The position numbers and the translations under genes were made by a program. The notes beneath the pieces are model-generated. The model worked only from the letters and a program-made list of their open reading frames with translations, was not told the origin of the DNA and did not search any database. Shown here piece by piece: positions 1 through 32,000 of a stretch of DNA of 32,000 nt. This DNA comes from Candidatus Harpocratesius repetitus. Its GTDB lineage: Archaea > Asgardarchaeota > Lokiarchaeia > Sigyniarchaeales > Promethearchaeaceae. Position 1 is the first letter of the stretch; every line of letters starts with the position of its first letter. Where the stretch lies: the NCBI GenBank assembly GCA_021498095.1, contig JAIZWK010000001.1, positions 3,840,001 to 3,872,000 of the forward strand. Reading direction: 5' to 3'.

Positions 1-60
1 AACCACTAAACCATCGGCCCAATATTTTGATTAATAATAATTCGATATATTAAAAAAAAC

Positions 61-354
61 TTAGTAATTTTCATTTACCAGCCATGAGACCGGGATCATC
101 TGATAAGAACCATCAGGCATGCTACGACGGATTGTAATTGGTAGGACCTTCTTATCGAGTTCATAAGCGGCAATTTCAATTGGATCGGTTAATTCTGGAG
201 GGATTTCTGTAAATGGACTTGCTTGGAAGCTGATCTGGAGCGCCCGAGCACCAATAATACGGGATCTTTCGTATCTGGTTATGAAAATGCTTCCTATTTT
301 AATTTTTCGTTCCGCTTCTATATATTCCTCATATCTTTTTAAAGTTCGACTCAC
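61..354 (-). CDS. rpoK: DNA-directed RNA polymerase subunit Rpo6/K (RPB6 homolog)
   Basis: TRYERSRIIGARALQIS...DPIEIAAYELDKKVLPITIRR is the RPB6/Rpo6 signature. The start codon (GTG) is uncertain. Confidence 0.93.
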   Translation of the reverse strand: MSRTLKRYEEYIEAERKIKIGSIFITRYERSRIIGARALQISFQASPFTEIPPELTDPIEIAAYELDKKVLPITIRRSMPDGSYQMIPVSWLVNENY

Positions 355-514
355 GGTATATCATCCAAAATGTAGTAAGCAAATTAATCCGCCATATAAA
401 AAAAATTTTTTGATTCTGGTGCATTTTTACTATTCAATTCCCTTTCAAAAAGAGAAAAGTGGGAATTGATTACTGCACCATGAAATTATTTTAGGTGGGA
501 AGCTTTAGATTTTT

Positions 515-1360
515 ATGGAATGGACTCGGAAAAAAATCCTTATGACAATTCTTTTTGTAGCGATTCTGATTTTATCTGTTGTTGTAATGTATTTTGTTAT
601 TGTGGATGAAACCTTTTTATTTCGAATTATCAGGGAATATTTTATTTTACCTTTATTACGAATTGGTCCTTGGGCTGCAATTGTCTTTTTGTTTCTAATG
701 GTAATGCAAAGTTTAATTGCTCCAATTCCTTCAGAATTGATTTTATTGTCAGGTGCCATGATTTTTGGATTCTTATGGGGAACTGTTTTGGGTGTTATTG
801 GCTCTATATTGAGTGGAACAATTACGTATTATGTATCCAAGCAAGGAGGAAGGACTTTACTTGAAGCAGCAGGGGAAAAAATGTCAATGGCACAAAGAAT
901 GATAGTTATCATGGATGAATGGATTGAAAAATGGGGTATTTGGGCAATTATTGTAGGTCGTGCTGTGCCTGTTATTATGTTTGATCCAGTGTCTTATGCT
1001 GCTGGTATATCGAATATTAAAGCAAAACCTTATACAATAGCCACTGCAATTGGATCAATCCCAAGAGCTTTATTTTTCTCATTTTTAGGTATGAATTTAC
1101 TCGGAGGGCATAACCCAAGTTATATAGCTCAACTTTCTCAAGCTGAAATTACTTCTGCATCAAGCCAATTTAACACAATTTTCTTTGTAATTTTTGGAGT
1201 ACTGGTTGCTATGCTTGTGTTTGCCAATATTTTGTCTTATATGCGTGAACGGGCAAAGAATAAAGAGATTGAAACTCAACCTAAAGATGAAGAAAACAAT
1301 CCTCATCTGTTAGTTGAAAATTATAGAAAGACCAACCAAACAAAAGAAGAAATTAAATAA
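515..1360 (+). CDS. DedA/TVP38/TMEM64 (VTT, SNARE-associated) family membrane protein
   Basis: Several TM helices plus the motifs APIPSELILLSGAMIFG, GRAVPVIMFDPVSYAAG and YTIATAIGSIP. Confidence 0.88.
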   Translation: MEWTRKKILMTILFVAILILSVVVMYFVIVDETFLFRIIREYFILPLLRIGPWAAIVFLFLMVMQSLIAPIPSELILLSGAMIFGFLWGTVLGVIGSILSGTITYYVSKQGGRTLLEAAGEKMSMAQRMIVIMDEWIEKWGIWAIIVGRAVPVIMFDPVSYAAGISNIKAKPYTIATAIGSIPRALFFSFLGMNLLGGHNPSYIAQLSQAEITSASSQFNTIFFVIFGVLVAMLVFANILSYMRERAKNKEIETQPKDEENNPHLLVENYRKTNQTKEEIK

Positions 1361-1414
1361 TGATTAAATGAAAAGAGAAAATAAATCTATTGAAAAAATA
1401 AATCTATTGATAAA

Positions 1415-1996
1415 ATGAAAAATCTTAAACAACCTATTCCATATGGACAATATCCATCTGAAGAAATTCGATTGAAAAATGGAAAAAAAGCAATTATTCG
1501 GTTATTTAAAAAAGCAGATTTAGAAGGAATATGGAAAAATTTTAACGATGTTGTAGAAGAAGGAATTTATTTACCAGTATATACACCTGTAAAAACAGAA
1601 TGGGAGCGAATTTCATGGTATCATGATATTCGAGATGAAGGAAATATATGTGTAGTAGCGGAGAACCCATCAGAGTCTGCTCCGAAAAATATCATAGGTC
1701 AATTAACGATTGAACATATCCCATGGGAAGCTGCAGCGCATGTTGGTCAATTAGGCATTATTGTCCAAAATCAATATCGAAATCAAGGAATAGGCTATAA
1801 ATTAATTCAATATGCTGCAAAATTAGCCCGACTAATTGGAAAACAAAAACTCATTCTTAGTACATTTACTTCCAACAAAATGGCAATTCATCTTTATAAT
1901 AAATGCGGATTTCAGTCAGTAGGAATTTATCGTCATCAGTATTTTGTTAATGACAGATTTCAAGATGAATTGATGATGGAATGGTTTCTTGACTAA
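1415..1996 (+). CDS. GNAT family N-acetyltransferase
   Basis: Acetyl-CoA motif A (IIVQNQYRNQGIGYKLI) and motif B (NKMAIHLYNKCGF). Confidence 0.88.
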   Translation: MKNLKQPIPYGQYPSEEIRLKNGKKAIIRLFKKADLEGIWKNFNDVVEEGIYLPVYTPVKTEWERISWYHDIRDEGNICVVAENPSESAPKNIIGQLTIEHIPWEAAAHVGQLGIIVQNQYRNQGIGYKLIQYAAKLARLIGKQKLILSTFTSNKMAIHLYNKCGFQSVGIYRHQYFVNDRFQDELMMEWFLD

Positions 1997-2041
1997 AATC
2001 TAATTTTCAACCTTTTTTTTCAATCTTTTATAAATTTCTCT

Positions 2042-2614
2042 TCAACTTTTCCGAAAGTATTCTGGTTCTATTGGTAAATGATTTGCTAAGGAAAGAAATG
2101 TTTCATCCACACCCTCACCAGTCATACTACTCGTAAGGATTAATTTTTCTAAATGATATTTCTGAATTAAGTCTTGATATGTTGCAATCTCAACTTCATC
2201 TCCTACTAAATCTTTTTTCATCCCAATCAGATATATAGGAATATTTGGTACCACTTCACGGATGATTTCCACCCACTCTTCAAGATTGATATAAGTGCTC
2301 ATTCGAGTAAGATCGAAACATACGGCCCCAGCATTCGAACCTCGTACATAATTTTGAACTACAAATCGAAATCTCTCTTCCCCACCGAGATCCCAAACTT
2401 GCAAAGTGACATCTCTTCCATCTGAGGTTTTCAATGTTTTAACTGCATGATTTACACCAATTGTCATTATCATGTCAGGATTAAACATACCTGTAACAAA
2501 TCGCTCAACAAATGTTGTCTTACCTACGCCGCCTTCCCCTGCAAAAAAGACTTTCATGACAGGGATTTGGGAAGTGTTGTCAATTATTTCTTCTTCTTCA
2601 TCGGTAGGGCCCAT
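2042..2614 (-). CDS. Rab-like small GTPase
   Basis: G1 GEGGVGKT, G2 TIG, G3 WDLGGEERF, G4 MKKD, G5 TSSMTG. The start is set at the ATG of MGPTD. Confidence 0.92.
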   Translation of the reverse strand: MGPTDEEEEIIDNTSQIPVMKVFFAGEGGVGKTTFVERFVTGMFNPDMIMTIGVNHAVKTLKTSDGRDVTLQVWDLGGEERFRFVVQNYVRGSNAGAVCFDLTRMSTYINLEEWVEIIREVVPNIPIYLIGMKKDLVGDEVEIATYQDLIQKYHLEKLILTSSMTGEGVDETFLSLANHLPIEPEYFRKS

Positions 2615-2918
2615 CTTTTTTATCCTCAGTTGGAATATCAATGGAGTGTCAATGCTACAATCAAGGAGTAGTGGATAAATATTGCTTCAGTATCGATCTT
2701 GATTTTAACATTGATTGTATATTAAAGTATGAGAGTAAGTCCTATAAAAATTCTGTGAATAAATTAATGTTTAATTAAAAAAAGAGAAATGGAGCATAAT
2801 AAGAAGAAAAAAAGAGATCTTACAAGGTTATTATCAATAAAATAAATTGCGAATTATGTATCTTGGTTTTTTGGATTATGTGGAAAAGCTTATTTTCTTT
2901 CTCCAAGCAAGGATAATT

Positions 2919-5066
2919 ATGGAAATTCAGAAGATTCAGAAGATTCCAGAAAAAGTATACTTCCAAGGAATCACAGTTTTGATAATTTTTGTAGTTTTTT
3001 ATCAGATGGTATCTGATTTAGTTGAAGGAATTTATACATTGGATTTATTGAACACAAAATTGGATGCCAAAGCGGCAGGAATGCTCTTTTTTCTTACAGG
3101 AGCGCTACTTTGGCTCATTCCTAAGCGAAATCAACATTGGTGGATTCGAGGAATCTTGGGAATAATGATGATCTCGCGTGTTGTTGAACCTTTTATGGAT
3201 CCAACAGGAAAAATTGTTAGCGCAGGAATAGCAGTGGGATGTTTTTGGCTCGGATTTCCCCTTTACATTAGTTTAATTTATAATGAGTATACTTATATGT
3301 TCATGAATGATGGAGCAAAAGGAATAATAAAAACACAAAACGGAAAAGAAACAAAGAAGGAAACAGAAAAATGGCAAAAAACACCAGACAACCTGACAGC
3401 AGAAATTCTTACGTTTGCTTTAGCAGGTGCTTCTTTATTTATAATCTCATTTAAAACTTGGGGTGCAACATTAGATCTTTCTGTAATTAGATTTGGACAA
3501 ATAATTGGATTTCTCATGGTTATTGGGGGAATCTATTTCATAACAATAACAACAACTGCACCAAAAATGATGGAAAGGAATCTTTCATCTCAAAAAATCA
3601 CAATTTTATCGATGTTAATAATGCTTAGTTATTTTGCACTTAACAGCCCAGGTATATTTACACGATGGAGTGAAGCAAATTATACAGCAGTAATAACACT
3701 TATATGCATAAGTATTGTAAGCTTTCTTATCATACTTTTATGGTCCCCTTCTAGCCTTTTTAACATGCCGAAATGGATGGTGTTTGCGGGGAATTGTGTA
3801 TTTTTTATATTTTTGATTTTGGGAATATTATCAAATCAGACCAGCTTCATTGCTAATGTAAATGCATCCCCAGTTATAGTTCAACCATCGACCTTTCTTC
3901 AAAAATTCTGGATCTATCTTGCTTGCATATTGACATTTTTTCTTTACACAGGGTTACTTCAAATTTTATCAAAACCTATAGTGAAAAAAGAAAAAGAAAA
4001 GCAGAATTATGGAATTTGGCTAATAAACGGCTTTCTATTCGTTTTATGGATATTCATTTTTATTTTTACTAATGTTTGGGGATATGTCAAACCTGTAAGT
4101 CTTTGGTTTCGCGGTTTATTTTGGTTACCATTTGTATATATTGGAGTGATATTTCTAGCGATTCTGAGCTTCTCAATGCTTAGAAATCTGAAAAAATCAA
4201 AAAAAATTGATTCAAAGAAAATATTTATACAAAATTCCAATTTTTGGGGTATCAAAAAGAATTTAAAATTGGCACTCTCTGCAGTATTCTTGATTCTTCT
4301 CCTAACCAATGGAATAAGAGCATTCAGCACAGAAAGTCATCCAATAATAGGAAATAACACAGACAATCCTCTGGATTCAATCACTTCTCTGCGAATCCTT
4401 ACCTATAACGTGCAGCAAGGGGCAAATGTATCAGGAGATAAGAATTTTGAACAACAATTAGCACTAATTCAAGAAATTAATCCTGATTTGATTGGATTAC
4501 AAGAATCTGATACACCGAAAATAAATACTGGAAATAGTGATTTGGTTAGATACTTTGCAGATAGTCTCAATTATTACGTATATTATGGCCCAAAAACGGT
4601 TATGCAAACATATGGAGTTGCAATTCTTTCCCGATATCCTATCCAAAATTTCTATTCGATATATACATACGGTGATGAAGATGAAATTGGAAGTCTCTTC
4701 GCTGAAGTGCTAGTTGGAAATAAAACATTAAATGTAATGGTTAATCATCCAGCAGGTTCAGCTGATGCAAAAGCCGCTCACACAGAAATGATGCTAGATC
4801 AAGTTAGTGGTTTGACGAATGTGATATTAATGGGAGATTTTAATTGGCGTGAGGATAGTATGTATTATTCTTCTGTAACTGCAGTTTATCAAGATTCTTG
4901 GCGCACAAAATGGCCGACAGGAATTGATAACAAAGGGATTTCAATGCAATCAACAATTGATCATATCTTTCTCTCACCAACATTCATAGTCGAAAGTGCT
5001 CACTATATTCCCAGCCCGCAATCACAGACCGATCACCCTGCTTATTGGATAGAAATTTCATGGTAA
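2919..5066 (+). CDS. Multi-pass membrane protein with C-terminal endonuclease/exonuclease/phosphatase domain (CWH43/PGAP2IP-like)
   Basis: Many TM segments followed by EEP motifs TYNVQQG, LQE, GVAILSRYPI, VNH, LMGDFN, IDHIF and TDH. The start is set at ATG 2919; the ORF track starts at 2847. Confidence 0.8.
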   Translation: MEIQKIQKIPEKVYFQGITVLIIFVVFYQMVSDLVEGIYTLDLLNTKLDAKAAGMLFFLTGALLWLIPKRNQHWWIRGILGIMMISRVVEPFMDPTGKIVSAGIAVGCFWLGFPLYISLIYNEYTYMFMNDGAKGIIKTQNGKETKKETEKWQKTPDNLTAEILTFALAGASLFIISFKTWGATLDLSVIRFGQIIGFLMVIGGIYFITITTTAPKMMERNLSSQKITILSMLIMLSYFALNSPGIFTRWSEANYTAVITLICISIVSFLIILLWSPSSLFNMPKWMVFAGNCVFFIFLILGILSNQTSFIANVNASPVIVQPSTFLQKFWIYLACILTFFLYTGLLQILSKPIVKKEKEKQNYGIWLINGFLFVLWIFIFIFTNVWGYVKPVSLWFRGLFWLPFVYIGVIFLAILSFSMLRNLKKSKKIDSKKIFIQNSNFWGIKKNLKLALSAVFLILLLTNGIRAFSTESHPIIGNNTDNPLDSITSLRILTYNVQQGANVSGDKNFEQQLALIQEINPDLIGLQESDTPKINTGNSDLVRYFADSLNYYVYYGPKTVMQTYGVAILSRYPIQNFYSIYTYGDEDEIGSLFAEVLVGNKTLNVMVNHPAGSADAKAAHTEMMLDQVSGLTNVILMGDFNWREDSMYYSSVTAVYQDSWRTKWPTGIDNKGISMQSTIDHIFLSPTFIVESAHYIPSPQSQTDHPAYWIEISW

Positions 5067-5125
5067 TATGGGTTATATATGTTAACAGGATATTATCGTT
5101 TTTTTTGATTTTTTTTCATTATTTA

Positions 5126-6238
5126 TTATTTCTTCGAATTTCGTGCACCATTAATTTCAGGTAATAAAAATGGAAAATTTTCCAGTAATAATGCGACAAT
5201 TTGCTCTACAACTTCAGAATTGTTAAAATATTCAGGGGGGTGAGAAGTAAATTTAAGTTCAAAATGAACTAAAAAGCGTGAAAGCGCGCTCTGCAAGATT
5301 TTAGAACCAGTATTGGTAACAATTACAGCGGAATAATATTTGCCAACTGATCTAAACATTGATACATCATCCGACATTATAAGATTGATAGAACTTTTAG
5401 CTAAAAAAATACTGGTGAAAATTTGATTTACCGTATTCAACAAAGCAGGGAGATTTTTATCAATCGAATTGTTTTTCTCATAAATATTTTGAAATTTTGA
5501 TCGAAAAATAATATTACCGTTGGTATCAGAAATCATAAACATGAATAAATTGGATGGAACTTGATAAAAATGATGAATATCAATTATGTAAACTGCAAGA
5601 ATCATAATAAAACCAACAATTGGAAGAGCTTTTCCTAATTCAAAGACTGCATCTTGAAAATTGCTAAAAACAGAATAATACCAGAAAATATCAGCCAATA
5701 ATAAAGTACTATATCCAATTGCAATAATTACAAACGTACAAACCAAATAAAGAGCAGTTTTTTTCCGAGAACGAATAAAATTTTTGAAATAAAAAGGAAC
5801 TGCAATACCAACATTGACAATCACACCTAAAATATTATATGAAAAATCGGCAATAAACCAAAAAAAATGAACTGCTTGTTCTGAAGCAGGTAAAAAAATA
5901 ATAAAAATTAAGGAGACTTGCTGAACAATTAATAAAATAAATGTAATTACGAATAATGTAAAATTTCGATTCACTGTACGCAAACTTTCAAGAAATAGAT
6001 ATATAAAAAATAAAGATAAACCAAAAAACATCAATTCCAGTGCAATTAATTTGCCTGAAGGAATTGATGGAAAACTAAAATTAAGAATCAAGCTAATAAA
6101 TGCTCCTATAAACATTGCCGCAAATGAAAATGGAAAAAAGGGAACATGATGTTTCGTTTTAATAGCTTTAAGTATGAAAAGGATTAATAGTACCCCTAAA
6201 AAAAAACTCAACAGTATATTTATTATAATTTCATCCAT
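5126..6238 (-). CDS. Multi-TM membrane protein with C-terminal cytoplasmic alpha/beta (longin/roadblock-like) domain
   Basis: About 7 hydrophobic segments, then FMISDTNGNIIF...YYSAVIVTN...LSRFLVHFELKF. The fold call is inference. Confidence 0.6.
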   Translation of the reverse strand: MDEIIINILLSFFLGVLLILFILKAIKTKHHVPFFPFSFAAMFIGAFISLILNFSFPSIPSGKLIALELMFFGLSLFFIYLFLESLRTVNRNFTLFVITFILLIVQQVSLIFIIFLPASEQAVHFFWFIADFSYNILGVIVNVGIAVPFYFKNFIRSRKKTALYLVCTFVIIAIGYSTLLLADIFWYYSVFSNFQDAVFELGKALPIVGFIMILAVYIIDIHHFYQVPSNLFMFMISDTNGNIIFRSKFQNIYEKNNSIDKNLPALLNTVNQIFTSIFLAKSSINLIMSDDVSMFRSVGKYYSAVIVTNTGSKILQSALSRFLVHFELKFTSHPPEYFNNSEVVEQIVALLLENFPFLLPEINGARNSKK

Positions 6239-6392
6239 GATTTTTCCAACTAAATTAAATGTGTAATTAAGTAATGAAGTTACTAAGTATGATTTATATT
6301 AAATTCTCAAATATTTCTTAAATTCTAATTAGAATTAAAAACTTAAAAGTGATAAGTATCTTTAATTAAAAAAAGTAATTTAAAAAAAAATT

Positions 6393-7955
6393 CTATTCGA
6401 ATTCAATGGTTGAAGGAGGTTTATTAGAGATGTCATATACTACTCGATTAAATCCCCGTACTTCATTGATAATTCGAGAACTGATTCGTTCCAATACGTT
6501 CCAGTCAATTTTAGCAAAATTAGCAGTCATTGCATCAATAGATTCAACAATTCTCACTGCACAAATATTTTCAAAGGTACGAAAATCCCCCATGACACCA
6601 ACTGATTTTACAGGGAGATAAACGGCAAAAGCTTGCCAAATTTGATTATACAAACCCGCTTTCTTTATTTCTTCAATGACTATGGCATCAGCTTCCCGCA
6701 ATATATCCAATTTTTCCTTCGTAATATCACCAATGCACCGTACTGCCAATCCCGGTCCAGGAAATGGATGACGTTGGATTAATTCGGAAGGTAAGCCCAA
6801 TTCTTGGCCTAACTTTCGCACTTCATCCTTGTATAAATCCCGTAACGGCTCTATTATTTTTAATTTCATGTTTTCTGGTAAAGTTAAATTATGATGAGAC
6901 TTAATTTTGCTTGAACTTTTACCTCCAGTTCCGGCTTGTGATTCGACTCGATCGGGATAAATTGTACCTTGAGCTAAAAATTCCACATTTGGATATTTTT
7001 CTTCCAATTCTCTGGCTTTTTTTTCAAATACTTCGATAAATGTGTGACCAATAATCTTTCGTTTCTGTTCAGGGTCAGTTACTTTATTCAATCGTTCAAG
7101 AAATAAATCAGAAGCATCCACCAGATGAAAATTTGAAAAATGCAAACGATCACGAAACCATTCGCAGACCTGTTCCACTTCATTTTTTCGAAGCAGTCCA
7201 TTATTTACGAAAATTAAATGCACTTGATCTTGAATTGCTTTTTTTAATAATATCGAAACAACTGAAGAATCTACCCCTCCAGAAAGGCCTAAAATTACGC
7301 TTTTATCTTGAACAACAGAACGAATTTCTTTAACAGATTTTTCAATCCAATGTTCCACCTTCCAAGACTGAGACGCATGGCAGATGTTAAATAAGAAATT
7401 CTGAAACATCTTTGATCCGTTTTCAGTATGATGAACTTCAGCGTGAAATTGAAAAGTAAAAATATTTTGAACAGGATCACCCATAGCAGCAATAGGACAA
7501 GTTTCTGTTGAGCCAAATACTTCAAAACCAGGTGGTAATTTTACAACTTGGTCACCGTGAGACATCCATACAGTTTCATTGTGAGAAAGATCAGAAAAAA
7601 TTAAATCGTTACGAGATAGAGAGAGAATTGCTTTTCCAAATTCTTTTTCTTCCCTCGCTTCAACTAAACCTCCATATTTTTGAGCGATAAGATGATGACC
7701 GTAACAAAGACCCAATAATGGAATTTGATTCTCACGAATATATTCCCATACAGAATCATTCGGTTTGGGAGCATTTTGTTCATAAACTGATGATGGCCCC
7801 CCTGAAAAAATAATACCAATAGGTTGAAGAACTTCAAGTTTTTCTCTTGTAATATTGTAAGGAACGATTTCAGAGTAAACACCGAGATCTCGGACTCTAC
7901 GGGCAATTAAGTGAGCAAGTTGTGAGCCAAAATCAAAAACAATTACTGTATCCAT
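6393..7955 (-). CDS. guaA: GMP synthase (glutamine-hydrolysing), single-chain GATase + ATP pyrophosphatase
   Basis: DFGSQ, SGGPSSVY, GLCYGHH (catalytic Cys), QFHAE, LSGGVDSSV, QGTIYPD, HPFPGPGLAVR and KPPSTIEFE. The true start is the ATG of MDTVIV at 7955. Confidence 0.97.
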   Translation of the reverse strand: MDTVIVFDFGSQLAHLIARRVRDLGVYSEIVPYNITREKLEVLQPIGIIFSGGPSSVYEQNAPKPNDSVWEYIRENQIPLLGLCYGHHLIAQKYGGLVEAREEKEFGKAILSLSRNDLIFSDLSHNETVWMSHGDQVVKLPPGFEVFGSTETCPIAAMGDPVQNIFTFQFHAEVHHTENGSKMFQNFLFNICHASQSWKVEHWIEKSVKEIRSVVQDKSVILGLSGGVDSSVVSILLKKAIQDQVHLIFVNNGLLRKNEVEQVCEWFRDRLHFSNFHLVDASDLFLERLNKVTDPEQKRKIIGHTFIEVFEKKARELEEKYPNVEFLAQGTIYPDRVESQAGTGGKSSSKIKSHHNLTLPENMKLKIIEPLRDLYKDEVRKLGQELGLPSELIQRHPFPGPGLAVRCIGDITKEKLDILREADAIVIEEIKKAGLYNQIWQAFAVYLPVKSVGVMGDFRTFENICAVRIVESIDAMTANFAKIDWNVLERISSRIINEVRGFNRVVYDISNKPPSTIEFE

Positions 7956-8329
7956 GTACAGAACTATACGATATACTTGAAAAATTTTCTTATTAATATT
8001 AGTAATGTTTAGAACAAAACACAAAATGCAATTAAATACATATTTTATGATTAAAATATATATTATTTCTAAATAAAAAGGATATTTCATTCAAAAAATG
8101 ATGTAAAATAAAAAATTTTTTTTTAAATATATATTTGAGATAAGATTTAGCATGTTTTTCCGAGATCTTCCAAAAAAGAAAGAAAAAGAATTAAAAAATA
8201 TATATTTAATTTAAAAAATATATATTCAATAGAAAACTTATCAACAGCAAAAAAATTTTTGATCAAGTTTGAACATAATGTTATCTCGTAATTGATCATA
8301 ATTATATACTTCAACACATAAATTAATTT

Positions 8330-9619
8330 ATGCTTAAAAAAACGTTTCCAAAAAAAGGAAAAGATTACTCTGAATTAAAATCAGATAAGTATGTCCAACG
8401 ATGGTTAGAGAATATATCTTCAAAAACACATAATCAGAAATTAGCAGTTTTTCAAAAATTTCTTAATTTTGTTGAGAAAAGTCCAGAAGAATTAATTTTG
8501 GAGCATTCTAAAGATTTAACTGAGATAGATCCAATTAAACGTTCAAATATCGCTAAAAGGCAATTGAACGCATATTTTCAATTTTTAAAAGGCGAACATA
8601 ATTCTTTGAATTCAAAAATGAATTCAAAGCCGATTTCTCATAACTCTGCTCGAATCAAAGTATATTCGATGATTTTAGGTTTCTATGCAAGAAATCATGT
8701 AAAAATTCAATTTGATCGAGGAGAAATACCTGCTGAAGAAAAAAAGGGAATTACTGATAAGGTTTGGCGAAATGGTAAAGATTCTGAACGTATTAGTAAT
8801 GAAGACAAAAAGGATTGGCTGAAAAAGATTTATAATCAATTTTCTACAGCAAAAAATAAAGCTATCTTTTTATGTATGAAAAGCTCAGGACTAGATCCTG
8901 TAGATCTTTTTAATTTAACTATATCAGATTATCATAAAGGATATTTTAAGAAATATAGCATATGTTATGTAGAAGGAAATCGCTCTAAAACTAAAGAAAC
9001 ATTCCAAACTTTCTTCGATAGTGAAGCTTGCGATGCACTTTACACTTATATGAAAGAAAGAAAAAGACGGGGAGAAAATTTGCAACAAAATTCATGGCTT
9101 TTTGTTGTAGATAAAAAAAATAAAAATGGGGAATATCGAAAAATGTTTTATACTCGATTTGCTATCGATCTCAAAGCAGTTTGTGAAATTCTTGAGCTGA
9201 AAAACATAACAACAAAACGAATTCGTGCGTGGTTTGATTCTAATGTAAAGAAAGGGCTTGATGCAGAGCTTCTAACCGTTTCTGAACGAATGATGGGTCA
9301 TAAGACTGATATAACTGCCAAATATCAGCAAATACTCAAAGATACTGAAGAATTCGCAAAATTCTATAAGGATGAAATAGAACCGAAACTTTTAATACTC
9401 GGACGGTCTGAATACGTGAAGAAAATAAATGAAGACATTGAATCATTGCAAAATACAATTCAGTTACAAGCTGAAAAAATAACAAAGATTGAAGCTGAAA
9501 ATAAAGAAATGAAGAAAATATTAGAAGACCGTTTGCAAAAATCAGAGAAAAACATGCAAAAGATGATGAAAATTATCGAAAATTTACAGAAAGATATGAA
9601 AAAGCAAATTTTATCTTAA
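8330..9619 (+). CDS. Tyrosine recombinase/integrase with C-terminal coiled coil
   Basis: N-terminal SAM-like region, box I-like AIFLCMKSSGLDPVDL, Lys in RSKT, KRIR (HxxR position), MMGH and KY (catalytic Tyr). The heptad-rich tail spans about the last 70 aa. Confidence 0.85.
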   Translation: MLKKTFPKKGKDYSELKSDKYVQRWLENISSKTHNQKLAVFQKFLNFVEKSPEELILEHSKDLTEIDPIKRSNIAKRQLNAYFQFLKGEHNSLNSKMNSKPISHNSARIKVYSMILGFYARNHVKIQFDRGEIPAEEKKGITDKVWRNGKDSERISNEDKKDWLKKIYNQFSTAKNKAIFLCMKSSGLDPVDLFNLTISDYHKGYFKKYSICYVEGNRSKTKETFQTFFDSEACDALYTYMKERKRRGENLQQNSWLFVVDKKNKNGEYRKMFYTRFAIDLKAVCEILELKNITTKRIRAWFDSNVKKGLDAELLTVSERMMGHKTDITAKYQQILKDTEEFAKFYKDEIEPKLLILGRSEYVKKINEDIESLQNTIQLQAEKITKIEAENKEMKKILEDRLQKSEKNMQKMMKIIENLQKDMKKQILS

Positions 9620-9763
9620 TTCATTAAGAAAAATTCTTATTTTTTTATTAGATTTTATTTCATCGTTAACAATTGCCTTCAGGTCAGCGAGAGCATAATA
9701 AAATTTTTCGAGTAAACTGTCATGATCATGAACTTGAGTATTTGTTTGCGTGTCGAGTGCCAT
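9611..9763 (-). CDS. Small hypothetical protein, 50 aa (MALDTQTNTQVHDHDSLLEKFYYALADLKAIVNDEIKSNKKIRIFLNELR)
   Basis: Hand-translated and below the ORF-track cutoff. It has an ATG start, an amphipathic helical composition, and a stop overlapping the integrase 3' end. Confidence 0.55.
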   Translation of the reverse strand: MALDTQTNTQVHDHDSLLEKFYYALADLKAIVNDEIKSNKKIRIFLNELR

Positions 9764-9852
9764 AAAAAAAAAAATATTTTGCACGGTTAAAGTCTCATAT
9801 TAAACAGTTAATAAACCAAAATCACAATTTCTATGCTTAGATTTCACTCTAC

Positions 9853-9917
9853 TTATTCTTACTTAAACCAAATTTATTCTTACTTAATCATATCTAATCT
9901 TACTTATTCTTACTTAA
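9853..9917. repeat. Three copies of TTATTCTTACTTAA (9853, 9874, 9904)
   Basis: Exact 14-mer direct repeats spaced 21 and 30 bp, plus a partial TCTTACTTA at 9898. Confidence 0.85.
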
Positions 9918-10102
9918 TAAATTAAAACACTATTTTATCTCGTTCACCAACTGCCTTTTGATGAAATTTTCTGCCAAATTGCTAAAATAGTTGAAAAAAA
10001 GTAGGTGTTAATGTTTTGAAAAATTTATTTAGATATTTTGCAAAAATGTAAAACCTTCAAATGCAGAAATAAATTCGTCAAAATTCTAAAGCAAATTTAC
10101 GG

Positions 10103-10119
10103 ATTCGCTTTAAGCGAAT
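10103..10119. promoter_or_regulatory. Perfect palindrome ATTCGCTT-T-AAGCGAAT, candidate operator
   Basis: 8-bp inverted repeat with a 1-nt spacer in the divergent intergenic region. Function is inferred. Confidence 0.45.
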
Positions 10120-10166
10120 TAATACTCTGCAGAATCGTATCTATCGTGAAGTAAATTAACTGTAAC

Positions 10167-10174
10167 TTTAAATA
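10167..10174 (+). promoter_or_regulatory. Archaeal TATA box (TTTAAATA) upstream of RHH-like ORF
   Basis: Consensus TATA box 30 nt upstream of ATG 10205. Confidence 0.45.
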
Positions 10175-10204
10175 GATGTGTTTCATTATTATTAGTGACA
10201 TATC

Positions 10205-10342
10205 ATGACAAAGCACTGTCATATTTTATTGCAAGATGATGATGTTGATTACTGCAAAAAGCATCATATTAGAATATCACCATTAGCTGCTGAATTATTT
10301 TCAGAACGTATCAAAGAATTACGACGAAAAATAGATTCATAA
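10205..10342 (+). CDS. Small ribbon-helix-helix (CopG/CcdA-like) regulator, 45 aa
   Basis: MTKHCHILLQDDDVDYCKKHHIRISPLAAELFSERIKELRRKIDS reads as an alternating beta strand followed by two helices. Hand-translated and not in the ORF track. Confidence 0.6.
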   Translation: MTKHCHILLQDDDVDYCKKHHIRISPLAAELFSERIKELRRKIDS

Positions 10343-10681
10343 ATTACACTCCAACAGGAGAAGAAAATGAATATATCACACCTAATATTGAGCTTCACAC
10401 CTTCTCCTGTTCTTTTTTTCAGCCGATTTTTTTGACTCACACACTTAAAACTCACAATTTTTTAAAATGTATGGATAAAAACTCGAAAAAAGAAAAAGAA
10501 GTGCTTTCGGAGTCTCCCTACTCAGAAAGCAATTGAAATGAACGAAATATAGATATTCTCTATAGTATTATTGCGATTTATCACATTTAAGCTTTCATTA
10601 TTAATCACCCAATAGCTCAAATTGATCATAAATTGTTCATTCTCGATCATCTCTTTCTGTTTTTCACACACAAAAAAAGGA

Positions 10682-11056
10682 ATGAACGAAATGTCGACTC
10701 AAACTCAAACTCACGCATCATATACGTATGCTGAAGAAAAATTAAGTGATATTCTGTTCTATTGCTCGAAAATCCCCACTAATTCAATACGTAAGTTGCC
10801 GTATGATTACCGGGAACATTTACGAGATTATTATCTAACGTTTAGACACAATAACTCGTTGATTGAACGTGCATTAGAAGCTATCCAACCGTTAATAAAC
10901 GAAAATTTTCAATCCGATCTTTATAATGGTTTACAAAAAGCGAAATTTTGGATTGTGAAGCGAAAACCTGAAACTTATGAAATAGATAAGGAATATCGTG
11001 CGTTGAGTTATCTCACACTCGCAATCTCTACTCTAAATATTCAAAATCTTGTGTGA
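10682..11056 (+). CDS. Hypothetical helical protein upstream of primase-helicase
   Basis: Open frame with ATG at 10682 or 10691, co-oriented and tightly packed with the primase operon. Confidence 0.7.
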   Translation: MNEMSTQTQTHASYTYAEEKLSDILFYCSKIPTNSIRKLPYDYREHLRDYYLTFRHNNSLIERALEAIQPLINENFQSDLYNGLQKAKFWIVKRKPETYEIDKEYRALSYLTLAISTLNIQNLV

Positions 11057-11057
11057 A

Positions 11058-11147
11058 ATGAGCAAAACAAGAAATTTTTTCAAACAACAACAACAAAAAC
11101 AGAATCAGTTAAAATTAGAAGCCAAAAATGAAAAAAGTGAAAAATAA
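11058..11147 (+). CDS. 29-aa micro-ORF (MSKTRNFFKQQQQKQNQLKLEAKNEKSEK) coupled to primase start
   Basis: It starts 1 nt after the upstream TGA, and its TAA overlaps the primase ATG (TAATG). Confidence 0.45.
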   Translation: MSKTRNFFKQQQQKQNQLKLEAKNEKSEK

Positions 11148-14100
11148 TGAATAAATTAAAAAAAAAGACTTCTAATAAAACTAATTTGCCTATTTGGGAG
11201 AGCATTAAAGCAAAAATTTCAATCTCTGATTTAGTTACTATTGAGAATGATTCGTTTGAATGTCCATCAGAAGGCAATAAAACAGGAAAATCTTGCGTAT
11301 ATTATCCAGAAACAAAGACATGGTATTGTCACAAATGTAAAAGAGGTGTTGACGTCATTGATTTATATGCAGTTCAAAATAATTGTTCACGCTCTGAAGC
11401 AATTAAAAAAATGGCTGTAGAGTATAAAATCCCTATGACAAATATGAGTAAAGAACAAATCAAAATGAAACAATCCGTGCAGGAAGTTCATGAATTCTTT
11501 ACTCAATTATGTGAAAAACGAATCAAAGAAGCAAAAAAAGGATTTTATTTTGAAAAGGTAATGAAAGATCGAGGATTTACTGAAGAAACAATGATTCAAA
11601 AAAGAATTGGGCTTTTTGATTCTACAGTTAAAGCCAAATTGTATGAAAAATACGGAGATAAAACTGCAATTGTAGAGAATCCTCACCATATTTTGATTGA
11701 AGCTGGTTTTTGTAACCAAAAAGGCAATTTTTCATTTGCAAAAAGAATTGTCTATCCATATCTTGATACAAATAAACGCCCATACTTCTTCATTTATCGT
11801 TTAATAAAAGGTGAGCCAGATTTTGCAGATGATCGGAAATATGTGAAGCAGTACACAAAAAATAGAGATTATATAGACCATAATCTCTTTGGTTTAGATT
11901 CAATTTCTGATAGAGAAATGCGAAAGAAATCTTTGATTATAACTGAAGGAATCACTGATGCAATTTCAGTGATTCAAGCTAAATTCCCCTGCATTTCACC
12001 CGTTACAATTCGATTTCAGAAAAAAGATTTAGAGAAAGTGCCAAAATATTGCAAACGTTTTTCTAAAGTCGTAGTGATCATGGATAATGAAGAAAATGAA
12101 AAAGGTTTAGAAGGTGCAACAGAAGCTGTCGAATTTTTAGTAGAAAATAATATTTCAGCTTATATAGGCATAATTCCAAATCCAGAAAATCTCAAAAAGA
12201 TTGATTTAGATGATTATCTTAAAAAAGGAAAAACAATTGAAGAACAAACAGAGTTATTACAAAAACTCGTAGATTCTGCTCAAGAAGGTAGAGCATTTTT
12301 AGTTTCTCAGCTTAAAACTTTTCCTCTAGGTGAAGTTAGAGATGAGAAGATTGAAAACCTTATTCTAAGTGCTAAATATTCTCCAACTTTTGAGATATAC
12401 AATCGTAAGTTGATCACTAAAGAACTTGGAATAACTGCAGGAGAATATAAGCTTTTTGATAATCGGATTAAAAAGCGAATTAAAGAACAAAAAAAGGCTG
12501 AAAAAGAAGAAAGAGATAGAGAAGCTGCCAAACTGCGAAAATTCATTCTTAATGAACGAATGAATGAAATTGAAGTGCTCAATCAAACAAATGCAATTCA
12601 ATTATCTACTATAGAACAATCTCAAATTGCTGATTTACAAGAACTCCCAGAAGGAAAATCAGAGAAAATAGAAATTCCAAATTGTGAATTTGTCGAGATA
12701 ATTCGTGATAATGCGGTAGAAGTTCGTTTAGAATTAAACAAGGGGATTCAACTCACTCGATTTACGATAATTAAAGAAGAGGTTGTGCCTGACCCTGAAT
12801 GGATCTATAGATGGGATGTGTTTACAATAACCGCAAAATATCTTATTCGATTCCCTAATCGCACCGAATGGCGATATGATTTTCTTATACAACGAGATAG
12901 CATAATCTATAAGCGATCTGATTGCAGTGAGGAAGAGTTAAAAAGTTTTTTGGTTGAAAAATGTAGCCAAATTTCTGGAGTGCGACCTTATTTGAATGCT
13001 GTGCTTCCCAAATATATCGGAGCGAGTTCACTTGATAAAACCGAGTTGTTTTCCGATGTGTTAGGATTTACTATCAAAGGTTGGAAACTCCCTCCCAAAT
13101 ATCTCTTTCGATCTCCCGAAGATTCTATTGCTAAAATTCATAAGAACATGAAAGATCTTATGGAACGAGAATATCATTACGGCTATCCTAAAACGACTCG
13201 AAAATATATTTCTAAGACAGATACTGAAGTTATACGACTATTTGAAAAGGATGGTTATACTCAACAAGGAGAGAATGATTTTAATGAGTTAATTTATGAA
13301 AAACCAATTAAATATGAAGGAGATCCAGAAATTAAAGAGTTAAAATGGGATTATCATAGTGCAACTCAAAAAACGGAAGTATGGGATTCTAAAACTGATA
13401 CATATACTATATGGGAGATTACTGAAACTTTATCAGTGCCTAAAGCTGAAGAAGTTAAACGATATTTTAAAGAGCTCTACAACAACACAGGCATTCAATA
13501 CAAAGATCTTATCTTTGCCTTTGGACTTTATCAACCATTTGGACATGCATTAAAAGCTCATACCAACCTTCAACCAATCTTAACAATGGAAGGATTACCA
13601 GGCGTTGGAAAAAGTGAAGCAACCGATATGATAACTTTAGGTTTCTGGGGGAATCATACACTCTTAGCTATATCAGAATTAGCTTCTCAAAGTCGTGCGA
13701 AAGGATTCTTAGCAAGTTCTACATTTTCGATTGGAATTGATGATGCGGAAGATATGAAAGAATTTTTAAAGGGGATCTTAAAAACACTCACAACTAAAAC
13801 AGTGAATTTCGTTGTTAAAGGAGGTGGAAAAACAAAACAAGAGTATGTTGTAGATAGACCATATTGCTCTATGCTAATCCCCAATTTTAACACACGAGCT
13901 GATATGTTTAAGGAAGATGATGCATTAGGCACTCGAAATATCAATTTGAAGATTACTCAATTAGAAGAAAAATTCAATTGGGGAAAAGTGTATAAATCTA
14001 AACCATCTGGTTATATAGGACGTTATATAATAGAACAAACGAAAAGATGGAATCTTGAGAATCTTGTAGATATTTATGAAAATGCATCTAATACTTTTAT

Positions 14101-14965
14101 TAAAGGGCGATCACGAAAAATTGAAAAAATTTTAGGTGTTGGAAAATGGATCTCTGAAAATCTCTTAGGATTACCTTTAGATATGAAAGATCTGAAATAT
14201 GTAATCACTGAAACAGTTTCTACAAATGCAATGAACATGATAGATTATGTTATCACTATGATTAGAGATGGGCGATATAGATCTTATCATCACCGAAATG
14301 ATAATGGAGAAATTGATTATACTTATTATGATTATAATCATTCACATCATTGGATTAAACATCCAATTTGCGAAGTTTCGTGTAAGATCGATGGGAAAAC
14401 GATGAATGGTTTTGGACTCTCAGCAGATAATATCGCAGATCTTCGTAAACGCCTTGAATTAAAAAAAACATGGGGATTTGAAGAACTTTATTCAAAACTA
14501 CATGCAAAACTCTCAAATGCTGAAATTGGTCGAAAAAATCTTCGATTTTATGATAAAGAAGCTCATGATTGGAAAAAATGGCAACGAAAATGTCTCTTTA
14601 TTTCAACTAAAGATATTGAAGATTTGGGGATAAACTTAGATGGGCAAATCGAAAAAGATGAAACTATTAAAGATGAATCTCTTGATATGTTTACCGATAC
14701 AAAAAAAGAAGAAAGAAAGTCAGCTCAAGGTTTTGGACTAGGTGAACCAATATATAGTGCAGATATATTCGCTATTATCAAAGAATTATATGAGAAAACA
14801 CGTGAACCAATCAATCATTCAGAAATCTTTGTTGAAAGTGTGAATAAACTAAAAATAGCAAAAAGAAAGATGTTTGATAATGCATTGAATTGGTTAGTAA
14901 AGTTTGATTACGTTGGTTTAGAAGAAGATTCAAATAATAATAATAAATTCTATTACCCAATTTAA
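11147..14965 (+). CDS. Fused DnaG-type primase (CHC2-like Zn finger + TOPRIM) / P-loop (SF3/AAA+-like) helicase with C-terminal winged helix
   Basis: CPS...SC...WYCHKCKRGVDVID zinc-binding domain; RIVYPY; TEGITDA and IMDNE (TOPRIM); KIDLDDY; Walker A GLPGVGKS; Walker B IGIDDAE; ALGTR (Arg finger-like); C-terminal wHTH-like segment. Confidence 0.88.
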   Translation: MNKLKKKTSNKTNLPIWESIKAKISISDLVTIENDSFECPSEGNKTGKSCVYYPETKTWYCHKCKRGVDVIDLYAVQNNCSRSEAIKKMAVEYKIPMTNMSKEQIKMKQSVQEVHEFFTQLCEKRIKEAKKGFYFEKVMKDRGFTEETMIQKRIGLFDSTVKAKLYEKYGDKTAIVENPHHILIEAGFCNQKGNFSFAKRIVYPYLDTNKRPYFFIYRLIKGEPDFADDRKYVKQYTKNRDYIDHNLFGLDSISDREMRKKSLIITEGITDAISVIQAKFPCISPVTIRFQKKDLEKVPKYCKRFSKVVVIMDNEENEKGLEGATEAVEFLVENNISAYIGIIPNPENLKKIDLDDYLKKGKTIEEQTELLQKLVDSAQEGRAFLVSQLKTFPLGEVRDEKIENLILSAKYSPTFEIYNRKLITKELGITAGEYKLFDNRIKKRIKEQKKAEKEERDREAAKLRKFILNERMNEIEVLNQTNAIQLSTIEQSQIADLQELPEGKSEKIEIPNCEFVEIIRDNAVEVRLELNKGIQLTRFTIIKEEVVPDPEWIYRWDVFTITAKYLIRFPNRTEWRYDFLIQRDSIIYKRSDCSEEELKSFLVEKCSQISGVRPYLNAVLPKYIGASSLDKTELFSDVLGFTIKGWKLPPKYLFRSPEDSIAKIHKNMKDLMEREYHYGYPKTTRKYISKTDTEVIRLFEKDGYTQQGENDFNELIYEKPIKYEGDPEIKELKWDYHSATQKTEVWDSKTDTYTIWEITETLSVPKAEEVKRYFKELYNNTGIQYKDLIFAFGLYQPFGHALKAHTNLQPILTMEGLPGVGKSEATDMITLGFWGNHTLLAISELASQSRAKGFLASSTFSIGIDDAEDMKEFLKGILKTLTTKTVNFVVKGGGKTKQEYVVDRPYCSMLIPNFNTRADMFKEDDALGTRNINLKITQLEEKFNWGKVYKSKPSGYIGRYIIEQTKRWNLENLVDIYENASNTFIKGRSRKIEKILGVGKWISENLLGLPLDMKDLKYVITETVSTNAMNMIDYVITMIRDGRYRSYHHRNDNGEIDYTYYDYNHSHHWIKHPICEVSCKIDGKTMNGFGLSADNIADLRKRLELKKTWGFEELYSKLHAKLSNAEIGRKNLRFYDKEAHDWKKWQRKCLFISTKDIEDLGINLDGQIEKDETIKDESLDMFTDTKKEERKSAQGFGLGEPIYSADIFAIIKELYEKTREPINHSEIFVESVNKLKIAKRKMFDNALNWLVKFDYVGLEEDSNNNNKFYYPI

Positions 14966-15068
14966 TAAAACCTAATGTTTTTTTTGCTTTTTTAGGTTTA
15001 CACAAACTTTCTAAAACTATGTGCAACTTTTGGGTTATCTATTGCGAGTTAGAAAAATGAAAATTTGT

Positions 15069-15527
15069 GTTGATCTGTTGATCTAATGATCAACGGCAAG
15101 ATACAATCATACAAGTTGTTATAATTGAGATACAAATGAGTGTTGATTGTCCTGTTGATCTTGTTGATCTACTGTTGATCTTGTCAGAATGAAGATCAAC
15201 TCAAATCTATTATGAATTAGCTAATTATTAGAGAGATGAAGTCAAAAATAAATTTTTCGTTGATCTTACTCTGAAACACACCCTATATATATAAAAAAAT
15301 AAAAAAAAATCTATCATATGACAGAAAGGTATATGTAAAAATTTTTTTTCTCTCGTAACGAGGATGTGTTTTTCAGAAGAGATCAACTAGTACTAGTAAC
15401 TAGCTAAATATTATATATTATATAAGAATTAAAGAGCTACAGAGTAGTATCTAAGTAATTTTTCAGTTGATCTTACAGATCAACAGGGGATCAACACAAG
15501 ATCAACAGATCAACTAAATTGATCAAC
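15069..15527. repeat. Dyad-symmetric iteron array (15 GTTGATC/GATCAAC heptamers) flanking an AT-rich core; putative replication origin
   Basis: GTTGATC at 15069, 15077, 15154, 15163, 15174, 15259 and 15466. GATCAAC at 15088, 15194, 15381, 15478, 15489, 15500, 15508 and 15521. AT-rich core at about 15283-15350. Confidence 0.85.
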
Positions 15528-15686
15528 TTCTCAAGTATGTTTAATTTTATCCTTTTACATATTCTGATCTTTCTTACCTCAAAATCCCGAAAAAATTTCC
15601 CAAATCCGACTTTTCTGACCAAAAACATATCATATTTTTCAGAAAATGGCGAAACGCTTAAATAATTGAAGTTCTTTTATTTAACT

Positions 15687-16217
15687 ATGAGTAAACATTT
15701 TGATCCTATTTCTTTTGAATCTTTTTGCGATTATTTTCCCCAATTTCTCAATATAGAGTTTCCACAGGTGGATTTGATACATTTATGGGTAGTTGGAGCA
15801 AGATTCGGGATCGGAAGGTTGCATCTGGAGAAAAAAGATGAGATTTGGCAAATTTGGATGAAAGAATTGATGCTACCATTTTCAGAGCTGAAAGTTTTGC
15901 ATTGGGCTAACTTAACATTTACACAACACGGAAATCTTCCTGAAGTGATAACTCCTGCGGATGAATTTCACAAGATTGTAATTGATGGAGAAAAATTCCA
16001 ATGGCAGAAAGACAAAGATCTTTATGAGTTTTTCAATAAGAAATATAAAAAAGATTTTGAGAATTGGGTCTATAATGCTAGTTTAAGACCTGCTATTAAC
16101 CATTTTTCCAAAGGCAATAATTTATATCTCAATGTTGCAAAGTTGCGAAAAAAAGGGAAAAAAGGTGATCTTGATGAGTCGTTTGAAGAGATCCCATCAA
16201 AATTTATATATTTCTAA
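15687..16217 (+). CDS. Hypothetical protein
   Basis: Open frame with ATG at 15687, preceded by a TTAAATA TATA-like box at about 15658. No recognised motif. Confidence 0.7.
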   Translation: MSKHFDPISFESFCDYFPQFLNIEFPQVDLIHLWVVGARFGIGRLHLEKKDEIWQIWMKELMLPFSELKVLHWANLTFTQHGNLPEVITPADEFHKIVIDGEKFQWQKDKDLYEFFNKKYKKDFENWVYNASLRPAINHFSKGNNLYLNVAKLRKKGKKGDLDESFEEIPSKFIYF

Positions 16218-16465
16218 ATAGTTCCATCTTTCTTTTTGTTTTGTCTTACTCTTCTTGCCCTGATATTCTTGATGAATTCAGCAAATACAAGATCATCATA
16301 TTTATTCTCAAAACAGTCAACACAAAAGTATTCTTTGTTAAATCGTCTTAGTTCATTCGTGATTTCTCCACATTCAGAGCAAATATTCAATGAATATCCT
16401 GAATAAACACCTTCTAATTTAACGACATTTTGTCTTAAACTTTGATTTCCAGTAATGTATGCCAT
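16214..16465 (-). CDS. Small zinc-finger protein
   Basis: CSEC-x15-CVDC with a basic C-terminus; ATG start. Confidence 0.7.
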   Translation of the reverse strand: MAYITGNQSLRQNVVKLEGVYSGYSLNICSECGEITNELRRFNKEYFCVDCFENKYDDLVFAEFIKNIRARRVRQNKKKDGTI

Positions 16466-16559
16466 AATTATTTTTTTTCAAATTTTTCTTTTAAAGAGAA
16501 ATTGGTAAATGATTTTTTAATTTGTTCTTTTAGTAAAAATTAGATTATTCTGAGATTTT

Positions 16560-16612
16560 ATTCGACCAAATTCGACCAAATTCGACCAAATTCGACCAAA
16601 TTCGACAAAATT
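16560..16612. repeat. Tandem 10-bp repeat (ATTCGACCAA)x4 + ATTCGACAAA
   Basis: Directly visible perfect tandem array in a divergent intergenic region. Confidence 0.95.
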
Positions 16613-16681
16613 ATTGATTATTTTGCTTAATTGATTAATAAGAATGCTTTTTTATTTGAATTTGTATTTGATATTTATCTT

Positions 16682-17536
16682 ATGACTGATACTAATGATG
16701 AGGAAACTGAAGAAAAACTTCCCAATTCATCAATTTTGGAATTAATTCAAAAACAAAGTAAAACAATTTCTTCACCTTTATACAAATCTGTCTCTACACT
16801 CCAAGATACTTTTAAAAACATACAAGAAACAATCAAACCTGTTTTTCTAGATCTAAACAAATCAATTAATAACGTTTTCACTTCAAAAACAATACCTCTT
16901 TCTGATTTAAGCAAAATGTGTTCATTAATAAAACCAATCTTTGAATCTTCAAAAATTATCGCTCTTTATTCATCAAATCTTTCCTTCTTATCACCTAATC
17001 CCATTCTTAACGTAAATTATGAATACCATGATGTTTCTGTTGATGTATATGAAAAAGTATTAACGACCTTATCTGAGTTTATTCCCCATTTAGAACGAAT
17101 AGAAGTATCTTTAGAGATGGAAGATTATTCAAATGCACAAATTGAAGATGAAATTCATGAACTTAAGGCGATTGTGAAAAATACCTTAAATAATTCTGAA
17201 ATTATTAAGAAAAATATTAATAAATTAAATGAAAACTTAAATATCTTAAAATGGATGCAATTATTAGTTGGAAAAAAAGATAATATCAAAGATATTGATT
17301 TAATTCAAAATTTTAAAATTACACTCGAAGATTCAGATTTGCCTAGAAAAACAAAAGAACAAGAACTAAGCTCTCTGATGATTGCGTTAAATTACATTTC
17401 GCTTTATAAAGAAGTGTATAAAGAATCGGAATCTAAGAAACTCCTTCAATCTTTGAAAGAATTAGGTTCAAGTATAAAAGATGAATTATTGGTTAAAGGA
17501 TTAGAATACGCAATTCAACTTTTATTATCTCTGTAA
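16682..17536 (+). CDS. Hypothetical alpha-helical/coiled-coil protein
   Basis: Long open frame with probable ATG at 16682. No recognisable catalytic motif. Confidence 0.7.
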   Translation: MTDTNDEETEEKLPNSSILELIQKQSKTISSPLYKSVSTLQDTFKNIQETIKPVFLDLNKSINNVFTSKTIPLSDLSKMCSLIKPIFESSKIIALYSSNLSFLSPNPILNVNYEYHDVSVDVYEKVLTTLSEFIPHLERIEVSLEMEDYSNAQIEDEIHELKAIVKNTLNNSEIIKKNINKLNENLNILKWMQLLVGKKDNIKDIDLIQNFKITLEDSDLPRKTKEQELSSLMIALNYISLYKEVYKESESKKLLQSLKELGSSIKDELLVKGLEYAIQLLLSL

Positions 17537-17555
17537 TTTTCTTAAGTGTTTAACT

Positions 17556-18368
17556 ATGCCAAAACAAAATCCCAAACATAACAAAAGAAAACTTAAAAAC
17601 AATCCTAAACATAACAAGAAGAACATCTTAAACCAATCTATACAAAATGACTTAAGATATAGTGACAATCTTCATTCCCCTTTTGAAAATGATTTATATC
17701 CAATTCTTATTCAACAAAAGATAGATCAATCTGAATATGGGAAAAAACGAATTAGAGATTTATCATATTTAGAATTTAAAAAAGCAACTATCACGTTTAT
17801 TGGAATTCAGAATATCAAAGAAAGTTTATTAAAATTAACTTATGATGTTTATTCTCTGGGGGCAGATACAATGCCCCTTGCAATTATGAATTATTTAACT
17901 TATGATTTCAACAGACAAAGAGAAAAGTGTTTTGCAAAAGATTTTTCTAAATTCGCTAATACAACAAATCCTCCTTACATTGAAGGGTTTACTGAACGAC
18001 AAATTCAAGATTTTTATAGATTTCATAAATTATGTCGTGAAAATAAACATAATTTCACGATATCACAGAAAGCACACATTTTGACCTTAATCCCAACAAA
18101 TTATAGTTCAGGGTCTTTATCACCAGAAGAAGATGAAAATTTCACTTCAATTCTATCTAATTATACTTCTAATAATTTTTGCAGACAATGTAATGATCCT
18201 TTTTGTTGTTTAATAAATCCTATTGAATATCCTAGTGCAAAATGGGGAAATTCTCCAAGTGAAAGAGAATATTGTTTCTTTTTACAAGATCAGAAATGTG
18301 TTGCTTATGATTTTCGTCCTAATGTTTGTCATCAATTTGATTGTTTTAAAACAGCATGTTCGATATGA
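17556..18368 (+). CDS. YkgJ-like cysteine-cluster (CxxCxxCC) protein
   Basis: C-terminal CRQCNDPFCC...CFFLQDQKCVAYDFRPNVCHQFDC. The basic N-terminus carries NPKHNK twice. Confidence 0.8.
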   Translation: MPKQNPKHNKRKLKNNPKHNKKNILNQSIQNDLRYSDNLHSPFENDLYPILIQQKIDQSEYGKKRIRDLSYLEFKKATITFIGIQNIKESLLKLTYDVYSLGADTMPLAIMNYLTYDFNRQREKCFAKDFSKFANTTNPPYIEGFTERQIQDFYRFHKLCRENKHNFTISQKAHILTLIPTNYSSGSLSPEEDENFTSILSNYTSNNFCRQCNDPFCCLINPIEYPSAKWGNSPSEREYCFFLQDQKCVAYDFRPNVCHQFDCFKTACSI

Positions 18369-18865
18369 AATGTTAGATATGGATGCATATCACTTAAAGT
18401 AACTGAACATTTTCTTAGTTTTGAGCGATATACTGCACCCAATGTTTTTCTAATTCGATCTACTGAGTAGTAATCATCTAAAATCGCTAAATATTCATAA
18501 TCTCTTAATGAACGATAGATTCTATTAATTGAAACGTCTGAATAGAGCAAAATATCTTTAGACTTCCGAAAGTTGATTTGGTAAAGTCGTGTGTTCATAA
18601 ACATTATCTCTTGTTTCTTACTCTCATAATGTCCTGTTCCGTGAAAATCATGCAGATAAATTTTTCTTTTTAAAGAATTTAAACGCATTGCGTTTAGATT
18701 CATAGCTGCAATCATAAGTTTAACAGTTGCATCTCTAGCTTCTTCTTTGGAGAAGTAATAAAGAGATAATTCAACGTTTTCTAACGTAAAATCTGATTTT
18801 AGATAGTCTACGTTTAAATTGTGTTCTATTTCATCCATTTCTTGCGTTTTTGTTTTAATTGCCAT
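18332..18865 (-). CDS. Hypothetical protein (third gene of resolvase operon)
   Basis: 177-aa ORF with ATG start, 6 nt downstream of the preceding gene's stop. Confidence 0.7.
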   Translation of the reverse strand: MAIKTKTQEMDEIEHNLNVDYLKSDFTLENVELSLYYFSKEEARDATVKLMIAAMNLNAMRLNSLKRKIYLHDFHGTGHYESKKQEIMFMNTRLYQINFRKSKDILLYSDVSINRIYRSLRDYEYLAILDDYYSVDRIRKTLGAVYRSKLRKCSVTLSDMHPYLTFHIEHAVLKQSN

Positions 18866-18871
18866 TCATCT

Positions 18872-19402
18872 TCACTCTCTTAATCGATCACGATAAAGTT
18901 CTTTATATTTTTGACTTATATGATTATATAACTCTCGATAATCGAACTCTCGAGTTTGTTCTTGTCTTAAAATGAGTTGATAAAGATGCTTTAAAGCCGA
19001 TGCTTTATACATTTTGCGAAAATCTTGTAAATCTCTCTTAATAAACGATTTTAACACTAAAATCTTGTTCCAATATCTTTTTTCGCTCAAAATTAAGGGA
19101 GTTTCACGTATTTTAGCACAAATCTTTTCGTTTCGTTGTTTACGTTGACTTTCTCTTCCATTTCTCAATATTTCCCCAATTCCATGAGGAGAATTGATTT
19201 GTTTCCGTTTTTGAGATGAATGTGTCTCAAACGGATGATTTTCACGTATTTTTTTTGCTTGAACATAACGATCTTCAATCTGCATTTTACGTTTTGATAA
19301 TTTTTTGCTCTCATATTCTCCCCAATTGCGATTCAGACCTAATTCATCAGCCATTTTAAGGAATTCATTAGCAGATTTCGATTTTTTGATTGGATTTTTC
19401 AT
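18872..19402 (-). CDS. Highly basic hypothetical protein
   Basis: 176-aa K/R-rich ORF with an ATGA overlap with the resolvase stop. Confidence 0.7.
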   Translation of the reverse strand: MKNPIKKSKSANEFLKMADELGLNRNWGEYESKKLSKRKMQIEDRYVQAKKIRENHPFETHSSQKRKQINSPHGIGEILRNGRESQRKQRNEKICAKIRETPLILSEKRYWNKILVLKSFIKRDLQDFRKMYKASALKHLYQLILRQEQTREFDYRELYNHISQKYKELYRDRLRE

Positions 19403-20052
19403 TTTGCATATATCCCCCTAATATTAATTCCATTTTTTTTATCTTTAGCAAGTTTCTTAAGCCTTCTATAGACTGTTGTTGAACTACTGCCCACGATTTT
19501 TGCTATGTTCGTGCAACCTAATCCTAATTTATATAATCGAACAATTTCTTTTTCATTTAACTCAATCTTCTTTCTACCCATCACTACTCCGTTTGCAATA
19601 GCGATTTCACGTCCTCGTTGAAGCCTTTCTCTTATTGAATTTGCTTGATATTCAAGAAAAGCAACGTAGTTTGTCAGCATAAACTTCCCTGTGGATGTGG
19701 TTGTGTCAATTTTCATTCCTGAAATTGTTATAATTTTTTTATCAATTTCATCCATTTTTTGTATAAATTGAAGCAAATTTAGAGCAGATCGCCCAATTCT
19801 GCTTAGATCATAGCAGATAATTCCTTCTATATCTTCATTTTCTGCAAGATCATTTAACATTTGTTGAAATTGAGCTCGATTTTTTTCTTTGAAACCTGAG
19901 ATTCCGTCATCCTTAAAAAATTTTTCAACGATTATCTCAGGATGTCTTTTGAGATATGATTTGATCTCAAAAATTTGATTCTCTATTGTATTATCCTGCT
20001 TTTGTTTTATACTACTTACTCGACAATATGCATAAAATTTACGTGTATTCAT
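19399..20052 (-). CDS. Small serine recombinase (resolvase/invertase) with C-terminal HTH
   Basis: YAYCRVSS (catalytic Ser), RAQFQQML, DLSRIGRS, TGKFMLT, ERLQRGR...MGRK and HTH LGCTNIAKIVGSSSTTVYRRL. Confidence 0.93.
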   Translation of the reverse strand: MNTRKFYAYCRVSSIKQKQDNTIENQIFEIKSYLKRHPEIIVEKFFKDDGISGFKEKNRAQFQQMLNDLAENEDIEGIICYDLSRIGRSALNLLQFIQKMDEIDKKIITISGMKIDTTTSTGKFMLTNYVAFLEYQANSIRERLQRGREIAIANGVVMGRKKIELNEKEIVRLYKLGLGCTNIAKIVGSSSTTVYRRLKKLAKDKKNGINIRGIYAK

Positions 20053-20139
20053 AATAGAATTATAGATTTCAATAATTTATAATTAACATATTAAATATCA
20101 AACATAATTTTCTTATTTCTGAAATAATTCATACTCGCA

Positions 20140-20189
20140 AATATTTGAGATGGAATTTTTGCATTTTTTTTTATTCCATCAAAAATATT
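20140..20189. promoter_or_regulatory. Imperfect inverted repeat (15/17) upstream of resolvase; candidate res/inversion subsite
   Basis: AATATTTGAGATGGAAT-16 bp-ATTCCATCAAAAATATT. Function is inferred from position. Confidence 0.35.
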
Positions 20190-20296
20190 AATAAAAACTC
20201 GATCAACTATTAATTTCCAATATATAGCAAAAATCATGATAATAGAGAGATGTTCTCTGACAATACTTTTTAGGTTAAATAAATAAAATATAAGAT

Positions 20297-22165
20297 ATGG
20301 TATGCCCAAAATGTCAATCCCTTTATATTATTGAGGGATCAGAGAAGAAATGGTGTCCTAATTGTAATCCACCTGAAAATATATTAAAGATTTATAATAA
20401 GAATGAAGCCATTGATATTCTACGAACAGAGCTTGAGGAATTAAAAAACTATGTTAAATTGATTATTAAGGGATACTCTCTTTTAAGTTTATTAAAATTT
20501 TTCAATAATATACGCAATAATCCTATGTTATTCAATATTAGTCCAGAGAAAAATGAATTTTTACAAAAATGGTTTGAAATCTCATACTTAATGAGCTGTA
20601 TTGGAAATATACACAAAAATCAACCAGATTTATTTGGAACAACAAATGAACTTAATGAAGAGCACATTAATGAATTGATTCACTATTCTACTAAATTATA
20701 TCTTTCAAATATTTTCTCATATCATATTATGAATGATAGAATGATGATGGTTTTGTATAAAGATGATCCTGTTTATCAAGGACACCAAATTAAATTTACT
20801 GAAAAATGGCAACCAATAAAAGCAAGGATGGAATTATTAGGATTTACTGCATATGAATCAGAAACTAATACAATTTATTCTTATATGCTCTGGTTTCGTA
20901 AGGAAGAATTAAGAACTATAGTACAAGAAATCAGTAAGGAGATAAAAGATGGTGCAGAAATATTCGAATCAATACGTTGGGAACAATGGTTGAATTTTAC
21001 TTATCCTCTGGAAGATTACCCAATTAGAAAAAAAGGAACACGGTTGAATAGTCTTTTCTTATTCTTAGAGAAAATCAGTGATATTAAAACTAGTATAATT
21101 TCCTTAAAAAAATGGGAATGGCTAAAAAAAAAATATATCCAATCGGAAGATCTTAGAATTTTAGAATATAATACAATTTCAAAATCTTCTTCAAATTTTG
21201 ATGTTCCGGGTTTATTCTTTTTGTATTCAGATTATATTTTTATCCCATATATATTTCTTAATAGGTTTGTAAAATCTAAAAAAAAAATATATTTTAATCC
21301 TAATTCTGGAAAATTTCTAAATCTTTATGGAAAAATTGTTGAGTTAAAAATAAAGAAATGGATTACTACTATTAACGTTGATTTTCGAGATAAAAACTCG
21401 AAAATATTATTTCGATATAAAAATAAAGAAATTCATCCTACAGAAGAACTATTTGATTTAGGATATATTCACCATCCCACTCAAAGTTTTTTCATTATTG
21501 AAGTTAAAGCTCCCATTCGATTTAATTTCAACCAAGATTTAGAAAAGTTAATTCAAAAAGATTTTGATGAATTTAAAGACAGAGATATTCCAAGAATCAA
21601 AGAAAATTTAGATAAAATTGGGATTAAAGGTTATAAATTGTTTCCAATTTTTATGCATTTTTCAAGTTTCATAAATATGCACCCAAAATTTATACCAAAT
21701 ACTACAATCGATGGAATAAAAATCGCCACATCAAAATCTGAAGTTCATTCTATTACATATTCTACTTTAAAAGAATGTGATCCCAATTTGAGTTTTGAAG
21801 ATTTATATAATATACCATATGACTTAGAAACAATCTCTAAAAACAAAGAAATTAAATTCTTTTTAGAAAATTATACTTGGAATTATAGAGACGTTTCAGA
21901 TATAATTCATTTAGGAAAAAAGGATGAATTCTATTTTAATTCTGTTGAAATTCTTCAAATTAGTTTATCTATGGATCCTCCGGAAATTGTTGTTAAATCA
22001 ATTAATCAAGATCGATCAGAAATAGGAAATATAGATATTCCTAAATATTTATTTGATGTTGCAAAAAATCAATTAGTAAAGGGCGATAAACTTAATATTC
22101 TCATCTATAGATTCTTTACTGATTCACCTGTAATTGTTCTTGTTCAATTTACTAAGATAAATTGA
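20297..22165 (+). CDS. Zn-ribbon + helical + PD-(D/E)xK (NERD-like) nuclease domain protein
   Basis: N-terminal CPKC...CPNC; GKIVE...ELFDLG...FIIEVK nuclease motif; beta-rich C-terminus. Confidence 0.65.
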   Translation: MVCPKCQSLYIIEGSEKKWCPNCNPPENILKIYNKNEAIDILRTELEELKNYVKLIIKGYSLLSLLKFFNNIRNNPMLFNISPEKNEFLQKWFEISYLMSCIGNIHKNQPDLFGTTNELNEEHINELIHYSTKLYLSNIFSYHIMNDRMMMVLYKDDPVYQGHQIKFTEKWQPIKARMELLGFTAYESETNTIYSYMLWFRKEELRTIVQEISKEIKDGAEIFESIRWEQWLNFTYPLEDYPIRKKGTRLNSLFLFLEKISDIKTSIISLKKWEWLKKKYIQSEDLRILEYNTISKSSSNFDVPGLFFLYSDYIFIPYIFLNRFVKSKKKIYFNPNSGKFLNLYGKIVELKIKKWITTINVDFRDKNSKILFRYKNKEIHPTEELFDLGYIHHPTQSFFIIEVKAPIRFNFNQDLEKLIQKDFDEFKDRDIPRIKENLDKIGIKGYKLFPIFMHFSSFINMHPKFIPNTTIDGIKIATSKSEVHSITYSTLKECDPNLSFEDLYNIPYDLETISKNKEIKFFLENYTWNYRDVSDIIHLGKKDEFYFNSVEILQISLSMDPPEIVVKSINQDRSEIGNIDIPKYLFDVAKNQLVKGDKLNILIYRFFTDSPVIVLVQFTKIN

Positions 22166-22700
22166 TATTATATTCTAAAAAGCACTCTGTTCAAAAATAG
22201 AGAATAAATCCTTTTGAAAGAATGGAAATAATAGATTATGAAAGGTTTAAAGTAATCATTTATTTTTTTAAGAATCTTTATCAACATTTGATAGATTGAT
22301 AAAAAATTGAAAATCATGCATATTTTATGCACTTGCTGATATTCCATCTCAATTTGAAATTAGTCGATTAAAAATTTAGAAATATTATTATCAATTTCAA
22401 CTATATTTTGATTAAAATAATCAAAAATCGACCCATAATTATTTTTTCTAAATCTCATTTTTACCGACTGAAATAATTTTTGGATAGATTTGATTATTGT
22501 TGGAAAATTAATGATATAAATTGTAATTCAGTCAAAAATAAAGAAGGTGCAGGAACCTCTTAAAAAAAGCCGCAAATTAAAAAAGAAATGAGATGAAGTT
22601 GATATTAATTAAAATCCGAAAAAAGTAAAATATCTGATAATAATTAATTTTCATTATCTTTGTTATTTAAATTATTATAATCATAACTTATACTAGAAGA

Positions 22701-24368
22701 ATGAATTTTATTCCATTATGCTTAGGATCAAATCCAGAAAAACGAGATGCTTTAGAAGTAAATTTATTATATAACTTACAAGAATTAGGTTGGGAATGTC
22801 ACCAAAATGTCAGAGAAAAGAGTAGCGAAACTGATGTTGTTGCATATCACACGATTTATCCCAATCCATTATATATTGAATGTAAAGCATGGGAAGAATC
22901 TGTTGGTGCAGATGAAGTTGATAAATTCTACTCTAAAATGAATAGACTAAATGACTATGTTAAATTCGGGTGGTTTATTGCACTCAACGGATATAAAAAA
23001 GGTGTTGAAAACTCATTTAAAGATCTTTCAAATTTAAAATTATTTACAGGTATTTCTTATTACCAAATGCTAAAAAATCAAAATTTAGTCATACCTTATG
23101 AGAATATCATTAATAAATACCATATTTTACTAAAAGAGATTCAAAAGATTTATTTAATCTTTAAAAAGGAAAAGATAATTTGGTTAATAACATTGGAGGA
23201 TGATTATTTTATTTTGGAAACAGGAAATAAAGAGATTTTAGAAAAAGAAGATATATCATTTATCTATTCAAACTTTAAATTAATGTCTTTAACCAATGAA
23301 AATAAAATACAAAGTTGCGATGAATGGGAAATTTTAAAACTATTTTTTGATCAAAAGTCACACACAATAGAAGAAATATTAGAAAACAGAACTTATCATA
23401 AATCTACAATCAGATTCCATCTTAGGCATTTAATAAATGAGAATATTATAATTAAAATCAAAAATGAATATATTTTAAGCAATTCTTTTTCTATAGCAGA
23501 AAAAATTGTTCAGAAATGTTCAAAGATCGAGAGTTTTGAAAGTATTCCTCAAATTAGATTTAATGAAAATAAAATTAGGTCTTTTGCGAAATCAATTTTC
23601 TTTAAAGACAATCTTAACAAATTTACCAAGAATATCTTGAAGAAATTTAATATATTTAAGAAAGATAAAGAATCTATAAAAATTATTGAAAAAACAATTG
23701 CAATTTCTCCTTCAGCAATTTCTTATTGTTTTGGGGAATTTGATCGTATATGGGGAGAAGGTGAGTATACATTTGAACATCTAATGCAAACATTATCAAT
23801 TCTCATTCTTATTGATTGTATGAATTTGAGAATATCACTCTTTCAAGATTTAAGTAATGATAATAAATTGATATTTATCAATCCACAAATTGAAATAAAA
23901 TACGCCCTAAGGAATGAATTATACTTACAATTAAAAGCATATCCTACAAATATAGTTATTGCTAAATTGAAAGAGGGACATGGAATAATGTTGAGAGGAT
24001 CGCTGTTAACATCTGCTGATGATATTATTTTGAACGATATGGGAAATCTATTTATGAGTTCTGAACAATATGAGAAAGCAATTGAAATTTTTGAAGATAA
24101 TATAAAATATTATCCAAATACAATAGGAGAATTGATATCAGTTGTAAATTTGATGTGCTGCTATTTAAGAATCAATAAACTTGATGAAATTGCTGATCTT
24201 TATCAAAATTATCATGTTAAAATTGAAAAACTTTCAATGAAAAATATTGAAACTAAAAATGAAAAATTAGTCATTGAAAATGAAATACCCAAAATTAAAG
24301 AATTATTCCAGAAAAATTATGAAAATTATTTAAAAATAAAAATACAGAATCAAGGGGAAAAAAACTAG
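22701..24368 (+). CDS. Mrr-like restriction endonuclease domain fused to winged HTH and TPR-like region
   Basis: LE...ETDVVA...YIECKAW...VGADEVDKF...GWFIALNGY; HTH KSTIRFHLRHLINENII; TPR-like GNLFMSSEQYEKAIEIFEDNIKYYP. Confidence 0.75.
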   Translation: MNFIPLCLGSNPEKRDALEVNLLYNLQELGWECHQNVREKSSETDVVAYHTIYPNPLYIECKAWEESVGADEVDKFYSKMNRLNDYVKFGWFIALNGYKKGVENSFKDLSNLKLFTGISYYQMLKNQNLVIPYENIINKYHILLKEIQKIYLIFKKEKIIWLITLEDDYFILETGNKEILEKEDISFIYSNFKLMSLTNENKIQSCDEWEILKLFFDQKSHTIEEILENRTYHKSTIRFHLRHLINENIIIKIKNEYILSNSFSIAEKIVQKCSKIESFESIPQIRFNENKIRSFAKSIFFKDNLNKFTKNILKKFNIFKKDKESIKIIEKTIAISPSAISYCFGEFDRIWGEGEYTFEHLMQTLSILILIDCMNLRISLFQDLSNDNKLIFINPQIEIKYALRNELYLQLKAYPTNIVIAKLKEGHGIMLRGSLLTSADDIILNDMGNLFMSSEQYEKAIEIFEDNIKYYPNTIGELISVVNLMCCYLRINKLDEIADLYQNYHVKIEKLSMKNIETKNEKLVIENEIPKIKELFQKNYENYLKIKIQNQGEKN

Positions 24369-24649
24369 AAGAATATTAAAAAAATACTTCAGAGAATCTA
24401 AATCTTAAACTTGAAATAAAAATCAAAATTAGTGTTAATAAGTAGAATTAAATTCAAGATTAAGAAAATCTAACCAAAGTAAAAATAATGGTGTTTCTTC
24501 AATAATAAAGCATTTCTCTTTCCATATCTTTCAAAACGTTTTATAATACATACCAATTCATCACGATCATAATATAGAATTAAAGAGAGTTTAATAAATC
24601 ATCAATAGATTGTTTTTTTACTTTCATTTACTATATTTCATTCAACCAA

Positions 24650-25612
24650 ATGGATCGAAATCACAAAATAATATCTCAATTAGAAGAAGATTTAATATCA
24701 GAAAATCTTGAAATTCTAAAATGTTTGAAATTAGGACAACTTGTAGCTAAACATTATAATGATATTGAAATGGAATTTTGGATTAAAGATGAAATTTTTT
24801 GATTTGATAAAAGTAAATATCAAACAGATCCTGATAAATTTCCACAATATAGGATTGTAACTAGACTTTTAAAAATACCATCGTTTGAATCTTCACCAGT
24901 AGGATTCAGTCGACCCCAATAAATTCCAAAAATCAAGTATGAAGTTGTTCCTAAATATTAAATTGATGATAATATCCCAAAAAGCATTAATTTCAACAAA
25001 AAAGAGAATATAGATTTGAATTATATTCTAGATGAAGATAGTGTAGATTTTCAAATTGAACCTTCTGAATTTAAAAACATACTCAATGTAGTAATTATGA
25101 AATTATTAGATTATATCTATGAAAAATCAAATTCTATCGAAAATATAGCAGAAAATACTTTGTTATTTAATTTGTTCAATAAATTTCATCAGATTACAAA
25201 AAGATTAGAACATAGACATGCTGGAATACCTATTTTGGTTATTGAAAATGGATACAATCTTAAAGATTTACTTAATACTCTTTTATATAAACATTTTGAT
25301 TCCATTCAAGTAGAAGAATATGGACACATTTATGCAGGAAAGCGATCCAGAATTGATTTTTTTTGAGATATGATGAAATTGCTATAGAAGTAAAGTGTGT
25401 AAGAGATTCAAATCATGCAAAAAGAATCTTAAGAGAAGAAATGATCTTAGATATTGCATATTACTCTAATAGAAAGGAATTTAAACACCTACCTCCTTAT
25501 TTATGATTTTAAGTCACTTCTATTAAATAGAACTAATTTTATCAAAGATTTAAAAGAAAATGTCCCAGAGAATTACTCTTCAATTAAAATTGTAATCAAA
25601 CCAGATTTATAA
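24650..25612 (+). pseudogene. Decayed AbiTii-like + REase_DpnII-MboI-like nuclease fusion
   Basis: One frame runs from ATG 24650 with in-frame stops at 24800, 24920 and 24959, then frameshifts at the T8 run (25357-25364) and near 25490. Reconstructed motifs are WIKDEIF*F...PQYRIV and RIDFFLRYDEIAIEVK...DIAYY...LIYD. Confidence 0.7.
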
Positions 25613-25828
25613 CCTATGATATCATGTAATTACACCCTTTTTTTTCTATCTTTAACCCTTAGAAAACAAGCATCTGAGAATTGAAAACTCTGAATTTATT
25701 TGTATGTAGATGTATGTAGATGCGTTTATCGTATAAAATGATTGAAATTAGGTGCGATAACAGACGGATATTTAAGATATTCATACATTATTAATGAATT
25801 ATAAATATAACGCAAATAATGTAAAGAT

Positions 25829-26437
25829 ATGGAAACATGTGAAATGATTAGAAACGCTGTCATTAAGGATTTTCAAGAACGGAGAAAAAAAATAGCAGAA
25901 ATAATGAATATTAAACTACCTGTATTTCAAAAAGAGAATCGTGAAACTGAAAAGATTAGAAATTGGTTTAGAGAAAATTATAATCTCAATTTTCAATTTG
26001 AAGATTTTGAACAACTTTATACTATTCGTATAAACAAAGAAATGGGGATTGAAACAAGATACGTAAAAGGAATTCAAATTGAAATTAATCATCGCTGTTT
26101 AATTTCTGAAATCGAGATTTATTTAATTATTGGTCTCTTTCAAAAAAAATATATTGAGAAAATTTATACTAATTTCAAAAAATATCAAGATCTGGTGAAA
26201 AGAAATTCATATATCTCAAACAGACTAAAGCAAATCGAGGATAAATTATGGAAGTATGTTGATAATGATAGGTATTGGGTAATTTCAAATAAAAAATTTG
26301 AAAAAATAATAGGTTTTGCAGATGATTTGTGTATCTTATATGCAGATGGTATAGTAGAATATTATGATAATGAGATACAAAATATCAATCAATTGATTAC
26401 TCTACACTTTCCTGAATATTTTAAGCATAAAAGATAA
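25829..26437 (+). CDS. Hypothetical protein
   Basis: 202-aa ORF with ATG start and no recognised motif. Confidence 0.65.
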   Translation: METCEMIRNAVIKDFQERRKKIAEIMNIKLPVFQKENRETEKIRNWFRENYNLNFQFEDFEQLYTIRINKEMGIETRYVKGIQIEINHRCLISEIEIYLIIGLFQKKYIEKIYTNFKKYQDLVKRNSYISNRLKQIEDKLWKYVDNDRYWVISNKKFEKIIGFADDLCILYADGIVEYYDNEIQNINQLITLHFPEYFKHKR

Positions 26438-26580
26438 CAAATCATTGTCAAATTTTTACTTTTTAATACTTTTTTTGCTTCAAGGGGGAATTTAGATCTG
26501 AAATCGTTGAAAAACAATCCAAAAATCAAAGTTGGAGATTAAAACTGGAAAACAAGTTAGAATATCCCTGAAAAAATGAC

Positions 26581-26900
26581 TTAATGCCATCCTCGTCTTT
26601 GATCAAGATAAAATGAAATTATAAAATCACCTATACCTCCTTTCCAATGAACAATATTACCTTGCATAAACTCAAACCGATCATTGCATTTTTCACAAGA
26701 AATTTGGATTTCATCATGAAGTTGTTTTATTTTCAGCATGTTTTTACATTCTGGACAAATAATTTTGTCTTTGAGTATAAATATCCCTTCTCTTTCAACA
26801 TAAATAGATTAAGGTGCTATTTATATTTATAATATCTAAAGTAGAAACCTTAAATGAATCTGGAGAGAACACCCAAATTCTTTTTCTGTGCTTTGGAAAT
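26581..26900 (-). pseudogene. Probable remnant of a zinc-ribbon protein gene
   Basis: The minus frame reads IYVEREGIFILKDKIICPECKNML...SCEKCNDRF...GWH*. It lacks an upstream start and has an apparent frameshift near 26810. Confidence 0.4.
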
Positions 26901-27216
26901 CATTTAATTAATTTAAAATAATATGAAAATGAGTTTATTTTATATTAATAAAAATATCAATGCCCTATTTGTTGTACATTTTCAACAAATAAGGAATGTC
27001 TTTCATCTGATAAACATAAAGAAATTAAAATCATAAAAAAAAACTAAATTCAATTAAAATAGATTTTATTGTTAACAAGGAAAAAGCAAATTTGACATTT
27101 ATAAGAAATAATTCTGAAATAAAATAAAAAAACGATAAGTCATGATTAATTTAAATAAATGAAATGACAATTTTAATCAAATAAAGATTAAGAAATAAAG
27201 TATTTTAGTGAGAATT

Positions 27217-28833
27217 ATGGCTGAAAAAATTGATTTTAACACAATAGATATAGATAAATTATCCCAAATTATCAAAAGATTTATTGAAATCGCACTTCCA
27301 TTACTCCCATCAGCAATTCAAAAGCATGTTGAAATTAGTAGACTAACCAATATTATTCAATTCCCACTTATCCTAATAGAAGAAGAGAAGGGTTTGGAAT
27401 TGAATGTTTTTACAAATGACAATCAAATAACCACTTCCTTTAAAAAATTTGATGTGTATAGGTTTTCAGATGGTTTTATATTCAATTTACTAAAAACTAT
27501 AAAAAATAATGAATCTTTTAATAATGAATTGAGTGAATTGAGTGAATTGGGATTTTGGATCCCTGAAGTAGAATATATTTATGATTTCAAAAATTTCACT
27601 CTGGGAAGGATTTTAAGCTGTTGTTTCAAAGTCCTTATTAATCCTTATATTGAAATCGAGAAACCTGAGAATATTCTAAATGTAAAAATAAATAAAGATA
27701 TTATCCATAATGAAATACAGAAAATCTTTCAATTAGAAAAAGACAAGATCCTTGAAGTTGAATATTTCTATTTTTTCTACGGTTTTTCTTTTCATGGTAA
27801 AGATACCATTGTGAATGAAGAAAGAAATGAGCAATTAATTGTTGCTTTACCTGATAAAATTGAGAAACTCAGTCTTCATCCAAATATTCCAACAGCTGAA
27901 AAATCCTCAATGCATTCTTCTGAAAAATGGAGTTTTCTCACAGAATCAGCTGGTTGGATTACTGGAAAAACACTTATCTCCTATAATAATATGAATGATC
28001 ATAATTGGGGAAAAAACTTGAAAATAATACCCGCAGAACTTTACGAAGAAGCATTGCAGTTGCTTGGTTATACAGATTCAAAAGTTCGCCTTATTGCACG
28101 AACATCTAAATATTCTAGATTTCCCATTTCTTTTCAAGTTTATAAGGGTGGAATTGGGTATTCTTCTCCTTTTACAAGTGTGAATTGGATAAAAAAAGAA
28201 GTATTTCCTTTGAATAAAGAAAAAATATTAGATTTAAAATCAGCTGAATTCCAATTTATCCAACAATATACAAATAATTGGAAAAATATTACCTCATCGA
28301 ATTTCCATAATTTAATTTTTAGTTGGTTTTCCCGTTTCTATCAATCTAAAAATTTAATTGATGTTATATTGGAAGGATGTATTTTACTAGAAGCCTTACT
28401 TTCAAATTCTCAGAGTGAAATTATGTTTCAATTCTCTACAAAAATTGCAATTTTATTAGGAAATAGTATTGAAGAACGGGATAAAATATTTAATTTAGTT
28501 AAAAAATACTATGGATTACGCTCTAAAGTCGTTCATGAAGGAGGAGGAAATTCATATAAAAAAAATCTAGATAAACTAAAAAATCAGGTAAATGACGTTT
28601 ATAAATTTTCCAATTATTTAATAAGAGCTGTAATTTTTCAATTTTTCTTTACTGATGATAACGGAATTCAATTTATGACAAAATCTGAAATTAAAAAATT
28701 CTTGAATGATATAATTTTTGGAAAGAAACAAATCCCAAATGATAAAAATATTAAAAATAAAGTTAAACAAGAATTTTTAGACAAATTTATTCGTAATTTA
28801 AATGGAAAAAATCGACAGAATTCGACAAATTGA
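27217..28833 (+). CDS. ApeA-like HEPN domain protein (putative abortive-infection RNase)
   Basis: C-terminal ILLEALLS...KIAILLG...YGLRSKVVHEG with an Rx4H motif. ATG at 27217. Confidence 0.75.
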   Translation: MAEKIDFNTIDIDKLSQIIKRFIEIALPLLPSAIQKHVEISRLTNIIQFPLILIEEEKGLELNVFTNDNQITTSFKKFDVYRFSDGFIFNLLKTIKNNESFNNELSELSELGFWIPEVEYIYDFKNFTLGRILSCCFKVLINPYIEIEKPENILNVKINKDIIHNEIQKIFQLEKDKILEVEYFYFFYGFSFHGKDTIVNEERNEQLIVALPDKIEKLSLHPNIPTAEKSSMHSSEKWSFLTESAGWITGKTLISYNNMNDHNWGKNLKIIPAELYEEALQLLGYTDSKVRLIARTSKYSRFPISFQVYKGGIGYSSPFTSVNWIKKEVFPLNKEKILDLKSAEFQFIQQYTNNWKNITSSNFHNLIFSWFSRFYQSKNLIDVILEGCILLEALLSNSQSEIMFQFSTKIAILLGNSIEERDKIFNLVKKYYGLRSKVVHEGGGNSYKKNLDKLKNQVNDVYKFSNYLIRAVIFQFFFTDDNGIQFMTKSEIKKFLNDIIFGKKQIPNDKNIKNKVKQEFLDKFIRNLNGKNRQNSTN

Positions 28834-29140
28834 ATAAAATAAGCTTGAAATGAGTGTTCATATAAATATATTTTAAATTTTAAATCATTATTCTAATATT
28901 ATTTTAAGTTTGACTTTTTCATAAGTATTAAAACGAGTTAATGTATTAAATCTATGCAATTAGTTCTTCAATATTGCTCAGAAATTCAGCTGGGGGTTTG
29001 AATTTGAAACATTTTTATGAAGAAGGTGGATGATACTAGTATAGCTCAAGAAAACAATTGATTACAGAGAATCATTCAAAGAATGTTGGGATAAATAACT
29101 AGAAGAAAAGTTATCATAATTTTATATTTTATTATTGAAC

Positions 29141-29180
29141 AATATTACTCATAAAATACTAATACATCTTAAGTAATATT
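29141..29180. promoter_or_regulatory. 9-bp inverted repeat AATATTACT...AGTAATATT upstream of HTH gene
   Basis: Perfect arms at 29141-29149 and 29172-29180. The right arm overlaps a CTTAAGTA TATA-like element. Confidence 0.35.
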
Positions 29181-29203
29181 ACCCTATTTACTCAGTGTTA
29201 ATC

Positions 29204-29497
29204 ATGGTTTGGATGACTCAACAACAAAAACAAGAACGAGACGATAAAATTCGTGAATTTATCGCTGAAGGTATGACGGTTGCTCAAATAGTTAAAGCTG
29301 TCGGGTGTTCAAATTCAACAGTTTTACGTTTAACTCCCAAAAAACATAATAAAAATATGAGCAATATTACTGATGAAAAATATAAAAAATTATTGCAAGG
29401 AATGTTTGATTTTTTTGTTAAAAATAGAGATAATTTAGACTTTGATGAAAAAGATATAGAACTAATAAAAAAAGTGCAGGAGGTTTTGAATCAATGA
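29204..29497 (+). CDS. Small HTH DNA-binding protein
   Basis: KIREFIAEGMTVAQIVKAVGCSNSTVLRL is a classic HTH. Confidence 0.75.
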   Translation: MVWMTQQQKQERDDKIREFIAEGMTVAQIVKAVGCSNSTVLRLTPKKHNKNMSNITDEKYKKLLQGMFDFFVKNRDNLDFDEKDIELIKKVQEVLNQ

Positions 29498-29604
29498 GCG
29501 ATTTTGACTTGGCAAATTATTTAACAAATAAAATGAAGAAAGAAAAATCAACAAAAACTATTCAGAAGCATCCAAAATTAAACGAAAAATCAAATAAGGT
29601 ATAA
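29494..29604 (+). CDS. 36-aa micro-ORF (MSDFDLANYLTNKMKKEKSTKTIQKHPKLNEKSNKV)
   Basis: ATGA overlap with the HTH gene stop. It may be a frameshift-truncated longer gene. Confidence 0.4.
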   Translation: MSDFDLANYLTNKMKKEKSTKTIQKHPKLNEKSNKV

Positions 29605-29729
29605 AAAACTGTGAAAAAAAACGTGCAAAGAAATTGAAGTCTCGAAGCTCTAAAACTAAATCCTTCTCAAAAACTTTGGATTTAGATCGGGGGATGTACA
29701 AGTTATTAACCAATACTGGAGATTAGAAA

Positions 29730-29831
29730 ATGAGTAAATCCGAATTAGAATCTGAAATTGCTATGAAATTGACCGATCCCACCGCATTAGCTACAATGTT
29801 GAAAAATCTCGCTTCTTATCTTGAGGGATGA
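29730..29831 (+). CDS. 33-aa micro-ORF (MSKSELESEIAMKLTDPTALATMLKNLASYLEG)
   Basis: Hand-translated; ATG start and amphipathic helical composition. Confidence 0.4.
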   Translation: MSKSELESEIAMKLTDPTALATMLKNLASYLEG

Positions 29832-29884
29832 TAGAAGATTTCAAAATCAAAAATCTTATTATTTAAACACAATTATGCTTAAAA

Positions 29885-30493
29885 ATGAAATTAAAAATAA
29901 AAAACATAATAATAGGTTTAGTTATTTTCTTTTTTATATTTGGAATTGCATTATCTTATTATATCGTTGAAGATAATCTAAAAAATGCTTTATTTTTACT
30001 TCTTATAGAACTTTCTCTTGTTGTAATATCATTTTTGGTAAATATTGCATTTAATAATGGAATTAAAATAAAAAAACTAAAAAATATAAACGTTGAAGTC
30101 AAAATACATTGGGCTGATTTGAATATGAATAGACCAGTAAATAATTTTGAGCAAGGATTAGCTATAATTATTAAAAATATTGGAGAAACACCTGTAATCA
30201 TCTCGAACTGTGGAATTTCTGTCACAGGACAAAGAAATGAGATATATTTCAGAAATGTAAGTCCAATTAAATTACCATTTAGATTATTAGAAGGGGAAAT
30301 ACTTACTTTAATGGGGAGATTCGCAGATTTGAATAATTTTCTAAATCATAAAAAATTATTTAATGAAACCGTTCATGTAAAAGGATTTATTTTTACTGAT
30401 TTTGGGGAAAAAATCACTACTAGTAATTCCTTGGAATATAATGCTGAAGAAATTCAGAGAATGCATTTAAATGGTAGTGAAATAAACAATTAA
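29885..30493 (+). CDS. 2-TM membrane protein with C-terminal beta-sandwich (Ig-like) domain
   Basis: Two N-terminal hydrophobic helices, then IIIKNIGETPVIISNCGI...LPFRLLEGE...VKGFIFTD. Confidence 0.7.
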   Translation: MKLKIKNIIIGLVIFFFIFGIALSYYIVEDNLKNALFLLLIELSLVVISFLVNIAFNNGIKIKKLKNINVEVKIHWADLNMNRPVNNFEQGLAIIIKNIGETPVIISNCGISVTGQRNEIYFRNVSPIKLPFRLLEGEILTLMGRFADLNNFLNHKKLFNETVHVKGFIFTDFGEKITTSNSLEYNAEEIQRMHLNGSEINN

Positions 30494-30689
30494 AGATTTT
30501 TTTTCGTATTTCTGTGGGAATCGAACCAAAATCATGATTTCCGTGCATGATATAATCATCTTCAATGCGAATTTGCTCGTCATCATCCTCAATTTCTAAA
30601 ATCACATAAATATCAATGAGTTGGATAAATTTCTTCAGATCCGGGGATTTGATACATGAGAGATCAAGAGGGATCTTGACTTCTTTCAT
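30420..30689 (-). CDS. Possible small acidic hypothetical protein
   Basis: ATG at 30689 (MKEVKIPL), 74 nt downstream of the Schlafen gene. The 3' end overlaps the convergent gene by 74 nt. Confidence 0.35.
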   Translation of the reverse strand: MKEVKIPLDLSCIKSPDLKKFIQLIDIYVILEIEDDDEQIRIEDDYIMHGNHDFGSIPTEIRKKIFNCLFHYHLNAFSEFLQHYIPRNY

Positions 30690-30762
30690 GGAATGAAAAT
30701 AGGATGACAGTTCAAAAATGGGGATGTGATCGGGGAAGTATAATAAAAAAACAAATAGAATT

Positions 30763-31710
30763 TCATTTCCATTCTTGAAGTTCAATAAGATCTGAATAGA
30801 ACATCTCTTCATTTGACCTAAAATATGCTTTAACTTTTAGAGGAAATGTGTATCCATTTTCTTTCGAAAGTTCATCAAATTTTTTTCTAATAATATATGC
30901 TGAACAAGATTCTCCATCATTTAGTGTTTTTGGTAAATCCGTTCCCAATATTTTCTGTGGATTTTCCATTTCTAACATATTTTCAGTAAATCCATCATAA
31001 AATAATTTACCAGAAGTAATCCCTTTTGGCGGTGCGATTGTTATTTTAATTTTTTCATCTTCATGCATTATTCCATATTCTTGTATAATTATTGGTCTTG
31101 TGCTAATGTTTACTGCTTGTATTGAAATGATCGCTTCCTTAGTAATCGTTGGTGCTAATGTTACTGGATTCAATGAAACTTTCAATTTTTTTTTCTCAAC
31201 ACCACCTTTCGAAAGAATGATTTCTTCTATATCTTCAATTTTTAACCTACGTTTAGATCCGTCCATACGAACCCAAAATTCATAAGTTAGAAAATTAGGT
31301 GCTGATGGATTATCCCCTTGTCGAATTCCGTAAATTCCATTCTCTTTAGGTATTATTTTTATTGCTACAACATATTTTCCATTTGAAAGTGGAATTGGCT
31401 TAAATATTGGAAAGGGACTTAATATTGGATCAATTTTTTTTGGTAAAACATCATTCAATATCGTTTTTATCGCATCAACCTTAGTCTTTTCAATTCCAAT
31501 TACTTTTATCGGTGAATCTTGAATCCCAAAAAATAAAAATCCAACCAATGATCCATTTGCAAATGCAATAATATCACTTCTTAACTCATTTACATCGTTA
31601 TGAAAATCAATTTTATATTCAATTTGAAATGATTCAAAATTCATAGGATCAGCTTCAATTTTCATTAGTAATGCTTCATCTAATTCGTCAAAACTTGGAA
31701 TGGAAGACAT
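30763..31710 (-). CDS. Schlafen/AlbA_2 nuclease domain fused to C-terminal beta-sandwich (Ig-like) domain
   Basis: ESFQIEYK...DIIAFANG..GFLFFGIQD...IGI and YEFWVRMDGSKRRL are AlbA_2 motifs. The C-terminus reads IQAVNISTRPIIIQEYGI...LPKTLNDGE. Confidence 0.85.
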   Translation of the reverse strand: MSSIPSFDELDEALLMKIEADPMNFESFQIEYKIDFHNDVNELRSDIIAFANGSLVGFLFFGIQDSPIKVIGIEKTKVDAIKTILNDVLPKKIDPILSPFPIFKPIPLSNGKYVVAIKIIPKENGIYGIRQGDNPSAPNFLTYEFWVRMDGSKRRLKIEDIEEIILSKGGVEKKKLKVSLNPVTLAPTITKEAIISIQAVNISTRPIIIQEYGIMHEDEKIKITIAPPKGITSGKLFYDGFTENMLEMENPQKILGTDLPKTLNDGESCSAYIIRKKFDELSKENGYTFPLKVKAYFRSNEEMFYSDLIELQEWK

Positions 31711-32000
31711 GTATGATTGAATCAAATTAAATTTTTATTATTTATCACCTTATTAAATTTTTAAAATTTGATTTAGGACTATTTTTTGATTAATAATGAA
31801 ATTTAATCATTAATATTTCTTATTGAAGCTAAAGAGATATTACTCCGATTTAATGAAAAATTTAACAGATTAGAAAAAAACTTATTTATTAATTATTAAA
31901 AAAATAAATCCACAAAAACTCAAGTATAATTGAAGTTTACAAGAAAAGAAAAAGATGTTCAATATGAACAGAAATCTAATCTCCCTGATTCTCGCATAAT

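Follow-up and report, generated by a model that had tools for sequence, protein, structure and literature searches.

The window (the whole analyzed stretch of 32,000 nucleotides), which comes from an Asgard archaeon of the Promethearchaeum family, contains what is probably the core of an integrated plasmid-like mobile element of ~36 kb, i.e., a 'cryptic integrated element'. As in the published definition of such elements, it combines an integrase with an MGE-type replication protein and shows no virus, casposon or conjugation hallmark (PMC6563490). An earlier sequence-only reading had recognized an integrase, small divergent ORFs, an operon, a primase-helicase fusion and 3' iterons, all of which we recover where it had placed them (Table 1).

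The adjacency of guaA and its neighbor in a same-genus genome (G002) marks the element as an insertion: in that genome guaA is directly followed by the gene that sits 36 kb away here. Its contig C44 is collinear with positions 63-7988 of the window and then resumes at the homologue of host contig position 3884367 onward. By this comparison the insertion spans about 36.3 kb, from window ~7990 to ~44320, with its right end ~12.3 kb beyond the window (contig position about 3884320), and is flanked by guaA on one side and a low-molecular-weight phosphatase gene on the other. Thus, the integrative nature proposed in the sequence-only reading, and the empty guaA-side site that it had suggested seeking in relatives, are both borne out by G002. 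A distance of 340 nt separates the integrase gene from the left junction, the likely guaA start is 7955 rather than 8090, and the island has a GC content of 0.22-0.31 as compared to 0.32-0.36 in the flanks.

The element region was not found in either same-genus genome searched, and its genes are patchy among relatives rather than core, unlike the fixed loci that had been named as evidence against mobility. The primase-helicase (P0002) is matched in 7 of 41 relatives (neither of the same-genus genomes among them) and the integrase profile in 3 of 41, with integrase relatives also occurring in P. syntrophicum MK-D1, while the ATPase profile matches 7 of the 301 genomes sampled from the phylum. 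The integrase and primase-helicase genes are each single-copy in the 4.36-Mb genome. A search of the two insertion junctions gave no att direct repeats, and neither an excised circle with the att junction proposed earlier nor an empty-site sequence was seen in the assembled contigs of one run. The single att candidate was rejected as a promoter-like block common to related elements. A BRE/TATA-like block, common to five related elements, lies ~45 nt upstream of the int start codon.

Table 1. Features of the element core and adjoining regions, in window coordinates.
Feature	Position	Strand	Remarks
Left junction and integrase promoter region	7990..8329		Empty-site homology of G002 stops near 7989
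Integrase P0001, 429 aa	8330-9619	+	Tyrosine-recombinase fold (modelled); C-terminal coiled coil of ~70 aa
ORF, 50 aa	9611-9763	-	Convergent with integrase gene 3' end
Operator-like TTCTTACTTA repeats	9850..9918		Between divergent small ORFs 9611-9763 (-) and 10205-10342 (+)
ORF, 45 aa	10205-10342	+	Divergent from 9611-9763 (-)
ORF	10622-11056	+	144 aa from TTG, ~124 aa from ATG at 10682; no assigned function
ORF	11049-11147	+	32 aa; no assigned function
Primase-helicase P0002, 1272 aa	11147-14965	+	DnaG-type primase fused to ATPase
P0002, DnaG-type primase, residues 1-480	11147..12590	+	Cys4-type zinc ribbon and Toprim domain
P0002, linker and helicase N-terminal region, residues ~481-739	12591..13363	+	551-677 kept in stand-alone homologues
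P0002, Cch/SaPI-Rep-like (MCM-like AAA+) ATPase and C-terminal tier, residues 740-1180	13364..14686	+	AF2 model, pLDDT 90.4
P0002, C-terminal tail, residues 1181-1272	14687..14965	+	A homologue has an MCM8-like winged helix here
Candidate replication origin, 15 exact GTTGATC iterons	15069..15527		Consensus TGTTGATCT
ORF, 183 aa	15666-16217	+	No assigned function
ORF, 83 aa	16214-16465	-	Weak DksA-like zinc-finger match
Second array, five tandem copies of a 10-bp unit	16560..16612		Four exact ATTCGACCAA, one with a single mismatch
Two co-directional ORFs, 301 and 270 aa	16631..18368	+	No recognizable family
Two ORFs without assignment and a small serine recombinase	18332..20052	-	Recombinase: Resolvase + HTH_7, 217 aa
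Defence-rich cargo	20297..32000		Mrr_cat-HTH-TPR, DpnII/MboI-like fragment, Schlafen/AlbA_2

The integrase ORF itself has zero Pfam matches; the profile of its 11-member family matches archaeal XerA (4a8e, E 1.7e-4), and five homologues carry precomputed PF00589 hits. Its AF2 model (pLDDT 82.5) retrieves XerA, IntI, Tn1549 Int and Cre in Foldseek (E 1e-7 and weaker), and the modelled catalytic domain is a tyrosine-recombinase fold. The catalytic residues K220, K296xxR299, H324 and Y332 are kept, and the protein departs from the full R-K-H/KxxR-H/W-Y set of tyrosine recombinases in a single respect, the replacement of Arg-I by an aspartate. This residue, Asp189, aligns with the XerA arginine and is invariant in 11 of 11 family members. 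As these members belong to different elements, the aspartate is best seen as a family trait and not as decay; since the first catalytic arginine is absent family-wide, recombination activity is a prediction. Members of the family also precede replicative helicases of other types, in the same orientation and at a distance of 1-3 kb, namely Prim-Pol + D5_N in L025 and D5_N/DUF5906 in L027, L052 and L054.

Between the integrase and P0002 lie small ORFs, among which only the 50-aa one has a homologue in a related element (L025, 43% identity over 35 aa). The RHH label given to the 45-aa ORF found no backing, there being zero matches in Pfam, NCBIfam and PDB. A TAATG stop/start overlap at 11145-11149 couples the 32-aa ORF to that of the primase-helicase. 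The N-terminal part of P0002 is a DnaG-type primase domain with a zinc ribbon and a Toprim core, as indicated by the ribbon cysteines C39, C50, C61 and C64 (Cys4, not CHC2), the Toprim residues E267 and D312, a match of residues 39-390 to TIGR01391 dnaG (E 3.4e-22, below the equivalog cutoff), the Pfam families Toprim_2 and Zn_ribbon_DnaG, and phrog_6444 DNA primase (E 4e-15).

The ATPase model shares its fold with Cch and SaPIbov1 Rep, both MCM-like self-loading helicases. Foldseek matches it to 5dgk (SCCmec Cch, E 1.8e-9) and 8tch (SaPIbov1 Rep, E 1e-6), and the VIA Z-scores are 18.9 over 331 residues for 5dgk and 17.1 over 322 for 8tch as against 12-14 for MCMs, with the Cch/Rep structural alignment covering residues 1-427 of the 441-residue model. 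Its C-terminal tier is β-rich and winged-helix-like. P0002 has a Walker A GVGKS at residue 819, with K822, Walker B D865, N915, R930 and R988 as family-conserved residues; Walker A/B, the sensor-1 Asn and the conserved Arg residues are retained across 43 homologues. At the sequence level, Pfam finds no DUF927 in P0002 at E <= 0.01, and a PDB sequence search with the family profile recovers neither Cch nor Rep at E <= 10. The closest sequence relatives of the primase domain have D5_N/DUF5906 in place of the Cch-like tier, and some helicase homologues still possess MCM_N and MCM_OB domains. We predict both primase and helicase activity for P0002.

Beginning 104 nt past the P0002 stop codon is the iteron array. 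GTTGATC has 17 sites in the 32-kb window, 15 of which fall within 15069-15527; shuffles give an expectation of 3.9 per 32 kb and 0 of 100 reach 17. Genome-wide the heptamer occurs at 0.16 per kb, and 500-bp stretches with five or more copies occur nowhere else in the 4.36-Mb genome. Seven copies are forward, mostly in the left arm, and eight reverse, mostly in the right arm, while AT content peaks (0.80-0.88) at ~15266-15345 in the center of the array. These opposed iterons around an AT-rich region directly 3' of the primase-helicase gene reproduce the layout described for SaPI origins (PMC9371898). Arrays with the same layout and other repeat sequences also follow helicase homologues in three further genomes of this family: GGTTACA x9 after the gene for a 1254-aa protein in P. 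syntrophicum MK-D1, and AACTTGATCC-type x7 (G003) and GGAACAA x7 (G007), the latter two immediately 3' of the helicase gene and with opposed arms flanking an AT-rich spacer. Across the four loci the iteron sequence changes along with the helicase, and we infer that the helicase part binds its cognate iterons; the winged helix of Rep is described as reading iterons (PMC9371898; bioRxiv 10.64898/2026.10.17.759575). The second array (16560-16612) lies upstream of the operon at 16631 and might serve as an operator or centromere-like site. A similar array, of TTCGACC, is present at an unrelated host site.

The serine recombinase farther right is possibly a multimer resolvase or a separate mobile unit. 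To its right GC drops to ~0.25, and the DpnII/MboI-like fragment in the cargo is a decayed gene. The defence theme continues in the ~12.3 kb beyond the window with a second Schlafen, an MmeI/Eco57I-like type IIG RM, an AbiTii-DpnII/MboI REase and an OLD-like AAA_21-Toprim protein. Given the drop in GC past the serine recombinase (~20 kb) and the partly decayed cargo, the insertion may be composite, and a smaller core of ~12 kb with its right end at the serine recombinase is possible. Pfam and PHROGs searches of the whole insertion, in which ~17 ORFs are without annotation, recovered no capsid, portal, terminase, tail or conjugation families and no packaging, small-terminase, capsid-size redirection or interference families. 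The sequence-only reading had noted no structural virus or conjugation genes in the window; none are recognized in the 12 kb beyond it either, and the capsid, terminase or type IV secretion genes that had been named as counting against that reading are not recognized up to the end of the insertion; virus genes could have escaped recognition given the ~17 ORFs.

The combination of an integrase, a replication protein and defence cargo is an already known type in archaea, and the suggestion of a new family was, as regards element type, overstated in light of Yucahu-i (PMC11529989) and the thaumarchaeal elements (PMC6563490). The latter, the cryptic integrated elements of Thaumarchaeota, of which NitAR2-E2 encodes a Cch homologue, share the integrase, the MGE-type replication protein, RM/defence cargo and the lack of virus or conjugation hallmarks (PMC6563490). 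In contrast to the present element, they belong to a different phylum and have no described origin (PMC6563490); the helicase-DnaG-type primase fusion and the integrase family with Asp at Arg-I are further differences. Yucahu-i of Atabeyarchaeia likewise has an Asgard host, a tyrosine integrase, small DNA-binding proteins and a replicative helicase, and its type IIG RM fusion cargo recalls the MmeI/Eco57I-like enzyme here. However, its helicase belongs to SF3, it comprises 11 ORFs, and both an 11-bp att motif and a circular form have been established for it (PMC11529989); neither an att motif nor a circle was found for our element.

The likeness to SaPIs drawn in the sequence-only reading holds for the replication module, in its helicase fold and origin layout, but not for a satellite lifestyle. 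As in SaPIs, the primase and initiator-helicase are self-contained (and fused, as in SaPI5 PriRep5), the modelled helicase tier has the fold of SaPIbov1 Rep (like SaPI2 Rep, an MCM-like SF6 protein), short iterons just 3' of the gene are opposed around an AT-rich center (PMC9371898), iteron sequences vary between related elements, and the upstream region holds an integrase and small divergent ORFs. Unlike SaPIs, the element has an archaeal host and a DnaG-type primase, the insertion is ~36 kb, 15 heptamers over 459 bp replace 6-12 penta/hexamers over ~300 bp, and the above searches yielded neither a sequence-level match to Rep, Cch or DUF927 nor packaging/interference genes. The best structural match is SCCmec Cch (DUF927 family), also an MCM-like AAA+ protein with a C-terminal DNA-binding tier borne on an integrated island moved by site-specific recombination. 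However, Cch has no primase fusion, and the SCCmec recombinases CcrA/CcrB are serine recombinases (NCBIfam) in contrast to the tyrosine-recombinase-fold integrase here. Phage P4 alpha and the phage DnaG/DUF927 fusions (PMC4889955) similarly join an N-terminal DnaG-type primase to a replicative helicase and an origin-binding C-terminus, although the P4 helicase is of the SF3 (D5-type) class and its host is bacterial.

We posit that the integrase would excise the element as a circle, upon which the winged-helix tier of the helicase would recognize the TGTTGATCT iterons, with each iteron arm loading one hexamer and the AT-rich center melting. Primers would be made by the tethered primase and replication completed by host polymerases. 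Whether the element stays integrated or replicates may be decided by the small divergent ORFs and the operator-like repeats. The serine recombinase would perhaps resolve multimers, and the defence genes would be cargo repaying carriage. That the module is a working autonomous replicon, using the same self-loading helicase/iteron mechanism as SaPI and SCCmec elements, is a tentative proposal.

It is unlikely that the element is an immobilized remnant, i.e., an old integrative replicon trapped at a variable hotspot that later gathered defence genes, and by now unable to excise or replicate. The failure to find att repeats at the junctions, the integrase without Arg-I, the pseudogene fragments among the cargo and a compositional break at ~20 kb suggestive of several insertion events are consistent with such a history. 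Nevertheless, the integrase and primase-helicase frames are intact (429 and 1272 aa), 15 of 15 heptamers are exact, the catalytic residues of the ATPase are conserved, all 11 family members, from different elements, have the Asp variant, and searches of the two same-genus genomes did not find the region. A provirus of an unrecognized Asgard virus family, its structural genes concealed among the ~17 ORFs without a family, appears very improbable. Archaeal virus capsid proteins are frequently missed by HMM libraries, and two further loci with the same integrase family offer virus-like hints (TFIIB in L026, DUF2793 in L049); against this stand the empty Pfam and PHROGs searches for capsid, portal, terminase and tail families over the whole insertion, the mostly defensive nature of the annotated non-replicon genes, and the lack of a long co-directional late-gene block.

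The sequence-only reading had proposed a satellite-like or integrative plasmid-like element. A satellite in the PICI/SaPI or pSSVi sense, integrated until helper infection and then excised, replicated from the iteron origin and packaged in helper capsids, we regard as quite unlikely. PICIs are roughly 10-18 kb, a size fitting the reduced helper capsid; the ~36.3-kb insertion runs past the window and, at more than twice the usual size, lies outside that range. To our knowledge, the element has no helper virus. SaPIs share its gene order (integrase, divergent small ORFs, primase-helicase, origin, accessory/defence genes), its helicase fold matches SaPIbov1 Rep, defence cargo is usual in satellites, and a putative Asgard satellite with a helicase-primase has been proposed (bioRxiv 10.64898/2026.08.12.739948). 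However, SCCmec, which is not a satellite, uses the same replication-module design (PMC9371898), no packaging, small-terminase or capsid-remodelling genes are recognized in the whole insertion, and the patterns used found no relatives in IMG/VR. With helper genes, att repeats and an excised form likewise not found, the satellite lifestyle is not sustained, and we retain the integrated plasmid-like element as the best explanation.

Asgard archaea still have few described mobile elements, and we know of no genetic tools for these organisms. The integrase family with Asp for the first catalytic Arg poses a separate small puzzle in recombinase enzymology. The candidate replicon would extend to Archaea the SaPI/SCCmec-type grammar of a self-loading MCM-like initiator-helicase with an iteron origin, and the fusion of helicase family members to MCM N-terminal domains bears on the source of bacterial island helicases. 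If the module is indeed a working replicon, its mechanism would be common to both domains and archaeal MGE helicases would link cellular MCM to Cch/Rep. At ~4.5 kb it is compact and sequence-defined, comprising one protein and one origin, and the related pair in the cultured P. syntrophicum MK-D1 makes a direct test as a vector origin possible; were the replicon to work, that pair (the 1254-aa protein and its GGTTACA iterons) would be a Rep-ori cassette for a first Asgard genetic vector.

The limits of the insertion emerge from a same-genus genome (G002) in which, as the sequence-only reading had proposed looking for, the guaA-adjacent site is empty. There, guaA is followed after ~125 bp by a phosphatase gene whose homologue lies at 3884367 in the closed Candidatus Harpocratesius repetitus genome (G000; 4.36 Mb, 31% GC); therefore, the insertion runs from ~7990 to 44320, i.e., ~36.3 kb, and extends beyond the window. 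Comparison with G002 and Promethearchaeum syntrophicum MK-D1 indicates that the true start of guaA is probably the ATG at 7955, the 45 codons upstream of it not being conserved. The insertion may be composite, because its GC content falls after the serine recombinase and some of the cargo has decayed. The label of an Asgard host holds, as integrase relatives are annotated in MK-D1, which belongs to the same GTDB family. All parts earlier listed for the locus (integrase, small ORFs, primase–helicase and putative origin) are present, while the RHH assignment of a 45-aa ORF was not confirmed.

Principal features of the insertion, its flank and related loci (window positions unless a locus is named)
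Feature	Location	Strand	Content
Left flank			Ras-family GTPase, VTT-domain protein, Rpb6, guaA
guaA, longest frame	6393-8090	-	begins at 8090
Integrase P0001	8330-9619		tyrosine-recombinase relatives by profile and model
Primase–helicase P0002	11147-14965		1272 aa
GTTGATC array	15069-15527		15 copies
TTCGACC repeats, 10-bp period	16560-16612		five copies: four exact, one with one mismatch
Right part of insertion			serine recombinase; Mrr-, Schlafen-, MmeI/Eco57I-, AbiTii-DpnII/MboI- and OLD-like genes
Related element, MK-D1	L022 8890-18428 (NZ_CP042905.2, ~1881-1891 kb)		integrase P0005, two small ORFs, 1254-aa protein, non-coding stretch
Iterons after homologous gene, MK-D1			GGTTACA x9
Iterons after homologous gene, G003 (same family)			AACTTGATCC-type x7
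Iterons after homologous gene, G007 (same family)			GGAACAA x7

P0001 itself has no Pfam match, and five of its ten homologues carry a precomputed PF00589 assignment. The family profile reaches the archaeal XerA (4a8e, E 1.7e-4), and an AlphaFold model of P0001 (pLDDT 82.5) matches XerA, the integron integrase, Tn1549 Int and Cre. In the XerA alignment the position of the first catalytic arginine is occupied by Asp189, an aspartate invariant in 11/11 members, two of which are from MK-D1; the other positions, K220, K296xxR299, H324 and Y332, are kept. The family alignment further displays a KxxR in place of HxxR and a C-terminal coiled coil of ~70 aa. The invariant R218, which adjoins the hairpin lysine, might stand in for the absent catalytic arginine. 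Members occupy differing, non-tRNA insertion sites and are repeatedly paired with co-oriented replication genes, the type of which varies between loci. In metagenomic contigs, this family also accompanies a TFIIB-like gene and a block of unknown co-directional ORFs (L026 11776-17771) or a DUF2793 protein (L049 6593-8290); because of these two loci, it may also be used by viruses.

A pair of small divergent ORFs, separated by TTCTTACTTA repeats, lies 3′ of the integrase gene, and a further two ORFs then overlap into the gene for the modular P0002 protein. Its residues 39-390 match TIGR01391 dnaG (E 3.4e-22), and this N-terminal part is also recognized by Pfam Toprim and zinc-ribbon models and a PHROG primase family. 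Full-length relatives have only the N-terminal third in common, with a D5_N/DUF5906 helicase instead, and the C-terminal part constitutes a separate family of ~115 representatives, among which fusions to MCM_N + MCM_OB, Prim-Pol or DnaG-like N-termini occur. A model of residues 740-1180 made with a 43-sequence alignment (pLDDT 90.4) has the SCCmec helicase Cch as its best solved match (5dgk, Z 18.9, 331 residues); it matches the SaPIbov1 initiator-helicase at Z 17.1 (8tch, 322 residues), followed by archaeal and eukaryotic MCMs at Z 12-14. Residues conserved in the ATPase family include K822 of Walker A and D865 of Walker B, besides a sensor-1-like Asn915 and arginines. No sequence-level tie of the helicase part to DUF927, Cch or Rep was found, and the kinship suggested with Cch/Rep is a structure-based one. 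Among the Cch-like ATPase-tier homologues bearing the above fusions (P0021, P0026, P0034, P0078 and P0025), one ends in an MCM8-like winged helix; these homologues could be intermediates between cellular MCMs and the helicases of Cch/Rep type found on bacterial islands.

The window has 17 copies of GTTGATC, where shuffles predict 3.9, and nowhere else in the genome are there at least five copies per 500 bp. The first copy lies 104 nt beyond the P0002 stop codon, and the copies are mainly forward in the left arm and mainly reverse in the right, with an AT maximum of 0.80-0.88 in between. This is the published layout of SaPI origins, which have iterons directly 3′ of rep, an AT-rich centre and opposed orientation (PMC9371898), the iterons being recognized by a winged helix in the C-terminal tier of Rep (PMC9371898; bioRxiv 10.64898/2026.10.17.759575). 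In three other genomes from the family, the homologous helicase genes are followed by arrays of this layout built from differing repeat words. The MK-D1 protein is 42-45% identical to P0002 in the primase domain, and its P-loop core is a distant relative of that of P0002 (hhalign probability 95.8); the repeat word is TGTTGATCT in the array of this element and GGTTACA in that of MK-D1. We consider this apparent co-variation of protein and repeat the strongest computational argument for the array as a candidate cognate origin. Where this integrase family is paired with D5-type helicases, no comparable iteron cluster was found, bar what may be an ACACACA run in L052.

Regulation of the iterons through methylation or restriction of the GATC they contain is unsupported because GATC is not avoided genome-wide (O/E 1.26). 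Likewise, TCGA (O/E 1.24) is not depleted across the genome, while GTAC (O/E 0.36) and CTAG (O/E 0.29) strongly are. The TTCGACC repeats recur elsewhere, weakly in the cargo (28808-28831) and as six copies in an unrelated intergenic region of the host (G000:C1:906480-906550; L068 1470-1540); they may represent a host-factor site rather than an element-specific centromere. A search of the ESM Atlas with the two ORFs that follow this array returned nothing of use (scores 0.77 and 0.84).

In the related MK-D1 element the large protein is likewise DnaG-like/P-loop, and the adjoining 2.3-kb non-coding stretch holds, besides the iterons, a separate 21-nt x3 repeat (ATTAGTGTTAACAGAAATAGA). A counterpart of the island's MmeI/Eco57I-like type IIG RM gene, with 52% identity, lies ~6 kb from P0004, the second integrase of MK-D1 (compared loci L024 3156-6365 (-) and L023 2-1282 (-)); thus, similar cargo accompanies this integrase family. 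PADLOC named one cargo gene, the OLD-like ATPase. Where short stretches of the cargo match MK-D1 DNA, no CRISPR array is present, so these matches are not spacers.

Were these genes core chromosomal loci, they should be fixed across relatives. They are not: neither same-genus genome yielded a match to P0002, 7/301 genomes in a sample of the phylum matched its ATPase family, and 3/41 relatives matched the integrase family. Shared integration at guaA in MK-D1 was rejected, as 8.4 kb of host genes, which sit elsewhere in G000, intervene there between guaA and the guaA-proximal integrase. When att repeats were sought by k-mer and blastn-short, with the left junction set against the right one and against the entire island, only AT-rich chance matches came up; the motif TCGTAAT..GATCA near both ends was dropped, its left copy lying within a conserved block upstream of int that is common to five elements and reads as BRE/TATA. 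The stretch is present in a single run and in no listed RNA data set; the assembled Logan contigs of that run show no joints across the island junctions. Loose contig ends at 8231, 10505, 14311 and 23675 have no counterpart anywhere in the genome, the end at 8266 folds back on itself at the palindrome TTGATCAA, and a 20500-22904 joint was disregarded since one side has just 21 letters. Word depth is ~10 in the island, dropping to 2-4, versus 20 in the flank, but contig depth is not copy number and nothing was concluded from it.

The earlier comparison with SaPIs and PICIs stands for the replication module, in helicase fold and origin layout; a satellite lifestyle is possible, though nothing was found to support it. 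No capsid, terminase, portal or secretion families were detected in the whole insertion, which extends the earlier statement that the window lacks structural virus and conjugation genes, and scans of IMG/VR with the helicase tier and integrase profile found no relatives. Related arrangements are known from Thaumarchaeota, where one cryptic integrated element encodes a Cch homologue (PMC6563490), from Asgard Atabeyarchaeia, with integrative plasmid-like elements (PMC11529989), and from phages, with DnaG-primases fused to DUF927-type helicases (PMC4889955). The modelled replication module belongs structurally with the self-loading helicase systems of SaPI/SCCmec and would work like them. For the element as a whole, the best placement is among the cryptic integrated or integrative plasmid-like elements of archaea. 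What is new here is a defined candidate origin and its co-variation with the helicase in an Asgard lineage, a DnaG-type primase carried by an archaeal element, an integrase family with an Asp variant, and a putative cognate helicase–iteron pair in a cultured species.

Follow-up and report, generated by a model that had tools for sequence, protein, structure and literature searches.

A Candidate SaPI-Type Iteron Origin Directly Behind a Primase-Helicase Gene in a Genomic Island of an Asgard Archaeon

The repeat array at positions 15069-15527 of the window, by which the whole 32,000-nt stretch of DNA analysed here is meant, is most probably a replication origin of the type found in the SaPIs, in which iterons flank an AT-rich region, and would serve the island of about 36 kb that lies beside guaA in this Promethearchaeia genome. 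The array is situated about 7 kb inside the island, directly downstream of the gene for a fused primase-helicase, P0001, which would act as the initiator. The number and orientation of the iterons, the low stability of the core, the position of the array between two genes, the predicted fold of the helicase, and the recurrence of arrays behind homologous genes all argue for this function, and the steps that an origin of this type implies, namely binding, melting, bidirectional loading, and continued replication of the element, are those that we infer.

Iteron Array and AT-Rich Core

The host genome consists of a single contig of 4.36 Mb with 31% G+C. The initiator gene, the array, and its surroundings comprise the following features, given in window coordinates.

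11147-14965, forward strand: initiator gene P0001, intact, 1272 aa, with Pfam, NCBIfam, and PHROG matches.
14974-14995, forward strand: T-rich run, T8 and then T6, directly after the stop codon, read from the sequence.
15069-15094, no strand: left outer iteron cluster, copies in the orientations + + -.
15142-15200, no strand: left inner iteron cluster, with a degenerate GTTGATT at 15142, three forward copies at 15154, 15163, and 15174, and an inverted copy at 15194.
15259-15282, forward strand: innermost left iteron (15259) and left arm of the inner imperfect inverted repeat.
15283-15350, no strand: central AT-rich core, candidate DNA-unwinding element, 85% A+T, with TATATATA and A/T tracts.
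15362-15387, reverse strand: right arm of the inner inverted repeat and innermost right iteron (15381).
15386-15433, no strand: two ACTAGT (15386 and 15392) and a second AT-rich run of low stability, from the stability scan.
15466-15527, no strand: right iteron cluster, with a forward copy at 15466, reverse copies at 15478, 15489, 15500, 15508, and 15521, and a degenerate copy at 15518.
15666-16217, forward strand: next gene downstream, a 183-aa frame with a likely ATG at 15688 and no family match.

The first-pass annotation of this DNA had described fifteen GATC-containing heptamers, a left arm that is mostly forward and a right arm that is mostly reverse, an inner imperfect inverted repeat, three right-hand copies spaced by 11 bp, and ACTAGT palindromes next to a second AT-rich run, and all of these descriptions were borne out by recounting. 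The 15 exact heptamers comprise seven forward copies of GTTGATC, starting at 15069, 15077, 15154, 15163, 15174, 15259, and 15466, and eight reverse copies of GATCAAC, starting at 15088, 15194, 15381, 15478, 15489, 15500, 15508, and 15521. In 12 of the 15 copies, the heptamer is extended to GTTGATCT, and two more heptamers, at 15142 and 15518, carry one mismatch. The enrichment that the same annotation had proposed to count is very strong. The whole window contains 17 heptamers versus 3.9 +/- 1.9 after shuffling, a number that none of 100 shuffles reaches, while the 692 copies found across the 4.36-Mb genome lead to an expectation of 0.07 per 459 bp (Poisson P ~4e-30). Moreover, the array region is the only one among the 500-bp windows of the genome that holds at least four heptamers. 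Thus, the presence of 15 iterons against 0.07 expected, in the sole cluster of this kind in 4.36 Mb, argues for an origin.

The two halves of the array face each other, with six forward and two reverse copies on the left and one forward and six reverse copies on the right (Fisher P 0.04). The last two copies of the left outer cluster (15077/15088) form the palindrome GTTGATC-TAAT-GATCAAC. In the right cluster, the copies follow each other at 12, 11, 11, 8, and 13 bp, the two 11-bp steps being those of 15478/15489/15500, and since spacings elsewhere vary likewise between 8 and 13 bp, helical phasing of the iterons is not strict. The innermost pair of iterons (15259/15381) leads into the inner imperfect inverted repeat, in which, allowing one gap, 19 of 23 aligned positions match. 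The core enclosed between these innermost iterons (15266-15380) is 115 bp long with 75% A+T, and the least stable 40-mers of the region, at ~15280-15320 and 15394-15433, belong to the top 0.5% within the 32,000-nt window; the run at 15386-15433 is a possible second melting site. When folded as single-stranded DNA, a 476-nt stretch forms a nested palindrome with z = -7.8 with respect to shuffles, and the inner 138 nt reach z = -4.1. Opposed arms that flank an AT-rich core of low stability, together with this strong dyad symmetry, are again in favour of an origin. An independent Logan contig, whose run may come from the same sample, covers 12293-15785 with zero differences and, therefore, the array is no assembly artefact.

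The first iteron (15069) begins 104 bp past the stop of the initiator gene (14965), and the T-rich run that lies in between is probably, by its sequence, an archaeal oligo-T terminator of that gene. On the other side, the last iteron ends ~160 bp before the likely start codon of the gene at 15666-16217, whose promoter region is outside the array. This position, after the helicase gene and its T-rich terminator and ahead of the next promoter, is one that would suit an origin. A transcribed non-coding RNA or a coding segment, which the first-pass annotation had named among the findings that would speak against its reading, did not appear: an Rfam scan of 14600-16000 at E <= 1 returned two chance-level matches and no RNA family in the array, and the open reading frames include no credible one over 15069-15527. 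A scan for sigma-70 promoters and terminators did not rise above shuffles, the sigma-70 model being inapplicable to archaea. Three to four copies of TTATTCTTACTTAA are found at 9853-9920, in the intergenic region between divergent genes that precedes the replication operon, and may be an operator of the regulators of the element.

The Primase-Helicase P0001 and Its Proposed Mode of Action

P0001 is single-copy in the genome and combines several modules in one polypeptide. Its N-terminal third consists of a DnaG-type zinc ribbon and a Toprim primase (aa ~38-390; TIGR01391, E 3e-22), followed by a linker and then by an AAA+ helicase (aa ~760-1170) with the Walker A motif GLPGVGKS. A disordered linker (aa ~1177-1198) leads to a winged-helix-like tail (aa ~1204-1269). 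With 115 representatives at E <= 1e-3 in a set of 1.84 billion proteins, the helicase family is a small one, and the ATPase motifs are kept across its alignment.

The C-terminal 533 residues were modelled with AlphaFold using 77 relatives, giving a mean pLDDT of 89 and an arrangement of AAA+ core, beta-rich domain, disordered linker, and a tail of three helices and a beta hairpin. The best folds returned by VIA-align were the SCCmec helicase Cch (5dgk, Z 19.3 over 342 residues) and the SaPIbov1 Rep (8tch, Z 16.4), with matches that cover 314-342 residues; cellular MCMs rank after both, at Z ~14, and Foldseek also returns PriRep1 and the NrS-1 helicase. Judged by this predicted fold, P0001 is closest to a hexameric helicase of the Rep/Cch, MCM-like kind. 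Since Cch and the SaPIbov1 Rep are self-loading initiators of the system that has origins of this design, the proximity of the fold supports the reading of the array as an origin.

The tail is predicted to be a winged helix: in the AlphaFold model, aa 1204-1269 adopt the helix-helix-helix-hairpin topology of that fold with a pLDDT of 80-88. Refolding of the tail from its single sequence was poor (pLDDT 63) and gave no hairpin, Pfam at E <= 5 yielded no match for it, and a sequence search of the PDB returned nothing significant (E 0.3-0.8; some of the hits, a cullin and ScpA, are winged-helix domains, to which no weight was given).

In the proposed mechanism, the winged-helix-like domain at the flexible C-terminal end of P0001 would recognise the GTTGATC(T) iterons, and one hexamer would be assembled on each of the two oppositely oriented iteron sets, that is, one per arm. 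The AT-rich core at 15283-15350 would then melt, perhaps together with 15394-15433, and the short spacers between inverted iterons (15077/15088 and 15466/15478) could possibly open as well. The helicase would subsequently load itself, and the fused DnaG-type primase would start synthesis. The heptamers had been taken in the first-pass annotation for binding sites of the winged helix of the helicase, next to a DNA-unwinding element; the arrays behind eight of 13 homologous genes and the similarity to the Cch and SaPIbov1 Rep fold lend support to this proposal, in which the winged helix comes from one AlphaFold model and binding is what we infer.

Arrays Behind Homologous Genes

The DNA downstream of the helicase gene was compared in 13 non-redundant homologous loci from related Promethearchaeia genomes and from metagenome contigs, an array being defined by the most frequent non-trivial 7-mer, counted on both strands over the 500 bp past the stop codon, with at least five copies. 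Such an array is present in 8 of the 13 loci and the other five stay below the threshold, while ~10% of the non-coding 500-bp windows of the host genome reach at least five copies (binomial P ~1e-5). Read by eye, the eight arrays consist of repeats in two orientations around an AT-rich core, each with a word of its own, and since all the array sequences differ, kinship among the genomes is no concern for this count. The eight arrays are the following.

G020: after a syntenic 1254-aa primase-helicase, word AGGTTACA.
G021: word AACTTGATCC.
G019: word GGAACAAT.
G105: word AAACTAT / ATAGTTT, five copies at an exact 11-bp spacing facing two forward copies, with an AT-rich core of ~180 bp.
Second element of G020: word GCTACCA.
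G017: word TTACAAA.
L005: word GAGGTAATTT.
L002 (GCA_019058215.1): word TTGTAAATTAT, with an AT-rich core that is also enclosed by an inverted repeat of 47 nt.

The recurrence of arrays with their own words behind 8 of 13 homologous genes argues for an origin. So does the behaviour of the two homologs with in-frame stops (G009 and G010), both of which are devoid of an array. The first-pass annotation had expected homologous elements to carry iteron arrays after the same gene, with sequences that co-vary with the winged helix. The first part of this expectation stands, with other words after the gene; as to the second, the iterons of G021 share the core TTGATC with those of P0001 and the C-terminal tails of the two proteins have no detectable sequence similarity, so that co-variation of tail and iteron, though plausible, is not demonstrable in this pair.

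The modules of the initiator family seem to have been shuffled. The G020 homolog (L036:7229-10993, reverse strand) shares with P0001 the primase half alone, at 42% identity, and the helicase halves are unalignable and the iterons also differ. In the G021 homolog (L025:1258-3906, reverse strand), MCM_N and MCM_OB replace the primase ahead of the same helicase core. The closest relative of the initiator gene with a taxonomic label comes from a Promethearchaeia MAG. A single scan of viral contigs yielded no relative, and a scan of genome contigs by full-length alignment returned mostly distant DnaG-type primases from other phyla. Around several such distant primase loci, in Methanobacteriota and bacterial MAGs, dense clusters of 6-11 copies of a 7-mer are located within 1-2 kb of the primase gene, some of them upstream (L011 1661-1990; L013 1436-1754; L019 4188-4446; L021 4245-4555).

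Other Functions Considered for the Array

Partition sites, and control loci such as P1 incA and P4 crr, are likewise marked by repeat arrays that run both ways. The array could thus be a centromere-like partition locus or a locus for copy-number control or incompatibility (handcuffing), bound by the initiator or by another protein of the element, with initiation taking place elsewhere, and any of the three family-less genes downstream (15666-18368; Pfam, NCBIfam, and PHROG scans) could encode a DNA-binding protein for this purpose. Nevertheless, no ParA/ParB-like gene is found among the ORFs scanned, a centromere would not need an AT-rich core of low stability, the genome has one cluster and no separate origin with the same iterons, and the site directly 3' of the helicase gene recurs among relatives, all of which makes this function very unlikely.

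Still less probable is a role as an operator or promoter region for the genes from 15666 onwards, to which a small regulatory protein of the element would bind instead of the helicase. The array does lie upstream of the next gene on the forward strand, and archaeal TATA-like AT-rich boxes are present. However, 15 mirrored sites over 460 bp are far above known operators, the last iteron ends ~160 bp ahead of the likely start codon, and arrays follow the helicase gene whatever is downstream, including convergent genes (L002 and the P0002 contig).

The arms of attP sites and pac sites are made up of several short protein-binding repeats around AT-rich spacers, and a resolvase-family gene is located 4 kb away, but a recombination or packaging site (attP arm-type sites, a res site of the serine recombinase at 19399-20052, or pac) is extremely improbable, as the array is intact ~7 kb inside a ~36-kb insertion, whereas integrated elements split attP, res sites have ~120 bp with three subsites, the scanned ORFs include neither a terminase nor a capsid gene, and the array tracks the helicase gene across relatives and not the recombinase. 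All three functions account less well than a replication origin for the AT-rich core, for the presence of just one such cluster in the genome, and for the recurring association with the helicase gene.

Comparison with Known Origins

SaPI origins extend over ~300 bp directly downstream of rep and contain 6-12 penta- to heptanucleotide iterons that are opposed around an AT-rich region of ~100 bp, with a few inverted iterons inside each arm; Rep, a helicase that loads itself, reads these iterons through a winged helix located in its flexible C-terminal tier and melts the origin without ATP (PMC9371898; bioRxiv 10.64898/2026.10.17.759575). The origins of SaPI1, SaPI5, and SaPIbov1 are those of Ubeda et al. 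2007 and 2012, as cited in PMC9371898. The layout of the present array matches these published origins (PMC9371898; bioRxiv 10.64898/2026.10.17.759575), which is a further argument for its reading as one. As in the SaPIs and other PICIs, the array lies immediately 3' of the helicase gene (14965 to 15069), has two opposed sets of short iterons (7-8 bp here versus 5-7 bp there) around an AT-rich region of ~100 bp, includes in each arm a smaller number of inverted iterons, which have short spacers, and falls within a total size of 300-460 bp. The initiator, too, is an AAA+ helicase, and its predicted winged-helix-like tail would correspond to the flexible C-terminal tier of the SaPI Rep, which is hexameric.

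There are also clear differences. The host is an Asgard archaeon and not a Firmicute, there are 15 iterons instead of 6-12, and a DnaG-type Toprim domain is fused to an MCM-like helicase, whereas SaPI5 has a fusion of an AEP primase with an SF3 helicase and SaPIbov1 a separate primase. Moreover, neither a module for helper-phage packaging nor one of the Stl type could be recognised here, so that the likeness claimed is to the origin of these elements rather than to the PICI class as a whole.

In satellite phage P4, the alpha protein joins a primase of the Toprim type and an SF3 helicase to a winged-helix domain at its C-terminus, which binds the origin by reading short iterons in both orientations; these iterons are distributed over two separate sites (ori and crr). 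P0001 resembles it in joining primase, helicase, and a winged-helix-like domain, here a predicted one, in one polypeptide, and differs from it in its MCM/Cch-like helicase and in the single iteron cluster of the genome.

An archaeal precedent for a dyad-symmetric origin right behind a primase-helicase gene is provided by the Sulfolobus plasmid pRN1, in which the essential cis element is found within 166 bp downstream of orf904 (Berkner et al. 2014, PMC4234260). However, that element is a single stem-loop of ~100 nt with no multi-copy iterons, and its initiator combines a prim-pol with an SF3 helicase. An origin of the pRN1 type was rejected for the present element, which has a 460-bp multi-iteron array and a DnaG-type primase.

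Classical iteron plasmids (P1, F, pSC101, and RK2) have direct repeats of 17-22 bp that lie to one side of the unwinding element and are bound by a Rep that is not a helicase, and they need the DnaA and DnaB of the host (review PMC4980987). They share with the present array that repeated initiator sites, candidate ones in this case, adjoin an AT-rich unwinding element. A classical Rep_3/RepA-type origin was rejected because the repeats are 7-8 bp long and occur in both orientations and on both sides, and the neighbouring ORFs contain no Rep_3-type match. An archaeal chromosomal origin (ORB, orc1/cdc6) was also discarded, since the 20 largest ORFs in the window include no member of the Cdc6/Orc1 family and the array resides in a strain-specific insertion.

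The design as such is not new, since SaPI/PICI elements have it and P4 and pRN1 have related ones. What is new is the host lineage, the fusion of a DnaG primase with an MCM-like helicase as initiator, and the many perfectly conserved iterons, and a literature search found no paper that describes an origin with iterons in a mobile element of Asgard archaea. A SaPI-style helicase gene with its own iteron origin and an MCM-like, self-loading helicase would thus span Bacteria and Archaea. The Promethearchaeia are an Asgard lineage near the root of eukaryotes and, to our knowledge, they lack a shuttle vector, which is usually built from a minimal replicon. A putative origin of 460 bp and one initiator gene represent a testable cis/trans pair for a mobile element of these archaea.

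GATC Content and Methylation

Every iteron contributes one GATC, which amounts to 15 in 459 bp versus one per 277 bp genome-wide; the motif is not avoided in the host genome. A host gene (G000:C1:1099405-1100319; L041:1375-2289) closely resembles the GATC-specific adenine methylases DpnM (E 3e-75) and Dam (E 5e-48), and a fragment resembling N6_Mtase is located upstream of it. Methylation of all 15 iterons is plausible from these sequences. GATC occurs in only two of nine related arrays, those of P0001 and G021, and is therefore not a rule of the family.

Adenine methylation of the iterons might gate the binding of the initiator, newly replicated, hemimethylated origins being either refractory or preferred, as at the E. 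coli oriC and the P1 oriR; this is a speculation and an unlikely one. If true, the origin of this archaeal mobile element would be timed by methylation.

The Island and Its Surroundings

As judged from sequence comparison, the DNA just after guaA is a strain-specific insertion of ~36 kb (window ~8100 to beyond 32000; G000 3848100-3884360). The family of the host genome comprises 13 other genomes. In a genome of the same genus, sequence that is found 36 kb further on here comes within ~120 bp past guaA, and from 8 kb onward in the window nothing is conserved in two same-genus genomes. A search for attachment sites returned no direct repeat of at least 14 bp between the left 500 bp of the island and 15.5-45 kb, and a putative integrase at 8330-9619 had no Pfam match at E <= 5. 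Scans of the 8-22 kb ORFs with Pfam, PHROG, and NCBIfam gave no capsid, terminase, or packaging families, and most of these ORFs match nothing.

In the Logan contigs of the one public run that contains the sequence, examined for window 6001-26000, the k-mer depth is ~20 for the guaA contig versus ~10 or less for the island, a depth that derives from contigs only and that, as contig depth, cannot reveal replication. Since the island has about half of the depth of the guaA contig, and since no RNA run is listed, there is no sign of episomal amplification or of activity. One Logan contig joins 20500 to 22904 through a weak joint, with just 21 letters on one side. On this evidence, which is weak, the island may be missing from part of the population.

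Several repeats were also observed in the island. At its left edge, beside the start of guaA (8195-8276), there is an AT-rich repeat of 45-80 bp with at least 15 copies elsewhere at 83-100% identity. A sequence of ~300 bp at 22254-22584 has more than 20 scattered copies in the genome at 83-86% identity and looks like a repeat of the MITE/SINE type. Finally, a copy of the segment at 25066-25987, with 87% identity, is located 9 kb beyond the end of the window, within the same island.

Follow-up and report, generated by a model that had tools for sequence, protein, structure and literature searches.

Schlafen nucleases act against viruses in animals and, as was shown in 2025-2026, in bacteria, and the locus described here raises the question of whether two convergent genes of an Asgard archaeon, one for a membrane protein (gene A) and the other for a Schlafen-type protein (gene B), work together as a two-part defence system. 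Such a system, with one sensing module coupled to two effectors, was proposed in an earlier, sequence-only reading of the window, i.e., the whole stretch of 32,000 nucleotides of Candidatus Harpocratesius repetitus that was analysed. Both convergent open reading frames (ORFs) are present as had been claimed, and all 6 of the 6 peptide strings quoted from them can be found. The features that matter for the question are listed below by their positions in the window, where CTD denotes the C-terminal domain of A or B and TM denotes transmembrane.

29195-29497, forward strand: HTH_7 gene, resolvase-type helix-turn-helix (Pfam HTH_7, E 9.7e-7)
29885-30493, forward strand: gene A (P0001), an ORF of 202 aa recorded as a called protein (AlphaFold2 pLDDT 85.8)
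29903-30052, forward strand: two predicted TM helices, at about residues 7-28 and 34-56 of A (Kyte-Doolittle windows >1.6)
30065-30454, forward strand: CTD of A (residues about 62-190; from hhalign and HMMER)
30420-30689, reverse strand: small acidic ORF of 89 aa, on the same strand as B and 73 nt downstream of it
30763-31710, reverse strand: gene B (P0003) with Schlafen/AlbA_2 domain and CTD; ATG start at 31710, 315 aa
30766-31218, reverse strand: CTD of B (residues 170-320 in the 320-aa numbering; from the model strands)
31243-31635, reverse strand: Schlafen AlbA_2 nuclease domain of B (Pfam PF04326, E 1.6e-13)
31516-31635, reverse strand: catalytic motif region of B (E31-x4-E36-x-K38, AFAN box and D70)

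A longer form of B, with 320 aa, begins at an in-frame TTG at 31725 (30763-31725, reverse strand), and its numbering is used for the motifs. The small acidic ORF and A share 74 nt at their 3' ends. A and B, being convergent, form no operon.

The N-terminus of B is indeed a Schlafen/AlbA_2 domain with an intact catalytic motif, as the sequence-only reading had it. Residues 31-161 match Pfam SLFN_AlbA_2 with 51.7 bits (cut-off 25.3; E 1.6e-13), and, with the published definitions of the E-x4-(E/D)-x-K motif, the SAFAN box and the acidic residue (PMC13056530; 10.64898/2026.05.29.728809), the corresponding sites are E31-x4-E36-x-K38, AFAN at 54-57, and D70, which aligns with the aspartate of GVHD in human SLFN5. 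The Foldseek search with B returned the tRNase of SAMD9 (9o0d, E 1.2e-6) and SLFN5/11/13/14 (E 1e-4 to 1e-3). B has in common with these eukaryotic Schlafens and the SAMD9 tRNase the AlbA_2 fold and the catalytic acidic triad, and its SAFAN-type box and GxxD aspartate align with those of the eukaryotic Schlafens, while it differs from the latter in having one lobe only, with neither linker nor helicase domains, and in an identity below 21%. The motifs and the domain assignment suggest that B is a tRNase.

As to the C-termini, their homology had been claimed from an alignment by eye, and it is borne out by profile comparison, although BLASTP of A against B alone gives no significant match (46 residues aligned, E 0.44). 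When 8 B-type domains were combined into a profile from which A was left out, hhalign matched it to A with P 9e-5 over 103 columns. For the 57-sequence CTD profile, also made without A, the hhalign match reaches a probability of 96.4% with E 1.4e-9 over 117 columns (A residues 69-190), and its pairing of the three motifs is exactly the one that had been aligned by eye. When the same larger profile was run with HMMER against the whole genome (G000), A was recovered at G000:3870065-3870448 with E 1.6e-11 and 45.5 bits. The small profile was run against 31,507 ORFs from all six frames, and there A was next in rank after B and the pseudogene copy of B. In the alignment, A keeps the family-conserved residues N98, P131, L134 and G137; the Arg of the family Arg-Pro motif, which is invariant in the B-type domains of the 8-sequence alignment, is replaced by Thr in A.

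The AlphaFold2 models (pLDDT 85.8 for A and 89.3 for B) lead to the same conclusion. Both C-termini show the same order of elements, namely six strands, one helix and two strands, strands 4 and 5 of the B model being separated by an insertion of ~25 low-confidence residues, and both match the same beta-sandwich structures (ApaG 1xq4/1xvs/1tza, pilin 8fk7, and AsaP1 2x3b). The folds of the two C-termini are therefore not different, and the Ig-like fold that had been assigned to both C-domains holds as well, since their models match Ig-like sandwiches. Compared with ApaG/DUF525, the arrestin-like N-domain of Spo0M and the transglutaminase/FN3-type sandwiches, the CTD shows no sequence relation and only the scores of a common fold, and it is set apart from them by the additional helix that lies between strands 6 and 7, as well as by the family motifs N-x-G-x-R-P and L-P-x-x-L-x-D-G. 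No named family corresponds to it in Pfam, NCBIfam or PADLOC, nor among PDB sequences. A and B carry one uncharacterised Ig-like beta-sandwich domain.

For A, the claim of two TM helices agrees with both the hydropathy profile (residues about 7-28 and 34-56) and the model (residues 2-26 and 30-57). The N-terminus and the stretch after the second helix are Lys-rich, and according to the positive-inside rule this suggests an N-in/C-in orientation, with the CTD of A probably facing the cytoplasm. No homologue of A is detectable in 400 Asgard genomes. Judged from its sequence, A is a member of an uncharacterised membrane-anchored branch of the CTD family.

The defence island in which A and B sit is part of an integrated mobile element in an Asgard genome. 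Within ~20 kb there are a Mrr-like nuclease, a DpnII fragment, a type IIG restriction-modification (RM) system (E 1e-42) and an AbiTii-REase, together with an OLD/AriA-like ATPase-TOPRIM, a resolvase and a primase. The neighbours of A include, besides the DpnII fragment, a frameshifted Schlafen-CTD paralogue of B. This raises the possibility that A itself, in an island rich in pseudogenes, is a remnant that decays or has lost its function, and it would fit that A is an orphan with a very long branch, that Thr replaces the Arg of the Arg-Pro motif, and that its 3' end overlaps a conserved small ORF on the opposite strand. Yet the frame of 202 codons is unbroken, both TM helices are present, the nearly invariant positions N98, P131, L134 and G137 are all kept, and the AlphaFold2 model is confident, so that we regard a remnant as very unlikely.

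Beyond this locus, the CTD family was collected by whole-genome and exhaustive profile searches; word-index homologue searches with A and with the C-domain of B returned the queries alone, a single-protein scan of GTDB genomes for the family gave no match, and a final word-index search contributed little more. The family comprises 111 representative clusters, mostly single-pass membrane proteins of ~150 aa with a conserved TM motif, and the CTD of B is conserved in 8 Lokiarchaeial proteins. The effector joined to the domain is swapped from member to member: the CTD is fused to SLFN_AlbA_2 in many proteins, to HEPN_Swt1 (P0015, E 1.2e-9), and to DUF4062 (E 1.8e-12, the CTD match there being weak), while DUF4145-like and HNH_2-like domains on CTD proteins are weak matches. 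Other fusions are with LRV/HEAT repeats and with one or two TM helices. In addition, shape searches returned bacterial clusters of ~300-aa SLFN_AlbA_2 and TIR_2 proteins with a similar beta domain, as well as AFDB entries named after HNH and DUF4062. As for gene contexts, some members adjoin integrases or RM systems and one lies in a virus-like contig, and several small TM-CTD relatives adjoin a translation operon, MFS transporters or RND efflux genes. Among 49 members, 8 match the phage family phrog_17486, to which no function is assigned.

Within the present locus, three CTD-family genes (A, B and the decayed paralogue of B) occur in 3.3 kb, which is unusual and leaves room for a functional link. 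A 156-aa ORF at G000:3874548-3875018 was considered as a fourth copy and rejected, as its hhalign matches (E 0.17 and 0.097) cover the last strand only.

The composition of the family bears on whether the CTD is a sensor at all. It may instead be a general assembly, scaffold or small-ligand-binding sandwich, and A an ordinary membrane protein that came to lie in the island by chance. Most members are indeed ~150-aa single-pass membrane proteins in mixed or housekeeping contexts, found in archaea and bacteria alike; 0 members match any PADLOC model, and the structures matched are Ig-like sandwiches of a generic kind. However, the repeated fusions to Schlafen, HEPN_Swt1, HNH-like and DUF4062 domains are typical of conflict-system modules, members are found near integrases and RM systems and in a virus-like contig, phrog_17486 is matched by 8 of 49, and A itself lies among defence genes. 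We consider this explanation rather unlikely, though it deserves more weight than that of a decaying A.

We now turn to whether A and B are a conserved pair. The co-occurrence expected elsewhere from the two-part proposal was not found: in seven Asgard loci and eight metagenomic contigs, no second CTD gene lies beside a CTD gene, and neither the locus of the B orthologue nor six other homologous loci contain an A-like neighbour. In genome G137, which has the orthologous B locus, the HTH_7 gene is a conserved flank of the B cassette (52% identity, E 8e-26) and the small acidic ORF is kept downstream at the same position (BLASTP 38% identity, E 1e-16), whereas an unrelated gene stands in the place of A. 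The small ORF was also considered as a partner for the whole family and rejected, for it is confined to G000 and G137 and absent from the other CTD loci examined. In genome G176, a gene for a protein with one TM helix abuts a Schlafen-CTD gene; it was tried as a CTD member and discarded (E 0.18).

The CTD tree points in the same direction. A falls in a clade of small single-TM proteins and B in a Lokiarchaeial clade of nuclease fusions, and since these deep clades are different, the two CTDs are not copies of one module, although the placement of A is uncertain because of its very long branch (2.77). A heterocomplex prediction for full-length B with the CTD of A scored 0.00, a value obtained without control runs that speaks neither for nor against a complex. 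Overall, we favour, with a probability of roughly 55%, the reading that A and B are two independent single-gene modules side by side and not a conserved two-part system. The two-part proposal with one sensing module is not supported, given that A is an orphan, that G137 lacks it, that the clades are separate and that the genes are convergent.

Still, the two genes may work together in this organism, either through CTD-CTD contacts, by which A would, for example, tether or hold B at the membrane, or through RNA, where the cleavage products of B would activate A. The latter has a precedent in Cas13b, whose 2',3'-cyclic-phosphate tRNA fragments activate a 2TM-beta effector (PMC13692257), i.e., a tRNA nuclease and a 2TM-beta protein are a proven two-gene defence module. 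A resembles 2TM-beta (Cap15) in its gross architecture, a pair of TM helices at the N-terminus and then a small, beta-rich domain in the cytoplasm, and like these systems it has a probable tRNA nuclease as its neighbour; S-2TMBeta entries of AFDB also appear in the shape search, as weak matches (ranks 15 and 17, TM 0.32-0.38). Moreover, A and B are adjacent, both intact and share one domain, and an unrelated one-TM protein gene likewise abuts the Schlafen-CTD gene in G176.

On the other side, the best matches of A to solved structures are Ig-like sandwiches, with Cap15 absent among the matches listed. The profile PF18153 (Cap15_CD_rec) has no match in A (E<=1), in 49 relatives (E<=0.05) or in the whole genome (E<=0.01), with 14 control genomes likewise silent. 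Unlike in the 2TM-beta systems, no adjacent signal-making enzyme, neither a nucleotide cyclase nor a CD-NTase, occurs among the neighbours scanned, and the adjacency to B is not conserved. The pairing is seen in this genome alone (against seven Asgard loci, eight contigs and, for A, 400 genomes), the orthologous G137 cassette does without A, the two genes are not co-transcribed, and their CTDs come from different clades. Cooperation of A and B in either form is therefore, in our estimate, distinctly unlikely. Its most specific version, in which B is triggered through its CTD and activates A by RNA products or by CTD co-assembly, with A then permeabilising the membrane, strikes us as highly improbable; if true, it would give the Cas13b-2TM-beta pathway an analogue in archaea, with a new receptor domain.

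If A and B are independent modules, the closest published counterpart of B is the pSlfn5/RorSlfn5 class (PMC13056530), which bears out the statement that bacterial Schlafen-Ig proteins act in phage defence. In this class, a phage tail-assembly chaperone is bound by the Ig-like domain and tRNA cleavage is thereby turned on; in RorSlfn5, this domain recognises a T5 protein, determines the specificity and triggers cutting of the tRNA anticodon arm in a hexamer (PMC13056530). In both pSlfn5 and B, a single-lobe Schlafen nuclease that bears E-x4-(E/D)-x-K forms the N-terminal part and an Ig-like beta-sandwich the C-terminal part, and both are single-gene modules of about 300-375 aa among defence genes. 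They differ in that B comes from an Asgard archaeon, that its beta-sandwich family is defined here by sequence and likened to pSlfn5 by architecture, and that members of the domain family of B are also found joined to TM anchors and in HEPN, HNH-like and DUF4062 proteins. A plasmid tblastn search aimed at RorSlfn5 returned ATP-binding proteins of Bacillus/Paenibacillus only.

As part of the reading favoured above, we propose that the pSlfn5 class may have its archaeal counterpart in B, a Schlafen tRNase effector whose C-terminal beta-sandwich is most likely a sensor or assembly domain. A viral or mobile-element protein would bind the CTD of B and license the nuclease in an oligomer, in which the single AlbA_2 lobe would find the partner lobe that it presumably needs for an active two-lobed Schlafen architecture; in SLFN-pAgo, dimerisation rebuilds such a two-lobed nuclease (10.64898/2026.05.29.728809). 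Active B would then cut tRNA and stop translation. For A, clustering driven by its own CTD would most likely perturb the membrane or recruit something there.

As the two-gene system is unsupported, the pair as such is of less interest. What the locus does offer is an intact Schlafen-Ig gene in an Asgard defence island, which extends the class to archaeal relatives of eukaryotes. A more useful result than the pair is the unnamed CTD family itself, with at least 111 representative clusters. If the CTD is a sensor, it would be a new portable recognition module, and the effector swaps could help to find the triggers from archaeal viruses.

The genes A and B of Candidatus Harpocratesius repetitus (genome G000) are convergent in the window (G000:3840001-3872000, on one 4.36-Mb contig), and their products end in homologous domains of ~120-135 residues (CTD). 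The locus is laid out as follows.

29195-29497, + strand: HTH_7 (resolvase-type) gene, flank of the Schlafen cassette
29885-30493, + strand: gene A, 202 aa
30420-30689, - strand: small acidic ORF, 89 aa, between A and B and on the same strand as B
30763-31725, - strand: gene B, 320 aa with a TTG start (as recorded, 315 aa, with the ATG at 31710 as start)

The peptide strings of the two C-termini that had been paired by eye in the sequence-only reading are all found in the sequence. Compared directly, A and B give a BLASTP E of 0.44. Since this is not significant, relatives were gathered. Word-index searches with A and B returned only the queries themselves, while the C-terminal 151 residues of B, searched against six-frame translations of 400 genomes from the phylum, recovered true homologues. 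These include an orthologue of B in G137 (identity 52% in the domain and 66% at full length) and ~300-aa proteins with a Schlafen part and the domain in G176, G154, G190 and G182. G241 and G206 encode proteins of 450 aa in which a different N-terminal domain precedes the C-domain found in B. An eight-domain profile matches A with an hhalign P of 9e-5, and among 31,507 ORFs of G000 it ranks A (E 0.069) next below B and B's decayed copy. With a 57-sequence alignment of CTDs from the 111 family proteins described below, from which A was left out, the match rises to an hhalign probability of 96.4% (E 1.4e-9, 117 columns, residues 69-190) and a HMMER E of 1.6e-11, and exactly the motif pairs seen by eye are aligned. 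The AlphaFold2 models built from these alignments are confident (89.3 for B, 85.8 for A); their shared parts have the same element order (six strands, a helix, two strands), and both match the solved sandwiches ApaG, an archaeal pilin and AsaP1. The two CTDs are only ~18% identical.

A is indeed fused to two TM helices, with hydrophobic segments at ~7-28 and 34-56. Because its N-terminus and the stretch past TM2 are Lys-rich and the loop is acidic, the positive-inside rule would place both the N-terminus and the CTD in the cytoplasm, the compartment of B.

Although the shared domain stands, the proposal that one sensing module serves A and B as a two-part antiviral system is unsupported, as their pairing is not conserved. 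Any CTD match is present in 15 of the 400 genomes, with adjoining copies in G000 alone. No second CTD copy is found within the 14 kb examined at each CTD locus in G137, G176, G154, G190, G241, G206 and G182, or in eight metagenomic contigs. For A itself, the 400 genomes hold no convincing relative; the best match (E 7e-5 per genome) is an unrelated response-regulator ORF. In the maximum-likelihood tree, the CTD of B groups with Lokiarchaeial fusion proteins, and that of A falls within a clade of small single-TM proteins, beside P0033 (99/87), its exact place being unsure because of a very long branch (2.77). Given the unpaired loci, the separate clades and the low identity, the two CTDs are not copies of one sensing module, nor do the genes form an operon. 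The two-part reading draws some appeal from the recently described Cas13b-2TM-beta system, in which a beta-barrel effector with two TM helices is switched on by the products of tRNA cleavage (PMC13692257). Against it, besides the unconserved pairing, A has no match to the Cap15_CD_rec family, and its fold matches are sandwiches rather than Cap15.

What is kept beside B in G137 is the HTH_7 gene (L005 542-862, 52% identical), which suggests a shared mobile cassette, and a small acidic ORF at the matching position (38% identity, E 1e-16); the place of A is taken by an unrelated Lys-rich ORF. In G000 the acidic ORF begins 73 nt past the stop of B, and its 3' tail shares 74 nt with the end of A. 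It is not found at the other CTD loci and is the only conserved candidate partner of B, in two genomes only; it is possibly a lineage-specific partner or inhibitor. In G176, the Schlafen-CTD gene starts where a 173-aa single-TM gene ends (L008 278-796, G176:C21), in an operon-like manner. That protein was rejected as a CTD member, and the locus gives a second example of a Schlafen-CTD gene whose neighbour encodes an unrelated membrane protein.

The Schlafen half of B holds as first described. Pfam SLFN_AlbA_2 covers residues 31-161 (E 1.6e-13, above the cut-off). Active Schlafen nucleases are defined by E-x4-(E/D)-x-K together with a SAFAN box and, further downstream, an acidic residue (PMC13056530; 10.64898/2026.05.29.728809), and B has E31-x4-E36-x-K38, AFAN at 54-57 and D70, the last aligned to the GVHD aspartate of SLFN5. 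The N-domain model matches structures of the SAMD9 tRNase and SLFN5/11/13/14. The defence setting holds as well: a mobile element that carries a defence island runs from ~10 kb in the window to past its end, with a primase-Toprim protein and a resolvase as mobility genes, and an Mrr-like nuclease and a DpnII fragment as in-window defence genes. The island extends ~12 kb beyond the window end (L004, the DNA running past it).

G000:3872367-3873184 (L004 4367-5184), + strand: second Schlafen-CTD gene, outside the window, divergent, directly after the start of B
L004 7156-10365, - strand: type IIG RM enzyme (Eco57I/MmeI-like, E 1e-42), just past the window
L004 12575-13540, + strand: intact AbiTii-DpnII/MboI REase
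L004 14259-15989, + strand: OLD/AriA/PtuA-like ATPase-TOPRIM

The second Schlafen-CTD gene, whose nuclease domain shares 49% identity with that of B, is a pseudogene, with a frameshift at the domain junction (~L004 4906), in-frame stops in the CTD, and a catalytic ExK changed to E-Y-M (Lys to Met). A 156-aa ORF outside the window (L004 6548-7018, G000:3874548-3875018) shows by eye a CTD-like L-P-F-N-L and a K-F-Q-I-W-I-E-N-N-H-G strand; as a fourth CTD copy it is unsupported (profile comparisons, E ~0.1-0.2). A Ras-family GTPase gene in G000, together with relatives that bear the name Promethearchaeota, is consistent with an Asgard archaeon. In G137, the gene divergent from the Schlafen orthologue (L005 2591-3463) has weak PADLOC matches (PDC-S32 and TIR-effector) and a weak AbiJ_NTD4 match, in keeping with a defence setting there too.

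With a Schlafen nuclease followed by an Ig-like C-domain, B has the same architecture as pSlfn5 and fits this already known class as an Asgard member. In RorSlfn5, the Ig-like domain binds a T5 tail-assembly chaperone, sets specificity in domain swaps, and switches on tRNA anticodon arm cleavage by the hexameric enzyme (PMC13056530); in SLFN-pAgo, single bacterial Schlafen lobes need pairing to restore a two-lobed nuclease (10.64898/2026.05.29.728809). By analogy with both, B may be a stand-alone tRNase that needs a trigger, its CTD sensing a viral protein or governing assembly. A would be an independent member of the membrane-anchored CTD branch, for which our best guess is a membrane effect driven by the CTD.

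When 1.84 billion representatives were searched exhaustively by HMMER with the eight-domain profile, 111 CTD proteins were recovered (E<=1e-3). The majority form has ~150 aa, with a single N-terminal TM helix bearing a conserved G-A-x-L-S-T stretch and then the CTD; two TM helices, as in A, occur in few members (P0010, P0017). Other architectures are listed here.

SLFN_AlbA_2, N-terminal to the CTD
HEPN_Swt1 with CTD (E 1.2e-9): P0015, L079 6001-6933
DUF4145-like with CTD: weak match
HNH_2-like with CTD: P0066, L072 828-1703, weak match, Promethearchaeota MAG
DUF4062 with CTD: L069 1501-2847, DUF4062 E 1.8e-12, CTD match weak in this protein
LRV/HEAT repeats with CTD: P0020, a 760-residue repeat protein

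Shape searches added bacterial clusters of ~300-aa SLFN_AlbA_2 and TIR_2 proteins in which a similar domain occurs, and AFDB entries named HNH, DUF4062 and S-2TMBeta. P0066 adjoins an integrase and an EcoRV RM system. The phage family phrog_17486 (no assigned function) is matched by 8 of 49 small TM-CTD proteins, and the contig of P0104 looks viral, with many small unannotated genes on the same strand. A histone-deacetylase-like gene neighbours a decayed CTD fragment in G218 (L010 1765-2553), and another (L077 1-807) the two-TM gene P0010 on a metagenomic contig, which points to a recurring locus in this subgroup.

For the TM-CTD branch, a non-defence role is a serious alternative, as several relatives adjoin housekeeping genes in both archaea and bacteria; on the other hand, others have integrases or RM systems as neighbours, or sit on a contig that looks viral. 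With partners that vary between nuclease or toxin domains and membrane anchors, the CTD has the make-up typical of a conflict-system module for regulation or sensing. Overall, the CTD family, with its membrane-anchored majority and its effector swaps, deserves description as a new variant.
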